Assembly (NCBI GenBank): GCA_031367385.1
Contig: JANLPS010000388.1
Coordinates: 1-44,143 of the forward strand
Direction of reading: 5' to 3'
DNA: 44,143 bases
DNA from: Archangium sp.
GTDB taxonomy: Bacteria > Myxococcota > Myxococcia > Myxococcales > Myxococcaceae
Shown piece by piece: positions 1-44,143 of this stretch. The position numbers were made by a program, and so were the translations under genes. The notes below the pieces were generated by a model. That model saw nothing but the letters and a program-made list of their open reading frames with translations, was not told where the DNA came from and did no database searches. Numbering within the stretch: the first letter of the stretch is position 1; each line of letters starts with the position of its first letter.

Positions 1-1
1 C

Positions 2-493
2 GTCATCTGCCCGATGATCAGCTCACGTGAAGAGGCCCAGCGGCTGGTCGCGTATACGAGGTACCCACCGCAGGGCATTCGCAGCAACGGGCCGGCTCGC
101 GCGCTGTTGTACGGAGGCGCTGACTATGTGGCGCAGGCGAATTCGACCGTGGTCGCCTTCGCGATGATCGAGACGGCCGCCGCGGTTGATGCCATCGACG
201 ACATCTTGTCGGTTGAAGGCCTCGAGGCCATTTACGTCGGCCCTTCAGACCTCTCGCTGGCCCTCGGGTGCAAGCCGGCGTTCGACGTGCTCGAGCCTGC
301 CGCGGCGCAGGCAGTCGAGCATATTTTGGCTCGCGCCAAGGCGCACAAGATCGTCGCCGGCATTCACAACGGCAGCCCCGAGGCCGCGCGAGAACGCATC
401 AACAAGGGGTTTCAGTTCGTCACCGCCGCGTCTGACACCCGGCTGATCGCCAGCGGAGCCCAGCACGCAGTCGCGAAGGCACGCTCGAAATAA
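2..493 (+). CDS. HpcH/HpaI aldolase family protein, 5'-truncated by window
   Basis: Frame open from base 2 (VICPMI...). Motifs RYPPQGIRS, AMIET, YVGPSDLS are typical of HpcH/HpaI class II aldolases. Confidence 0.85.
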   Translation, partial: VICPMISSREEAQRLVAYTRYPPQGIRSNGPARALLYGGADYVAQANSTVVAFAMIETAAAVDAIDDILSVEGLEAIYVGPSDLSLALGCKPAFDVLEPAAAQAVEHILARAKAHKIVAGIHNGSPEAARERINKGFQFVTAASDTRLIASGAQHAVAKARSK

Positions 494-510
494 GAAGAGG
501 TTCGCAGGCG

Positions 511-978
511 CTAGATGCCCCGTACCGAGGTCACCACCAGCCCAGAAACGGCTGCGAACGCCACCAGCCCCCAACAGGCAAAAGCACACACCGCGAAGAA
601 CGGTACCACCGGCGCCCCTGGCTCGACCCGGTGTCGTGTCGAGGCCAACACTGCCGTCAGGGGCAGCCCAAGGAGCGCGAAGTTCTCCTTGATGTCGAAG
701 AGGTTCGAGGCCCAGGGCGCATCGCGATCGAGCCCCACTCCGCGCACCATCACTCTGAAGTGCGGGTACATCAGAAGCCCGACGACAAAGGTCACCGCGA
801 ACAACACGGTGACGACCAGCGACTGCACGCGAATCATTCGCAGCGACGAACGGCGGCCGCGCAGCACCGAGAGCATCGCCAGCGCCAAGTGCGTGGTCGA
901 GCCAAGCAGGGCCAAGCCCGAAAGCGCATGCAGCACGAGCAGCCACCGCGCGACTTCACTCAAAAAGACCGGCGTCAT
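511..978 (-). CDS. Hypothetical integral membrane protein (~4 TM)
   Basis: 155 aa with four hydrophobic segments; start lies 10 bp after the regulator stop, so probably co-transcribed. Confidence 0.75.
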   Translation of the reverse strand: MTPVFLSEVARWLLVLHALSGLALLGSTTHLALAMLSVLRGRRSSLRMIRVQSLVVTVLFAVTFVVGLLMYPHFRVMVRGVGLDRDAPWASNLFDIKENFALLGLPLTAVLASTRHRVEPGAPVVPFFAVCAFACWGLVAFAAVSGLVVTSVRGI

Positions 979-987
979 GTGCGATGG

Positions 988-2550
988 CTACTCCGTTGGA
1001 GGGCCATAGACCAACTCGTGTTTCTTGAGCTTGAGCAACAGGTTCGACCGGCTGATGCCCAGCTCGCGCGCGAGGAGGCTCTTGTTGCCCTCGGTTCGCT
1101 TCAGACCCTCATCCAACATGGTCTTCTCAAGCAGGTCGATCGCGTCGTTCATTCGAGCCGGGAGGGGCTGCGGCAGCAGGTGGCCAGCGAAAGCGTGTGG
1201 TGTGCCCGCACGCTCGGCGGGGCCGGAGATGCGACTCGAGAGCAGCTGCTCGCCGATGACCTCCTCGTGGCCTCCCAGCACCAACAGCCGTTCAACTTCG
1301 TTCTCGAGCTCGCGAATGTTGCCTGGCCAACGGTAGGCCGCGAGCAGCTGGAGCGCTCTGGCCGAGAGCCGATGAGCCACGTCATTCGGGCGCCGCAGCC
1401 GCGCCATGAAGTGGGCAATCAGCAACGGCACATCATCGGGTCGCTCCCGCAGCGCCGGCACGTGAATCTGAACCACGTTGACCCGATAGAAGAGGTCTTC
1501 TCGAAACGTCTTCTGCGCCACCATCTGAGCAAGATCTCGGTGCGTCGCCGCGATCACCCGAACGTCGACCTGCGTGACCTCTGAGCCACCCACCGGGGTG
1601 AAGCTGCCTTCTTGCAGCACCCGCAGGAGCTTGGTCTGCAGCGCGAGCGACATCTCGGCGATCTCATCGAGAAAGAGCGTGCCGGTGTCAGCAGCCTCAA
1701 ACAACCCGCGCTGCCGAACGACGGCGTCGGTGAAGGCGCCTCTCTCGTGCCCGAACAACGCGCTCTCGAGCAGGTTGTCATTGAGCGCCGAGCAGTTCTG
1801 CACCACGAAGGGCTTGTCGCGCCGGCTGCCGCTGAAGTGTATCGACCGGGCCACAAGCTCCTTGCCCGTACCTGATTCACCGCTGATCAACACCGACGCG
1901 TCAGAGTGCGCGAGCTTCTCGACCCGCTCGAGCACCTGCCGCAGCGCCTCCGAAGTGCCGATCATGCGAGGTGCGTCGAGCGGCCCACCGCGGGGCGCCT
2001 TGGCGTGGAGCGACCTCGACACCCGGCGCTTGGCCTCTTCAGCGCTGGCGATCTGCAGCGCTCCAAGTTCGAGCAGGTCTTTCAGGCGGTCGAGCGCCGC
2101 GGAGTCGAGCATCGGCAGTCTATCGACCGCTCGCTCGAGGTCGGTGGCCCCTGGGCTCATCAACGTGGCGATCTTCGCGGGGAGATCATCTCGCCGAGGC
2201 GCCTTCGGCCGCGAGAACCCTTGTACGAAGAGCGTGCCCCGGTGTTCGCCGTCGACGATGATCGGCGCACCGATCATCACAAAGCCCAAGTGACACTCGT
2301 GTACCTTCGTGCCAGCGCCTCGCGTCAGGTCGTGAAGCTCCTTCACCGAAGCGGCGCAGCGAGAAAACCCCTCGCCTGAAAACAACGAGAGCCGGCAGAA
2401 ATCGTTCGGTGGTGGCGTGATCTGCTTTTGCGCCCAGTCCGACACTGCCCCGTCTGGAGTGGTGATTGAAAGCTCGGCGCGCCACCACTTTCGAATCAGG
2501 TCGCGCAACGTGAAGATCGCGTGAATACGTTCAGGTTGCTCGAAACCCAT
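988..2550 (-). CDS. Sigma54-dependent enhancer-binding protein with N-terminal PocR-like sensor and C-terminal Fis HTH
   Basis: Walker A GESGTGKE, GAFTDA loop, Walker B LFLDEI, FREDLFYR, WPGNIREL, C-terminal HTH (NKSLLARELGISRSNL). N-terminus has the PocR-type Cys pattern FC..C..CHLG..API. Confidence 0.9.
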   Translation of the reverse strand: MGFEQPERIHAIFTLRDLIRKWWRAELSITTPDGAVSDWAQKQITPPPNDFCRLSLFSGEGFSRCAASVKELHDLTRGAGTKVHECHLGFVMIGAPIIVDGEHRGTLFVQGFSRPKAPRRDDLPAKIATLMSPGATDLERAVDRLPMLDSAALDRLKDLLELGALQIASAEEAKRRVSRSLHAKAPRGGPLDAPRMIGTSEALRQVLERVEKLAHSDASVLISGESGTGKELVARSIHFSGSRRDKPFVVQNCSALNDNLLESALFGHERGAFTDAVVRQRGLFEAADTGTLFLDEIAEMSLALQTKLLRVLQEGSFTPVGGSEVTQVDVRVIAATHRDLAQMVAQKTFREDLFYRVNVVQIHVPALRERPDDVPLLIAHFMARLRRPNDVAHRLSARALQLLAAYRWPGNIRELENEVERLLVLGGHEEVIGEQLLSSRISGPAERAGTPHAFAGHLLPQPLPARMNDAIDLLEKTMLDEGLKRTEGNKSLLARELGISRSNLLLKLKKHELVYGPPTE

Positions 2551-2612
2551 TTTGGCCAGCGCATTTCAGTGCACCTCACGCGCCAAACCGTCGTCGCTCG
2601 AGCGAGCCGCGA

Positions 2613-2635
2613 CTCTGTAATTTGTCTCTACAGAG
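2613..2635. promoter_or_regulatory. Palindromic enhancer (UAS) candidate CTCTGTA-N9-TACAGAG
   Basis: Perfect 7-bp inverted repeat. Its core TGTAATTTGTCTCTACAG (2616-2633) recurs at 5500-5517 with 15/18 identity. Confidence 0.65.
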
Positions 2636-2761
2636 AAACCGCTTGGTTTCGGTCAATCGGTGTTTCAACACCCCACTTGAAGCCTGCCGATGCGTGAGGC
2701 GATTCGGCCCAGCTCGTTTCGATTGGCGCGGTTGCGCCGAGCCCACCGACCCTTATGGCGA

Positions 2762-2777
2762 TGGCATGACACGCGCA
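2762..2777 (+). promoter_or_regulatory. Sigma54 -24/-12 promoter candidate TGGCATGACACGCGCA
   Basis: GG and GC at canonical spacing, 146 bp downstream of the UAS core, next to a divergent sigma54 activator. Confidence 0.65.
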
Positions 2778-2791
2778 CGCTGAAACGCCCT

Positions 2792-2878
2792 ATGAAGCGC
2801 CGCATCGTGAAGATGGTTTTTGGTTTCACCCCTGCTTCATCTGAGCGAGATGCCCAGTGCTCGAGACGCTGGCGATGA
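2792..2878 (+). CDS. Small 28-aa peptide MKRRIVKMVFGFTPASSERDAQCSRRWR, candidate radical SAM substrate/precursor
   Basis: ATG just downstream of the sigma54 promoter; its TGA overlaps the next ATG (ATGA at 2875-2878); shares RIxxxxFGxxPxSS with the 4019 peptide. Confidence 0.5.
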   Translation: MKRRIVKMVFGFTPASSERDAQCSRRWR

Positions 2879-3237
2879 CTCGCTCGCTGTCGGTGGCGCT
2901 CGGTGCGTTGGGGTTCGTCGCGGGCGAGTTCGCGGTCACGGCGACCACCGCGCCGACTCTGTGGTACCAGCCCCTCGAGCGACGATTCTGCTTCGACCGC
3001 TACGCCGCCGCCCCCGCGATGGACTTTTACGGGCGGTTGGCCGCGGCGAGCCTCGCCGGGCTCGTCTTCTTTGGCGTGGGTCTGGTGCTCTTTCGTCACC
3101 TGAGCGACGGCGCCGCACGGCTGTGGTCTCGAAGGCTCTCGGTGTGGCTCGGCTCAGGCCTCCTCGCGACCGCGGCGCTGCATGCGGCGTTGCTGATTCA
3201 CCGAGTGCCGGTGCCGCTCGAGTTGACGGCGCCATGA
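2875..3237 (+). CDS. Hypothetical membrane protein (~3 TM; LWYxPLERR and MDFYGR loop)
   Basis: Hydrophobic 120-aa ORF with ATGA overlaps at both ends; alternative GTG start at 2857. Confidence 0.7.
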   Translation: MTRSLSVALGALGFVAGEFAVTATTAPTLWYQPLERRFCFDRYAAAPAMDFYGRLAAASLAGLVFFGVGLVLFRHLSDGAARLWSRRLSVWLGSGLLATAALHAALLIHRVPVPLELTAP

Positions 3238-4019
3238 CCGCCGTGCTGCTGCTTGCGCTTGCCTCGCAGGACTCCGGGCTCGAAGAGCTCGCCTCGAACG
3301 TCGGCGCCGTCTCTCACCCGCAGACCATCAGCGCCCTCGAAGCCTTCGTGGCCTCGCACCCCGGTGACCCGAACGTCGATCGCGCGCTGCTGCTCGAGGC
3401 GCAGCTGTACCGTGCCGATGGCGACGACGCGCACGCGCTTCAGGTGCTCAACCGAATTCTCGCGGCACCGGGGTTCTCCGCGTGGCGGCGCGATGCAGCG
3501 CTGGAGCGCGCAAGCCTCGACGTGGCCGCCTGGCGATTCGGCGCGGCGCTCTCGGCGTATGGTTGGCTCGCCCACGACCCCGATGAGCGGCGGCGATACC
3601 AGGCGCGCATGGGCGCGGCCGAGGCCCTCGCCATGCGAGCTCGCCTGTACCTGGGGTGCGCCATCTCATTCGCGTTGGTGGCCGTGGTGCTGTGGCGCCT
3701 GGCCAGGGCCCGTCGCGCGCTGTTGCCCCCGACTGAGGAGGTCACCTATGCGCTCCCGCTGGTCGTGCTGCTTGGCATCGCAGCGCTCTCTCAACCCGCC
3801 GCGGAGGCCCGCGCGGTGCTCACCCTCGCGGGTGGCGGCCTGGTGCTTCTCTGGGCCAACTCGTCTTTCTGGCGGCTTCGTCGGCCCCGCGGCCTGTTGC
3901 GCGTCGTCGAACCGGCCTTCGCAGCCGGTCAAGCGTTCGGTCTTTTGTACTGCGCAATCGTCTCGAACAACTTGTGGCATCGGTTGGTCGAGACCTTCGT
4001 CAATGGAGCTGAAGGCTGA
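3234..4019 (+). CDS. TPR-like helical domain plus ~4 C-terminal TM segments
   Basis: ATG at 3234 overlaps the upstream TGA. Short hydrophobic N-terminus, TPR-like helices (FVASHPGDPNVDRALLLEAQLY), then hydrophobic helices. Confidence 0.75.
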   Translation: MTAVLLLALASQDSGLEELASNVGAVSHPQTISALEAFVASHPGDPNVDRALLLEAQLYRADGDDAHALQVLNRILAAPGFSAWRRDAALERASLDVAAWRFGAALSAYGWLAHDPDERRRYQARMGAAEALAMRARLYLGCAISFALVAVVLWRLARARRALLPPTEEVTYALPLVVLLGIAALSQPAAEARAVLTLAGGGLVLLWANSSFWRLRRPRGLLRVVEPAFAAGQAFGLLYCAIVSNNLWHRLVETFVNGAEG

Positions 4020-4219
4020 TGGCGCGACGCGAACGGCCTCGAATTCTGTCGGTGCGCTTCGGGGTCAACCCCAACTCGAGCTCGCTGGGAGTCGACGTCA
4101 CCTTTCTGCTCTTCGGCGGAGTCACCGCGCTCGCGGCCAGCCTGGTGTTGTCGGCCATTCTGCGGTCGGTTCGGCGCGCGCCGTCAGTGGTCGGGCCTGA
4201 GGCCAAGGCTCCCGAATGA
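4019..4219 (+). CDS. 66-aa membrane-anchored peptide with RILSVRFGVNPNSSS motif, candidate radical SAM substrate
   Basis: Coupled on both sides (TGATG at 4017-4021, ATGA at 4216-4219); basic N-terminus, NPNSSS, one TM helix. Confidence 0.75.
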   Translation: MARRERPRILSVRFGVNPNSSSLGVDVTFLLFGGVTALAASLVLSAILRSVRRAPSVVGPEAKAPE

Positions 4220-5391
4220 GAATTCGCCCTGAAGCCTTCGGCGCGATCGTCGAGCTCGAGACCCCGCGCGCGCTGGTCTCCGTGAACCGCCCGATGGCGA
4301 CCCTGCTGGGCATGCGCGAGAGCCCACTGTGGCAGACGGCCCGTGAACACCTCAGCGCGCCGACCGAAGTTCACCTGGTGGTCTCCAAGCGCTGCAGCGC
4401 AGGGTGTAAGAGCTGCTACGTCGACGCGACGCCCAAGGGAGCGGCGTTGTCGTTCGCGCAGGCCAGGCAAGCGCTCGATCGACTCGCGGCCCACGGCGTT
4501 TTTCACGTCGCTCTTGGTGGCGGTGAGGCGCTCGACCTCGACTACCTCTTCGAGCTGGCCGCGTACGCTCGCAGCATCGGCATCTTGCCGAACCTGACGA
4601 CCGCGGGGTTGAGTCTCACCAGGGCCCAGGCCCAGAAGTGCACCGTGTTCGGGCAGATCAACGTCAGTGTCGACGGCGTGGGCGCGGCCTACCGTGCCGC
4701 CCGCGGCTTCGATGGCTTCGCCCGGGCCGAGCGCGCCCTCCGCTGGCTGCGTGAGACGAAGAAAGAGGTCGGTATCAACTGCGTCGTCTCGCGCAAATCA
4801 TTTCCCCACCTCGAGGCGGTCGCCGCGCTGGCGAAGCGGCTCAAGCTCAACGAGCTCGAGCTGCTCAGGTTCAAGCCCGCCGGCCGTGGCCAGGCGATGT
4901 TCGCTGAAGAAGACCTGACCCTCGATCAAGCGAAGCAAGTCTTCCCGCTCGCGCGACGGCTCCTGTTTCGACATCGCGTGCGGGTGAAGCTCGATTGCTC
5001 GTTTGCGCCGATGGTCTTTTGGCATCGGCCCGCACCGTGGGTCGCCCGGTTCTTCGGAGTGGTCGGCTGCGAGGGCGGCAACCTGCTCGCGTCAGTCATG
5101 CCCGATGGCACGCTGACCGGGTGCTCGTTTGGCGGCCCCGCCGAAGCCAGCATCTTCGACGCCTCGGCGACATCGAAGGCCTTCGACGAGGGCTTCACCG
5201 CGTTTCGAGACTACCCCTCACGCGCGCAGGAGCCCTGCCGCAGCTGCGAGTACCTCTCACTCTGCAAAGGAGGGTGCCGGGTGGTCGCCCAGGCCGGAGG
5301 TGATTGGTGGGCGCCCGACCCTGGCTGCCCTCGGGTGGCCGCGCATCGGTCGTCGAGCTCCGCGGGCAGCACGCCGGCTGCCGGCCGGTGA
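4216..5391 (+). CDS. Radical SAM/SPASM domain protein (PqqE/MftC-like)
   Basis: CxxxCxxC (CSAGCKSC), GGGE, VSVDG, and a full 7-Cys SPASM motif Cx12Gx4C...Cx2Cx5Cx3C-x16-C. Confidence 0.92.
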   Translation: MRIRPEAFGAIVELETPRALVSVNRPMATLLGMRESPLWQTAREHLSAPTEVHLVVSKRCSAGCKSCYVDATPKGAALSFAQARQALDRLAAHGVFHVALGGGEALDLDYLFELAAYARSIGILPNLTTAGLSLTRAQAQKCTVFGQINVSVDGVGAAYRAARGFDGFARAERALRWLRETKKEVGINCVVSRKSFPHLEAVAALAKRLKLNELELLRFKPAGRGQAMFAEEDLTLDQAKQVFPLARRLLFRHRVRVKLDCSFAPMVFWHRPAPWVARFFGVVGCEGGNLLASVMPDGTLTGCSFGGPAEASIFDASATSKAFDEGFTAFRDYPSRAQEPCRSCEYLSLCKGGCRVVAQAGGDWWAPDPGCPRVAAHRSSSSAGSTPAAGR

Positions 5392-5499
5392 GCGCCCTCA
5401 GTACAGGGCCGCACATGGCAACACAGGCTGCGCGCGCGTGACGGTTCATCTCTGCTTCAGGTGGCCAAGGGTGATGCGTCTTTCGCCCCAGTCGGGGTT

Positions 5500-5517
5500 T
5501 GTAATTCGTCGGTACAG
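5500..5517. promoter_or_regulatory. Second enhancer (UAS) candidate TGTAATTCGTCGGTACAG
   Basis: TGTA-N9-TACA, 15/18 identical to 2616-2633, 145 bp upstream of the promoter at 5645. Confidence 0.65.
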
Positions 5518-5644
5518 TCGCGTTGGTGCATTTCGGGGCATAGGCATTTCAGCGCCGCGATGGAGATCAGTCGGTGCCGGTTGAATCGGCGCGCTTTGGG
5601 CTGAAAAGGCGGTGTGCCCACATCGTTTTCACCTGATCACTGCG

Positions 5645-5660
5645 TGGCACGTCGCGCGCA
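5645..5660 (+). promoter_or_regulatory. Sigma54 -24/-12 promoter candidate TGGCACGTCGCGCGCA
   Basis: Consensus TGGCACG -24 box with GC at -12; same CGCGCA -12 variant as at 2772-2777. Confidence 0.7.
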
Positions 5661-5673
5661 CAGCAACCGGTGC

Positions 5674-6921
5674 ATGAAATTGCGCCGTCTCCCCCTGTGC
5701 GTCGCCCTCATGGTCGTTTCATGTGGCGTCACCGAAACAACCATCGATTCTTCAACCGACGATGGGGCTTCAGACCTCGCTGGGCTCTCGCAGTTCGTGA
5801 CGGTCTCGCCTGCGAACCCGTCGATCAAAACAAGCGAGTCGCTCGACCTGAGCGTCACGCTCGGCGGCAAAAGCAGCTCGAAGCTGGTGTGGGCGTTGAG
5901 CATCACGGGCCTGCCTACCGGCGTGACCGGCGTGTTTTCACCGACCTCGGCCAAGTCAGGTCAGACCGCCCGGTTGACCCTCACCGCCGCGGCGTCATCA
6001 GCGGTCGGCGTCAGCAAGTTCGTCGTGCACAGCACCAACGGCGCGAGCGAGCACATCGACACCGTGACGCTCTCGGTGCTCAAGGGCGGAGGCGGAGGCA
6101 GCGGCGGAGGCGTCGGGCCCACGGGCGGCACGGTCGACCTCCTTCACTTTGCCGTAACCGGTGACACCCGACCGCCCTCGTGTGGAGACACCGCGCACTA
6201 CCCGTCGCCAATCATCGACGCGATCGCCGACGCCGCTGCGGCACGCCACGCGCAGTTCGGTCTCGACCTCGGAGATCACATGTACGTCTGCAACAACGAT
6301 CTCTCGATGGCGCAGCAGCACATGAACCTCTACCTGCAGTCGGTTCACCGCTTTCCTGGCACGTGGTTCATGACGATGGGCAACCACGAGTGTTGGCACG
6401 GCCCCTGTCTGCTCGAGTCGACCAACGCGAACTACGTGGCGTACATGGCGGCGCTCCAACCGATTTCGCCGAAGCCCTACTACAGCTTCAACGTCGAGAC
6501 CTCGCTTGGGCGGGTGACCTTCGTTCAGATCGCCGACAACGCGTGGGATCAGCGACAGGCCGTTTGGCTCGAGCAGACCCTGGCCGACGCTGACCTGCAC
6601 GCGAAGTACACCATCGTGAGCCGGCATCACCCGAGTGGTGACTCGTCGGTCTCGACGAACCCCGAGAACCTCGCGATCGTTCACAAGCACAAGTTCGCGC
6701 TGTTTTTGACCGGGCACAGCCACTCGTACAAGCACGCGACCACCGACAACGGGCGCGACATGGTGCTCGGCATCGGGGGTGCTCCGCTGCTGGCGGCGGG
6801 CTCCGACTTCAACGGGTACGCGATGGTTGATCAGCAGGCCAATGGCCAGCTTCGCGTCACCGTCTTCAACATCAACGGTGATCTGCAGCGCGACCAATGG
6901 TCGGTGGGGCCGAACCAATGA
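5674..6921 (+). CDS. Lipoprotein: Ig-like domain plus calcineurin-like metallophosphoesterase
   Basis: Start MKLRRLPL with lipobox VVSC; motifs TGDTR, LGDH, GNHE, HHP, GHSH; Gly linker after a beta-rich domain. Confidence 0.85.
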   Translation: MKLRRLPLCVALMVVSCGVTETTIDSSTDDGASDLAGLSQFVTVSPANPSIKTSESLDLSVTLGGKSSSKLVWALSITGLPTGVTGVFSPTSAKSGQTARLTLTAAASSAVGVSKFVVHSTNGASEHIDTVTLSVLKGGGGGSGGGVGPTGGTVDLLHFAVTGDTRPPSCGDTAHYPSPIIDAIADAAAARHAQFGLDLGDHMYVCNNDLSMAQQHMNLYLQSVHRFPGTWFMTMGNHECWHGPCLLESTNANYVAYMAALQPISPKPYYSFNVETSLGRVTFVQIADNAWDQRQAVWLEQTLADADLHAKYTIVSRHHPSGDSSVSTNPENLAIVHKHKFALFLTGHSHSYKHATTDNGRDMVLGIGGAPLLAAGSDFNGYAMVDQQANGQLRVTVFNINGDLQRDQWSVGPNQ

Positions 6922-8147
6922 GCCTTCGAACTGTGTCTGTCGGTGTCATTCTCGCAGTCTGGGCCGCTGCGTGCGGCGTCGAAACGAACGACCCTGGTGA
7001 AGTGGCCGACCAGACCACCGCCGACGCCCAGCTGTCAGTCAGCTTGAGCCTGAACCCGAGCGCGGCCACCGTGACCGAGGGCGGTTCATCGTCATCGACC
7101 GTCACGATGAAAGGCACCGGCACCTGGGCTTTGGCGATCTCATCGCTCCCGGCGGGAGTCACCGCCAGGTTCTCGGCTGCGACGGTCAGCAGCTCGGCGC
7201 CCAGCACGCTCACGTTTTCTACGGCCTCGAGCGCGGCGGCGGGAAAGGCCCCCTTCACCATCACCGCGACCTCGGGCACGAAGAGTCGCAGCGCCAGCGG
7301 GTCAATCACCATCACGGCCGCCACAGCCGACGCCGGCACCGGAGGAGGCGGTGGAGGCAACACGAGCGTCAAGCGCGTGCTCTTCGATGGGGCGCACAAG
7401 CAGGTCGCCGGCAACGCCGATTGGATTCTCGACACCCACTTCCCCTCGCCGCAGCCTGCCACCCCGACCTCCGAGACCAGTTGGAACGGCGGCATCTCTG
7501 CGTGGGGCTTCGACCTGGTGAAGACCGGGCGCTACAGCGTCACCCAGCTCTCACCCGGAGCGAGTCTGAGCTTCGGTGGCGGTGGCGAGGGTGACCTGCA
7601 ACGGTTCGAGGTCTTCATCTCTGACGAGCCCGAGCTGAATTTCAGCAGCACCGAGCAGACGGCGCTGATGCAATTCGCGCACTCAGGTGGCGGCATCTTT
7701 TTGGCGAGCGATCACGCTGGAGCGACCCGATGCTCGACCTGCACGCAGGCCTGGCAAGTGATCAACTCCTTTCTCGTCACGGGCGCGGCTGCCAACGCGT
7801 TCGGCGTCAAGTGCGACGGCAACGACATCGGCACGGTCACCGGCACCGCCACTGATGCCCGATTCACCACCGGCCCTTTTGGCCAAGGCACGCAGCTCGC
7901 GTACCACGCCGGGTCATCGGTCTCGGCCACGGCCAATAATGCGTTCACGATCGTCTCGGCGGGTGCGCACGGGCTGATGGTGGGCTCCGAAATCGCAGGG
8001 GGAGGCCGCATCATCTTGCTCGGCGATTCGAGCCCACTCGAAGACGGCACCTGCCAATGCAGCGCCAAGATTCACAATGGGTGGGGTGAGGTCAATGACT
8101 CCACCCTCGTGCTCAACGCGACCGCCTGGCTGGCACACGACCAGTGA
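6918..8147 (+). CDS. Lipoprotein: Ig-like domain plus putative class I glutamine amidotransferase-like (DUF4350-like) domain
   Basis: ATGA overlap with the upstream gene; lipobox AAAC; VLFDGAHKQVAGNADW, GGGIFLASDH, GRIILLGDSS. Confidence 0.7.
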   Translation: MSLRTVSVGVILAVWAAACGVETNDPGEVADQTTADAQLSVSLSLNPSAATVTEGGSSSSTVTMKGTGTWALAISSLPAGVTARFSAATVSSSAPSTLTFSTASSAAAGKAPFTITATSGTKSRSASGSITITAATADAGTGGGGGGNTSVKRVLFDGAHKQVAGNADWILDTHFPSPQPATPTSETSWNGGISAWGFDLVKTGRYSVTQLSPGASLSFGGGGEGDLQRFEVFISDEPELNFSSTEQTALMQFAHSGGGIFLASDHAGATRCSTCTQAWQVINSFLVTGAAANAFGVKCDGNDIGTVTGTATDARFTTGPFGQGTQLAYHAGSSVSATANNAFTIVSAGAHGLMVGSEIAGGGRIILLGDSSPLEDGTCQCSAKIHNGWGEVNDSTLVLNATAWLAHDQ

Positions 8148-8170
8148 CCTCCAGGCGGGCGGAGGCCGGG

Positions 8171-8875
8171 TCAGCGAAAGTCGTAGCCGAACATCAGCAT
8201 CGGGTTGACCCCGAGCGATTGCCCGAGCCCGATGCTCTGCGACGCTCCGCCCGAGCCCCCTGACTGATTCACATACGCGGTGTTCGGCGCGTACATCAGG
8301 TTCAAGTCGACCGACATGGTGAACTGCCCGCGGCGCTCGTTGCTCGCGTTGCGCCGGCTGCCCGTACCGAAGCCGATCTTCGCGTTGAGCCCCGGCATGA
8401 AGCCCGACGCGGCGAAGGCACTCTGGCTGGCCCCCGAGCTCGAGCCACTGGCCATCGCGCCCTGGGTGACGCCGGCCCACCCGCCCCACCCCAGCTGCGG
8501 GCCACCCGCGACGAAGAAGTGATCACCCAGCGACAGCTCAGCGTTGACCCCGAAGAACCAGAACCCCGAGGCCGAGACAGAAATCGAGCCGCCGCTCGAG
8601 CTGGCCGTGCCTCCGAACCCGATGCCGGCCTGACGCCCGAGTCGCGCATAGGCATTGAACAGAGGGCTGACGGTCACGCCGATTCGGCCTTCAATCGCCC
8701 ACGCGAGCTGCGGCCCGGGAATGAAGGCGCCCAGACCCGTCGAGGCGCCCCAGCGAATGCCGAGCGCCGTCGCTGAAGGGGGCGCCGGGTCGGGGCTGAC
8801 AGCGGGAGCGGCGGTTTGAGCAAACGACGTCAAGGCAACCAGGCTGAACAAGAGCACTGCAGGGGCATGTCGCAT
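8171..8875 (-). CDS. Secreted protein, probable outer-membrane beta-barrel
   Basis: Sec signal (SFA/Q), alternating Gly/aromatic strands, C-terminal MFGYDFR. Confidence 0.7.
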   Translation of the reverse strand: MRHAPAVLLFSLVALTSFAQTAAPAVSPDPAPPSATALGIRWGASTGLGAFIPGPQLAWAIEGRIGVTVSPLFNAYARLGRQAGIGFGGTASSSGGSISVSASGFWFFGVNAELSLGDHFFVAGGPQLGWGGWAGVTQGAMASGSSSGASQSAFAASGFMPGLNAKIGFGTGSRRNASNERRGQFTMSVDLNLMYAPNTAYVNQSGGSGGASQSIGLGQSLGVNPMLMFGYDFR

Positions 8876-9050
8876 GGGGGCAAATCTCCAGTGAGGGGTG
8901 AGCGCGCACTGACGGGGCGGGCCAAAACATATTCACCAGCGATGCCCGTGACGAACTTTCATCTGGCACGAACGCCTCTGTGCGCATGTCGGGCAGCTGC
9001 ACACGTCACCAAGACTCCGCGTATTTGCTTTGAGAATTCAGACCGCTCGG

Positions 9051-9066
9051 TGGCCGCTGAATTGCT
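9051..9066 (+). promoter_or_regulatory. Sigma54 promoter candidate TGGCCGCTGAATTGCT
   Basis: TGGC-N7-TTGCT with canonical spacing, 37 bp before the ATG at 9103. Confidence 0.5.
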
Positions 9067-9102
9067 TCCTGCTGCCGCTCCCCCCCACGACCGAGACTCC
9101 TC

Positions 9103-10488
9103 ATGACGCGGTACGCGACACCCATCGCCTTTCTGCTGACCCTCATTGCCTGCGGTTCTCGAGAATGTGCGCTGACCGACCCTGCGTCATGCGCTGCTCC
9201 GCTGGTGTGCGAGGCGGTACAAGGCAAGACCACCGGCGCCTGCTACCCGCCGGTCACGCTCAAGGGCAAGGTCTTCGACCTCTCGACCGCGAGTGCCATC
9301 TCGGGGGCCGAGGTCATCGCCACCGACGAGGGCGGCGCTCCTGCAGCCGCGCTCACTAAGACCGGCACCGACGGTACCTTTAGCCTGCGCGTGCCCTCGA
9401 CCCGCAGCGATGACAAGGGCACCTTCGTCGCCAGGCGCGTGCTGCTGCGCTCGCAAGCCAAGAACTACGTGCCATTTCCTTCGGGGGTTCGGGTGGCGTT
9501 GCCAATCGACACCAGCGCCGCGACCCACGCCAAAGACACCGACCCGTATCTACTCGAGTCGACCGCGACCTCGATTGGGCTCGCCCCAGTCGCGGCGGCC
9601 GCGCAGAACCTGCCTTCGGTGAGCGGCACGGTAGAGGTGGCTGCGGGTGGTGACTCCGTCTTGTTGGCGCTCGAGAACGCAACCCTGGGGCGAACGACCC
9701 TCTCGTCGACTGACGGCAGCTTCGTTTTCTTCAATGTGCCTGCGGGTGACTACGTCATCTCGGCTTTTCGCAAGAACCAGAATTATACGCCTGTGACCGT
9801 GAGCGTCGCGAGCGCAGACCTGAGCGGCGTGTCGCTGAAGAAGGCAACGACTGCGACCGCCACGCTGAGCGGCTCGGTGCAGCTCGTCGCGGGTGCCAAC
9901 GGCGCGGGCACCAGCGTCGTTTTGGGCCTCGCCAGCACCTACCTCGAGGCCCTGGGTCGCGCAGACACCGTCCCCGGCCTCAGAGCCCCCGAGGCCGGCA
10001 CGGCGCCGACGGTCACCGGGAGCTGGAGCATCACCGGCATCCCCGACGGCAAGTACGTCGTGCTGGCGGCCTTCGAGAACGACGGCAACATTCGCGACCC
10101 TGACCCCGGCATCTCGGGCACCCAGCTTCAACGCATCACGGTGGCGGGCGGCGCAATCACTCAGGGCTCGACGTCACCCTCATTCAAGGTGACTGGAGCG
10201 GTCGACCTGGTGAGCCCCGGCAAAGAGGGGGTCGAAGAAGTCAGCGCGACCCCTACCTTCACCTGGGGCTCGTACTCGAATGCCGACGGCTATCAACTCA
10301 AGGTCTTCGACACGCTGGGCGAGCAGCTCTGGTCGAAAGACATCGCTGACAAAGGCACGGTCTCGACTGTCTACGCCGGGCCGGCGCTCAAGGCCGGGTA
10401 CACTTACCAGTGGCGCCTGACCGCCTTTCGCCGCCTCGCACCGACCAGCGCGACCGAAGAGCTTCGCGGCCTCTTCGTCGTCAAGTAG
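9103..10488 (+). CDS. Lipoprotein with carboxypeptidase-regulatory-like beta-sandwich domains
   Basis: Lipobox LIAC, Cys-rich N-terminus, repeated 'GxV...TxxDGxF' modules, FN3-like C-terminus. Confidence 0.75.
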   Translation: MTRYATPIAFLLTLIACGSRECALTDPASCAAPLVCEAVQGKTTGACYPPVTLKGKVFDLSTASAISGAEVIATDEGGAPAAALTKTGTDGTFSLRVPSTRSDDKGTFVARRVLLRSQAKNYVPFPSGVRVALPIDTSAATHAKDTDPYLLESTATSIGLAPVAAAAQNLPSVSGTVEVAAGGDSVLLALENATLGRTTLSSTDGSFVFFNVPAGDYVISAFRKNQNYTPVTVSVASADLSGVSLKKATTATATLSGSVQLVAGANGAGTSVVLGLASTYLEALGRADTVPGLRAPEAGTAPTVTGSWSITGIPDGKYVVLAAFENDGNIRDPDPGISGTQLQRITVAGGAITQGSTSPSFKVTGAVDLVSPGKEGVEEVSATPTFTWGSYSNADGYQLKVFDTLGEQLWSKDIADKGTVSTVYAGPALKAGYTYQWRLTAFRRLAPTSATEELRGLFVVK

Positions 10489-10568
10489 CCCGTGGGCGTG
10501 CGAGCGCCACTTGCCTATGAACTCGCGAGTCGCCGAGGGTGTGGTTGTCTTGGCTCGAAACCGCACCC

Positions 10569-11996
10569 ATGCTCTTCCCCACGGTCGACTACGGCCTGTT
10601 TTTTCTGCTCGTCTTCGCGGCCTCGTGGGGTCTGCGACACTGGCTGCGCGCGCACCACGGGTTTCTGCTCGCGGCGAGCTATTCGTTCTACGCGTTTTGT
10701 GACTGGCGCTCGCTGCCGTTGCTGGTCGGGCTGTCGGTCTTCGCCGCGCTGGTGGCCCGATCACTTCAGCGACTGACGCGCCCAAAGCTGCGAAGAGGGC
10801 TGGTCTGGGTGGGCGTGTCAGTCGCTCTCGGCACGCTCGCCGGCTTGAAGTACCTCGGCTTGCTGGTCGCCTTCGCCTTGGGCGCGCTCCAGGCGTTCGG
10901 GGTGACGCCCCCCCCCGTTCGACTGCCCGAAATCGGGCTGCCGGTGGGCATCTCGTTTTTCGTCTTTCATGCCATCTCGCTGATGGTCGATGCGTACCGT
11001 CGGCGAATTGCAGTGCCGGTGAGGCTGCTCGACGCGTTGCTGTACATGGCCTTCTTCCCCCAGCTGGTGGCCGGCCCGATTCTCAGGGCGAGCACGTTTC
11101 TCTCTCAGCTGAGCATCGCCCCAGACCCCCGCCGCATCGAGGCCTCTCGCGCGATGGGGCTGATCGTCTGGGGGCTGGTGAAAAAAGTGCTCATCGCCAG
11201 CTTTCTGGCAACCCACGTCGTCGACCCGGTCTTCGAGTCGCCAACGCTGCACGGAGGCCTGGGAGCGCTGCTCGCGATCTACGGCTACGCCGGGCAAATT
11301 TTCTGCGACTTCTCGGGCTACACCGACATCGCCGTCGGCTCGGCGCTGCTGTTGGGGTACCGGTTTCCCGAGAACTTTTGGGCGCCCGGGCTGGCTGACA
11401 GCCCGCAAGACTTCTGGCGACGGTGGCACCTCTCGCTGTCGACGTGGCTGCGTGACTACCTCTTCATTTCACTGGGCGGTTCGCGGCGAGGCAGCGCTCG
11501 AACGCTGCTCAACCTCGCGGTGACGATGGTGCTCGGCGGCCTGTGGCACGGCGCTGCGTTGACCTTCGTGCTCTGGGGCGCGCTGCACGGCGCGGGGTTG
11601 ATCGCGCACCGGCTGTGGGCGGCTTCGTCGCTGGGCCCGATTCAACGCCTCAGGGCGTGGAGGCCCTGGCGAATCATCTCGGTGGTCGCGACTTTTCACT
11701 TCGTCTGTCTCGGCTGGGTCTTGTTTCGCTCGACCTCAGCCTCGGCGGCGCTCGAGCTTCTTGAGGCGCTGGCACAGCCCTGGGTGACCGGGCCGTGGCT
11801 CAGCCCCGCCGTGCTCATCGCGGTCAGCGCCGGAGTGCTCAGCCAGCTCGTGCCACCGGGGCGCCTGGGCCGGGTGCAGGCCTTCTTCGAGCGAATTCCG
11901 CTCCCCGCGCAGGGCGTGCTGGTGGCGCTGGCCATTCTCGGGCTCGAGGCGCTGGCCCCCAGGGGCATCGCACCCTTCATCTACTTTCGATTCTAA
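10569..11996 (+). CDS. MBOAT family O-acyltransferase (AlgI/PatA-like)
   Basis: MLFPT start; LPVGISFFVF, FFPQLVAGPI, DFSGYTDIA, FWRRWHLSLSTWLRDYL, GLWHGA, C-terminal FIYFRF. Confidence 0.92.
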   Translation: MLFPTVDYGLFFLLVFAASWGLRHWLRAHHGFLLAASYSFYAFCDWRSLPLLVGLSVFAALVARSLQRLTRPKLRRGLVWVGVSVALGTLAGLKYLGLLVAFALGALQAFGVTPPPVRLPEIGLPVGISFFVFHAISLMVDAYRRRIAVPVRLLDALLYMAFFPQLVAGPILRASTFLSQLSIAPDPRRIEASRAMGLIVWGLVKKVLIASFLATHVVDPVFESPTLHGGLGALLAIYGYAGQIFCDFSGYTDIAVGSALLLGYRFPENFWAPGLADSPQDFWRRWHLSLSTWLRDYLFISLGGSRRGSARTLLNLAVTMVLGGLWHGAALTFVLWGALHGAGLIAHRLWAASSLGPIQRLRAWRPWRIISVVATFHFVCLGWVLFRSTSASAALELLEALAQPWVTGPWLSPAVLIAVSAGVLSQLVPPGRLGRVQAFFERIPLPAQGVLVALAILGLEALAPRGIAPFIYFRF

Positions 11997-12017
11997 GCAA
12001 AGGCGACCACACCGCAC

Positions 12018-13175
12018 GTGACGCTCAGACCGACCGAGAAGCCCGACGAGGCGCCGCAGAGTGCGGGCGATATCGCGAGCGCGCTGCATGACTACACCGT
12101 CACGTTGGGCGGCCAGCAGACCCGTGCCGAGGCTCGGCCGTATCGCGTCACCGAAGTCGCCTGGGTGCTCGGCGTCTTCGCCCTGGTGATGGGGCTGCTC
12201 GACGCCGATGGGCTCGTCTCTTGGGCCAGGAGAATGGACGCCGGGCGCGCTCAAGCGGGCTGGCTTCGCGTGTTGACGCCACTCCAAACGTTCGACGGTG
12301 CGCTCGGGCTGACGGCGCCTCGGCGAGCGCTCCAGCTTTCGGCAGATCGCCTCGCCCGACGGCTCGGCGAATCGGAGGACCCGCTCTTCGTCGAAGCCTG
12401 GCGCGCTCCATCAGCGCCCTCGATGCCGGCGCCGATGCTCACCGAGCCAGCGGCGGCCCCCGCGGCCCCCGCGGCCCCCGTGATCGCGCAAGCGGCCGAC
12501 GCGCCGGCCCGACCGACAGGCGCCACGGTGCTGCTGGTGGGCGACTCGCTGTTGGCGGGCAGCCTGAGCAGCGCCATCGGTCGAACCCTCGCGACCGACT
12601 CGCGCTTTCGCGTCGTGCAAGCCCTTCAGAGCGCGACAGGGCTGAGCCGAGCCGACGTCTTCGACTGGATGACCGTGGCGCCCGCGCTGGTCGAGCGCGA
12701 ACAACCCCGCTTCGTCGTCTGTTCATTCGGGGCAAATGACGCGGTCGCGATCGAGCAAAACGGCGCCCTGCTCGACTTTGGAGAAAGCGAATGGAGAGCG
12801 GCGTATCGCACGCGCGTGCGTCAGATGATGCTCACGCTCGCAAGCAAGGGGACTGCGGTGCTGTGGCTCGGGTTGCCGCCGATGCGCGACAAGCGCCTCA
12901 ATGAGCGAGCGGCGGCGCTGAACCGATTGTTCGCCGCGACCGCCAGGGGGGTGCCGGGGGTCGAGTACCTCGAGCTCAACATGCTCGTCTCAGGCGCTGA
13001 TGGAGACTTCGCGACCTTCGGCACCGACGCCTCGGGCCGCTTCATTCGCATGCGGCTCGACGATGGCGTGCACTACTCACCCGCAGGGGCTCGGCTCGTG
13101 TCGAGGTGGATTGTCGACTGGTTGCGCGAGCGGTACCGGGTGCTCGGCGCCGGGCCGCATGCCCCACGGCCTTGA
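12018..13175 (+). CDS. SGNH/GDSL-family protein (DUF459-like), membrane-anchored
   Basis: VGDSL, TGLSRADVFDW, FGANDA, DGVHY; one N-terminal TM; follows the MBOAT gene. Confidence 0.85.
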   Translation: MTLRPTEKPDEAPQSAGDIASALHDYTVTLGGQQTRAEARPYRVTEVAWVLGVFALVMGLLDADGLVSWARRMDAGRAQAGWLRVLTPLQTFDGALGLTAPRRALQLSADRLARRLGESEDPLFVEAWRAPSAPSMPAPMLTEPAAAPAAPAAPVIAQAADAPARPTGATVLLVGDSLLAGSLSSAIGRTLATDSRFRVVQALQSATGLSRADVFDWMTVAPALVEREQPRFVVCSFGANDAVAIEQNGALLDFGESEWRAAYRTRVRQMMLTLASKGTAVLWLGLPPMRDKRLNERAAALNRLFAATARGVPGVEYLELNMLVSGADGDFATFGTDASGRFIRMRLDDGVHYSPAGARLVSRWIVDWLRERYRVLGAGPHAPRP

Positions 13176-13188
13176 GGCGAGTGCCAAG

Positions 13189-15495
13189 TCACTTTGCGAC
13201 CGGAGCCGCGTCGCGCAACCGCAGCTCTGGCTTGGCGCAGTCGTCGAACCACACCGGGTCGGTGGTCGCGGTGATGGAGAGGCCCTTGGCCCGAGGCGAC
13301 GCCGTGACGACCGTGCAGGGGGCCGTCTGGCCCGTGGCCTTGTCAGCGACCTCGCACGCCCACCCCTCCGGGGCCGTCGGCAGATCGACCGTCGCCTGAA
13401 TGAAGCCCTGCGTGTAGACGATGCTGGCGAGCACCTCGTCTGTCTTCGCGGCTTCGCCATCGGCGATGCTGGGCACGAACAGCCCAGCCTTGTGCGCGAC
13501 CAGCTCAACCCGGCCCGCGGTCGTCGCGAGCGAGCCGATGACTGAGCCCCGCTTCACCTCAGCGAGCTTCTTGACTGACCACTTTGGTGTGCCGTCGGCG
13601 GCCGCCACGATGCTCTCCATGGTGACTCTGCCGCGCTTGAGAATTCGCGCGATGACCCAGTCGGGTGCTTGCTCAGCACCGGGCGCGCCAGCGGGTCGCC
13701 CGAGCGCTTCTCCCGCATCGCTCAAGAGCGGCTGACCGGCGTCGACGCTCGACTGCGGCGGAGGAGATGGTGGCGCCGCAGGCCCGGCGTCGACGCTCGA
13801 CTCCGGCGGAGGCGATGGTGGCGCGGCAAGCCCGGCGTCGACGACGAGAGACGTCAGCGCCGCGCCGGCGTCATGCTGTGTGTCGGCGACCGCAAGCGGT
13901 TGAGACGGAGGCTCGTGAGGGGCGACGGCGACGACGGCCGGGGGCTCGGCTGACGTGACTGGTTCGGCCTTGATGGGGGCGACGGGCCGTGCTGCCACTC
14001 CGGGGCCCGGGGCTTGGGCTTCGGCTCCGAGGCGAGTGGCACCGAACCAGCCCAAGGCGGCCGCCACTGCGACCGACGCTATGTACACGGGCAACGAGAC
14101 CGCACGGCGCGGGGCCCCTTCGGAGCGCAACGAGGCGGGCACGACCGGCGTGCCTTCTGCCCGCGGCCCCTCGAGCCTTTGAGCGGCTTCGGTTTTGGCA
14201 CCCGCGGTGAACGAGGACACATCGACTTCGAAGAGCGACGCAGAGCTCGCCATGGGCGGAGCGGAGCTCGGTGCGCTCGCCGACCCTGGCGCTGAAATTG
14301 ACGCGGGAGGCGGCACTGGCGCTGAAGCTCGGGCTGGCGTCGGGGGCGGCACAGACGCTGGCAGTGAGCCCGGCCCTGGCGCTGAAGCTCGGGCCGGCGC
14401 CGGGAGTGGCACAGACGCTTGGAGTGAGCCCGGCCCTGGCGCTGACGCTCGGGCTGGCGTCGGGAGTGGAACAGACGCTTGGAGTGAACCCGGCTCTGGC
14501 GCTGAAGCTCGGGCCGGCGTCGGGAGTGGCACAGACGCTTGGAGTGGAGCCGGCCCCGGCGCTCGCACAGCCCCTGGGAGTGGCACTGGCCCCGGAACTG
14601 GCACCGGATCAGGGGCTCGTACTGCCCCTGGGAGTGGCACTGTCCCTAGAACGGACGCTGGAACCGGCCCTGGCGCCGAAGCTGGCGCTGGCTTGCCGTC
14701 CGCGGGCTGGGTTTCGGCCAGGCTCCGACGAACGGCGACCAGTGCGTCTTTGGCCTCGGGGTTCTTGGGGTCGCGAATCAAGACCAGCTCGAACGCAGAG
14801 ATCGCCTCGGCGTAGCGGCCTTCGCGACGCAGCCGCAAGCCCGCCTGAAAATTCTCGCGAACCGTCGAGTCCCATCTCTCGCGGGTCGGAAAACTGGAGC
14901 GGGGCCCGGTCTCGACCGACCCCGGAGGGGCCATGAACCCGATCGCCGTCAGCTGCTTGATGAACTGCAGCAGGCTCTCAGGGTTGACGGGGATGCCCAA
15001 ACGCTCGGCGGCAGTGAACACCTCGGCGTAGGTGCGTTTGCCGTCAAGCAGGCGGGCGAGCGACAGCTCGAAGTCGTGCACCGACAACGTCTGCATGGTG
15101 GCCGGGTCAATGATGTCGCACAGGTTCGTCTCGGGGTGCGTCACGACCTGGAGACCCCCTCGAAAACGCGGCAGGGGCCCGGCCGGTGGGGGGGCGGCTG
15201 CGTGCTTCGCATCGGACAGCGCCTTGTCGACATCGAGCGTCAGCTCGTCGAAGGTCGGCACCGTGCGTGGGGCCTGCGGCGGAGCCTTCACCAGCAACCC
15301 CAGGTTGGTGAGCTTCTTGACGATGGCCTTCACGCGCTCGTCACTGGCGTCGATGCCGCCGGTAATCGACCGGGCGAGCACGTGAAGCTCGAGCGCGTTC
15401 AGCTCGAGGGCATCTCCGGTGCGTATGTGAACGACGCTCCCGCCCTTCGGCGTCGTCGTGACGCGATACCCTTCTTTCAAAACGAACAGAGCCAT
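13189..15495 (-). CDS. Multidomain membrane protein: two PqqD-like wHTH domains, TPR, Pro/Ala repeats, TM, biotinyl/lipoyl-like C-terminus
   Basis: DPATMQTLSVHDFELSLARLLDGKRT..FIKQLTAIGF; TPR (GRYAEAISAFELVLIRDPKNPEA); tandem repeats; TM VYIASVAVAAALGWFG. Confidence 0.7.
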   Translation of the reverse strand: MALFVLKEGYRVTTTPKGGSVVHIRTGDALELNALELHVLARSITGGIDASDERVKAIVKKLTNLGLLVKAPPQAPRTVPTFDELTLDVDKALSDAKHAAAPPPAGPLPRFRGGLQVVTHPETNLCDIIDPATMQTLSVHDFELSLARLLDGKRTYAEVFTAAERLGIPVNPESLLQFIKQLTAIGFMAPPGSVETGPRSSFPTRERWDSTVRENFQAGLRLRREGRYAEAISAFELVLIRDPKNPEAKDALVAVRRSLAETQPADGKPAPASAPGPVPASVLGTVPLPGAVRAPDPVPVPGPVPLPGAVRAPGPAPLQASVPLPTPARASAPEPGSLQASVPLPTPARASAPGPGSLQASVPLPAPARASAPGPGSLPASVPPPTPARASAPVPPPASISAPGSASAPSSAPPMASSASLFEVDVSSFTAGAKTEAAQRLEGPRAEGTPVVPASLRSEGAPRRAVSLPVYIASVAVAAALGWFGATRLGAEAQAPGPGVAARPVAPIKAEPVTSAEPPAVVAVAPHEPPSQPLAVADTQHDAGAALTSLVVDAGLAAPPSPPPESSVDAGPAAPPSPPPQSSVDAGQPLLSDAGEALGRPAGAPGAEQAPDWVIARILKRGRVTMESIVAAADGTPKWSVKKLAEVKRGSVIGSLATTAGRVELVAHKAGLFVPSIADGEAAKTDEVLASIVYTQGFIQATVDLPTAPEGWACEVADKATGQTAPCTVVTASPRAKGLSITATTDPVWFDDCAKPELRLRDAAPVAK
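13736..13842. repeat. 48-bp tandem repeat, ~2.2 copies (VDAGxAAPPSPPPxSS)
   Basis: ccggcgtcgac at 13736, 13784 and 13832. Confidence 0.85.
14316..14642. repeat. Intragenic 60-bp tandem repeat (~4 copies), then a 54-bp repeat (~1.5 copies)
   Basis: Unit ctggcgctgaagctcgggc..cgggagtggcacagacgcttggagtgagcccggcc repeats every 60 bp over ~14316-14563; gctcg..cccctgggagtggcactg at 14561 and 14615. Confidence 0.9.
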
Positions 15496-15564
15496 TGGCC
15501 ACGCATCATATCTGGGTGTTCGCCGGATAGATTGTTTCGGGCCAGGCGCCTGGCCGGCCCTGCC

Positions 15565-16659
15565 TCACCTCGCCTGCGTGATGAAGCTGGTCACCCGTTG
15601 CCCGGGCACCAGCTGTGAGTGCCCCTCGAGCGCGATCACCACCTCGAGCACCTTGGTGTCGTTTTTCTCGGTAGGGTCATCGGTGCGAATGTTCTTTCGG
15701 CCGAAGCGACGACCAATCTCGGTGACTTGGCCGACGAACTTGGTCGCGCCGAAGGCGTCGGCGGTCACCCAAGACGGGTTGCCAACGGCTACCCGGGCGA
15801 TGTCGCGCTCATCGACGTCCATTCGAACTCGCAGCTTCGAGGTGTCGCCCATCACCAACAACGGCTCAGTGCCGGTGAAGCTGTAGAGCTCACCTTCGCG
15901 CACCTTGACCTGCAGAATTTCGCCGTCAATTGGAGCCCGAATGACCAACCGATCGACGGTCGCCTGGGCCTGGAGCACCCGCGCCTCAGCCGCGATCACC
16001 CTCGCCCGCTGAAACGAGATGTCTTCGAGCCGCGAGCCCGCTTCAGCGGCGCGAACTCGGGCTTCGGTCACCTTGAGATTCGCCTGCTCCGTTTGCGCCT
16101 GACGGCGGGCGCGATCGAGCTCGTCTTGAGTGGCGGCACCCGATTTCGCGAGCTGTTCGGTGCGGGCGGCGACGCCGAGGGCCAGCTCGGCCTTGGCCTT
16201 GGCCGCCGAAGCTTCAGCCAGCACGGCGTCGCGATCTTCGACGCGCAGGCCCCTCAAGGTGCGGGCCAGGTTGGCCTTCTCGCCGGCGAGGTCGGCTTCG
16301 GCGGCCTTGAGCGCCGCGCCCTCGACGCCCGAGGCCAGCTGAACCACCAGGTCTCCCGCCTTGACCTTCGCGCCCTCGGCGACGAGCACCTTCTCGACCA
16401 CTGCCGAGACCTGCGCGGCCACCCGCGTCTCTCGCTGCGCGGGCTCGACGACGCCGTTGCCTGCCACCACCTGGCCCTGGTCGAGCACCGGGCCCTTCAC
16501 ATCGGCGCCGCCCACCCGCGAAACCGCCTCGCGTTCGGCTGTGGCAGCGTCTTTGCTCACCGGTGCCGTCACCGGCGCGGCGACCGCCGTTCGCACGATT
16601 TGAAAACCACAAGTGCCCAGGAGCACGAAGAACACAACGGCCGGGAGTCTCTTTTTCAT
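15565..16659 (-). CDS. HlyD/membrane-fusion periplasmic adaptor
   Basis: GNGVVEP, VLVAEGAKVKAGD, coiled coil, IRAPIDGEIL, DVDERDIARV; alternative TTG start at 16677. Confidence 0.9.
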   Translation of the reverse strand: MKKRLPAVVFFVLLGTCGFQIVRTAVAAPVTAPVSKDAATAEREAVSRVGGADVKGPVLDQGQVVAGNGVVEPAQRETRVAAQVSAVVEKVLVAEGAKVKAGDLVVQLASGVEGAALKAAEADLAGEKANLARTLRGLRVEDRDAVLAEASAAKAKAELALGVAARTEQLAKSGAATQDELDRARRQAQTEQANLKVTEARVRAAEAGSRLEDISFQRARVIAAEARVLQAQATVDRLVIRAPIDGEILQVKVREGELYSFTGTEPLLVMGDTSKLRVRMDVDERDIARVAVGNPSWVTADAFGATKFVGQVTEIGRRFGRKNIRTDDPTEKNDTKVLEVVIALEGHSQLVPGQRVTSFITQAR

Positions 16660-16673
16660 GGTCGTTTCTCTTT

Positions 16674-17375
16674 TCAAACCAGACCGGCATTCGCGGGGGG
16701 CGGCACGATCAAGCCGTCTTCGATGAACACCATTCGGTCAGCGAGGTGAAAAATTCGGTTGTCGTGGGTCACGACGATGACGGTGTGGCCACGCTCACTC
16801 GAGAGGCTCTTGAGCAACTGCGTGACCGCCATGCCCGACTCGGCGTCGAGGCTCGCGGTGGGTTCGTCAGCCAAGATGAGCGGAGGCCGCCCAGCCACCG
16901 CCCGCGCGACTGACACCCGCTGCCGCTGACCACCCGACAGATCTTGCGGCAGGCTCTTGAGCTTGGCGCTGAGCCCCACCGCCGAGAGCACCTCTCTGGC
17001 TTCTGCCAAAGCGGCCTTTCGGGTGTACCCGCGCAGCTCGAGCGGCAGCGCGACGTTCTGCTCTGCGTTGAGCGCCGGCATCAGGTTGTGGCCCTGAAAA
17101 ATGAAGCCGATGTATTCGAGGCGAAGCCTCGGCAAGTCACGCTCGGGGCGGCCGTGCAGCGGCTGACCGAACAAGAAGCCCTGCCCTGCCGTCGGGTTGA
17201 GCACGCAGCCCAAAATCGACAGCAGCGTCGTCTTGCCACTGCCAGAGGGGCCGACGAGCATCATAAACTCGCCCGCGCCCACCGTCAGGTCGATGCCCTT
17301 GAGCGCCTGAAAAGTGAGCGCTCCTTCGCCGTACACCTTGGTCAGGGCCTTCAGCTCGACCGCTGGTGCGCTCAC
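16674..17375 (-). CDS. ABC transporter ATP-binding protein (LolD/DevA-like)
   Basis: GPSGSGKT, LSGGQRQR, ILADEPT, VTHD. Confidence 0.95.
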   Translation of the reverse strand: MSAPAVELKALTKVYGEGALTFQALKGIDLTVGAGEFMMLVGPSGSGKTTLLSILGCVLNPTAGQGFLFGQPLHGRPERDLPRLRLEYIGFIFQGHNLMPALNAEQNVALPLELRGYTRKAALAEAREVLSAVGLSAKLKSLPQDLSGGQRQRVSVARAVAGRPPLILADEPTASLDAESGMAVTQLLKSLSSERGHTVIVVTHDNRIFHLADRMVFIEDGLIVPPPANAGLV

Positions 17376-18565
17376 CTGAACACCATCGCCGGCTCGAGCT
17401 TGCGAAGCCGCAGCAGGGCCAGAATCGAGGCGACCAGGCAGACGAACACCATCACCACCACCGTGAGCGCGAGGGCCTGCGGCAACACGATGGGCGTCAG
17501 CTGCGGGTTGCGCATGCTGGTGACCATGCCTGACACCGCGCCGAGCCCGATGAGAGACCCCACCAGCCCGTACACCACCGCCTGTACGAAGAGCAGCAGC
17601 GCCAAATCGAAGTTCGTGGAGCCGATGGCCTTGAGTGTGCCAAAGGCCCGCATGTTGTCGACGACCGACGAGAACATCGAGAGCGCCACGGTGATCAGCC
17701 CGACGATCAGCCCCATCAAGGTCGACGTGCCGAAGCTGAGCCCGATCTGCGTCGCCGTAATCAGGTAGACGATGATTTCATGCATGTAGACCGCGCGGGT
17801 CATCACCCGGGTCTCAGGCAGCAGCCCCTGCAGCCGCCTCGAGACCTCGTCGGGGTCGGCCCCCGGCAGCAGCCCGACCATGATGAATGTGTGCTGGTCG
17901 CTGGGCACCTTCGCGATCGAGCGCGCCAACGAGGCTTCGGCGAACGCGTACGCGGGAGCGAACGGCAACAGCCCCCAGGTGAACCCCACCGCCTGCACTT
18001 TGTGGCCCGAGAGCTCGCGAATGCTGCCGTAGTTGAGGCCTCCGAATTTTTCGCGCTCGGCGTCTTCGAAGATGACCGCGTCAGGCTGGGTGAGCGCTTT
18101 GGTTTCACCTCGAACTAGGTTCCACGGCCCTCCGGCGAAACGGGGGGCGGCAGTGCCAATCAACGTGACCGGCTCACTGCCTCCGTTGGGTAACTGCAGC
18201 TGCGCGGTCTGCATCAGCAACGGCTCGGCCCACGCCACACCCTCGGTCGCTCGCGCGCGGTTCAGCTGCGCATCATTGAGCGGCTTGCCGGCCTGAAATT
18301 GCCGGGTACCGGGGGGCGTGACCCAAATGTCGACCTGGGCGTTCTCGACGAACATTTTGTTTTTGTAGGCGAGCGCGAGAAAGGTACCGGCTTGAAAGTT
18401 GCCCAGCACCACCGCGAAGACCACCCCGAACAGGGTGCCGAGCAGCTTGAGTCGGTCGAAGAACATCATCTTGATGCCCATGTCGGCCATGGTTCTGGCG
18501 CGGCGTATGAGGCTTGCGCGGGTCGCGATCGGTTGGGCCATCGCGCGGGGGGGTGAGGGGGTCAC
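17372..18565 (-). CDS. ABC transporter permease (FtsX/MacB/DevC-like)
   Basis: N-terminal TM, periplasmic domain, FGTLKAIG, three C-terminal TMs, LEPAMVFR end; exact start uncertain. Confidence 0.9.
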   Translation of the reverse strand: MTPSPPRAMAQPIATRASLIRRARTMADMGIKMMFFDRLKLLGTLFGVVFAVVLGNFQAGTFLALAYKNKMFVENAQVDIWVTPPGTRQFQAGKPLNDAQLNRARATEGVAWAEPLLMQTAQLQLPNGGSEPVTLIGTAAPRFAGGPWNLVRGETKALTQPDAVIFEDAEREKFGGLNYGSIRELSGHKVQAVGFTWGLLPFAPAYAFAEASLARSIAKVPSDQHTFIMVGLLPGADPDEVSRRLQGLLPETRVMTRAVYMHEIIVYLITATQIGLSFGTSTLMGLIVGLITVALSMFSSVVDNMRAFGTLKAIGSTNFDLALLLFVQAVVYGLVGSLIGLGAVSGMVTSMRNPQLTPIVLPQALALTVVVMVFVCLVASILALLRLRKLEPAMVFR

Positions 18566-19848
18566 GGTGATTGCTCCAGGGGCAGGCCTGCGCTCAAGTG
18601 CAACGACGCCCGCGCCGAGGCCAGGTCGAAGCGGGCTTGAATGTCATTCACCTCGGCCGAGAACACATCGCGGTCGCTCTGAATCACGTCGAGCTGGGTG
18701 GCGACTCCCGCCGCGTTTCGCTCGCGGGTCAGGGCCGCCGCGCGCTGCGCCGAATCAACCTGCGCTTGAGCGGCGGTCACCTTGGTGAGTGCGGCGTGAA
18801 CCCGTTGCCAATCGGAGTGGATCTCATCTCTGGCCTGCTGTCGGGCCTTCTGGGCGTTGATGGCAGCGTTCTGCTCGGCCGCGGCCGACGCGCGGAGCGC
18901 TTGCACGCCCACCAGGTCGAGGCGCCAATTCAGGTTGAGCCCAGCGTTCCACAAAGCGGGTTCGCCTTGAAAGCCGGTGGCGTTGGTGAACCGCTGCGTG
19001 AACTGCGCGTTGACGGTGGGGGCCAGCGTCGCATCGGCGGCGAGCGAGTTGCGGCCCGCGGCGAGCACGTCTTGGTCCGCGGCGCTCACCGATGGGAGCG
19101 CTTCGAAGCGGCCCTCGAGCTCGGTGAGCGCGCGCTCTTCGTGCAAGTCGTCGCTGCCGATGCCACGCACCTCCCGCGGCTCGAGGCCTGTGATGGTGAG
19201 CAGCGAGCGTTCTGCGTTCGCGACCTGCGCCTCGGCGTCGGCGAGCACCTGCCGGTTTCGGTCGACCTCGGCTTTGGCGCGAAAGATCTCGAGGTCAGTG
19301 GCGGTACCCGCGGCCTGCCGGGCCTGCTGCTGCCCGAGCTGGGCCTGCGCGACGGTCAGTGATTTGAGGGCCGAGGCCTGAAGCGAGCGTGACCCGGCCA
19401 GCACGTAGAATGCCGTCACCACCTGGCGGTGCACCTGCTGCCGAGTCACCAGTTCTCGAACCTCAGCGCCCTCGGCCCGGGCAAGGCTCGAAGCGCTGCG
19501 AAACCACCGGGCCGGGTCGATCACCGGCACCTCGACCTTGAGCGTCGCGTCGAGTTGGTCCTTCGGTACGATGGTGACCGTTTGAGAGCTGGTCGGCCCC
19601 GTGGGCAGCGTGACGATCGCGGGGTACTGGTTGTGCGTCCACGCTCCGGTGACGGTCAGGGCCGGCAGCAGCCCGCCCCAGGCCTGGCCTGCTTCACTGC
19701 GCGCCGTCAGCGTCGCGACCGCGCTCAGCCGACCGTCGAGATTGTGCTCGTCGGCTGAGCTCAGAAACGCCGCGAGCGTCTGGGCCTGCGCCGCGAACGC
19801 ATGCAGGCACGTCAAAAGCCCCACTCGGTAGAATTGTGCGGTTGTCAT
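18562..19848 (-). CDS. TolC family outer-membrane efflux protein
   Basis: Signal peptide; two OEP repeats (LLPALTV.../LAPTVNA..., AGTATDLEI / AGVATQLDV). Confidence 0.9.
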   Translation of the reverse strand: MTTAQFYRVGLLTCLHAFAAQAQTLAAFLSSADEHNLDGRLSAVATLTARSEAGQAWGGLLPALTVTGAWTHNQYPAIVTLPTGPTSSQTVTIVPKDQLDATLKVEVPVIDPARWFRSASSLARAEGAEVRELVTRQQVHRQVVTAFYVLAGSRSLQASALKSLTVAQAQLGQQQARQAAGTATDLEIFRAKAEVDRNRQVLADAEAQVANAERSLLTITGLEPREVRGIGSDDLHEERALTELEGRFEALPSVSAADQDVLAAGRNSLAADATLAPTVNAQFTQRFTNATGFQGEPALWNAGLNLNWRLDLVGVQALRASAAAEQNAAINAQKARQQARDEIHSDWQRVHAALTKVTAAQAQVDSAQRAAALTRERNAAGVATQLDVIQSDRDVFSAEVNDIQARFDLASARASLHLSAGLPLEQSP

Positions 19849-19939
19849 AATTTATTCAACGGGTTGCTGGGTCGGTGCCGGTCAAAATTCGCATTGGCGA
19901 TTGCGTAGTACGGTCGAGGCATTTAATTGTTTCGGTGTC

Positions 19940-20590
19940 TTGGCTCGAACTGTTGGCGCACGAAACGCAGACTACGAAGATCAGCGGCTCGCACTGGCGC
20001 GACGGGTTCGATCAACCGTTCTCAAGCGAGATGGCTTGCGGGCATCGATGCGAGCGCTCGCCTCAGCGTCTCGAACGAGCGTCGCCACGCTCAAGCACTA
20101 TTTCCACGACCGAGAAGGAGTGATTCGCGGTGTGATGGAGGTGATTCGCTTCGATTCGTCACCGTACTTGGCAATGGCCGGTACGCCGATACAAGGCGAC
20201 GTTCGACGCTCGCTGCTGACGATGCTGCAAGGGCTCAAAACCGCGTGGTTCGAGCACGACGTCGGCCGAATGCACTCGATGTCACTCGCGGCGGGGTTGG
20301 TGACCGAGCCGTTGGGGCCGTCGTACGTCAACTTCTTGCTCGAGCCGATGCTCGAGAGCGGCGAGACCCGGCTTCGACGGCACGTCGAGCGAAAAGAGCT
20401 GTGCGACTGCAACGTGCGCTACGCCGCCTTGCACTTGCTGGGCCCCGTCGTCTTGGCTTTGCTGCACCAAGATTCATTGGGGGGCGCGGCCTGCCGACCC
20501 CTCGACCTCGATGACTTTTTGAAGCGGCATGTCGATGCGTTCTTGTGCGCCTACAAGCCGACGCCCGAGGGCACCCGGTCGCCTGGTTGA
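19940..20590 (+). CDS. TetR/AcrR family regulator, divergent from the exporter
   Basis: HTH ASMRALASASRTSVATLKHYF; probable TTG start at 19940 (ORF open from 19901). Confidence 0.8.
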   Translation: MARTVGARNADYEDQRLALARRVRSTVLKRDGLRASMRALASASRTSVATLKHYFHDREGVIRGVMEVIRFDSSPYLAMAGTPIQGDVRRSLLTMLQGLKTAWFEHDVGRMHSMSLAAGLVTEPLGPSYVNFLLEPMLESGETRLRRHVERKELCDCNVRYAALHLLGPVVLALLHQDSLGGAACRPLDLDDFLKRHVDAFLCAYKPTPEGTRSPG

Positions 20591-20629
20591 CAGCTCGCGA
20601 CCCCCCCTCGGTGAGATGCCCCGCACGTT

Positions 20630-21364
20630 CTAGTCGGTGCCGACTTGTTCCATGAACTCGACGGTCTTGAGCTTGCGCCCGAGGTGATGGGCGATGAATA
20701 CGTTGAGCAACGCACGAGCCCGGGCCCGAATATCGGGAGGCAGTGGGACTCTCGCGCCCGCTTGCAGTGCCGCCAACGCCTCGACCACCTGCGGAGCCAC
20801 CGGCACCCCGCCCGGCTGCCGTTGACTGCAATTCGCGCACATCACCCCACCATGCTCGGGGTCGAAGCGCGGCTGCGGCCCCGTCGGCCCCGCGCAAATC
20901 GCACAGGGGGTAAACCGCGGCATGAACCCGGTCTGCTCGAGCGCATCGAGCTCGAACTTCAGCAACGACGTCGGCCCTGCCTGCCTCGCGTCGAGCCGCT
21001 TCAAATAATCGAGCAGTAAATCGAACAACGTCTCGTGCGGCTCATGGTCTCGCGTCAATTCCCGGCACAACTCCAAGCAGTACATCGCCCTCGCGATGTG
21101 ACCCAGGTCATCACGCAGGTGATGAAAGCTTTGCTGAATGTCAGCCCCATCGAGCCGGCTCGTATCGCCCCGCGTCTCGACCAGCTGCACCTTCAAATGC
21201 GTCGTCGGCTCGAGCGCCCCGGCGAACCGCCGCTTCGACTTCCGCGCTCCATTCGCGAACGCCGACACGCGCCCATGCCCTCGGGTGAACAACGTCACGA
21301 TTCGATCGGCCTCGCCGTAGTCGAGCGACGACAACACAATCGCCTCGTCGACAAAGCGCTCCAC
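20630..21364 (-). CDS. recO: DNA repair protein RecO
   Basis: DYGEADRIVTLFTRGHG, GARKSKRRFAGALEP, Zn finger CAIC...CANC. Confidence 0.95.
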   Translation of the reverse strand: MERFVDEAIVLSSLDYGEADRIVTLFTRGHGRVSAFANGARKSKRRFAGALEPTTHLKVQLVETRGDTSRLDGADIQQSFHHLRDDLGHIARAMYCLELCRELTRDHEPHETLFDLLLDYLKRLDARQAGPTSLLKFELDALEQTGFMPRFTPCAICAGPTGPQPRFDPEHGGVMCANCSQRQPGGVPVAPQVVEALAALQAGARVPLPPDIRARARALLNVFIAHHLGRKLKTVEFMEQVGTD

Positions 21365-21371
21365 GCGTCAG

Positions 21372-21773
21372 TCAGCGATGCGCGTACTTGAGCGCAAGCT
21401 CCGTCATCATGTTGAACGCCAGGCCCAGCGCACCGACCGACAGCGCAGCCAGCACCAACCACATCGTGGTCAACGCATTGCTTCGGCGCACCACTTCGAG
21501 CTCAGCGGGGTCGAAGTGCTCAGCGACGGGCACGCCGGGTATTTCTTGGTAGCGGTTCACCGCGTCGTCACCCGACAACCCCACCGCCGCCGCGTACGAG
21601 CGAATGTAATTGAGCACGAACACCCGCTCGGGAAACCGCTCAGCGTGCCCCGCCTCGAGCGCCTCGAGCAACGTCGGAGGGATCTTCGTGCTCTGCGCAA
21701 CCACCTCGAGCGACAACCCACGCAGCTCCCGTTGTTGCCGCAAGAATTGCCCGAACTCCGTGACTTCTTTCAT
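21372..21773 (-). CDS. RodZ-like HTH protein with C-terminal TM
   Basis: GQFLRQQRELRGLSL..TKIP..LEALEAG..YIRSYA; ATG overlaps the upstream stop (ATGA). Confidence 0.85.
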   Translation of the reverse strand: MKEVTEFGQFLRQQRELRGLSLEVVAQSTKIPPTLLEALEAGHAERFPERVFVLNYIRSYAAAVGLSGDDAVNRYQEIPGVPVAEHFDPAELEVVRRSNALTTMWLVLAALSVGALGLAFNMMTELALKYAHR

Positions 21774-22984
21774 GGGGCCAACTGCTCCTTGAGCTTCGCG
21801 CACTGCTCTTTCAAGTCATCGCCCTTCGCCTTTTCGACGCAGGTGGCGAAGCTCTTGACCGCCAGCGCGCCGTTGCCGGTCTTCGCCTGACACACGCCCT
21901 CACGACGGTACGCGTCGGCCTCAGCGGGGCACGACTCGCGGTACTTTGCGAACGCCTTGCACGACTCGGCGCTGCTGTTCTGCTCTTCGTACAACATGCC
22001 CAGCTGCAAGTAGCTCAAGCAGTACTTGCCGTTCATCGCGATCGAATTGCGCAGGTGCTCGATGGCGTTCTTGATCTCGCCCTTCTTGTAATACGCCCAC
22101 CCCATGTTGCCCTGCGCGATGAACGGAGCGCCGTACAGCACATCACCCAGCGCCAGCTCGTACTGCTTGATCGCCTCGTCGTACCGCTGCTGGTCGACGT
22201 ACAAATTGCCCAGGTTCACGCGGGCTTCGCTGAAGGGGTCTTTGAGCTCGATCGCCTTCAGGTACGCCGCCTGCGCCTCGGGCAATTTGCCGAACGCCGT
22301 GTGCAGCAGCATGCCCTTGAGGTGCCAGTTGTCGGCGCTCTGGGGGTTCAAGGCGATGGCGCTCTCGATTTCTTTGTAGGCCTCCTGCGGCCGCTCGACC
22401 ATTTGGCTCACGGCCAGGTCGTAGTGCGCCTGACTGCCGGTGCGGTCAGCCTCAGAGACATGCACGCAGCTGGCGAGCAGCAGGCTCAAACAGAACGCGC
22501 CGAACAACTTGCCCAAGCTCGAGAGCGCATGGGTGCGCCCCGTCGGAGGCCGGGTGCCCGACCCGCTCGAGCTCGGCACCGTGCCCAACGCAGCCTTCGA
22601 GGGGGGCTCACGCTGAAAGACCGCCAGGTCTCGAATCAGCACGTCTTGTTCATCGGCGGGGCGGCCTCGAAAGTTCAAGTTGTCCATGATGAAGCCCATC
22701 GACTCGGTGAAGGCGAGCGCCTCGGCTTCTTCGTTCTGGTACTGGTCGGGCGGTACGGTGCCGTTCGAGGGCACGTAGACAGCGCATTCGGCGCTGTCGC
22801 CCAGGTGCAGGTAGACGAAGACCGCGAACCCGCTCGGCCCCCGCAGGCCCAGCACGAAGCCCTGCGCCGGCCCCGCCTTGCGCCCCGGCACCGCCAAGTG
22901 CGGCTGGTTGAGTGACTGGTACAGCTGCACGACCTGCTCTTTGAGCGCCGGCAGACCCTTCAACCGTTCGTCGATGGCAAACAC
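21770..22984 (-). CDS. tgl: Tgl/PilF-type TPR pilotin fused to an N-terminal ~156-aa domain
   Basis: Internal lipobox LLASC at C173, TPRs (ARVNLGNLY, AQGNMGWAYY), six C-terminal Cys, myxobacterial tgl-HTH-recO synteny. Confidence 0.8.
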   Translation of the reverse strand: MFAIDERLKGLPALKEQVVQLYQSLNQPHLAVPGRKAGPAQGFVLGLRGPSGFAVFVYLHLGDSAECAVYVPSNGTVPPDQYQNEEAEALAFTESMGFIMDNLNFRGRPADEQDVLIRDLAVFQREPPSKAALGTVPSSSGSGTRPPTGRTHALSSLGKLFGAFCLSLLLASCVHVSEADRTGSQAHYDLAVSQMVERPQEAYKEIESAIALNPQSADNWHLKGMLLHTAFGKLPEAQAAYLKAIELKDPFSEARVNLGNLYVDQQRYDEAIKQYELALGDVLYGAPFIAQGNMGWAYYKKGEIKNAIEHLRNSIAMNGKYCLSYLQLGMLYEEQNSSAESCKAFAKYRESCPAEADAYRREGVCQAKTGNGALAVKSFATCVEKAKGDDLKEQCAKLKEQLAP

Positions 22985-23019
22985 GTGGGTGTTGACTCCT
23001 TGAACGCGATGAACGGGCT

Positions 23020-23619
23020 TTAGTGGGTGGTGAGCGTGAACTCTTGGGTGACGTCGTTCTGGTCGGCGGCGGTGCGGGTGAAGGTGATGACCGGCTTGTC
23101 GATGACGACCTGCTCGGTGCTGCTCTTGCCTTCGCCGATGATGACGCGAAAGACGGCGCCTTTGGCGGTGCTGCGCGGTTCTCCCGGGGTGGCGAGGTGC
23201 TTCTTGGCCTGCAGCAACACCTGGTTTCGCCCCGGGCGCAAGGTCTGGGTCAGCTCGGAGATGAGCTGGTCATCGGCCGAGTGCATCGTGCGAATGAATT
23301 TACCGTTCAAGAAGAAGTCGATGTCGTACTCGGTCGCACCCTGCGGCGTCTGCTCGGTCACCAGAAAATACTTCTTCGAGATGATGCCCTCGTTGGCCAC
23401 CGGCGCGCTTTCAGCCGGCGGAGCGACCGTCACCCGTTTGACTGAGTACCCCGGCGCTTCGATGCGAACGTTGCCCTTTTCGTCGAGCCGCACGTTCACC
23501 TTGTCGAATGACTGATTGGCCAGACCGTCGACGTTGACGCCGTTGATGTAGACCTCGGCCGCCGAAGCGCCCAGGGCCCAACTCGCTGCCAGCAGCAGCA
23601 CCAGTCGATTCGCGCGCAT
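23020..23619 (-). CDS. Secreted hypothetical protein
   Basis: Sec signal ending ASA; beta-rich; VYINGVNVDGL. Confidence 0.75.
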   Translation of the reverse strand: MRANRLVLLLAASWALGASAAEVYINGVNVDGLANQSFDKVNVRLDEKGNVRIEAPGYSVKRVTVAPPAESAPVANEGIISKKYFLVTEQTPQGATEYDIDFFLNGKFIRTMHSADDQLISELTQTLRPGRNQVLLQAKKHLATPGEPRSTAKGAVFRVIIGEGKSSTEQVVIDKPVITFTRTAADQNDVTQEFTLTTH

Positions 23620-23685
23620 GGCTCTGGTGATACCCCATTTGGCAAACGGTTGGCACCGGGCAGAATTTTAAGGTAGCGCCGACGC

Positions 23686-24198
23686 ATGCCGTTTCTCGAA
23701 CGACTGAAACTCGCCTGGCGCATTCTCTTTGGCGGCGCGCTGCCCACGCAGCCACCCGTCGCGGCCTTGCCGGCCTCACAGCCGGTGGCGCCTCCGGTGC
23801 AGTTGACGCCCGAGCAGGTGCACGCCTCGGCCCTGTTCATGATGGGGCTGTTGCAGCGCGAGGGGCGGTTGCTCGACTTTCTGCAAGAAGACATCGCCCA
23901 GGTGGCCGACGCCGACTTGGGAGGGGCCGCCCGAATCGTTCACGAGGGCTGCCGCAAGGTGCTCAAGCAGTACCTGCCGCTGACGCCGGTGATGAACGAG
24001 GCCGAGGGCGCGCAGGTGAGCCTGTCGACCGGGTTCGACGCGAGCCGGTTTCGCCTGACCGGCAACGTGAGCGGCAACGGCCCGTGGAAAGGGGCGCTGC
24101 GGCACCACGGGTGGGTGGTGAGCTCGGTGCAGCTGCCGAGCGTACCGGTGTCGGTTGACGTAAAGGTCATCGCTCCCGCTGAAATCGAGGTCGCGTGA
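23686..24198 (+). CDS. DUF2760 domain protein
   Basis: LLQREGRLLDFLQEDI, AARIVHEGCRK, RLTGNV, LRHHGW, VIAPAEIEV. Confidence 0.85.
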   Translation: MPFLERLKLAWRILFGGALPTQPPVAALPASQPVAPPVQLTPEQVHASALFMMGLLQREGRLLDFLQEDIAQVADADLGGAARIVHEGCRKVLKQYLPLTPVMNEAEGAQVSLSTGFDASRFRLTGNVSGNGPWKGALRHHGWVVSSVQLPSVPVSVDVKVIAPAEIEVA

Positions 24199-25985
24199 TG
24201 AAACGATACGCCATTGGCATCGACCTGGGCACGACGCACAGCGCGCTGTCGTACGTGTCGCTCGAGGCCGAGTCGGGGCGCGGAGCCCAGCAAGCGGTGC
24301 TGCCGGTGCCGCAGGTGATGTCGCCGGGGTCGGTCGAGCCGAGGCAGCTGTTGCCTTCGTTCTTGTACCTCGCGGCGGCGGCCGAGTTTCCCCCCGGGTC
24401 GCTTGGCTTGCCGTGGAATGCGTCGCTCGGTGAAATCACCGGTGAGTTCGCGCGCATGCACGGGGCGAAGGTGCCGACGCGGTTGGTGGCCTCGGCGAAG
24501 AGCTGGCTGGGTCACCCGACGGTCGACCGGCGCGCGCCGATTCTGCCGTGGCAGGCTCCGGCTGATGTGAGCAAGGTGTCGCCGGTTCAGGCGAGCGCGA
24601 AGTACCTCGAGCATCTGCGAAGCGCATGGGACAGGGAGTTTCCCGACGCTCCGCTTTCGAAGCAGGACGTGGTGTTGACGGTGCCGGCTTCGTTCGACGC
24701 GGCGGCGCGCGATTTGACGCTCGAGGCGGCGGTGCAGGCGGGCCTGCCGAACGTGACGTTGCTCGAAGAGCCCCAGGCGGCGCTGTACGCGTGGCTCGAG
24801 GCGATGGGCGATGGCTGGCGCAAGCAGGTCAAGCCGGGAGACGTGCTGTTGTGTGTCGATGTCGGTGGCGGCACGAGTGACTTCTCGTTGATCGGCGTCT
24901 CGCAGGTCGACGGGGCGCTGCAGCTCGAGCGGCTCGCGGTGGGAGATCACATTCTCCTCGGCGGCGACAACATGGACCTCGCGCTGGCCTATGCGGTGAA
25001 CGAGAAGTTCAAGGCCGCGGGCAAGACCCTCGACGCGTGGCAGATGAACGCGCTGACCTTTGCGTGCCGGGTGGCGAAGGAGCAGCTGTTCGAGTCTCAG
25101 AAGTCGACCAAGGCAGCGGTGACGGTGCCGGGTCGCGGCTCGTCGCTGATCGGCGGCACGTTGAAGAGCGAGGTCACGCGGGAGGAGCTCACCGCGCTGC
25201 TGACTGACGGGTTTTTTCCCAAGACGTCGATTGCCGAGTTGCCGGCGCAGGCTCGGCGCGGTGGGCTGGCGCAGGTGGGGTTGCCGTACGCGCAAGACGC
25301 GGCGGTGACTCGGCATTTGGCGGCGTTCTTGACCCGGCAAGGGGCTTCGCTCGGCGCGGGCGGAGCGTTCGCCAAGCCGACCGCAGTGCTGTTCAATGGA
25401 GGCGTGTTTCGCGCGGCGCCGTTGAAGGCCCGGGTGCTCGAGGTGCTCAATTCATGGCTCGGCGCTGACGGGGGCCCGGTGGCGCGTGAGCTGAGCGGCG
25501 GAGATCTAGACCTGGCCGTGGCTCGCGGGGCGGCGCACTACGGGTGGGTGAAGAACGGGCACGGGCTGCGCATTCGGGGCGGCACCGCGCGGGCGTATTA
25601 TGTGGGCGTCGAGTCGGCCACGCTGGCAGTGCCGGGGTTCACGCCGCCGGTGAAGGCCTTGTGTGTCGCTCCGTTCGGCATGGAGGAGGGCACGCAGGCC
25701 GATGTGCCTCCGCAGGAGTTCGGGCTGGTGGTCGGAGAGCCGACCCAGTTTCGGTTCTTCTCGTCGACGACGCGGCGGGAGGACAAGGTCGGCGACTTCA
25801 TCGAAGACGCCAAGGTGCTCGAAGAGCTGCCCCCGATCGAGACCGCGCTCACGGGCAGTGCTGGCGCGCTGGTGCCGGTGAATTTACAGGCCGCAGTGAC
25901 TGAGCTCGGAGCCCTCGAGGTGCGGGCCGTCGAACGAGCGGGCCCGGGCCGGTGGAAGCTCGAGCTCAACGTGCGCGGCGAGTAG
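24198..25985 (+). CDS. Atypical Hsp70-family protein
   Basis: IGIDLGTTHS, TVPASFD, LLEEPQAA, DVGGGTSD, LLGGDNMD, VLFNGG; no canonical DnaK substrate-binding lid; GTG at 24195 is an alternative start. Confidence 0.9.
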   Translation: MKRYAIGIDLGTTHSALSYVSLEAESGRGAQQAVLPVPQVMSPGSVEPRQLLPSFLYLAAAAEFPPGSLGLPWNASLGEITGEFARMHGAKVPTRLVASAKSWLGHPTVDRRAPILPWQAPADVSKVSPVQASAKYLEHLRSAWDREFPDAPLSKQDVVLTVPASFDAAARDLTLEAAVQAGLPNVTLLEEPQAALYAWLEAMGDGWRKQVKPGDVLLCVDVGGGTSDFSLIGVSQVDGALQLERLAVGDHILLGGDNMDLALAYAVNEKFKAAGKTLDAWQMNALTFACRVAKEQLFESQKSTKAAVTVPGRGSSLIGGTLKSEVTREELTALLTDGFFPKTSIAELPAQARRGGLAQVGLPYAQDAAVTRHLAAFLTRQGASLGAGGAFAKPTAVLFNGGVFRAAPLKARVLEVLNSWLGADGGPVARELSGGDLDLAVARGAAHYGWVKNGHGLRIRGGTARAYYVGVESATLAVPGFTPPVKALCVAPFGMEEGTQADVPPQEFGLVVGEPTQFRFFSSTTRREDKVGDFIEDAKVLEELPPIETALTGSAGALVPVNLQAAVTELGALEVRAVERAGPGRWKLELNVRGE

Positions 25986-26010
25986 CCAGGCCAAGTGGGT
26001 GCCAGGGCCT

Positions 26011-26052
26011 GGTTCGACGGGCTACCCACTCTCATGGTGAGCCTGTCGAACC
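26011..26052. repeat. REP-like inverted repeat / possible bidirectional terminator
   Basis: GGTTCGACGGGCT-ACC...GGTGAGCCTGTCGAACC forms a long hairpin between two convergent genes. Confidence 0.55.
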
Positions 26053-26076
26053 CCAAGTTCCTCGGCAAGAACGGCG

Positions 26077-26661
26077 TTACAGCGAGAAGCCGAGGCCGAT
26101 CTTCGCCCCGTTGTAGCCAAGCTCGGCACGAAGCGACATCACGTCGCTCACCTTGTAGATGATGCCGACGTCCGCGATCAGGTCGCCCGTCAGGTACGCC
26201 GCGTTGTTGCCAAAGTAGTTCTGGCCGAAGTGCACCTGCAGCGCGAAGCCCAGCTTGCCGTACGCGCTGAAGTCGCGGGTCAGGTGAAACTGCCACATCG
26301 CTTCTACAGGCAGCGAAATGAACCCACCAAACCCGTAATACGGCCCCACCGTGCCGAAGAAGTCGGCACCGAACTCGATGCCAAACGAGTCGTTCAGCGC
26401 GGGGATGAACCCGTCATGAACGATCGGAATATAGTACCGGCCGCCAACGCTGAACGGAAACCCGTACCCGAAGTACTGCCAGGGGATACCCACGAAGACG
26501 CTGATCATCTGCCGCCGGTGCTGCGGGCTGCGGTCGTTGATCGCGCCGGGGCCTTTGAATGCCGAATCGGAGCTCTCGGTGGTCGCAACAGGAGCGTCAT
26601 CGGCCAGCACAGGCATCGCCAGCAACACAGTCAGCAAAGAAACGGTTCGAAGCATTCGCAT
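26077..26661 (-). CDS. Small outer-membrane beta-barrel protein
   Basis: Start MRMLRTVSLL with signal peptide (VLA/D); amphipathic strands; C-terminal IGLGFSL. Confidence 0.75.
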   Translation of the reverse strand: MRMLRTVSLLTVLLAMPVLADDAPVATTESSDSAFKGPGAINDRSPQHRRQMISVFVGIPWQYFGYGFPFSVGGRYYIPIVHDGFIPALNDSFGIEFGADFFGTVGPYYGFGGFISLPVEAMWQFHLTRDFSAYGKLGFALQVHFGQNYFGNNAAYLTGDLIADVGIIYKVSDVMSLRAELGYNGAKIGLGFSL

Positions 26662-26920
26662 TGGTTTTCGGCCTTTCAGGTACGGCGCGTACATCATCAG
26701 GTGCGCCGACGCGACCTTCTCATGAGCGCTGCGAAGGCCAACATAAATAGTCCGTTCATCGGCGTCGAATTGCAGCTGCACCCGACCGCTAACACCCGAG
26801 TGTCCTGTACGCCCCCATCTGTGAACACCCACGCGCAGACCGCGGCAATGGCGAACGCCATGCCCCCTGAACGACTTTGGCCCGATGTCTTTTGAAGCGG
26901 CTGTTACGAAGCAGAGTCTC

Positions 26921-27550
26921 ATGAACCCTCGAGCCCTCTTCATTGCAGGCGCCACTGGTGCCGTCGGTCAACGCGTCGTCGCGCAGGCGACCGAGCATCA
27001 CGTCGACATCGTGCCCCACGCGCGCCCAGGCAGCGCTTCGAAGCTGGTGCGCCCCAAGCGGGTCACCGTGGCGTTCGACGAGGCGTCGTTGGTGCCCGTG
27101 CTGGCCCAGTGCAGCACCGTCGTGCAGCTGATCGGCACCATGCGAAAGCGCTTCGCTGCTGGAGACACGTACGAGACCAGCGACATCGGCACCACCCGCG
27201 CACTCCTCGCCGCCGCGAAGGCCGCCAAGACCATCGACCATGTGGTGCTGCTCAGCAGCGTGGGAGCGGGGAACCCACGCGGTGCGTACCTGAAGGCCAA
27301 GGCAGAAGCCGAGCGGTTGGTGGTTGAGAGCGGCATCGCCTATTCGATTTTTCGACCCTCGGCGTTCGAAGACCGCGAGGGCGTGTTCATGCCCGGCTTC
27401 CGCACCGTGACGAAGCTGTTCGGGCTCAAGAAGTACGAGCCCATCACGCTCAACGAGCTGGCCTCGGCGATTCTCCGCGTGGCGGTCGAGCGCGCGCCCC
27501 TCAACGCCGTGCTCGAGGGCCAAACCCTGTGGGACCAGGTGAAGCCTTAG
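26921..27550 (+). CDS. NAD(P)H-binding atypical SDR protein
   Basis: IAGATGAVG, LSSVGA, YLKAK, FRPS. Confidence 0.85.
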   Translation: MNPRALFIAGATGAVGQRVVAQATEHHVDIVPHARPGSASKLVRPKRVTVAFDEASLVPVLAQCSTVVQLIGTMRKRFAAGDTYETSDIGTTRALLAAAKAAKTIDHVVLLSSVGAGNPRGAYLKAKAEAERLVVESGIAYSIFRPSAFEDREGVFMPGFRTVTKLFGLKKYEPITLNELASAILRVAVERAPLNAVLEGQTLWDQVKP

Positions 27551-27577
27551 AAGACCGCCCACCTCCACCAAAACCGC

Positions 27578-28603
27578 TCAGCGCGCTCGCAGCTCGGCCA
27601 AGCGGCCCTTGGTGCCCGTCAGTTGACCCGGCGGCAGCTTCTTCTGCACGTACGACACGGTGTCGTGCAGGGTCTCGTACACATCGCGCGCCACGAAGCC
27701 GAGCTCGCGTTCGGCCTTCGCCGAGTCGACCCAGAACCAGTGCTCGCCAATCTCGACTTCTTGCGGGTCGAGGCCAACGGTGGTGCCGCGCCATTTGGCG
27801 AAGCGCTCGAGTGCGTAGGCGCCCAAGATGTTCACCTGTTTCGGCAACTTCATTCGCGGAGCGGCCACCCCGGTGAGGTTCTCGAGTCGCTTGAAGAAGT
27901 CATTCATCGACAGGTTCACGCCCATCAAGTGCCGGCCATAGAGCTCGCCGCGGGTCAGCGCATTGACCGCCGCATCGGCGACGTCGCGCACATCGACCAG
28001 GCACATGCCTCCACCCGGCATCGCGGGTATGTCGCGCTGCAGAAATTTCACCACCGTCCACGTTGAAGACAGGCGGTCGTCTCCCGGGCCCATCAGCAGG
28101 CTCGGGTTCAGAATCACGAGGGGCATCGCCTCTTTCTTACAGAACTCGAGCGCGAGCTTCTCTTCGTAGATCTTCGACAGGTAGTACGGCCAGCGACCGA
28201 CCGTTTCGATTGGGTAGTCATCGGCCTCGGTGCCGACCCGCTCTTCTTTGCTGACCGCGATGGTGCCCGAGGTCGAGGCCAGAATGATTCGTGGCTTGGT
28301 TTTCAGCTCGCGCACATCGCGCAGCAGCTCACGCGTCGCCTCGACGTGCAGCTCGTACATGCGGCGCCCGTCGGCGTCTTTGAAGCTGACGAGGCCCGCC
28401 AGGTGGTACAGCGCGTCGATACCGACCACGGCTTTGCGCACGGCTTCGCGATCAGTCAGGTCTGCCTGAATGAACTCGACCTTGGCCCAGCTCGCGGGTG
28501 GCTTGGAGCGGCCTATCACCCGAACCTGATGCCCCGCTTCGACCAGCTTGGGCACCAGATGCGCGCCCAAGAACCCGGTACCGCCAGTGACGAGAATCTT
28601 CAT
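27578..28603 (-). CDS. elbE: NAD-dependent epimerase/dehydratase, ElbE-like
   Basis: TGGTGFLG, HLAG, YYLSK; ATGA-coupled to elbD, matching the M. xanthus elb gene order. Confidence 0.75.
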   Translation of the reverse strand: MKILVTGGTGFLGAHLVPKLVEAGHQVRVIGRSKPPASWAKVEFIQADLTDREAVRKAVVGIDALYHLAGLVSFKDADGRRMYELHVEATRELLRDVRELKTKPRIILASTSGTIAVSKEERVGTEADDYPIETVGRWPYYLSKIYEEKLALEFCKKEAMPLVILNPSLLMGPGDDRLSSTWTVVKFLQRDIPAMPGGGMCLVDVRDVADAAVNALTRGELYGRHLMGVNLSMNDFFKRLENLTGVAAPRMKLPKQVNILGAYALERFAKWRGTTVGLDPQEVEIGEHWFWVDSAKAERELGFVARDVYETLHDTVSYVQKKLPPGQLTGTKGRLAELRAR

Positions 28604-31600
28604 CGCTTGGTCTCCTCACGTTTGGCCCGCGGCGCCAACGTCGACACCGGCATCGACTCGGGCTTGAACACCCTGCCACCCTCGAGGTCACGCACCGCTT
28701 GCTCGGCGAGCTTGGTGACCACCCGGTACGATTCGCTGCGAGACATGCCGGTCGTCGCCGCGCGCAGGGCTGCGATCTCGAGCACGGGCCCGATGCGCAC
28801 CTCGAGGTCGTCGATCTTCGGCCACCAGGCACCCTTGGGCAGCGCGTTGAACGTGCCCTTCAGATACACCGGCAACACGTCGACGCCGGCGGTGAGCGCG
28901 AGGTACCCCGTGGTGGGCTTGAATTCTTGCAGCTGCCCATCGGGTGACCGCGTGCCCTCGGGGAAGATGAGCAGGTTGTACCCCTGCGTCAGCGACTCGC
29001 CGGCCAGGCGCAGCGACTCGCGCAACGAGCCCGTGCGATCCATCGGTATCAGGTTGGTGAAGTTCTCGAAGTACGCCCGCTTCCACGGGGTGTCGAAGAA
29101 GTAGTCGCGCGCGGCCAGAGCGACCAGGCGCTCGCCCTGCTCTGCCATCGCGATCTTCACCAGACCCATGTCGAGGTGGCTGGCGTGATTGGCGACCACC
29201 AGAAAATTTCGGTTCTGGGGGATGAAGACTCGGCCGGTGACCGCGACGTCGAAGAGCCCTCCGTAGAGCGCGCGCTGGCCGGCGTTGAGCATGCTGCGCC
29301 CGGCCTTCGCCATGAAGTCGGGCAGCGGCACTTCGAGCTGACTCAGGTCGACGCCAGTGCTCTCGACGTTGAGCTCTTTGACTTTGAGCTCGACCTTGGG
29401 TTTTCGCCCGAACGCCGAGACCACTTTGCGCAGGTCGTCGACGGTTTGAATCTTGGTGAGGTCTGAGACTGCGCTTGCGGGTACTCCCGCGGTCTCGAGC
29501 GCGCTGCCCAATTCGGTCAGCATCAGCGAGTCGAGGCCCAGGTCACCGGCGAGCTTCGAGTCGGCGCGAATGTCGCCCAGCGGTTTCTGCACCACGTCAG
29601 CGATGATCTGCGAGAGCCAATCGGTCGAATCGGTGCCGAAGCTGGTCTTCGCTTTTTCGGCTGAAGTCGCGATCTTCTCGAGGCGCTTGAGCTCTTCGAC
29701 CACCAGCGGGCGCTTCACTTTTCGGGTCGAGGTGCGGGGCAGCTCACCGTCCCACAGCCGGAGCACTTTGACCCGGCGATAGAAGGGCAGATCAGCCGAG
29801 ACGACGCGAAAGTGCTCTTCGAGCTCTTTGCGAACTTCTTCACGCGGCCGCTCGCCGTAGTCGGGCACACAAAGGCATGCGACCTTCTCACCACCGGCGT
29901 CATCGGGCAGACCGACCACGCTGAGCTCTTTGACCAGCGTGCTGACGCTGTAGAGGTCTTCGAGCTCGTCGGGGTACACGTTCTTGCCGTTGGCGTCGAT
30001 GATGACGTCTTTCTGGCGGCCCACCAGGTAGAGGTTGCCGTCGGCGTCGATGCGGCCCAGGTCTCCGGTGTAGAGCCAGCTGTCTTTGAGCACCGCACTC
30101 GTCGAGTCGCGATCTTGAAAATACCCCGCCATCACGTTCGGGCCCTTGGCGATGACCTCGCCGATGCCTTCTGCGTCTGGCTGGTGAATCTTGAGCTCGA
30201 CGCCGGGTAGCGCCTTGCCGACCGTGCCGGGCATTCGCTTGTTGCCCGCTTTGGTGACCGCGAGCACGGGCGCCGCTTCGGTGAGCCCGTAGCCTTCGTT
30301 CAAGGTGAACCCGAGCGCGTGAAACGCCTTGTGCACCTCGTCGGGCAACGCCGAGCCACCCGAGATCAAGAAGCGAATGTTGCCGCCGAATTTACGGTGT
30401 ACCGGCCAGAACAGCAGCTTGCCGAGGTTGATACCGCGGCGATTTCGCAGCTCAGCGTTCGCGCCCATCAACGCCTTGATCGCCTCTTCGACGAACTTGG
30501 GCCGCGAGGCGAATTCTTGCGTGATCTTGCGGTGAAAGAGCTGCCAGAGCGCGGGCACACCGACCATGCCGGTGATGCGGCCGCTCTCCATCACTTCGCC
30601 GATGCGGTCGGCGGTGAGCTCGTCGATGTACCCGATTTCAGCACCTCGGCTGAACGGAGTCAGAAACCCGGCGCTGAACTCGAACGTGTGGTGCAGCGGC
30701 AAGACGCTCAAGACCCCGTCGCCCAGGCCGATGTCGAAGGTGCCCGCCAGCTTGGCGATGAGCGAGGTGAAGTTTCGGTGCGTGAGCATCACGCCCTTCG
30801 GGTTGCCCGTCGTACCCGAGGTGAAGATCAACGAAGCCACGTCGTCGGGCGAGGCTGATTTTTTCACCGGGCCGATGCCGTTGGGCTGCGACTCGTCGCC
30901 TGACATCGCGTCGGCGAGCAGGTGCACCTGCGTGGTGAGCTTCGCGTCGGCCAGCGCCTTCGTCAGCTTGGGCAGCTGCGCCAGAATTTCTTCTGACACC
31001 AGCAGCACCGCGGCCTCTGAGCGACGCGCGATGTTGATGATCTCGTTTTGGGTCAGCTCTTTGTCGACCGGCACCGCGGTAGCACCGGCGCGCAACACGC
31101 CGAAGAAGGCGATCGGCCACTCGGGCCGATTTTCAGAGAGCAACATCACCCGGCTGCCGGCCTTCACGCCCTTGGCGAGCAAGAACGAACCGATGCGCGC
31201 CGCGTAGTGGTGGGCCTGGCCGTACGTGAAGCGCTGATCAGGTATGTCGGCTTCGGCGTCGTACATGCGAAACGCGACGCGAAAGCGCCAGGCGTGCACC
31301 GAGGCGTCGAGCATCTCGAGCAGGTCTCGGTACGCGGGTATGACCTTGCGGCGCTCGGTCTCGATGTCGAGCCCGGGGAACACCCACTTCTCGAGCCCGG
31401 GGATGTGAACGTTCAGAATGTAGTCGCGCCACTCGAGCTGCTCGGGGTCCCAGGGGATCTTCGCGAGGTCGTGCGGGGGCATGCCTTCGTAGAGCGAGCG
31501 GGTGTTGTCGCAGCGAAAGACGTACCGGTTCTCCCAGAGAAACGGCAGAAACAGCGAGACGATCGAGTTGATGCCCGCCGATTGATCAATGACCTCCGAG

Positions 31601-33006
31601 AGCTGTTCTTTGGCCTTCTCGAGCAGCGCCGCGACCTTCGGTGCACCCCAGGTCGGCTTGTTCTCGTCGATGACCTTGGTGAGAAACTTCGCGGTTCTCG
31701 AGAAGAACGGAGAGCTGCGAAGGTTGAACTCCGACTTGGAGATCGGCTGCGGCTCGAGGTGGCTGCGCACGTTGTTGAGCGTGGCGTTGCCCGACTCCTT
31801 GTTTCGGTAGAACCGGCGCTTGTACAAACCGGTGAGCTCGATCGAGCGCTTGGCGAAGAACGGGTTCGTGTCACCCGAGGCCTGTTGGTACACCCGGCGC
31901 TCATTGCTGCGCAGTGACTGAGCGATGATCGCGATCAGCGACCCGGCCACCATGTCGACGGGTATCATGTCGAGCACTGCGTTGTTGCCCGCGGGCAGCG
32001 CGCCCTGGCCTTTGATCAACCCGTAGATCAGCGGCGCCGAGGTGGTGAACCCCTCGTTCCACCCGGGAAAAGGGTAGCGCAGCGCGCTCTCGACGATGCT
32101 GGGGCGAACCAACGCGTAGCGCAGCCCAGGCGTGCTGGCGATGACCTGCTCGCCCAGCGACTTCGTATAGGTATAGGTGTTGGGCCAGCCCCAGTAGTGG
32201 GCGCGCTCCATGCCTGCTTCGACCAGCTTGCCCGAGAGCCACAGCTTTCGTTCGCGGCCCATCGCCAGGCGCAATGCTTTTTCATCGGTGAAATCGCGAC
32301 CCTCTTCTTGCAGCCGCTCGAGCGCTGCTTGTCGAAACTCGCTGGCGAGCACCTTGTCATCGGCCATCTCTCGCAGCCGCGCGATGCTCTTCTCGGCGTC
32401 TTTGAGCTCTTGCTCGAGCGAGAAGTCTTTGCCGTCGATGTCGTCTTTGCGGGGAAAATAGCCGACGACCGGCTCGTCTTCGAACACCAGGCCCGAGCGG
32501 TTGCCCGCGACGAACGAGGTCGACATGTGCACGAGCGGTACGTCCCAGTGCAGGCAGGCGTCGACCAGGTATTTGACGCCGTGGGTGTTGACGCTCAAGC
32601 CCACCTCGAGCGACGGGTTGAACGAGACCAGGCCGGCGCAGTTGACCACCACGTCGATCTGCCCCTTGAGCGCACGGGCGTAGGTCTCGTCGAGGCCAAC
32701 CCACGGGTCGGTGATGTCTCCGTCGAGTATCGCGACCTTCGATTTGAGCCAGGTCAGCGAGGCGGCTTCTGAGCCGAATTTTTCGCGCAGCGGCTCGAAG
32801 GGCTCGCTGGTGGCGACCTTGTCGTAGAAGCGCGTGTTCGCGTCTTTGCTCGAGCCCTTGCGAACCAGCACGTACACCTTCGCGAGAACGTCTCCGTAGC
32901 GATGCAGCAACATCGACAACGCGACCTTGCCGACGAAACCGGTCACTCCGACGAAGAGAACGCGTTTGCCGGTGAGGGTTTGGGTGACATCGAGGGGCTC
33001 GGCCAT
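28600..33006 (-). CDS. elbD: Multifunctional ether-lipid enzyme ElbD (acyl reductase, adenylation, ACP, acyltransferase)
   Basis: FAR domain (GVTGFVG, WPNTYTYTK), A domain (FTSGTTGNPKG, GYGLTE), ACP (LGLDSL), PlsC (NHASHLD, FPEGTR); likely start MAEPLDV at 33006. Confidence 0.9.
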   Translation of the reverse strand: MAEPLDVTQTLTGKRVLFVGVTGFVGKVALSMLLHRYGDVLAKVYVLVRKGSSKDANTRFYDKVATSEPFEPLREKFGSEAASLTWLKSKVAILDGDITDPWVGLDETYARALKGQIDVVVNCAGLVSFNPSLEVGLSVNTHGVKYLVDACLHWDVPLVHMSTSFVAGNRSGLVFEDEPVVGYFPRKDDIDGKDFSLEQELKDAEKSIARLREMADDKVLASEFRQAALERLQEEGRDFTDEKALRLAMGRERKLWLSGKLVEAGMERAHYWGWPNTYTYTKSLGEQVIASTPGLRYALVRPSIVESALRYPFPGWNEGFTTSAPLIYGLIKGQGALPAGNNAVLDMIPVDMVAGSLIAIIAQSLRSNERRVYQQASGDTNPFFAKRSIELTGLYKRRFYRNKESGNATLNNVRSHLEPQPISKSEFNLRSSPFFSRTAKFLTKVIDENKPTWGAPKVAALLEKAKEQLSEVIDQSAGINSIVSLFLPFLWENRYVFRCDNTRSLYEGMPPHDLAKIPWDPEQLEWRDYILNVHIPGLEKWVFPGLDIETERRKVIPAYRDLLEMLDASVHAWRFRVAFRMYDAEADIPDQRFTYGQAHHYAARIGSFLLAKGVKAGSRVMLLSENRPEWPIAFFGVLRAGATAVPVDKELTQNEIINIARRSEAAVLLVSEEILAQLPKLTKALADAKLTTQVHLLADAMSGDESQPNGIGPVKKSASPDDVASLIFTSGTTGNPKGVMLTHRNFTSLIAKLAGTFDIGLGDGVLSVLPLHHTFEFSAGFLTPFSRGAEIGYIDELTADRIGEVMESGRITGMVGVPALWQLFHRKITQEFASRPKFVEEAIKALMGANAELRNRRGINLGKLLFWPVHRKFGGNIRFLISGGSALPDEVHKAFHALGFTLNEGYGLTEAAPVLAVTKAGNKRMPGTVGKALPGVELKIHQPDAEGIGEVIAKGPNVMAGYFQDRDSTSAVLKDSWLYTGDLGRIDADGNLYLVGRQKDVIIDANGKNVYPDELEDLYSVSTLVKELSVVGLPDDAGGEKVACLCVPDYGERPREEVRKELEEHFRVVSADLPFYRRVKVLRLWDGELPRTSTRKVKRPLVVEELKRLEKIATSAEKAKTSFGTDSTDWLSQIIADVVQKPLGDIRADSKLAGDLGLDSLMLTELGSALETAGVPASAVSDLTKIQTVDDLRKVVSAFGRKPKVELKVKELNVESTGVDLSQLEVPLPDFMAKAGRSMLNAGQRALYGGLFDVAVTGRVFIPQNRNFLVVANHASHLDMGLVKIAMAEQGERLVALAARDYFFDTPWKRAYFENFTNLIPMDRTGSLRESLRLAGESLTQGYNLLIFPEGTRSPDGQLQEFKPTTGYLALTAGVDVLPVYLKGTFNALPKGAWWPKIDDLEVRIGPVLEIAALRAATTGMSRSESYRVVTKLAEQAVRDLEGGRVFKPESMPVSTLAPRAKREETKR

Positions 33007-33081
33007 GCGCTGGCGTGTAGCACAGGCCCCGCGAATCGAATCGGCGTTCGCCAGCGGCGAAAGCCCAACCGTTCTCATGCC

Positions 33082-33864
33082 TTAGCGGGCCGCTTCTCGA
33101 AACGCGGTGAGCTTTTGCAGCACGATTCGCGCGTTTGCCGTGCCCATGCGGAGCAGATGCTTCTGGGTCGCGTCGAGCCGTTCGAGGCCCGGGTCGGCGA
33201 ACCGGTACCCGACCCCCTTCTCAACCGGCACCACTTCGATGGGCTCGTCGTTCAACGGCACCGCTTTCAACCGCTCGAGGGCCTTGTCGACGGCCGTGGT
33301 GAAGGCCGTGTTGGCAGGGGCTATCTCTTTGAACGCGGCGTCGGCAAAGCGCTGGGCACGCCGGTACACCACGCCGGCCTGGGCCGCGTCGACCGCGCCA
33401 ATCGCCTTCACGACCGAGTCGTAGCGGGCTTCGCTCTCGGGTGATTGAAAGAGGTGCCCATCACGCGCAATGACCGAATATTCGGCGTGCGGAGCCAAAA
33501 AGCGCAGCGGTTCGCGTGGGCTCTCACCCGCGCTGACCTGCCACACCGAGGCCACCAATCGACGGAGCATGCCCGGCTCGGCCAACCACCCCGTCGCCTC
33601 GGGCGCGCCGGTGAGCCCCTTGGCCGCCTCGGCCATCACCGCGTCGCCGTCGTCGACATTGACCGCGGGGCCGGTGGGCTCGGGGGCCGGGGGCGCAGCC
33701 TCGACCACCGTTGGCACCGGGGTCGCTCCTTGGGTGCGCTTGTAAACCAGGTACCCGACCCAGCTGAGCCCGGCCAGGCCTGCGATGACCAGCACCGCCC
33801 AGAAGACCTTGTGGCTGTTGCGCAGTGACGAGGCGGGCACGTCAGCGGGGTCGGTCTGGTCCAT
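33082..33864 (-). CDS. DUF3014-like membrane-anchored protein
   Basis: N-terminal TM; LRRLVASV..GESPR, SEARYD, YRFADPGLERL..QKHLLRMG. Confidence 0.8.
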   Translation of the reverse strand: MDQTDPADVPASSLRNSHKVFWAVLVIAGLAGLSWVGYLVYKRTQGATPVPTVVEAAPPAPEPTGPAVNVDDGDAVMAEAAKGLTGAPEATGWLAEPGMLRRLVASVWQVSAGESPREPLRFLAPHAEYSVIARDGHLFQSPESEARYDSVVKAIGAVDAAQAGVVYRRAQRFADAAFKEIAPANTAFTTAVDKALERLKAVPLNDEPIEVVPVEKGVGYRFADPGLERLDATQKHLLRMGTANARIVLQKLTAFREAAR

Positions 33865-33941
33865 AGGTCATGGCCTTTCATGAATCGTGCTTGGGGCCAA
33901 CCGACCAGCGGCGCAATTGTTTCGACGTGTTGCCAGTCGTG

Positions 33942-33995
33942 TCACGTCATAATCATGTATATAATCGTGATTATTATATGTATGCATGTTTAATC
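33942..33995. other. AT-rich intergenic segment with nested inverted repeats
   Basis: ATAATC-GT-GATTAT (33961-33974), ATATAAT-N7-ATTATAT (33959-33979), TCACG...CGTGA, in a high-GC background. Confidence 0.5.
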
Positions 33996-34016
33996 GCACC
34001 CACGCTCAGGCGTGGC

Positions 34017-35300
34017 TCATTCGAGCGACCAGGTGCCGTCGACGTCGACCACCAGGGTCCCAAGGGCGAGCTCGGTTGTATCTTCAGGGTCGAGTAGCTC
34101 GAGGGCCAACGGGTACCGGCCAGCAGTCAGCTCCAGTCGCTCTCCTTCACTGCGTTGCAGCCCCCTGACATTGGCCTGAAAGGGGCTGTCGGTGCCGAAG
34201 ACGGCGGGCAGGTAGGGCTTCGGGCCCTCCGGCGTCTGAATCAGCAGTCGCGTCGGCCGCGCGGGGGTTTGGGCCAGGAAATTGGCTTGGAGCCCCCGAG
34301 CCCGAGCCTTGAGCCACACGCCCAGTGAGGTCGACCGGGTTCGCTCAGGCGGGGGCCGGCGACCAAAGCTCAGCAGCAGCTCGAAGGCGACCCGAGGTGA
34401 TTTCTCGACTCGGTACAGCTCGGCCAAGGGCGCCCGGGCGAGCCGCTCGACCTGAAGGTGGCTGCGCATCAACTCGACGGTCTGCATTCGCACCTGGGGC
34501 GAGGCGTCGCGCAACAGCTTCACCAGCCGTGGGGCGAGTTTCTCGAGATCTGCGCGAACATCTTGACCGAGCCACTGCACTGCCCGCCCCCGCAGCCAGC
34601 CCGGCCGACGCGGGTCTTCGGCGAAGCGCAGCAACGTCTCTTGCGACGCGAAGGGCCCGAGCCACTGCGCAGTGCTGGAGTCTCGATGAGCGAGTGACAA
34701 GGCGCCTTCGAGGTCACCAGCAGCGATCAACTGCAAGAGCACGCGCCGCGACCAGACATCGATGAATTCGTGCGGGCACCAATCAGGCAGCGGTCGCAGC
34801 AAGGCACGCGCTTCGAAACGGCGCCGAGCGATATCGGGCTCGCTGGCGAGCGCCTCGAGACGTGGCGTCAAGCGCTTGAGCGTTTGAATTTCGGTGGTGA
34901 GCCGGTCGAGATCGACGCCGAGCGATTCATCGAGCTCGAGCGGGTGGGCCCGATACCCTCCAGGGTTTGACCACTGACTGGCGTGAAATGCGTAGCCACC
35001 CCGCAGCGGCATCAGGCCACCGGGGACGATGGCTTCGATACCCCTCGGGTCGCGCCTCAAGAACAGCACGACCTGCGCATCAGCTTCGTACGAGCCATCG
35101 ATCAGCTCGAGCGCTTCACCAGCGGCCGCGGCGCCGACCAGTGCGTGATCAATCACATACACGCCCGCGTCGACCCGCTCAGCGAGCACGATGTCATCGG
35201 CCTCGAGCACCAAGCCTGGGAGATCGGTCGTGAACAGGGGGGCCGCGCTCGCGCTCAGCGCACACGTCGCTGCGCTGAGAAGAAGGAGGGGCCTGATCAT
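34017..35300 (-). CDS. Secreted hypothetical protein with HEAT-like repeats
   Basis: Signal peptide (ASA/A); LVKLLRDASPQVRMQTVELM is HEAT-like. Confidence 0.65.
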   Translation of the reverse strand: MIRPLLLLSAATCALSASAAPLFTTDLPGLVLEADDIVLAERVDAGVYVIDHALVGAAAAGEALELIDGSYEADAQVVLFLRRDPRGIEAIVPGGLMPLRGGYAFHASQWSNPGGYRAHPLELDESLGVDLDRLTTEIQTLKRLTPRLEALASEPDIARRRFEARALLRPLPDWCPHEFIDVWSRRVLLQLIAAGDLEGALSLAHRDSSTAQWLGPFASQETLLRFAEDPRRPGWLRGRAVQWLGQDVRADLEKLAPRLVKLLRDASPQVRMQTVELMRSHLQVERLARAPLAELYRVEKSPRVAFELLLSFGRRPPPERTRSTSLGVWLKARARGLQANFLAQTPARPTRLLIQTPEGPKPYLPAVFGTDSPFQANVRGLQRSEGERLELTAGRYPLALELLDPEDTTELALGTLVVDVDGTWSLE

Positions 35301-35425
35301 CGTGTCGGAGAGCGAAGGCCGGGTGTACCAGAGGTCACCCAGCGCAATGGCGGGCCCCTCGAGCCCCTGAGGGCAAACGAAATGACCGGGGCCTTCATGG
35401 CTCTCGGCACGTCGAGTCCAACGAG

Positions 35426-36925
35426 TTACAGCGAGCCGACGTCACCCGAGGCACCAGCGACGCCGGAGTTGACGCTCGAACTCCCACCCGCGCCTCCGCT
35501 GCCGGCGGTCAGTTGATTGCCCGCGTTGCTGCCGATGGTCGTCGCCGAGAGCGCAATCGCGAACGACGGGCCGCCCGACCCACCACCGCCCGACCCACCG
35601 CTGCCACCTTTGCCGCCGTTGCCGCCCTGCCCACCGCCGCCGACCTCATTGGTGCAGACGCTGCCGCCTGCGCCGCCCTTGCCTCCCGCGCCGCCTGCGC
35701 CGCCGATGCCACCCGCGCCGCCTTTGCCGCCGGCCTTGCTGGTCACCTTGCAATTGGTCAGCGTCGCGCCGGTCGACGAGATCAGCAACACGCCAAACGA
35801 CGCACCACCCGCGGTGCCGCCCAGACCTGCCGTGCCCGCGCAGCCACCCGCGCCTCCGCCGCCGCCACCGTTGCCGGGGCCATTGTTGCAAATCGTGCAG
35901 CCTTGGCCACCGCCGCCACCACCGCCTCCGCCGCCTTTGCCCGGAGTGCCCGCCGTGCCGTCGCCGCCCGCCCCGCCGACCCAGAAATCAGTGCTCACCA
36001 TGCCGCCCATGCCCTTTGAACCAAAGGTGCCGTCAGCGCCGTCGACGCCGAGTTCTCCCGTGCCGCCGGTGTGACCTGGGTCGCCGCCCGAGCCTGCAGC
36101 GCCACCCACCGTGCCACCCGCGCCAGCGCCACCTGTCGCGCCGGCGTTGCTCCCACTGGCGCCGCCAACCCCGCCGATGCCACCGGTGCGCGCGCAGGTC
36201 GAGAACCCACCCGGCCCACCCGCCCCACCTGGCCCGTTATTGTCGCAGTTGCCAGGGCCACCGAGCTGCCCATCATCACCGGCCGCTCCCGCAACACCTG
36301 CGACGCCAGTCACTCCGTCACCCGCCGCGCCCGCGGTCAGAGTGCTGTTGCGCACCGCCAAACCCGTACACGTCACGCAGCGAAGCGCGACGCTCGAACC
36401 ACCCGCAACCGACGTCGCGTCGCCGGCGACGATGGTGACTCGGTCAATCACCGTCGGAGCGCTGATGTTCTTACCGTCGACGGCGATGACCCGATTCGAG
36501 AGCAGCGCCTTGTTGGTGATGGTCACCGAGCCATTGCCGCGCGCCCACTTGGCCGACTGCGAATACCCGCCGTACACCGACACGCCGTTCACCAGCGTCA
36601 CTGGCCCGTCGTACGCCCCGTCAGAGACGTACACGCTCGACTTGGCCGAGGTCACCGCGCGCGCGAGGGCCGCTTGAATGGTGCGCATCGGCTGCTCTTT
36701 GGTGCCCTGATTGGTGTCGAGCCCCATGCTCGCAACGAAGATCGCGTCGTTCGCGTCGCCGTCGATGCCGTCACAGTTCGTATCGACGAATTGATCATCG
36801 GGCAAATCGGTCGAGAGGCACCCCGTACCGCCATCGGTGGTTGACGGAGGCTGACTGCCACACTGCGCCAGCATCGCAGACAGGGCCAACCACAGCGCGC
36901 TTCGCATCGAAAAGTTTTCACGCAT
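35426..36925 (-). CDS. Gly-rich (PE-PGRS-like) lipoprotein with DUF1565-like/beta-helix start
   Basis: Lipobox-like LAQC (start possibly 36907), DTNCDGIDG, GTKEQPMRTIQAAL, long GGxGG tracts. Confidence 0.75.
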   Translation of the reverse strand: MRENFSMRSALWLALSAMLAQCGSQPPSTTDGGTGCLSTDLPDDQFVDTNCDGIDGDANDAIFVASMGLDTNQGTKEQPMRTIQAALARAVTSAKSSVYVSDGAYDGPVTLVNGVSVYGGYSQSAKWARGNGSVTITNKALLSNRVIAVDGKNISAPTVIDRVTIVAGDATSVAGGSSVALRCVTCTGLAVRNSTLTAGAAGDGVTGVAGVAGAAGDDGQLGGPGNCDNNGPGGAGGPGGFSTCARTGGIGGVGGASGSNAGATGGAGAGGTVGGAAGSGGDPGHTGGTGELGVDGADGTFGSKGMGGMVSTDFWVGGAGGDGTAGTPGKGGGGGGGGGGQGCTICNNGPGNGGGGGGAGGCAGTAGLGGTAGGASFGVLLISSTGATLTNCKVTSKAGGKGGAGGIGGAGGAGGKGGAGGSVCTNEVGGGGQGGNGGKGGSGGSGGGGSGGPSFAIALSATTIGSNAGNQLTAGSGGAGGSSSVNSGVAGASGDVGSL

Positions 36926-39373
36926 TCATTGCACCGGTATCGTGGCGAGCAGATCGGCCGTACAGGCGTAGCTCGAGTCGAACTCCGCTTGTTGAAATGA
37001 AGGGTTGAGCGCCGCGGGCCCGAGGGTCACCTGGCGGCCAGCGCCCAGCGTCACCGTGCCCGACAAGGTGTTGCTCACGCCATGCAGCGACCCGTTGAGG
37101 GCCGACACCTTGAGCGCGGGTATCGTCATCAAGAACGACTTGCCGGCCACCGAAAAAGTCGCGGTCGCGTTGACGAGCTCGACGTCGGTGAAGGTGGCCA
37201 CGGGAGTACCCACATCGTAGGTGCCAGGAGCGCTGCGTCGCTCACCCAACCCAGGCACGACCTTCGCCGACAGCGTGCCTGAATGCAGCACCAGCTTCGC
37301 GTACGCGTCGGTGTCGGCGGCGGGCACCGTCCACGCCGAGAAATCGGCGAGCGGCACGCTGGTCAAGGTCATCACCATCGCGTCGCGCGTGCGGGGTATG
37401 ACCGAATTGAAAAAGACCAGCTCCTTGGTTCGTTCCCCCGTCACGACGCGCTCGGCAGTGACGTCGGCGGTGCCCGAGATGAATGACTTGGTGCCCGAGC
37501 AGTCGCTGGGCCGCGGCAAAGTGCCAGCTTGACCCTGCCGGCAGTGCTGAATGGCCCACCGCAGATACCCGGTTTGCCCGGTTTCACCCGTCGCCTCGAC
37601 CGGCGCGGTCTTGACCTTCAGCGCCGAAAAACCGCAGTCGGTGTCGCCTTGAATCATCGAGACGATGGCGCCCGCAGCCTGCACCGTCAACCGAGCGGCG
37701 TTGGTGGCGAGCGCGGTGTCGAGCGAGCAAGCCTGATCACTCTGCGCCAGCTTGAACCCGGGCGCGCAGCTGAACGACTCGTTGAACTTCGCCTCGTCGT
37801 AGCCCGGGTCGAGCAGCGGCGCCGCGCCCACGGGAGGAATCACCACCGGCACGCCGTCTGACACCAGGGTACCCGCGAGGTAATTCGTTCGATCGCCTTT
37901 GGTGCCGCTCTGCGCGACCAGCTCGCCCTGCGACACCTTGACCTCGAAGTCGTACCCGCTCGACCCGATGGTGAGCTTCGCGTCTTGCCAGGTGACAGAA
38001 GGAAACTCGGCGATCGACGTCGTGTTGGAGCAGATGTCAGACCGCGTGTCGATGGCCACGCGGGGCAGCACGGTGCCGTTCAAGGTGCCGTTCTGCACGG
38101 TGAAGGGGTTTTCGCCCGCTGAGTTGGTGAGCGAAAAATCACTGAACTGGGCGGTGAGCTTCAGCTCGGCGGGGTCGCGCGTCGTCGGGGCCACGGGTTG
38201 GGCGGTGTCGCCGGTGAGCACTCCGGTCAATTTCTTCGTGCCGGTGATGGTGACGGTGCCTTGAGCGAACTGCTTCGCGCCCGTGCAGTCTTTGCTGATC
38301 TCGGTCTTGGTCGAGAATGAAATCACGCACGGCGCAGGCAAGGTGAAGGTGGCCGAGCCCGGGCCTCCAGGCGTACCGCTGATCGCCGTCGCCGCCAGCA
38401 CCTGCGGGCTCGAAAACCCGCATCGCACGTCTGAATCGACCAACGAGGCCAACGCGCCGAGCGTCTTGATCGAGAGTCGAGACGCTCCGTGAACCAACTG
38501 CGTCTTGAGCGATGGGCACGCGTAGGTGACCGGCAGAACCAGGTCAGGGTTGCACTTGATCGAGTCGAGGTACGACTGCGCCGTGTAGCTCGTGTCGAGG
38601 CCGTCGGGGTCGCCGGCGATGGGTATCGCGACCTTGGTGTCCCACACGGTGAGGTCGCCTGAGAACGAGTTCTCTTCGGTGAGCCACTTGCCCGATTGCG
38701 CGGTCAGCTTCGAGCCCGGCACATCGACGGGGAAGACGTGGTCTCCGTCGGCGACGATCACCGCGGCATTGGTGTAGGCGACCTCGCTGAATGAAAAATC
38801 GAGCGTCTGCACCGCGCACACCCCGAGCGAGCGACTCAGCGCGATTCTCGGCTCGAGTACGAAGTGCAATGCGCCCGAGACGTTGGTCAACGCCGACTTC
38901 GAGTCGCTCTTTCGAATCGTGAAGTGATCGAACGTCGCGTCGAGCTCGATGCGTACCGCGTCTGCCCCGGCCGGTATGACCGGCGTCGTCGGGTCTCCAG
39001 TGATGGTGCCGCGAATTCGCTGCGTGCCCGACACGGTGACGGTGCCCTGCGCGAGGGGGCTCACGCCCGCGCAGTCTTTGCCGAGATCGGTGAGCTCAGG
39101 CAGCGTGATGGTGCAGCTCTTCACCGTCCACGTCACCGCGCCGGTCTCGCCTGGTTGGCCTTGCACCAGCGCCGCGCGCTTCACCGCCGGGTTCGCGAAC
39201 CCGCACTTGGTGTCGGCGAGCACGAGCTTCGAGATGTACCCCGCGTTGCGAACGGTCAATCGGGAGACACCTGCCGCGACCTGCCCCGGCGCCAACTTTT
39301 CGACGCACCCGGCGCACCCTGACCCTGCTGCGATGCCGAGAACGAACAGAGCGAATGCCAAACGGCGAATCAT
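36926..39373 (-). CDS. Secreted/lipoprotein with three ~262-aa Cys-containing repeats
   Basis: Start MIRRLAF, GSGCAGC; each repeat begins (S/A)RL(T/S)..G......D..CGF. Confidence 0.75.
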   Translation of the reverse strand: MIRRLAFALFVLGIAAGSGCAGCVEKLAPGQVAAGVSRLTVRNAGYISKLVLADTKCGFANPAVKRAALVQGQPGETGAVTWTVKSCTITLPELTDLGKDCAGVSPLAQGTVTVSGTQRIRGTITGDPTTPVIPAGADAVRIELDATFDHFTIRKSDSKSALTNVSGALHFVLEPRIALSRSLGVCAVQTLDFSFSEVAYTNAAVIVADGDHVFPVDVPGSKLTAQSGKWLTEENSFSGDLTVWDTKVAIPIAGDPDGLDTSYTAQSYLDSIKCNPDLVLPVTYACPSLKTQLVHGASRLSIKTLGALASLVDSDVRCGFSSPQVLAATAISGTPGGPGSATFTLPAPCVISFSTKTEISKDCTGAKQFAQGTVTITGTKKLTGVLTGDTAQPVAPTTRDPAELKLTAQFSDFSLTNSAGENPFTVQNGTLNGTVLPRVAIDTRSDICSNTTSIAEFPSVTWQDAKLTIGSSGYDFEVKVSQGELVAQSGTKGDRTNYLAGTLVSDGVPVVIPPVGAAPLLDPGYDEAKFNESFSCAPGFKLAQSDQACSLDTALATNAARLTVQAAGAIVSMIQGDTDCGFSALKVKTAPVEATGETGQTGYLRWAIQHCRQGQAGTLPRPSDCSGTKSFISGTADVTAERVVTGERTKELVFFNSVIPRTRDAMVMTLTSVPLADFSAWTVPAADTDAYAKLVLHSGTLSAKVVPGLGERRSAPGTYDVGTPVATFTDVELVNATATFSVAGKSFLMTIPALKVSALNGSLHGVSNTLSGTVTLGAGRQVTLGPAALNPSFQQAEFDSSYACTADLLATIPVQ

Positions 39374-39485
39374 GGAGGCCACAAGGTACCTCACGAGGCC
39401 TGGTGCCGGTTCAGCCACGAGTCTGTTACGAGCATTTTGACGCGCGGCGTCTTCGGGTCACCCTTCTCAAAGGCAGGCGGTTCGC

Positions 39486-40691
39486 ATGCGCTTCGCGAAA
39501 TTGCTCAGTGGTTTCATGGTGCTGACTGCGTGTGGCGTGCCGGCCGGCGGCGGCCCCGGAACGGTCACCGACGCAGGCACGGTCGCAGACGCCGGCACCC
39601 CGGCTTTGAGCACCGCCGGGTGGACGTGGGTACCCATCGACGGGTCAATGTGCGCCAGTGGGGCGCGCGCCGGCATCGCGCTGAGCGGCGACGGCCACAC
39701 CACGCAACAGCTCGCCATCTACCTCGAAGGCGGAGGCGCCTGTTGGAACCAAGGCACCTGCGTGCCCTCGCTGCTGCAGTTTGGGCCGATTTGCGACTAC
39801 GGCATGATCTGCCTTTACGACGGCGAAGGGGGCACCAAACCCACTGCCACGTTCGTCGCCGATGCCGACCCGTTTCCCGCTGATGGGCAGGGGCGCTTGC
39901 CGGGCGTGCTCAACACCATCTCGAGCACGCTCTTCTTCAAGCGCGACCGCCCAAACAACCCCTTTCGCGACGCGACCTTCGTCTACGTGCCGTACTGCAC
40001 CGGCGACATGCATTCGGGCAACACCACCCACGAGTATCAATACAAGTATCAGCTCGCCGACGCGCCGAAGACGACCACCGTGCACTTCGCCGGAGCGACC
40101 AACATCGACGCCTACCTCGCGTACCTCGTCGCGCACTACCCGAACGCGAAAAAAATCTGGCTCTTCGGCGCGAGCGCAGGCGGCTACGGAGCGACCATTC
40201 ACTTCGATCGCGTGCGCCGCGCTTTTCCCAACGCCGAGGTCGACTTGCTGGCTGACTCGTCGCCGTACATCGACACCGTGCATTGGGCCCAGTGGCGCGA
40301 CACCTGGCACATGCAGCTGCCTCAAGGGTGTGGCGGCGAGTGCGATGCGGGGTACCCGGGCATCATCGACCGGGTGATCACCGCGAACGCGACTCGCCGA
40401 ATCGCGCTCCTCTCGAACGATCACGACGGCATCGTCTCGTGGTTTTTCTACGCTGCCCCCGGGGTGGGCCCGGTGTACGCGCCGCCGACCGGCACCTTCA
40501 ACACGAACCTCAACGGGTTGCTGACCCGCTACGACCAGAGCCCCAACGCCAAGTACTTCGTCGTGCCTGGCACGGGCCACGTGCTCGCTCCCTCGGCTGA
40601 CACGCTCAAGTCGGGCGATGCCGGCGTGCTGCTTCGGGAGTGGATCGACGCCTGGGCCACCCCAGACGCCGGGTGGGCGAGCACTCGATAG
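39486..40691 (+). CDS. Pectinacetylesterase-family lipoprotein
   Basis: Lipobox LTAC; IYLEGGGACW, VPYCTGDMH, GASAGG, LADS. Confidence 0.85.
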   Translation: MRFAKLLSGFMVLTACGVPAGGGPGTVTDAGTVADAGTPALSTAGWTWVPIDGSMCASGARAGIALSGDGHTTQQLAIYLEGGGACWNQGTCVPSLLQFGPICDYGMICLYDGEGGTKPTATFVADADPFPADGQGRLPGVLNTISSTLFFKRDRPNNPFRDATFVYVPYCTGDMHSGNTTHEYQYKYQLADAPKTTTVHFAGATNIDAYLAYLVAHYPNAKKIWLFGASAGGYGATIHFDRVRRAFPNAEVDLLADSSPYIDTVHWAQWRDTWHMQLPQGCGGECDAGYPGIIDRVITANATRRIALLSNDHDGIVSWFFYAAPGVGPVYAPPTGTFNTNLNGLLTRYDQSPNAKYFVVPGTGHVLAPSADTLKSGDAGVLLREWIDAWATPDAGWASTR

Positions 40692-40782
40692 CTTCGGGTG
40701 CGACCATGTGGGCGTTGAGCGCGGTTGTGCGGCATTTCATACATCGCTGACATCTGATTTCTGGGCTGAGTCACTGGCCCCT

Positions 40783-42897
40783 ATGGCACGACATGTACTG
40801 GTGCTCCTGACGTTCAGCGCGGCTGTGTTCTCGTGTCAGGAAAATTCGGTGTCACCTGCATCGACAGTGACTCCCGAGCCGACGTCGAGCTCGAGCGACT
40901 CGCACCAGCTGGCCGCCGATCGCGACGTCTGGGTGACGGTCGGTGCAGACGCGGTGCCCTCGCTGAGCCACCAGTTGAAGGCCAGCGCTCCCGCGACGCT
41001 CGGAGTTTCGAAGAACGGCGTCGCCACACTTCGCGTTCGTGAATCACAGCTGCTGACGCTCGCGCGCGTGATGCATGATCAATTTCATCGCTGCGGTGGC
41101 TTCGAGATGTTCGACACCGAAGCGCAAGCCCAGGCCGCGCTCGAGCCCGCGGTACCCCTGCAAGCGGCGTCGGCGATCACCTACACGATCGACAACGGCC
41201 CGGCGGTACAGAAGCTGATCGGCTCACTCACCGCGTCGAACGTGCTCGCGACGGTCACCCAGCTCGCCACCTACAAGAACCGCTATTACAACTCGGCGAC
41301 CGGGGCTGCCTCGGCGCAGTGGCTCAAGGGCCAGTGGGAGACCCTCGCTCAAGGCCGCACCGACGTGACCGTCGAGGCCTTCGCACACGCCGGGTGGTCG
41401 CAGCCGTCGATCATTCTCACCGTCACCGGCCAGACCGCGCCGAGCGAAGTGGTCGTGCTGGGAGCGCACCTCGACTCGATCAACATCTCAGACACCGCGG
41501 GCACCGCGCCGGGCGCCGATGATGACGCGTCGGGCATCGCCACCTTGACCGAGGTGATTCGGGTGATGATGGTCAACGGCTTCAAGCCCAACCGCACCGT
41601 GAAGTTCATGGGGTACTCGGCCGAAGAGGTCGGCCTGCGCGGCTCGAAAGAGATCGCCGCCAAGTTCAAGGCCAACGCGGTGAACGTGGTGGGCGTGATG
41701 CAGCTCGACATGACCAACTTTCACGGTTCGTCGAGCGACATCGTCATCTACACCGACTACACCGACGCCTCGCAGAACGCGTTCGTGAGCACGCTGGTCG
41801 ACACCTACGTGAAGGTGCCCCGCTCGACCGACGCGTGCGGCTACGGCTGCTCAGATCACGCCTCGTGGAACGCGAATGGCTACCGCACTTCGATGCCGTT
41901 CGAAGCGCAGTTCAGCGACTACAACCCGAAGATTCACACCGCCGACGACACCCTGGCCAACAGCGGCGGCAACGTCGATCAATCGGTGAAGTTCGCCAAG
42001 CTCGCCGCAGCCTTCGTCGGAGAGCTCGCCAAGGGCGGCGCTGGAGACACCGGCAAAGACACCACGCCTCCGACCGCGTCGATCACCTCACCGGCCGCCA
42101 ACGCGTCGGTGAGCGGCATCGTCACCATCACCGCCGAAGCCGCCGACAACGTGGGCATCGCGCGGGTGAACTTCTTCGTCGACGGCAACAACGTCGGCAC
42201 CGATCAAACGCCCCCCTACACGTTGGACTGGGACACCACCGACGAGACCAACGGCACCCACGTGCTCACCGTGGTGGCCAATGACTCGAGCACCAACAAG
42301 GCGACCAGCAACGCGGTCACCGTCACCGTCGCGCAAATCGTGGTCGACGCGGGGACCCCCGATGCCGGCACGCCCGTCGTCAGCACCATCGCGGTGTATG
42401 ACGACGCCAAGAAGACCATCGCCTGCGCCGGGCTCTCGAAGCGCTGCGACTCAGACTCCGCGTTGCTAGGCCGAGGCGCACTGGGGCCTGAGGTGCACGC
42501 GCCCAACACCCTCGGCGGCAGCTGCGCCGACGGCTCGGCGGGTCGATTTCATGTCGACGAGTCGATCGATCGGTTGGTCATCTCAAGCGTCGATGGCTCG
42601 GTGCTCAAGGCCGGCGCCAGAGCGAAGATCGAAGCGACCGTGTGGGCTTACACCGGCTTCGTGAACGACAAGGTCGACCTGTATTCGGCGGCTGATGTCT
42701 CATCGCCAAAGTGGGTGTTGATCGGCACGCTCTCACCCACCGTGAAGAACGCGAGCACGCTCTCGACCACGTTCACGCTGCCCACCGGAGCCACCCAGGC
42801 GATTCGCGCACGCATTCGCTACAAAGGCACCGCGGGCTCGTGCGGCACCGGCACCTACGACGACCATGACGACCTGGTCTTCGCGGTCGCTCCGTAA
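40783..42897 (+). CDS. M28 leucyl aminopeptidase lipoprotein with Ig-like (Big) and C-terminal beta domains
   Basis: Lipobox VFSC; HRCGGF propeptide, [41 protein letters not shown]. Confidence 0.9.
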
Positions 42898-42903
42898 GCG
42901 CTG

Positions 42904-44142
42904 CTACGTCTTGAACCAGTCAGCCGCGGGCTCGACGACCGCGACCTCGGTTTTTTTCTCGGTGGTGGCCGCAGCAGTCGCGGCAGCAGCAGCCGCCGCT
43001 CGCTTCGCCGCCAGCATCGCCTGACGCTTGGCCTCGACTTCACGCCACAAGGCCGGCGCCGCGGTGAACTTCTCAACGAGCGACTCGACGTGCCGCCAGT
43101 ATTGGGTGTTGTCGGTGAGCTTGTTCGACCAGCCGTTGACGATGCCGAACGCCTGGCTGCCAACCGGGCGCCCGTGGTGCCCTTGAATGTGCTGCATCGG
43201 CGAAATCGCCAGGTGCATCTTCCACATCGCGCGCACGAAGCGGGGCACCTTGGTCATGTCGGTCTGGTGGGCGTAGCCGTGCAGGTGCTGGCTGTAGACC
43301 AAGCCATTCACCATCGTGAGGAGCACGGCCAAAGGGGCGCCACCGGTCAACATCAACGCGCCCGCCAAGATGGGTATCGAATAGAGCGACGTGGCATCAG
43401 CGTTGCGAGTCAGCGACCAGGTCGAGACCTCACGCGGGTGATCATGGTGCCGCTGAAACTCGGCGCCGATGCGACCCGAGGGCCAGTTGTCGTGCTTGTG
43501 ATGAAAGTGCGCTGAGAGCAAGTCGGCCGCGAACCAACCCGCCGCTGCGCCTCCGACCGTCTTGATCACCTGCCAGGTCGCCGCCATCACCGTCGGCTCC
43601 ATGCCGATGGTCAGGCCCAGGCTCACCAGCATCGCCACCGACAACGCCGCCGACACGCCGATGGTCACCTCGGCCGGAGTGCGCCCCAGGTTCCAGAACA
43701 CGCTCTTCACGCCGTATTTGAGCAGCTGTGACTCGGGCTTGAGCGCGTCTTGCAAGGCCTCGAGGTGCTCTCGAATGGTGCGTTGCTCATTCGGGCCCAG
43801 CGGGCCGATGGTCTCGCGCCAGGCGTTGACGTCAGCGGCGAGGGTCTCGGTCAGCCTGTTGGCGTGCTCGGCCGGCAGCCCGACGTCGATGAAGTTCTGC
43901 ACCGCAGACGCCTTCCACGCGGTGAGGTCGATGCCCTTGGTGGGCGCGGTGTAGCGGGCCTTGATCGAATCAACCATCAACGGCAGGCCATGCTCGAGCG
44001 CAAAGGCGTGCGCGGTGTCACCGACGTCGAGGTTCTTCGCGCCTTTTCGAAGCGTGGTCTCGAGCAACGAGCCCAGGGTGGTTTTGGTGAGGGGGCCTTC
44101 TTCTTTGAAGTTCGGGCTGCTGTGCGCGTCGAGATCTTCAGC
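42904..44142 (-). CDS. CarF/TMEM189-like lipid desaturase domain protein with N-terminal extension, 5'-truncated by window
   Basis: His boxes ADLLSAHFHHKHDNW, FQRHHDHP, QHLHGYAH, HIQGHH and GIVNGWSN; the frame stays open to the window end. Confidence 0.7.
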   Translation of the reverse strand, partial: AEDLDAHSSPNFKEEGPLTKTTLGSLLETTLRKGAKNLDVGDTAHAFALEHGLPLMVDSIKARYTAPTKGIDLTAWKASAVQNFIDVGLPAEHANRLTETLAADVNAWRETIGPLGPNEQRTIREHLEALQDALKPESQLLKYGVKSVFWNLGRTPAEVTIGVSAALSVAMLVSLGLTIGMEPTVMAATWQVIKTVGGAAAGWFAADLLSAHFHHKHDNWPSGRIGAEFQRHHDHPREVSTWSLTRNADATSLYSIPILAGALMLTGGAPLAVLLTMVNGLVYSQHLHGYAHQTDMTKVPRFVRAMWKMHLAISPMQHIQGHHGRPVGSQAFGIVNGWSNKLTDNTQYWRHVESLVEKFTAAPALWREVEAKRQAMLAAKRAAAAAAATAAATTEKKTEVAVVEPAADWFKT

Positions 44143-44143
44143 C

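Follow-up and report, generated by a model that had tools for sequence, protein, structure and literature searches.

A radical SAM/SPASM enzyme paired with a one-helix membrane peptide bearing an NPNSSS core in Archangium

The locus and its partner genes

The window analyzed here, i.e., the whole stretch of 44,143 nucleotides from Archangium sp. (contig JANLPS010000388.1), contains five overlapping ORFs for which the coordinates and overlaps given in a first-pass annotation were borne out. Two further genes had been missed by that annotation, namely those encoding a four-helix protein and a metallophosphoesterase. The features of the locus are the following:

511..978, minus strand: four-helix membrane protein, 155 aa (model pLDDT 96), displaced behind the sigma54 activator gene
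988..2550, minus strand: sigma54-dependent activator with a PocR sensory domain (Pfam PF10114, PF00158, PF02954)
2613..2635, no strand: inverted repeat with 7 bp arms and a 9-bp spacer, a possible activator site
2762..2777, plus strand: sigma54-like -24/-12 element, ending 14 nt 5' of the ATG of the 28-aa ORF
2792..2878, plus strand: 28-aa ORF, a degenerate soluble copy of the peptide (matrix of family motifs)
2875..3237, plus strand: 3-TM protein, 120 aa, with a WYxPxxR loop (hydropathy scan); pairs with the four-helix protein
3234..4019, plus strand: TPR-membrane protein, 261 aa, with a likely signal peptide, TPR repeats, and C-terminal membrane helices
4019..4219, plus strand: 66-aa putative precursor or microprotein with a beta-strand leader, NPNSSS core, one TM helix, and basic tail
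4216..5391, plus strand: radical SAM (rSAM)/SPASM enzyme, 391 aa (Pfam Radical_SAM and TIGR04085)
5645..5660, plus strand: another sigma54-like element, alike in form to the first, 13 nt 5' of the phosphoesterase ATG
5674..6921, plus strand: calcineurin-like metallophosphoesterase (PF00149), likely exported
6918..8147, plus strand: 409-aa protein, likely exported, with an ATGA overlap with the phosphoesterase gene and no family above cut-off

NCBIfam and Pfam scans agreed with the earlier statement that the operon is free of pqq, mft, sulfatase, peptidase, and exporter genes, and no Rfam match was found in positions 1-12000. On the opposite strand, about 10 kb from the cassette, there is a MacAB-TolC-type set, and an M28 peptidase is encoded at a distance of about 35 kb; neither shows a tie to the cassette. 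The five genes had been read as one unit, which is not fixed: the 28-aa ORF is private to its own genome and the 3-TM protein forms part of another gene pair. By comparison of related loci, the conserved core is the rSAM/SPASM enzyme together with the 66-aa one-helix peptide.

The 28-aa ORF carries a leader-like RIVKMVFGF followed by TPASS, in which the Ser20 equivalent is kept and the third Ser and the two Asn are not, and it has no TM helix. It was scored with a matrix of 249 family motifs against 15,868,052 six-frame windows of its own genome, of which 4-18 (genome background) or 8-93 (uniform background) scored equal or better, counts that include the ORF itself and the true peptide. The same score was reached by 0-1 of 2000 local dinucleotide shuffles. 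Its GC3 was 0.61 vs 0.79-0.85 in the neighboring genes, and no counterpart was found in 230 related loci. Judged by its motif score, the ORF is a statistically real, unconserved, degenerate copy of the peptide; the motif sharing of the two peptides described earlier thus exceeds chance. A frameshift fusion of this ORF to the 3-TM gene found no support, positions 2500-4147 being identical in contigs of three runs, although these may be the source of the window.

A hydropathy scan gave three TM helices for the 120-aa protein, one for the peptide (27-45), and two above threshold for the TPR protein. The latter had been annotated as having four, and its metagenome counterparts have 3-4. A profile match covered the TPRs and the first TM helix (probability 96.7%). 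The TPR-membrane protein was the most widespread third member, found in 10/35 enzyme-first and 18/25 peptide-first Myxococcota loci, and its architecture recurred in 20/23 metagenome loci of at least 8 kb. Among enzyme-first loci, 7 of the 10 with the TPR gene and none of the 25 without it also had the phosphoesterase, which was further present in 16/23 long metagenome loci (PF00149 has 4 matches across 7967 kb of the own genome). Since a subclade of about 20 loci has neither gene nearby and some loci lie instead beside HupE/UreJ, TonB, ModABC-like, or TRAP genes, any role of the phosphoesterase is not universal. No second partner was common to all loci.

The four-helix protein (invariants H16, YPxxR, and FDxKE) and the 3-TM protein occurred in 31/35 and 30/35 enzyme-first loci, respectively. 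Of 15 regions centered on the four-helix gene, 12 had the 3-TM gene next to it; the four-helix gene was also found in 12 genomes without the rSAM and was absent from 11 of the 25 enzyme-bearing genomes. From their neighborhoods, the two are a separate two-gene pair, usually in tandem. Fold matches of the four-helix protein were generic bundles (Z of at most 14) with cytochrome chains at mid rank; it has conserved His residues, and its Atlas clusters are unnamed.

The sigma54 activator with its PocR domain is divergent from the cassette and is likely its local regulator, an adjacency that is not conserved in relatives. The inverted repeat lies about 130-150 bp upstream of the sigma54-like site. 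The sigma54-like pattern was chosen post hoc from the window sequence itself and a conserved site was found in 0/41 upstream regions of relatives, so that regulation appears local. A crude scan for Pho boxes (at most 3 mismatches) matched 3/41 upstream regions where shuffles gave 4.8, with no match in the window; plausible Pho boxes were seen at two loci, L128 and L133.

The enzyme and its membrane peptide

The enzyme scored above the cut-offs of Pfam Radical_SAM PF04055 (44.4 vs 29.5; CxxxCxxC at C60/C64/C67) and of the SPASM model TIGR04085 (37.5 vs 27). The seven SPASM Cys noted at first were corrected to eight auxiliary Cys in the C-terminal region (C261, C285, C303, C341, C344, C350, C354, and C371), invariant in 46/46 aligned enzymes; C189 is Phe or Thr in 4/46 and likewise variable in the metagenome set. 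In the structure model, the N-terminus forms a compact RRE-like sheet (strands 3-6, 9-14, and 19-24, helix 25-30), and NCBIfam and Pfam scans returned no RRE family match in the enzyme. The closest folds were SuiB (top match, query TM 0.72-0.73), anSME, and SkfB, with EpeE among the weaker matches, and PqqE was the best PDB sequence match. The highest curated NCBIfam scores were all under the cut-off, i.e., MftC (TIGR03962; 101.6/265) and NirJ (100.5/515), as were those of AhbC/AhbD (82.2/650 and 71.3/500), PqqE (TIGR02109; 78.6 vs 381), and anSME (TIGR03942; 26.4 vs 349.45). Metagenome orthologues scored 150-159 with the MftC model (cut-off 265). By these curated cut-offs the enzyme is not NirJ, AhbC/AhbD, MftC, PqqE, or anSME. 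The present family, with the core described below, is large (2948 proteins at 90% clustering and 430 clusters at 50%) and bears no Pfam or NCBIfam name. No match to the enzyme was found in plasmids or, using close patterns, in viral contigs, and PADLOC gave only generic viperin-type scores.

The peptide is composed of a beta-strand leader (I9-F14), a core (G15-x-N17-P-N-S20-S-S-L-G), a TM helix (27-45), and a basic tail. The invariant canonical core, G-x-N-P-N-S-S-S-[LI]-G, has neither Cys nor aromatic residues and was present in 418 of 436 distinct peptides, with both Asn invariant in all 418. Positions 17-22 were Cys-free in these and in 16 aligned variants, leaving no Cys donor as in sactipeptides or ranthipeptides; Cys was confined to the variable position 16 (Y, V, L, M, F, and others). 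The conserved aromatic acceptor of cyclophane- or streptide-type RiPPs is likewise absent, there being no aromatic residue in positions 17-22. Across 17 natural variants (the 16 aligned ones plus P0364, read by eye), Ser20 was the sole core residue kept, including in the Asn-less subfamilies GSASGG (10 sequences) and HSG, although the searches were seeded with NPNSSS or Ser20-bearing variants and thus favored its recovery. A branch with Cys in place of Ser was looked for and not found, either in the 436 peptides or in loci retrieved by a DNA pattern open to Cys codons. K/R content was low just N-terminal to the TM helix (0.13 per 12 residues) and high C-terminal to it (3.5 per 12 residues) and in the leader (3.9), and the helix has basic residues at both flanks. 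The peptide had no Pfam match and only unnamed Atlas matches, and it is less variable than most RiPP precursors. A co-encoded short precursor with leader and core, a general feature of RiPP pathways, is present here. Neighborhood clusters and Pfam scans revealed no recurrent leader protease or exporter near the cassette (a single M48 peptidase lies near L078), and a peptide product would remain in the membrane.

The enzyme was detected in 25 of 300 Myxococcota genomes, which include related and thus non-independent ones; a peptide match was found in 24 and was cut by the contig end in the 25th. Among enzyme-first loci, the peptide lay directly upstream in 31/35, the other four comprising three that start inside the enzyme gene and one interrupted gene. 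Conversely, the enzyme lay directly downstream in 25/25 real matches of peptide-first Myxococcota loci, leaving out G077 (E 8.9e-4, TM part only, no enzyme). Metagenome peptide-first loci of at least 8 kb (GC range 0.28-0.74; duplicate loci L089, L113, L122, and L131 omitted) contained the enzyme in 21/23, at 38-50% identity to that of the window; for peptides L100 and L127, no enzyme was found inside the fetched DNA. As judged by this linkage, the enzyme and the 66-aa peptide are a conserved gene pair. The co-occurrence anticipated earlier was therefore seen with the NPNSSS peptide (25/25 genomes) and was not universal for the two membrane proteins.

Predicted complex and related tags in phages and defense operons

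Complex prediction, as suggested in the first-pass annotation, gave a high score for enzyme and peptide (ipSAE 0.91 vs 0.00 for the best control), a value reached by 116/157 solved complexes and 2/215 mismatched pairs. The runs agreed in at least 98% of contacts, with a partner pLDDT of at least 79. In the model, leader residues 9-14 add a strand to enzyme strand 19-24, a predicted RRE-type docking, residues 15-31 contact the barrel, and the predicted interface is extensive, TM and tail residues included. The same leader-on-beta3 geometry is described for CteB, NisB, and LynD (PMC6231123), and some of the model's success may thus reflect likeness to solved RRE complexes. In the enzyme of L027, beside a GSASGG variant, five residues that do not vary among the other 45 enzymes (H53, H97, N126, E215, and S304) are altered, all of them within the predicted interface; this coupled pocket change comes from one enzyme sequence, in a genome that also has a canonical copy (L034).

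Co-occurrence, complex model, and coupled variation support the earlier proposal that the rSAM acts on a membrane-tethered peptide, whereas its two membrane proteins are not fixed members. Sequence and models together make it very probable that the rSAM/SPASM enzyme is dedicated to acting on such a peptide. That the 66-aa peptide is the substrate is likely, and we favor, by a modest degree, Ser20 as the modified site.

A related rSAM was found among phages. Proteins tagged with MKxRxGFVSNSSS had an rSAM matching the enzyme profile in 42/80 tag loci (phrog_7293, no assigned function), and this phage enzyme was present in 173 cultured phage records, 9 of them named for Escherichia. The tag is in register with the peptide (hydrophobic-basic-x-G-aromatic-x-x-N-S-S, N-S-S fixed) and heads 164 distinct N-termini on otherwise dissimilar proteins, often in arrays; no Pfam family scored above cut-off for 28 of the tag proteins. 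The phage-enzyme profile gave 65.8 bits for the window enzyme vs about 10 for two other SPASM enzymes of its genome. The phage enzymes keep just four auxiliary Cys, compared with eight in the window enzyme. A quick, incomplete tree with one wrong-frame ORF as an outgroup did not settle a sisterhood of phage and cell enzymes and was set aside.

Likewise, Avap1 (rSAM) and Avap2 (DUF6375) are accessory proteins of the KpAvs2 anti-phage operon and accessory subunits of a larger protein, and the part of the source covered reports no chemistry for them (PMC11564622). As in the present pair, a compact rSAM is found next to a small protein whose N-terminus is conserved. At three Myxococcota loci, a DUF6375 protein beginning MKIWxxxGSEHSANL adjoins an rSAM that, of four rSAMs from the own genome, matches the window enzyme best (58.9 bits; at most 46.6 for the others); PF19902, the DUF6375 partner, had no match in the own genome. 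The Avap1-type relatives differ in lacking the auxiliary Cys set and a TM helix, in their defense context, and in a tag register unlike that of the peptide; any homology of the tags is conjectural.

Proposed chemistry and comparison with known enzymes

We lean towards a reading in which the enzyme oxidatively modifies the core of a membrane-retained peptide. Leader residues 9-14 would dock on the RRE-like sheet and the core would enter the barrel, where the 5'-deoxyadenosyl radical would abstract H from Ser20, most likely at C-beta, and an electron would leave via two fully ligated auxiliary clusters. Such clusters occur in anSME, SuiB, and PqqE and have been suggested as the oxidant of the anSME radical intermediate (PMC6231123). 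The product would be formylglycine, an aldehyde, as with anSME/AtsB; in AtsB, Ser becomes formylglycine through C-beta H abstraction (PMC10114670). By this analogy, aldehyde chemistry at Ser20 is a tentative proposal. The modified helix would stay in the membrane and work with the TPR-membrane protein in an inner-membrane module serving the exported metallophosphoesterase by anchoring it, activating it, or supplying metal or product, a role that is conceivable, if somewhat short of probable.

Among the alternatives, the same pair could yield an ether cross-link from a Ser hydroxyl to an Asn carbon (N17-x-x-S20 or N19-x-x-S22), modelled on the Thr-Gln link of TqqB or on the NxxcB Asn-Cys thioether with oxygen in place of sulfur. 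This unlikely product would likewise involve an oxidation by -2 Da, for which fully ligated clusters are suitable, and it agrees with the invariance of both Asn in the canonical peptides, with the top fold match being a cross-linker, SuiB, and with the precedent of TqqB (PMC10114670). The Asn-less GSASGG and HSG subfamilies keep Ser20 and argue against it, unless they yield another product through an altered pocket.

Redox-neutral or backbone chemistry is improbable, whether it yields D-Ser by epimerisation or, through C-alpha oxidation, cleaves off the basic leader so that the TM helix gains a new N-terminal group. Cleavage by the enzyme would explain leader loss where no protease is linked, the charge pattern is compatible with an N-out helix thereafter, and EpeE is among the weaker fold matches. 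However, no spare invariant Cys is available for H return in epimerisation, C189 being variable, and eight auxiliary Cys favor net oxidation. Similarly improbable is a role of the peptide as a membrane anchor or plug for the enzyme, the true substrate being the phosphoesterase, the TPR protein, or a small molecule. The large predicted interface with its TM and tail residues, the invariance of the peptide relative to most RiPP precursors, and the Avap1/Avap2 precedent as accessory subunits (PMC11564622) would fit an anchor; against it, the core as well as the leader is predicted in the barrel, core and pocket covary, the same-register phage tag heads many dissimilar N-termini as for a portable modification site, and no second partner is present in all loci. 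Heme or cofactor biosynthesis (NirJ, AhbC/AhbD, MftC-like) with heme-binding membrane proteins is very improbable: these models do give the top NCBIfam scores, and the four-helix protein has conserved His and mid-rank cytochrome matches, but the scores are far under cut-off, no heme-pathway gene lies among the scanned neighbors, and the four-helix protein is missing from many enzyme-bearing genomes and has Z values typical of generic bundles.

A wider and rather doubtful extension of our preferred reading, oxidation of the peptide core, is that an ancient compact-RRE rSAM clade modifies a portable 'beta-strand + G-x-x-x-N-S-S' tag, with cofactor, phage, and Avap uses included. In bacteria, the tag on a membrane microprotein would serve to make a surface-located, peptide-derived cofactor with which phosphoesters or metals are acquired; in large phages, arrays of small proteins would carry the tag, Avap1/Avap2-type defense modules would use a diverged form, and the 28-aa ORF would be translated and tune the enzyme as a soluble decoy or an additional substrate. 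If true, Ser20 oxidation would be an undescribed route to a reactive group on a membrane protein, a membrane-retained product would mean that RiPP logic applies to membrane subunits as well as to secreted compounds, and bacterial and phage systems could share one explanation through the related phage enzyme.

The system matches no curated family and no literature found, as the first-pass annotation had surmised. In the literature searched, whose coverage largely leaves out subscription journals, we found neither NPNSSS, or SNSSS with radical SAM, nor a description of an rSAM/SPASM system with a TM precursor, a metallophosphoesterase, or jumbo phages.

Among known enzymes, anSME/AtsB (TIGR03942; PDB 4K36-4K39) shares with the window enzyme the rSAM/SPASM architecture, eight auxiliary Cys, and a top fold match. 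The window enzyme differs from anSME in its predicted N-terminal RRE-like sheet, in having no sulfatase nearby (no such client among the neighbors scanned), and in a 66-aa TM target with NPNSSS. What we take to be the sulfatase motif, [CS]xPxR, is absent from the peptide core, and the catalytic Asp of anSME presumably follows the third auxiliary Cys, where the window enzyme has Ser304. The target of anSME/AtsB is a Ser or Cys of a protein exported later (PMC10114670).

SuiB/SuiA (PDB 5V1Q/5V1S/5V1T), CteB, and SkfB combine an N-terminal RRE with rSAM and SPASM, an arrangement predicted for the window enzyme too, whose RRE-like part is reduced to three strands and about one helix. In SuiB a linker Cys completes Aux I (PMC6231123), and C261 may by analogy play this role. 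The present system differs from these in a core devoid of Lys/Trp or Cys acceptors, in the TM helix of its precursor, and in the absence of a linked protease or exporter. MftA/MftB/MftC and PqqA/D/E gave the highest curated scores, yet no mft or pqq genes are present. The N-terminal R-x-E-x-F-G motif of the enzyme may resemble that of MftB, whereas both the C-terminal VY and the ExxxY motif, which we take to mark MftA and PqqA, are missing from the peptide.

TqqB and NxxcB act on soluble, exported streptococcal RiPPs and have no family match to the window enzyme; the latter presumably forms an Asn-Cys thioether on a short core. The Thr-Gln ether of TqqB is an example of rSAM chemistry on hydroxyl residues of a short core, and the known rSAM/SPASM peptide chemistry consists mainly of thioether, C-C, and ether bonds formed in soluble precursors, with formylglycine in sulfatases besides (PMC10114670). 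Since the core studied here offers just Asn, Pro, and Ser and the family is unnamed, the linkage formed is probably new, or else known but in a setting new to it.

The enzyme and peptide as the conserved core

The conserved core of the system is the radical SAM enzyme (4216-5391, +) together with the 66-aa peptide (4019-4219, +). The five ORFs described in the first-pass annotation, with their stop/start overlaps, were recovered at the same positions. The product of the last is 391 aa long, a radical SAM protein (PF04055 match) with a SPASM domain above cut-off. The SPASM assignment stood, but the count of seven cysteines did not, as the auxiliary region carries eight invariant ones. No family match above cut-off was obtained for the 28-aa ORF, the 3-TM protein, the TPR protein, or the 66-aa peptide.

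An enzyme-first scan retrieved 35 loci, whose titles name Myxococcota or deltaproteobacterial MAGs, and the peptide gene was directly upstream of the enzyme in 31; three others start within the enzyme gene and one has this gene interrupted, apparently by a mobile element. The proposed co-occurrence with the NPNSSS peptide was borne out by searching 300 Myxococcota genomes for the peptide, with real matches in 24 and the enzyme directly downstream in 25 of 25 loci, and by an enzyme search of the same genomes, with matches in 25 (the peptide of the extra genome is truncated by a contig end), counts that do not constitute a statistical test because the genomes are kin. The phylogenetic profile of the pair was patchy, including only 2 of 124 genomes in the organism's own family. 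In metagenomes, a peptide-only DNA pattern identified 123 loci (GC 0.28-0.74), and 21 of the 23 loci of at least 8 kb encode an enzyme of this family, 38-50% identical to the window's. The peptide family comprised 2948 proteins and, at 50% identity, 430 clusters, at least two of them repetitive false matches, and several loci had two peptide genes. This radical SAM-peptide system is real, widespread, and without a name; no description of it was found in the literature searched.

Two further arrangements were observed. At L031:2900-3680, a copy of the enzyme gene is split by an insertion-sequence-like segment encoding an ATPase. At L083, L127, and L141, the peptide gene closes a run of TRAP-T (TatT/DctP) transporter genes, and the DNA retrieved around it contains no enzyme gene.

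Predicted binding and the candidate target residue

The 66-aa peptide consists of a basic beta-strand leader, the core G-x-N-P-N-S-S-S-[LI]-G, one TM helix beginning about 10 residues past N17, and a basic tail. In the enzyme model (pLDDT 94.7), three strands and one helix precede the barrel; the solved structures closest to this model in fold are SuiB, anSME, SkfB, CteB, and PqqE. Structure prediction of the enzyme with the peptide, suggested in the first-pass annotation, gave a complex score (ipSAE) of 0.91, a level reached by 116 of 157 solved complexes and 2 of 215 mismatched pairs; of three controls, the highest scored 0.00. Part of the score may be due to likeness to solved complexes, since the same leader-binding mode is reported for CteB, NisB, and LynD (PMC6231123). 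Runs agreed in at least 98% of contacts, with partner pLDDT of at least 79. Peptide residues 9-14 are predicted to pair with enzyme strand 19-24, and further contacts in the barrel and SPASM domain involve enzyme residues 97-102, 126-128, 184-188, 213-218, 256-264, and 304-305. The model supports binding of the peptide by the enzyme.

The canonical core was present in 418 of 436 distinct peptides. Among 16 aligned variants, N17, P18, N19, S21, and S22 vary and S20 is kept in all, in searches that were seeded with Ser20-bearing sequences; P0364, a peptide read by eye, also retains S20, and one fragment could not be placed. Ten of the variants form a conserved GSASGG subfamily. In the enzyme at L027, the sole one of this subfamily examined, five residues of the other 45 enzymes (H53, H97, N126, E215, and S304) are changed, all within the predicted peptide interface; the pocket change is documented in this single enzyme. 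For this subfamily (L027:5801-6001 and L027:6001-7149; peptides P0354-P0365), the altered pocket may indicate a second chemistry. A second variant (G115) has an EAHSGA core beside an enzyme that stops before the SPASM cysteine set.

Partner genes, regulation, and neighbours

Of the two membrane proteins initially attached to the system, the TPR protein with C-terminal membrane helices remained (18 of 25 peptide-first Myxococcota loci; 20 of the 23 long metagenome loci show the architecture), but the 3-TM protein forms a separate pair with a four-helix protein:

511-978, -, unnamed four-helix protein with H16/FDxKE, in varied Myxococcota contexts (loci L372-L386)
2875-3237, +, unnamed 3-TM protein with a WYxPxxR loop, in the same range of contexts (L372-L386)

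Both genes were present in 12 of the 15 regions taken around the four-helix gene. The pair was found in 12 genomes without the enzyme and was missing from 11 with it, and one of the 23 long metagenome loci had it; in the window it is split by the sigma54 activator. Genome G233 carries three four-helix gene copies, one beside a metallophosphoesterase without any radical SAM gene.

An exported calcineurin-like metallophosphoesterase, often purple-acid-phosphatase-like, was encoded at 16 of the 23 long metagenome loci, nine of which seeded the profile and were independently named by Pfam. It occurred in 7 of 10 TPR-bearing enzyme-first loci versus 0 of 25 others, against a background of 4 matches in 7967 kb of the own genome, and in the window it lies 283 bp past the enzyme. 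Other recurrent neighbours were HupE/UreJ, TonB receptors, ModABC-like transporters, TlpA-type redoxins, and DUF2950. At L074, L100, and L088, the purple-acid-phosphatase-like proteins have an altered GNHD metal motif (GDND, GSND) and their genes lie either between a pair of peptide genes or behind a single one, beside a TlpA-type redoxin gene; those of L074 and L100 have a multi-TM C-terminal region.

The motif shared by the 28-aa ORF and the peptide reflects a real likeness to the family leader and core. The ORF retains the Ser20 equivalent but neither of the two Asn nor the TM helix. Its GC3 is low, and 230 loci yielded no counterpart; most simply, it is a decaying second peptide copy. A sigma54-like element lies just before its ATG, and the strict form of this element, a pattern chosen post hoc, occurs twice in the genome, at this site and ahead of the phosphoesterase. 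Genome-wide, ATGAA followed sigma54-like TGGCAY-N7-GC sites by 12-15 nt more commonly with the right spacing (11 of 224) than with wrong ones (1 of 406 and 5 of 292), which hints that transcripts from sigma54 promoters of this organism may be near-leaderless. A near-leaderless start of the 28-aa ORF is therefore plausible and it may be translated. The PocR-type activator may co-regulate the cassette and the phosphoesterase.

Elsewhere, the window encodes an AlgI/AlgJ-like acetylation pair (10539-13175, +), made up of an MBOAT O-acyltransferase and then a DUF459/SGNH protein; a 768-aa protein (13189-15495, -) that lacks a Pfam match and contains long tandem repeats rich in Pro and Ala, after an HlyD/ABC/FtsX/OEP efflux set (15565-19848); a lipid-synthesis module with a 1492-aa fusion (NAD-binding reductase, AMP-binding, carrier, acyltransferase), then an epimerase (27578-33078, -); and three large ORFs (427, 499, and 830 aa) with no Pfam match at 1e-5 (34017-39418, -).

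Relatives and likeness to known systems

MKxRxGFVSNSSS, an N-terminal motif of phage proteins, matched 153 stretches when used as a search pattern. Among the first 80 tag loci, which overlap, 42 had a radical SAM protein matching the enzyme profile (about 32 of 61 contigs by hand count). A profile of 22 phage-tag enzymes scored the window enzyme at 65.8 bits and the own genome's two other SPASM enzymes at about 10, a partly circular result because the 22 were picked by similarity to the window-family profile. PN-T, KPxGR, D-x-x-x-AP, and CSF are common to the phage and cellular enzymes in the profile alignment. In a cultured phage record, the enzyme has no tagged neighbour and two tagged genes lie about 20 kb off. 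DUF6375 proteins, the Avap2 family (PMC11564622), begin MKIWxxxGSEHSANL and adjoin a radical SAM protein. Within the own genome, this neighbour matches the window enzyme best, although it lacks the auxiliary cysteine set. A tree did not resolve links among the phage, defence, and cellular enzymes. At L395:592-2625 (genome G238), a radical SAM protein is fused to a DUF6375-like domain whose start is readable as an internal tag (VRVWQGFSANNSG), a possible self-modifying fusion.

The coupling, motif, cysteine set, and partners of the cassette are evident at the sequence level. On the predicted model, the leader would dock in RRE fashion with the core inside the barrel. By inference, the enzyme would abstract a hydrogen from Ser20, and fully ligated clusters would carry the two-electron oxidation. 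Since the core has no Cys or aromatic residue, sacti/ranthipeptide and cyclophane chemistry are excluded, leaving as precedents the conversion of Ser to formylglycine by AtsB and hydroxyl ether formation by TqqB (both PMC10114670). The Asn-free variants favour formylglycine. With neither a protease nor an exporter linked, the product probably remains in the inner membrane. The charge pattern points to a C-terminus in the cytoplasm; the modified core would then lie outside, close to the TPR domain and the phosphoesterase.

New here are the genome-level profile of the pair, the conservation of Ser20 alone with a pocket change coupled to it, the recognition of the 3-TM/four-helix pair as separate from the cassette, and the degenerate soluble peptide copy. 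The enzyme scored below the cut-off for every functional family tested (score/cut-off: MftC 101.6/265, NirJ 100.5/515, AhbC 82.2/650, PqqE 78.6/381, anSME 26.4/349), and the grouping with NirJ or AhbC that the first-pass annotation had set against its own reading was not found by these cut-offs. The system is a member of none of these families, and in its mode it appears analogous to RiPP maturases and anSME.
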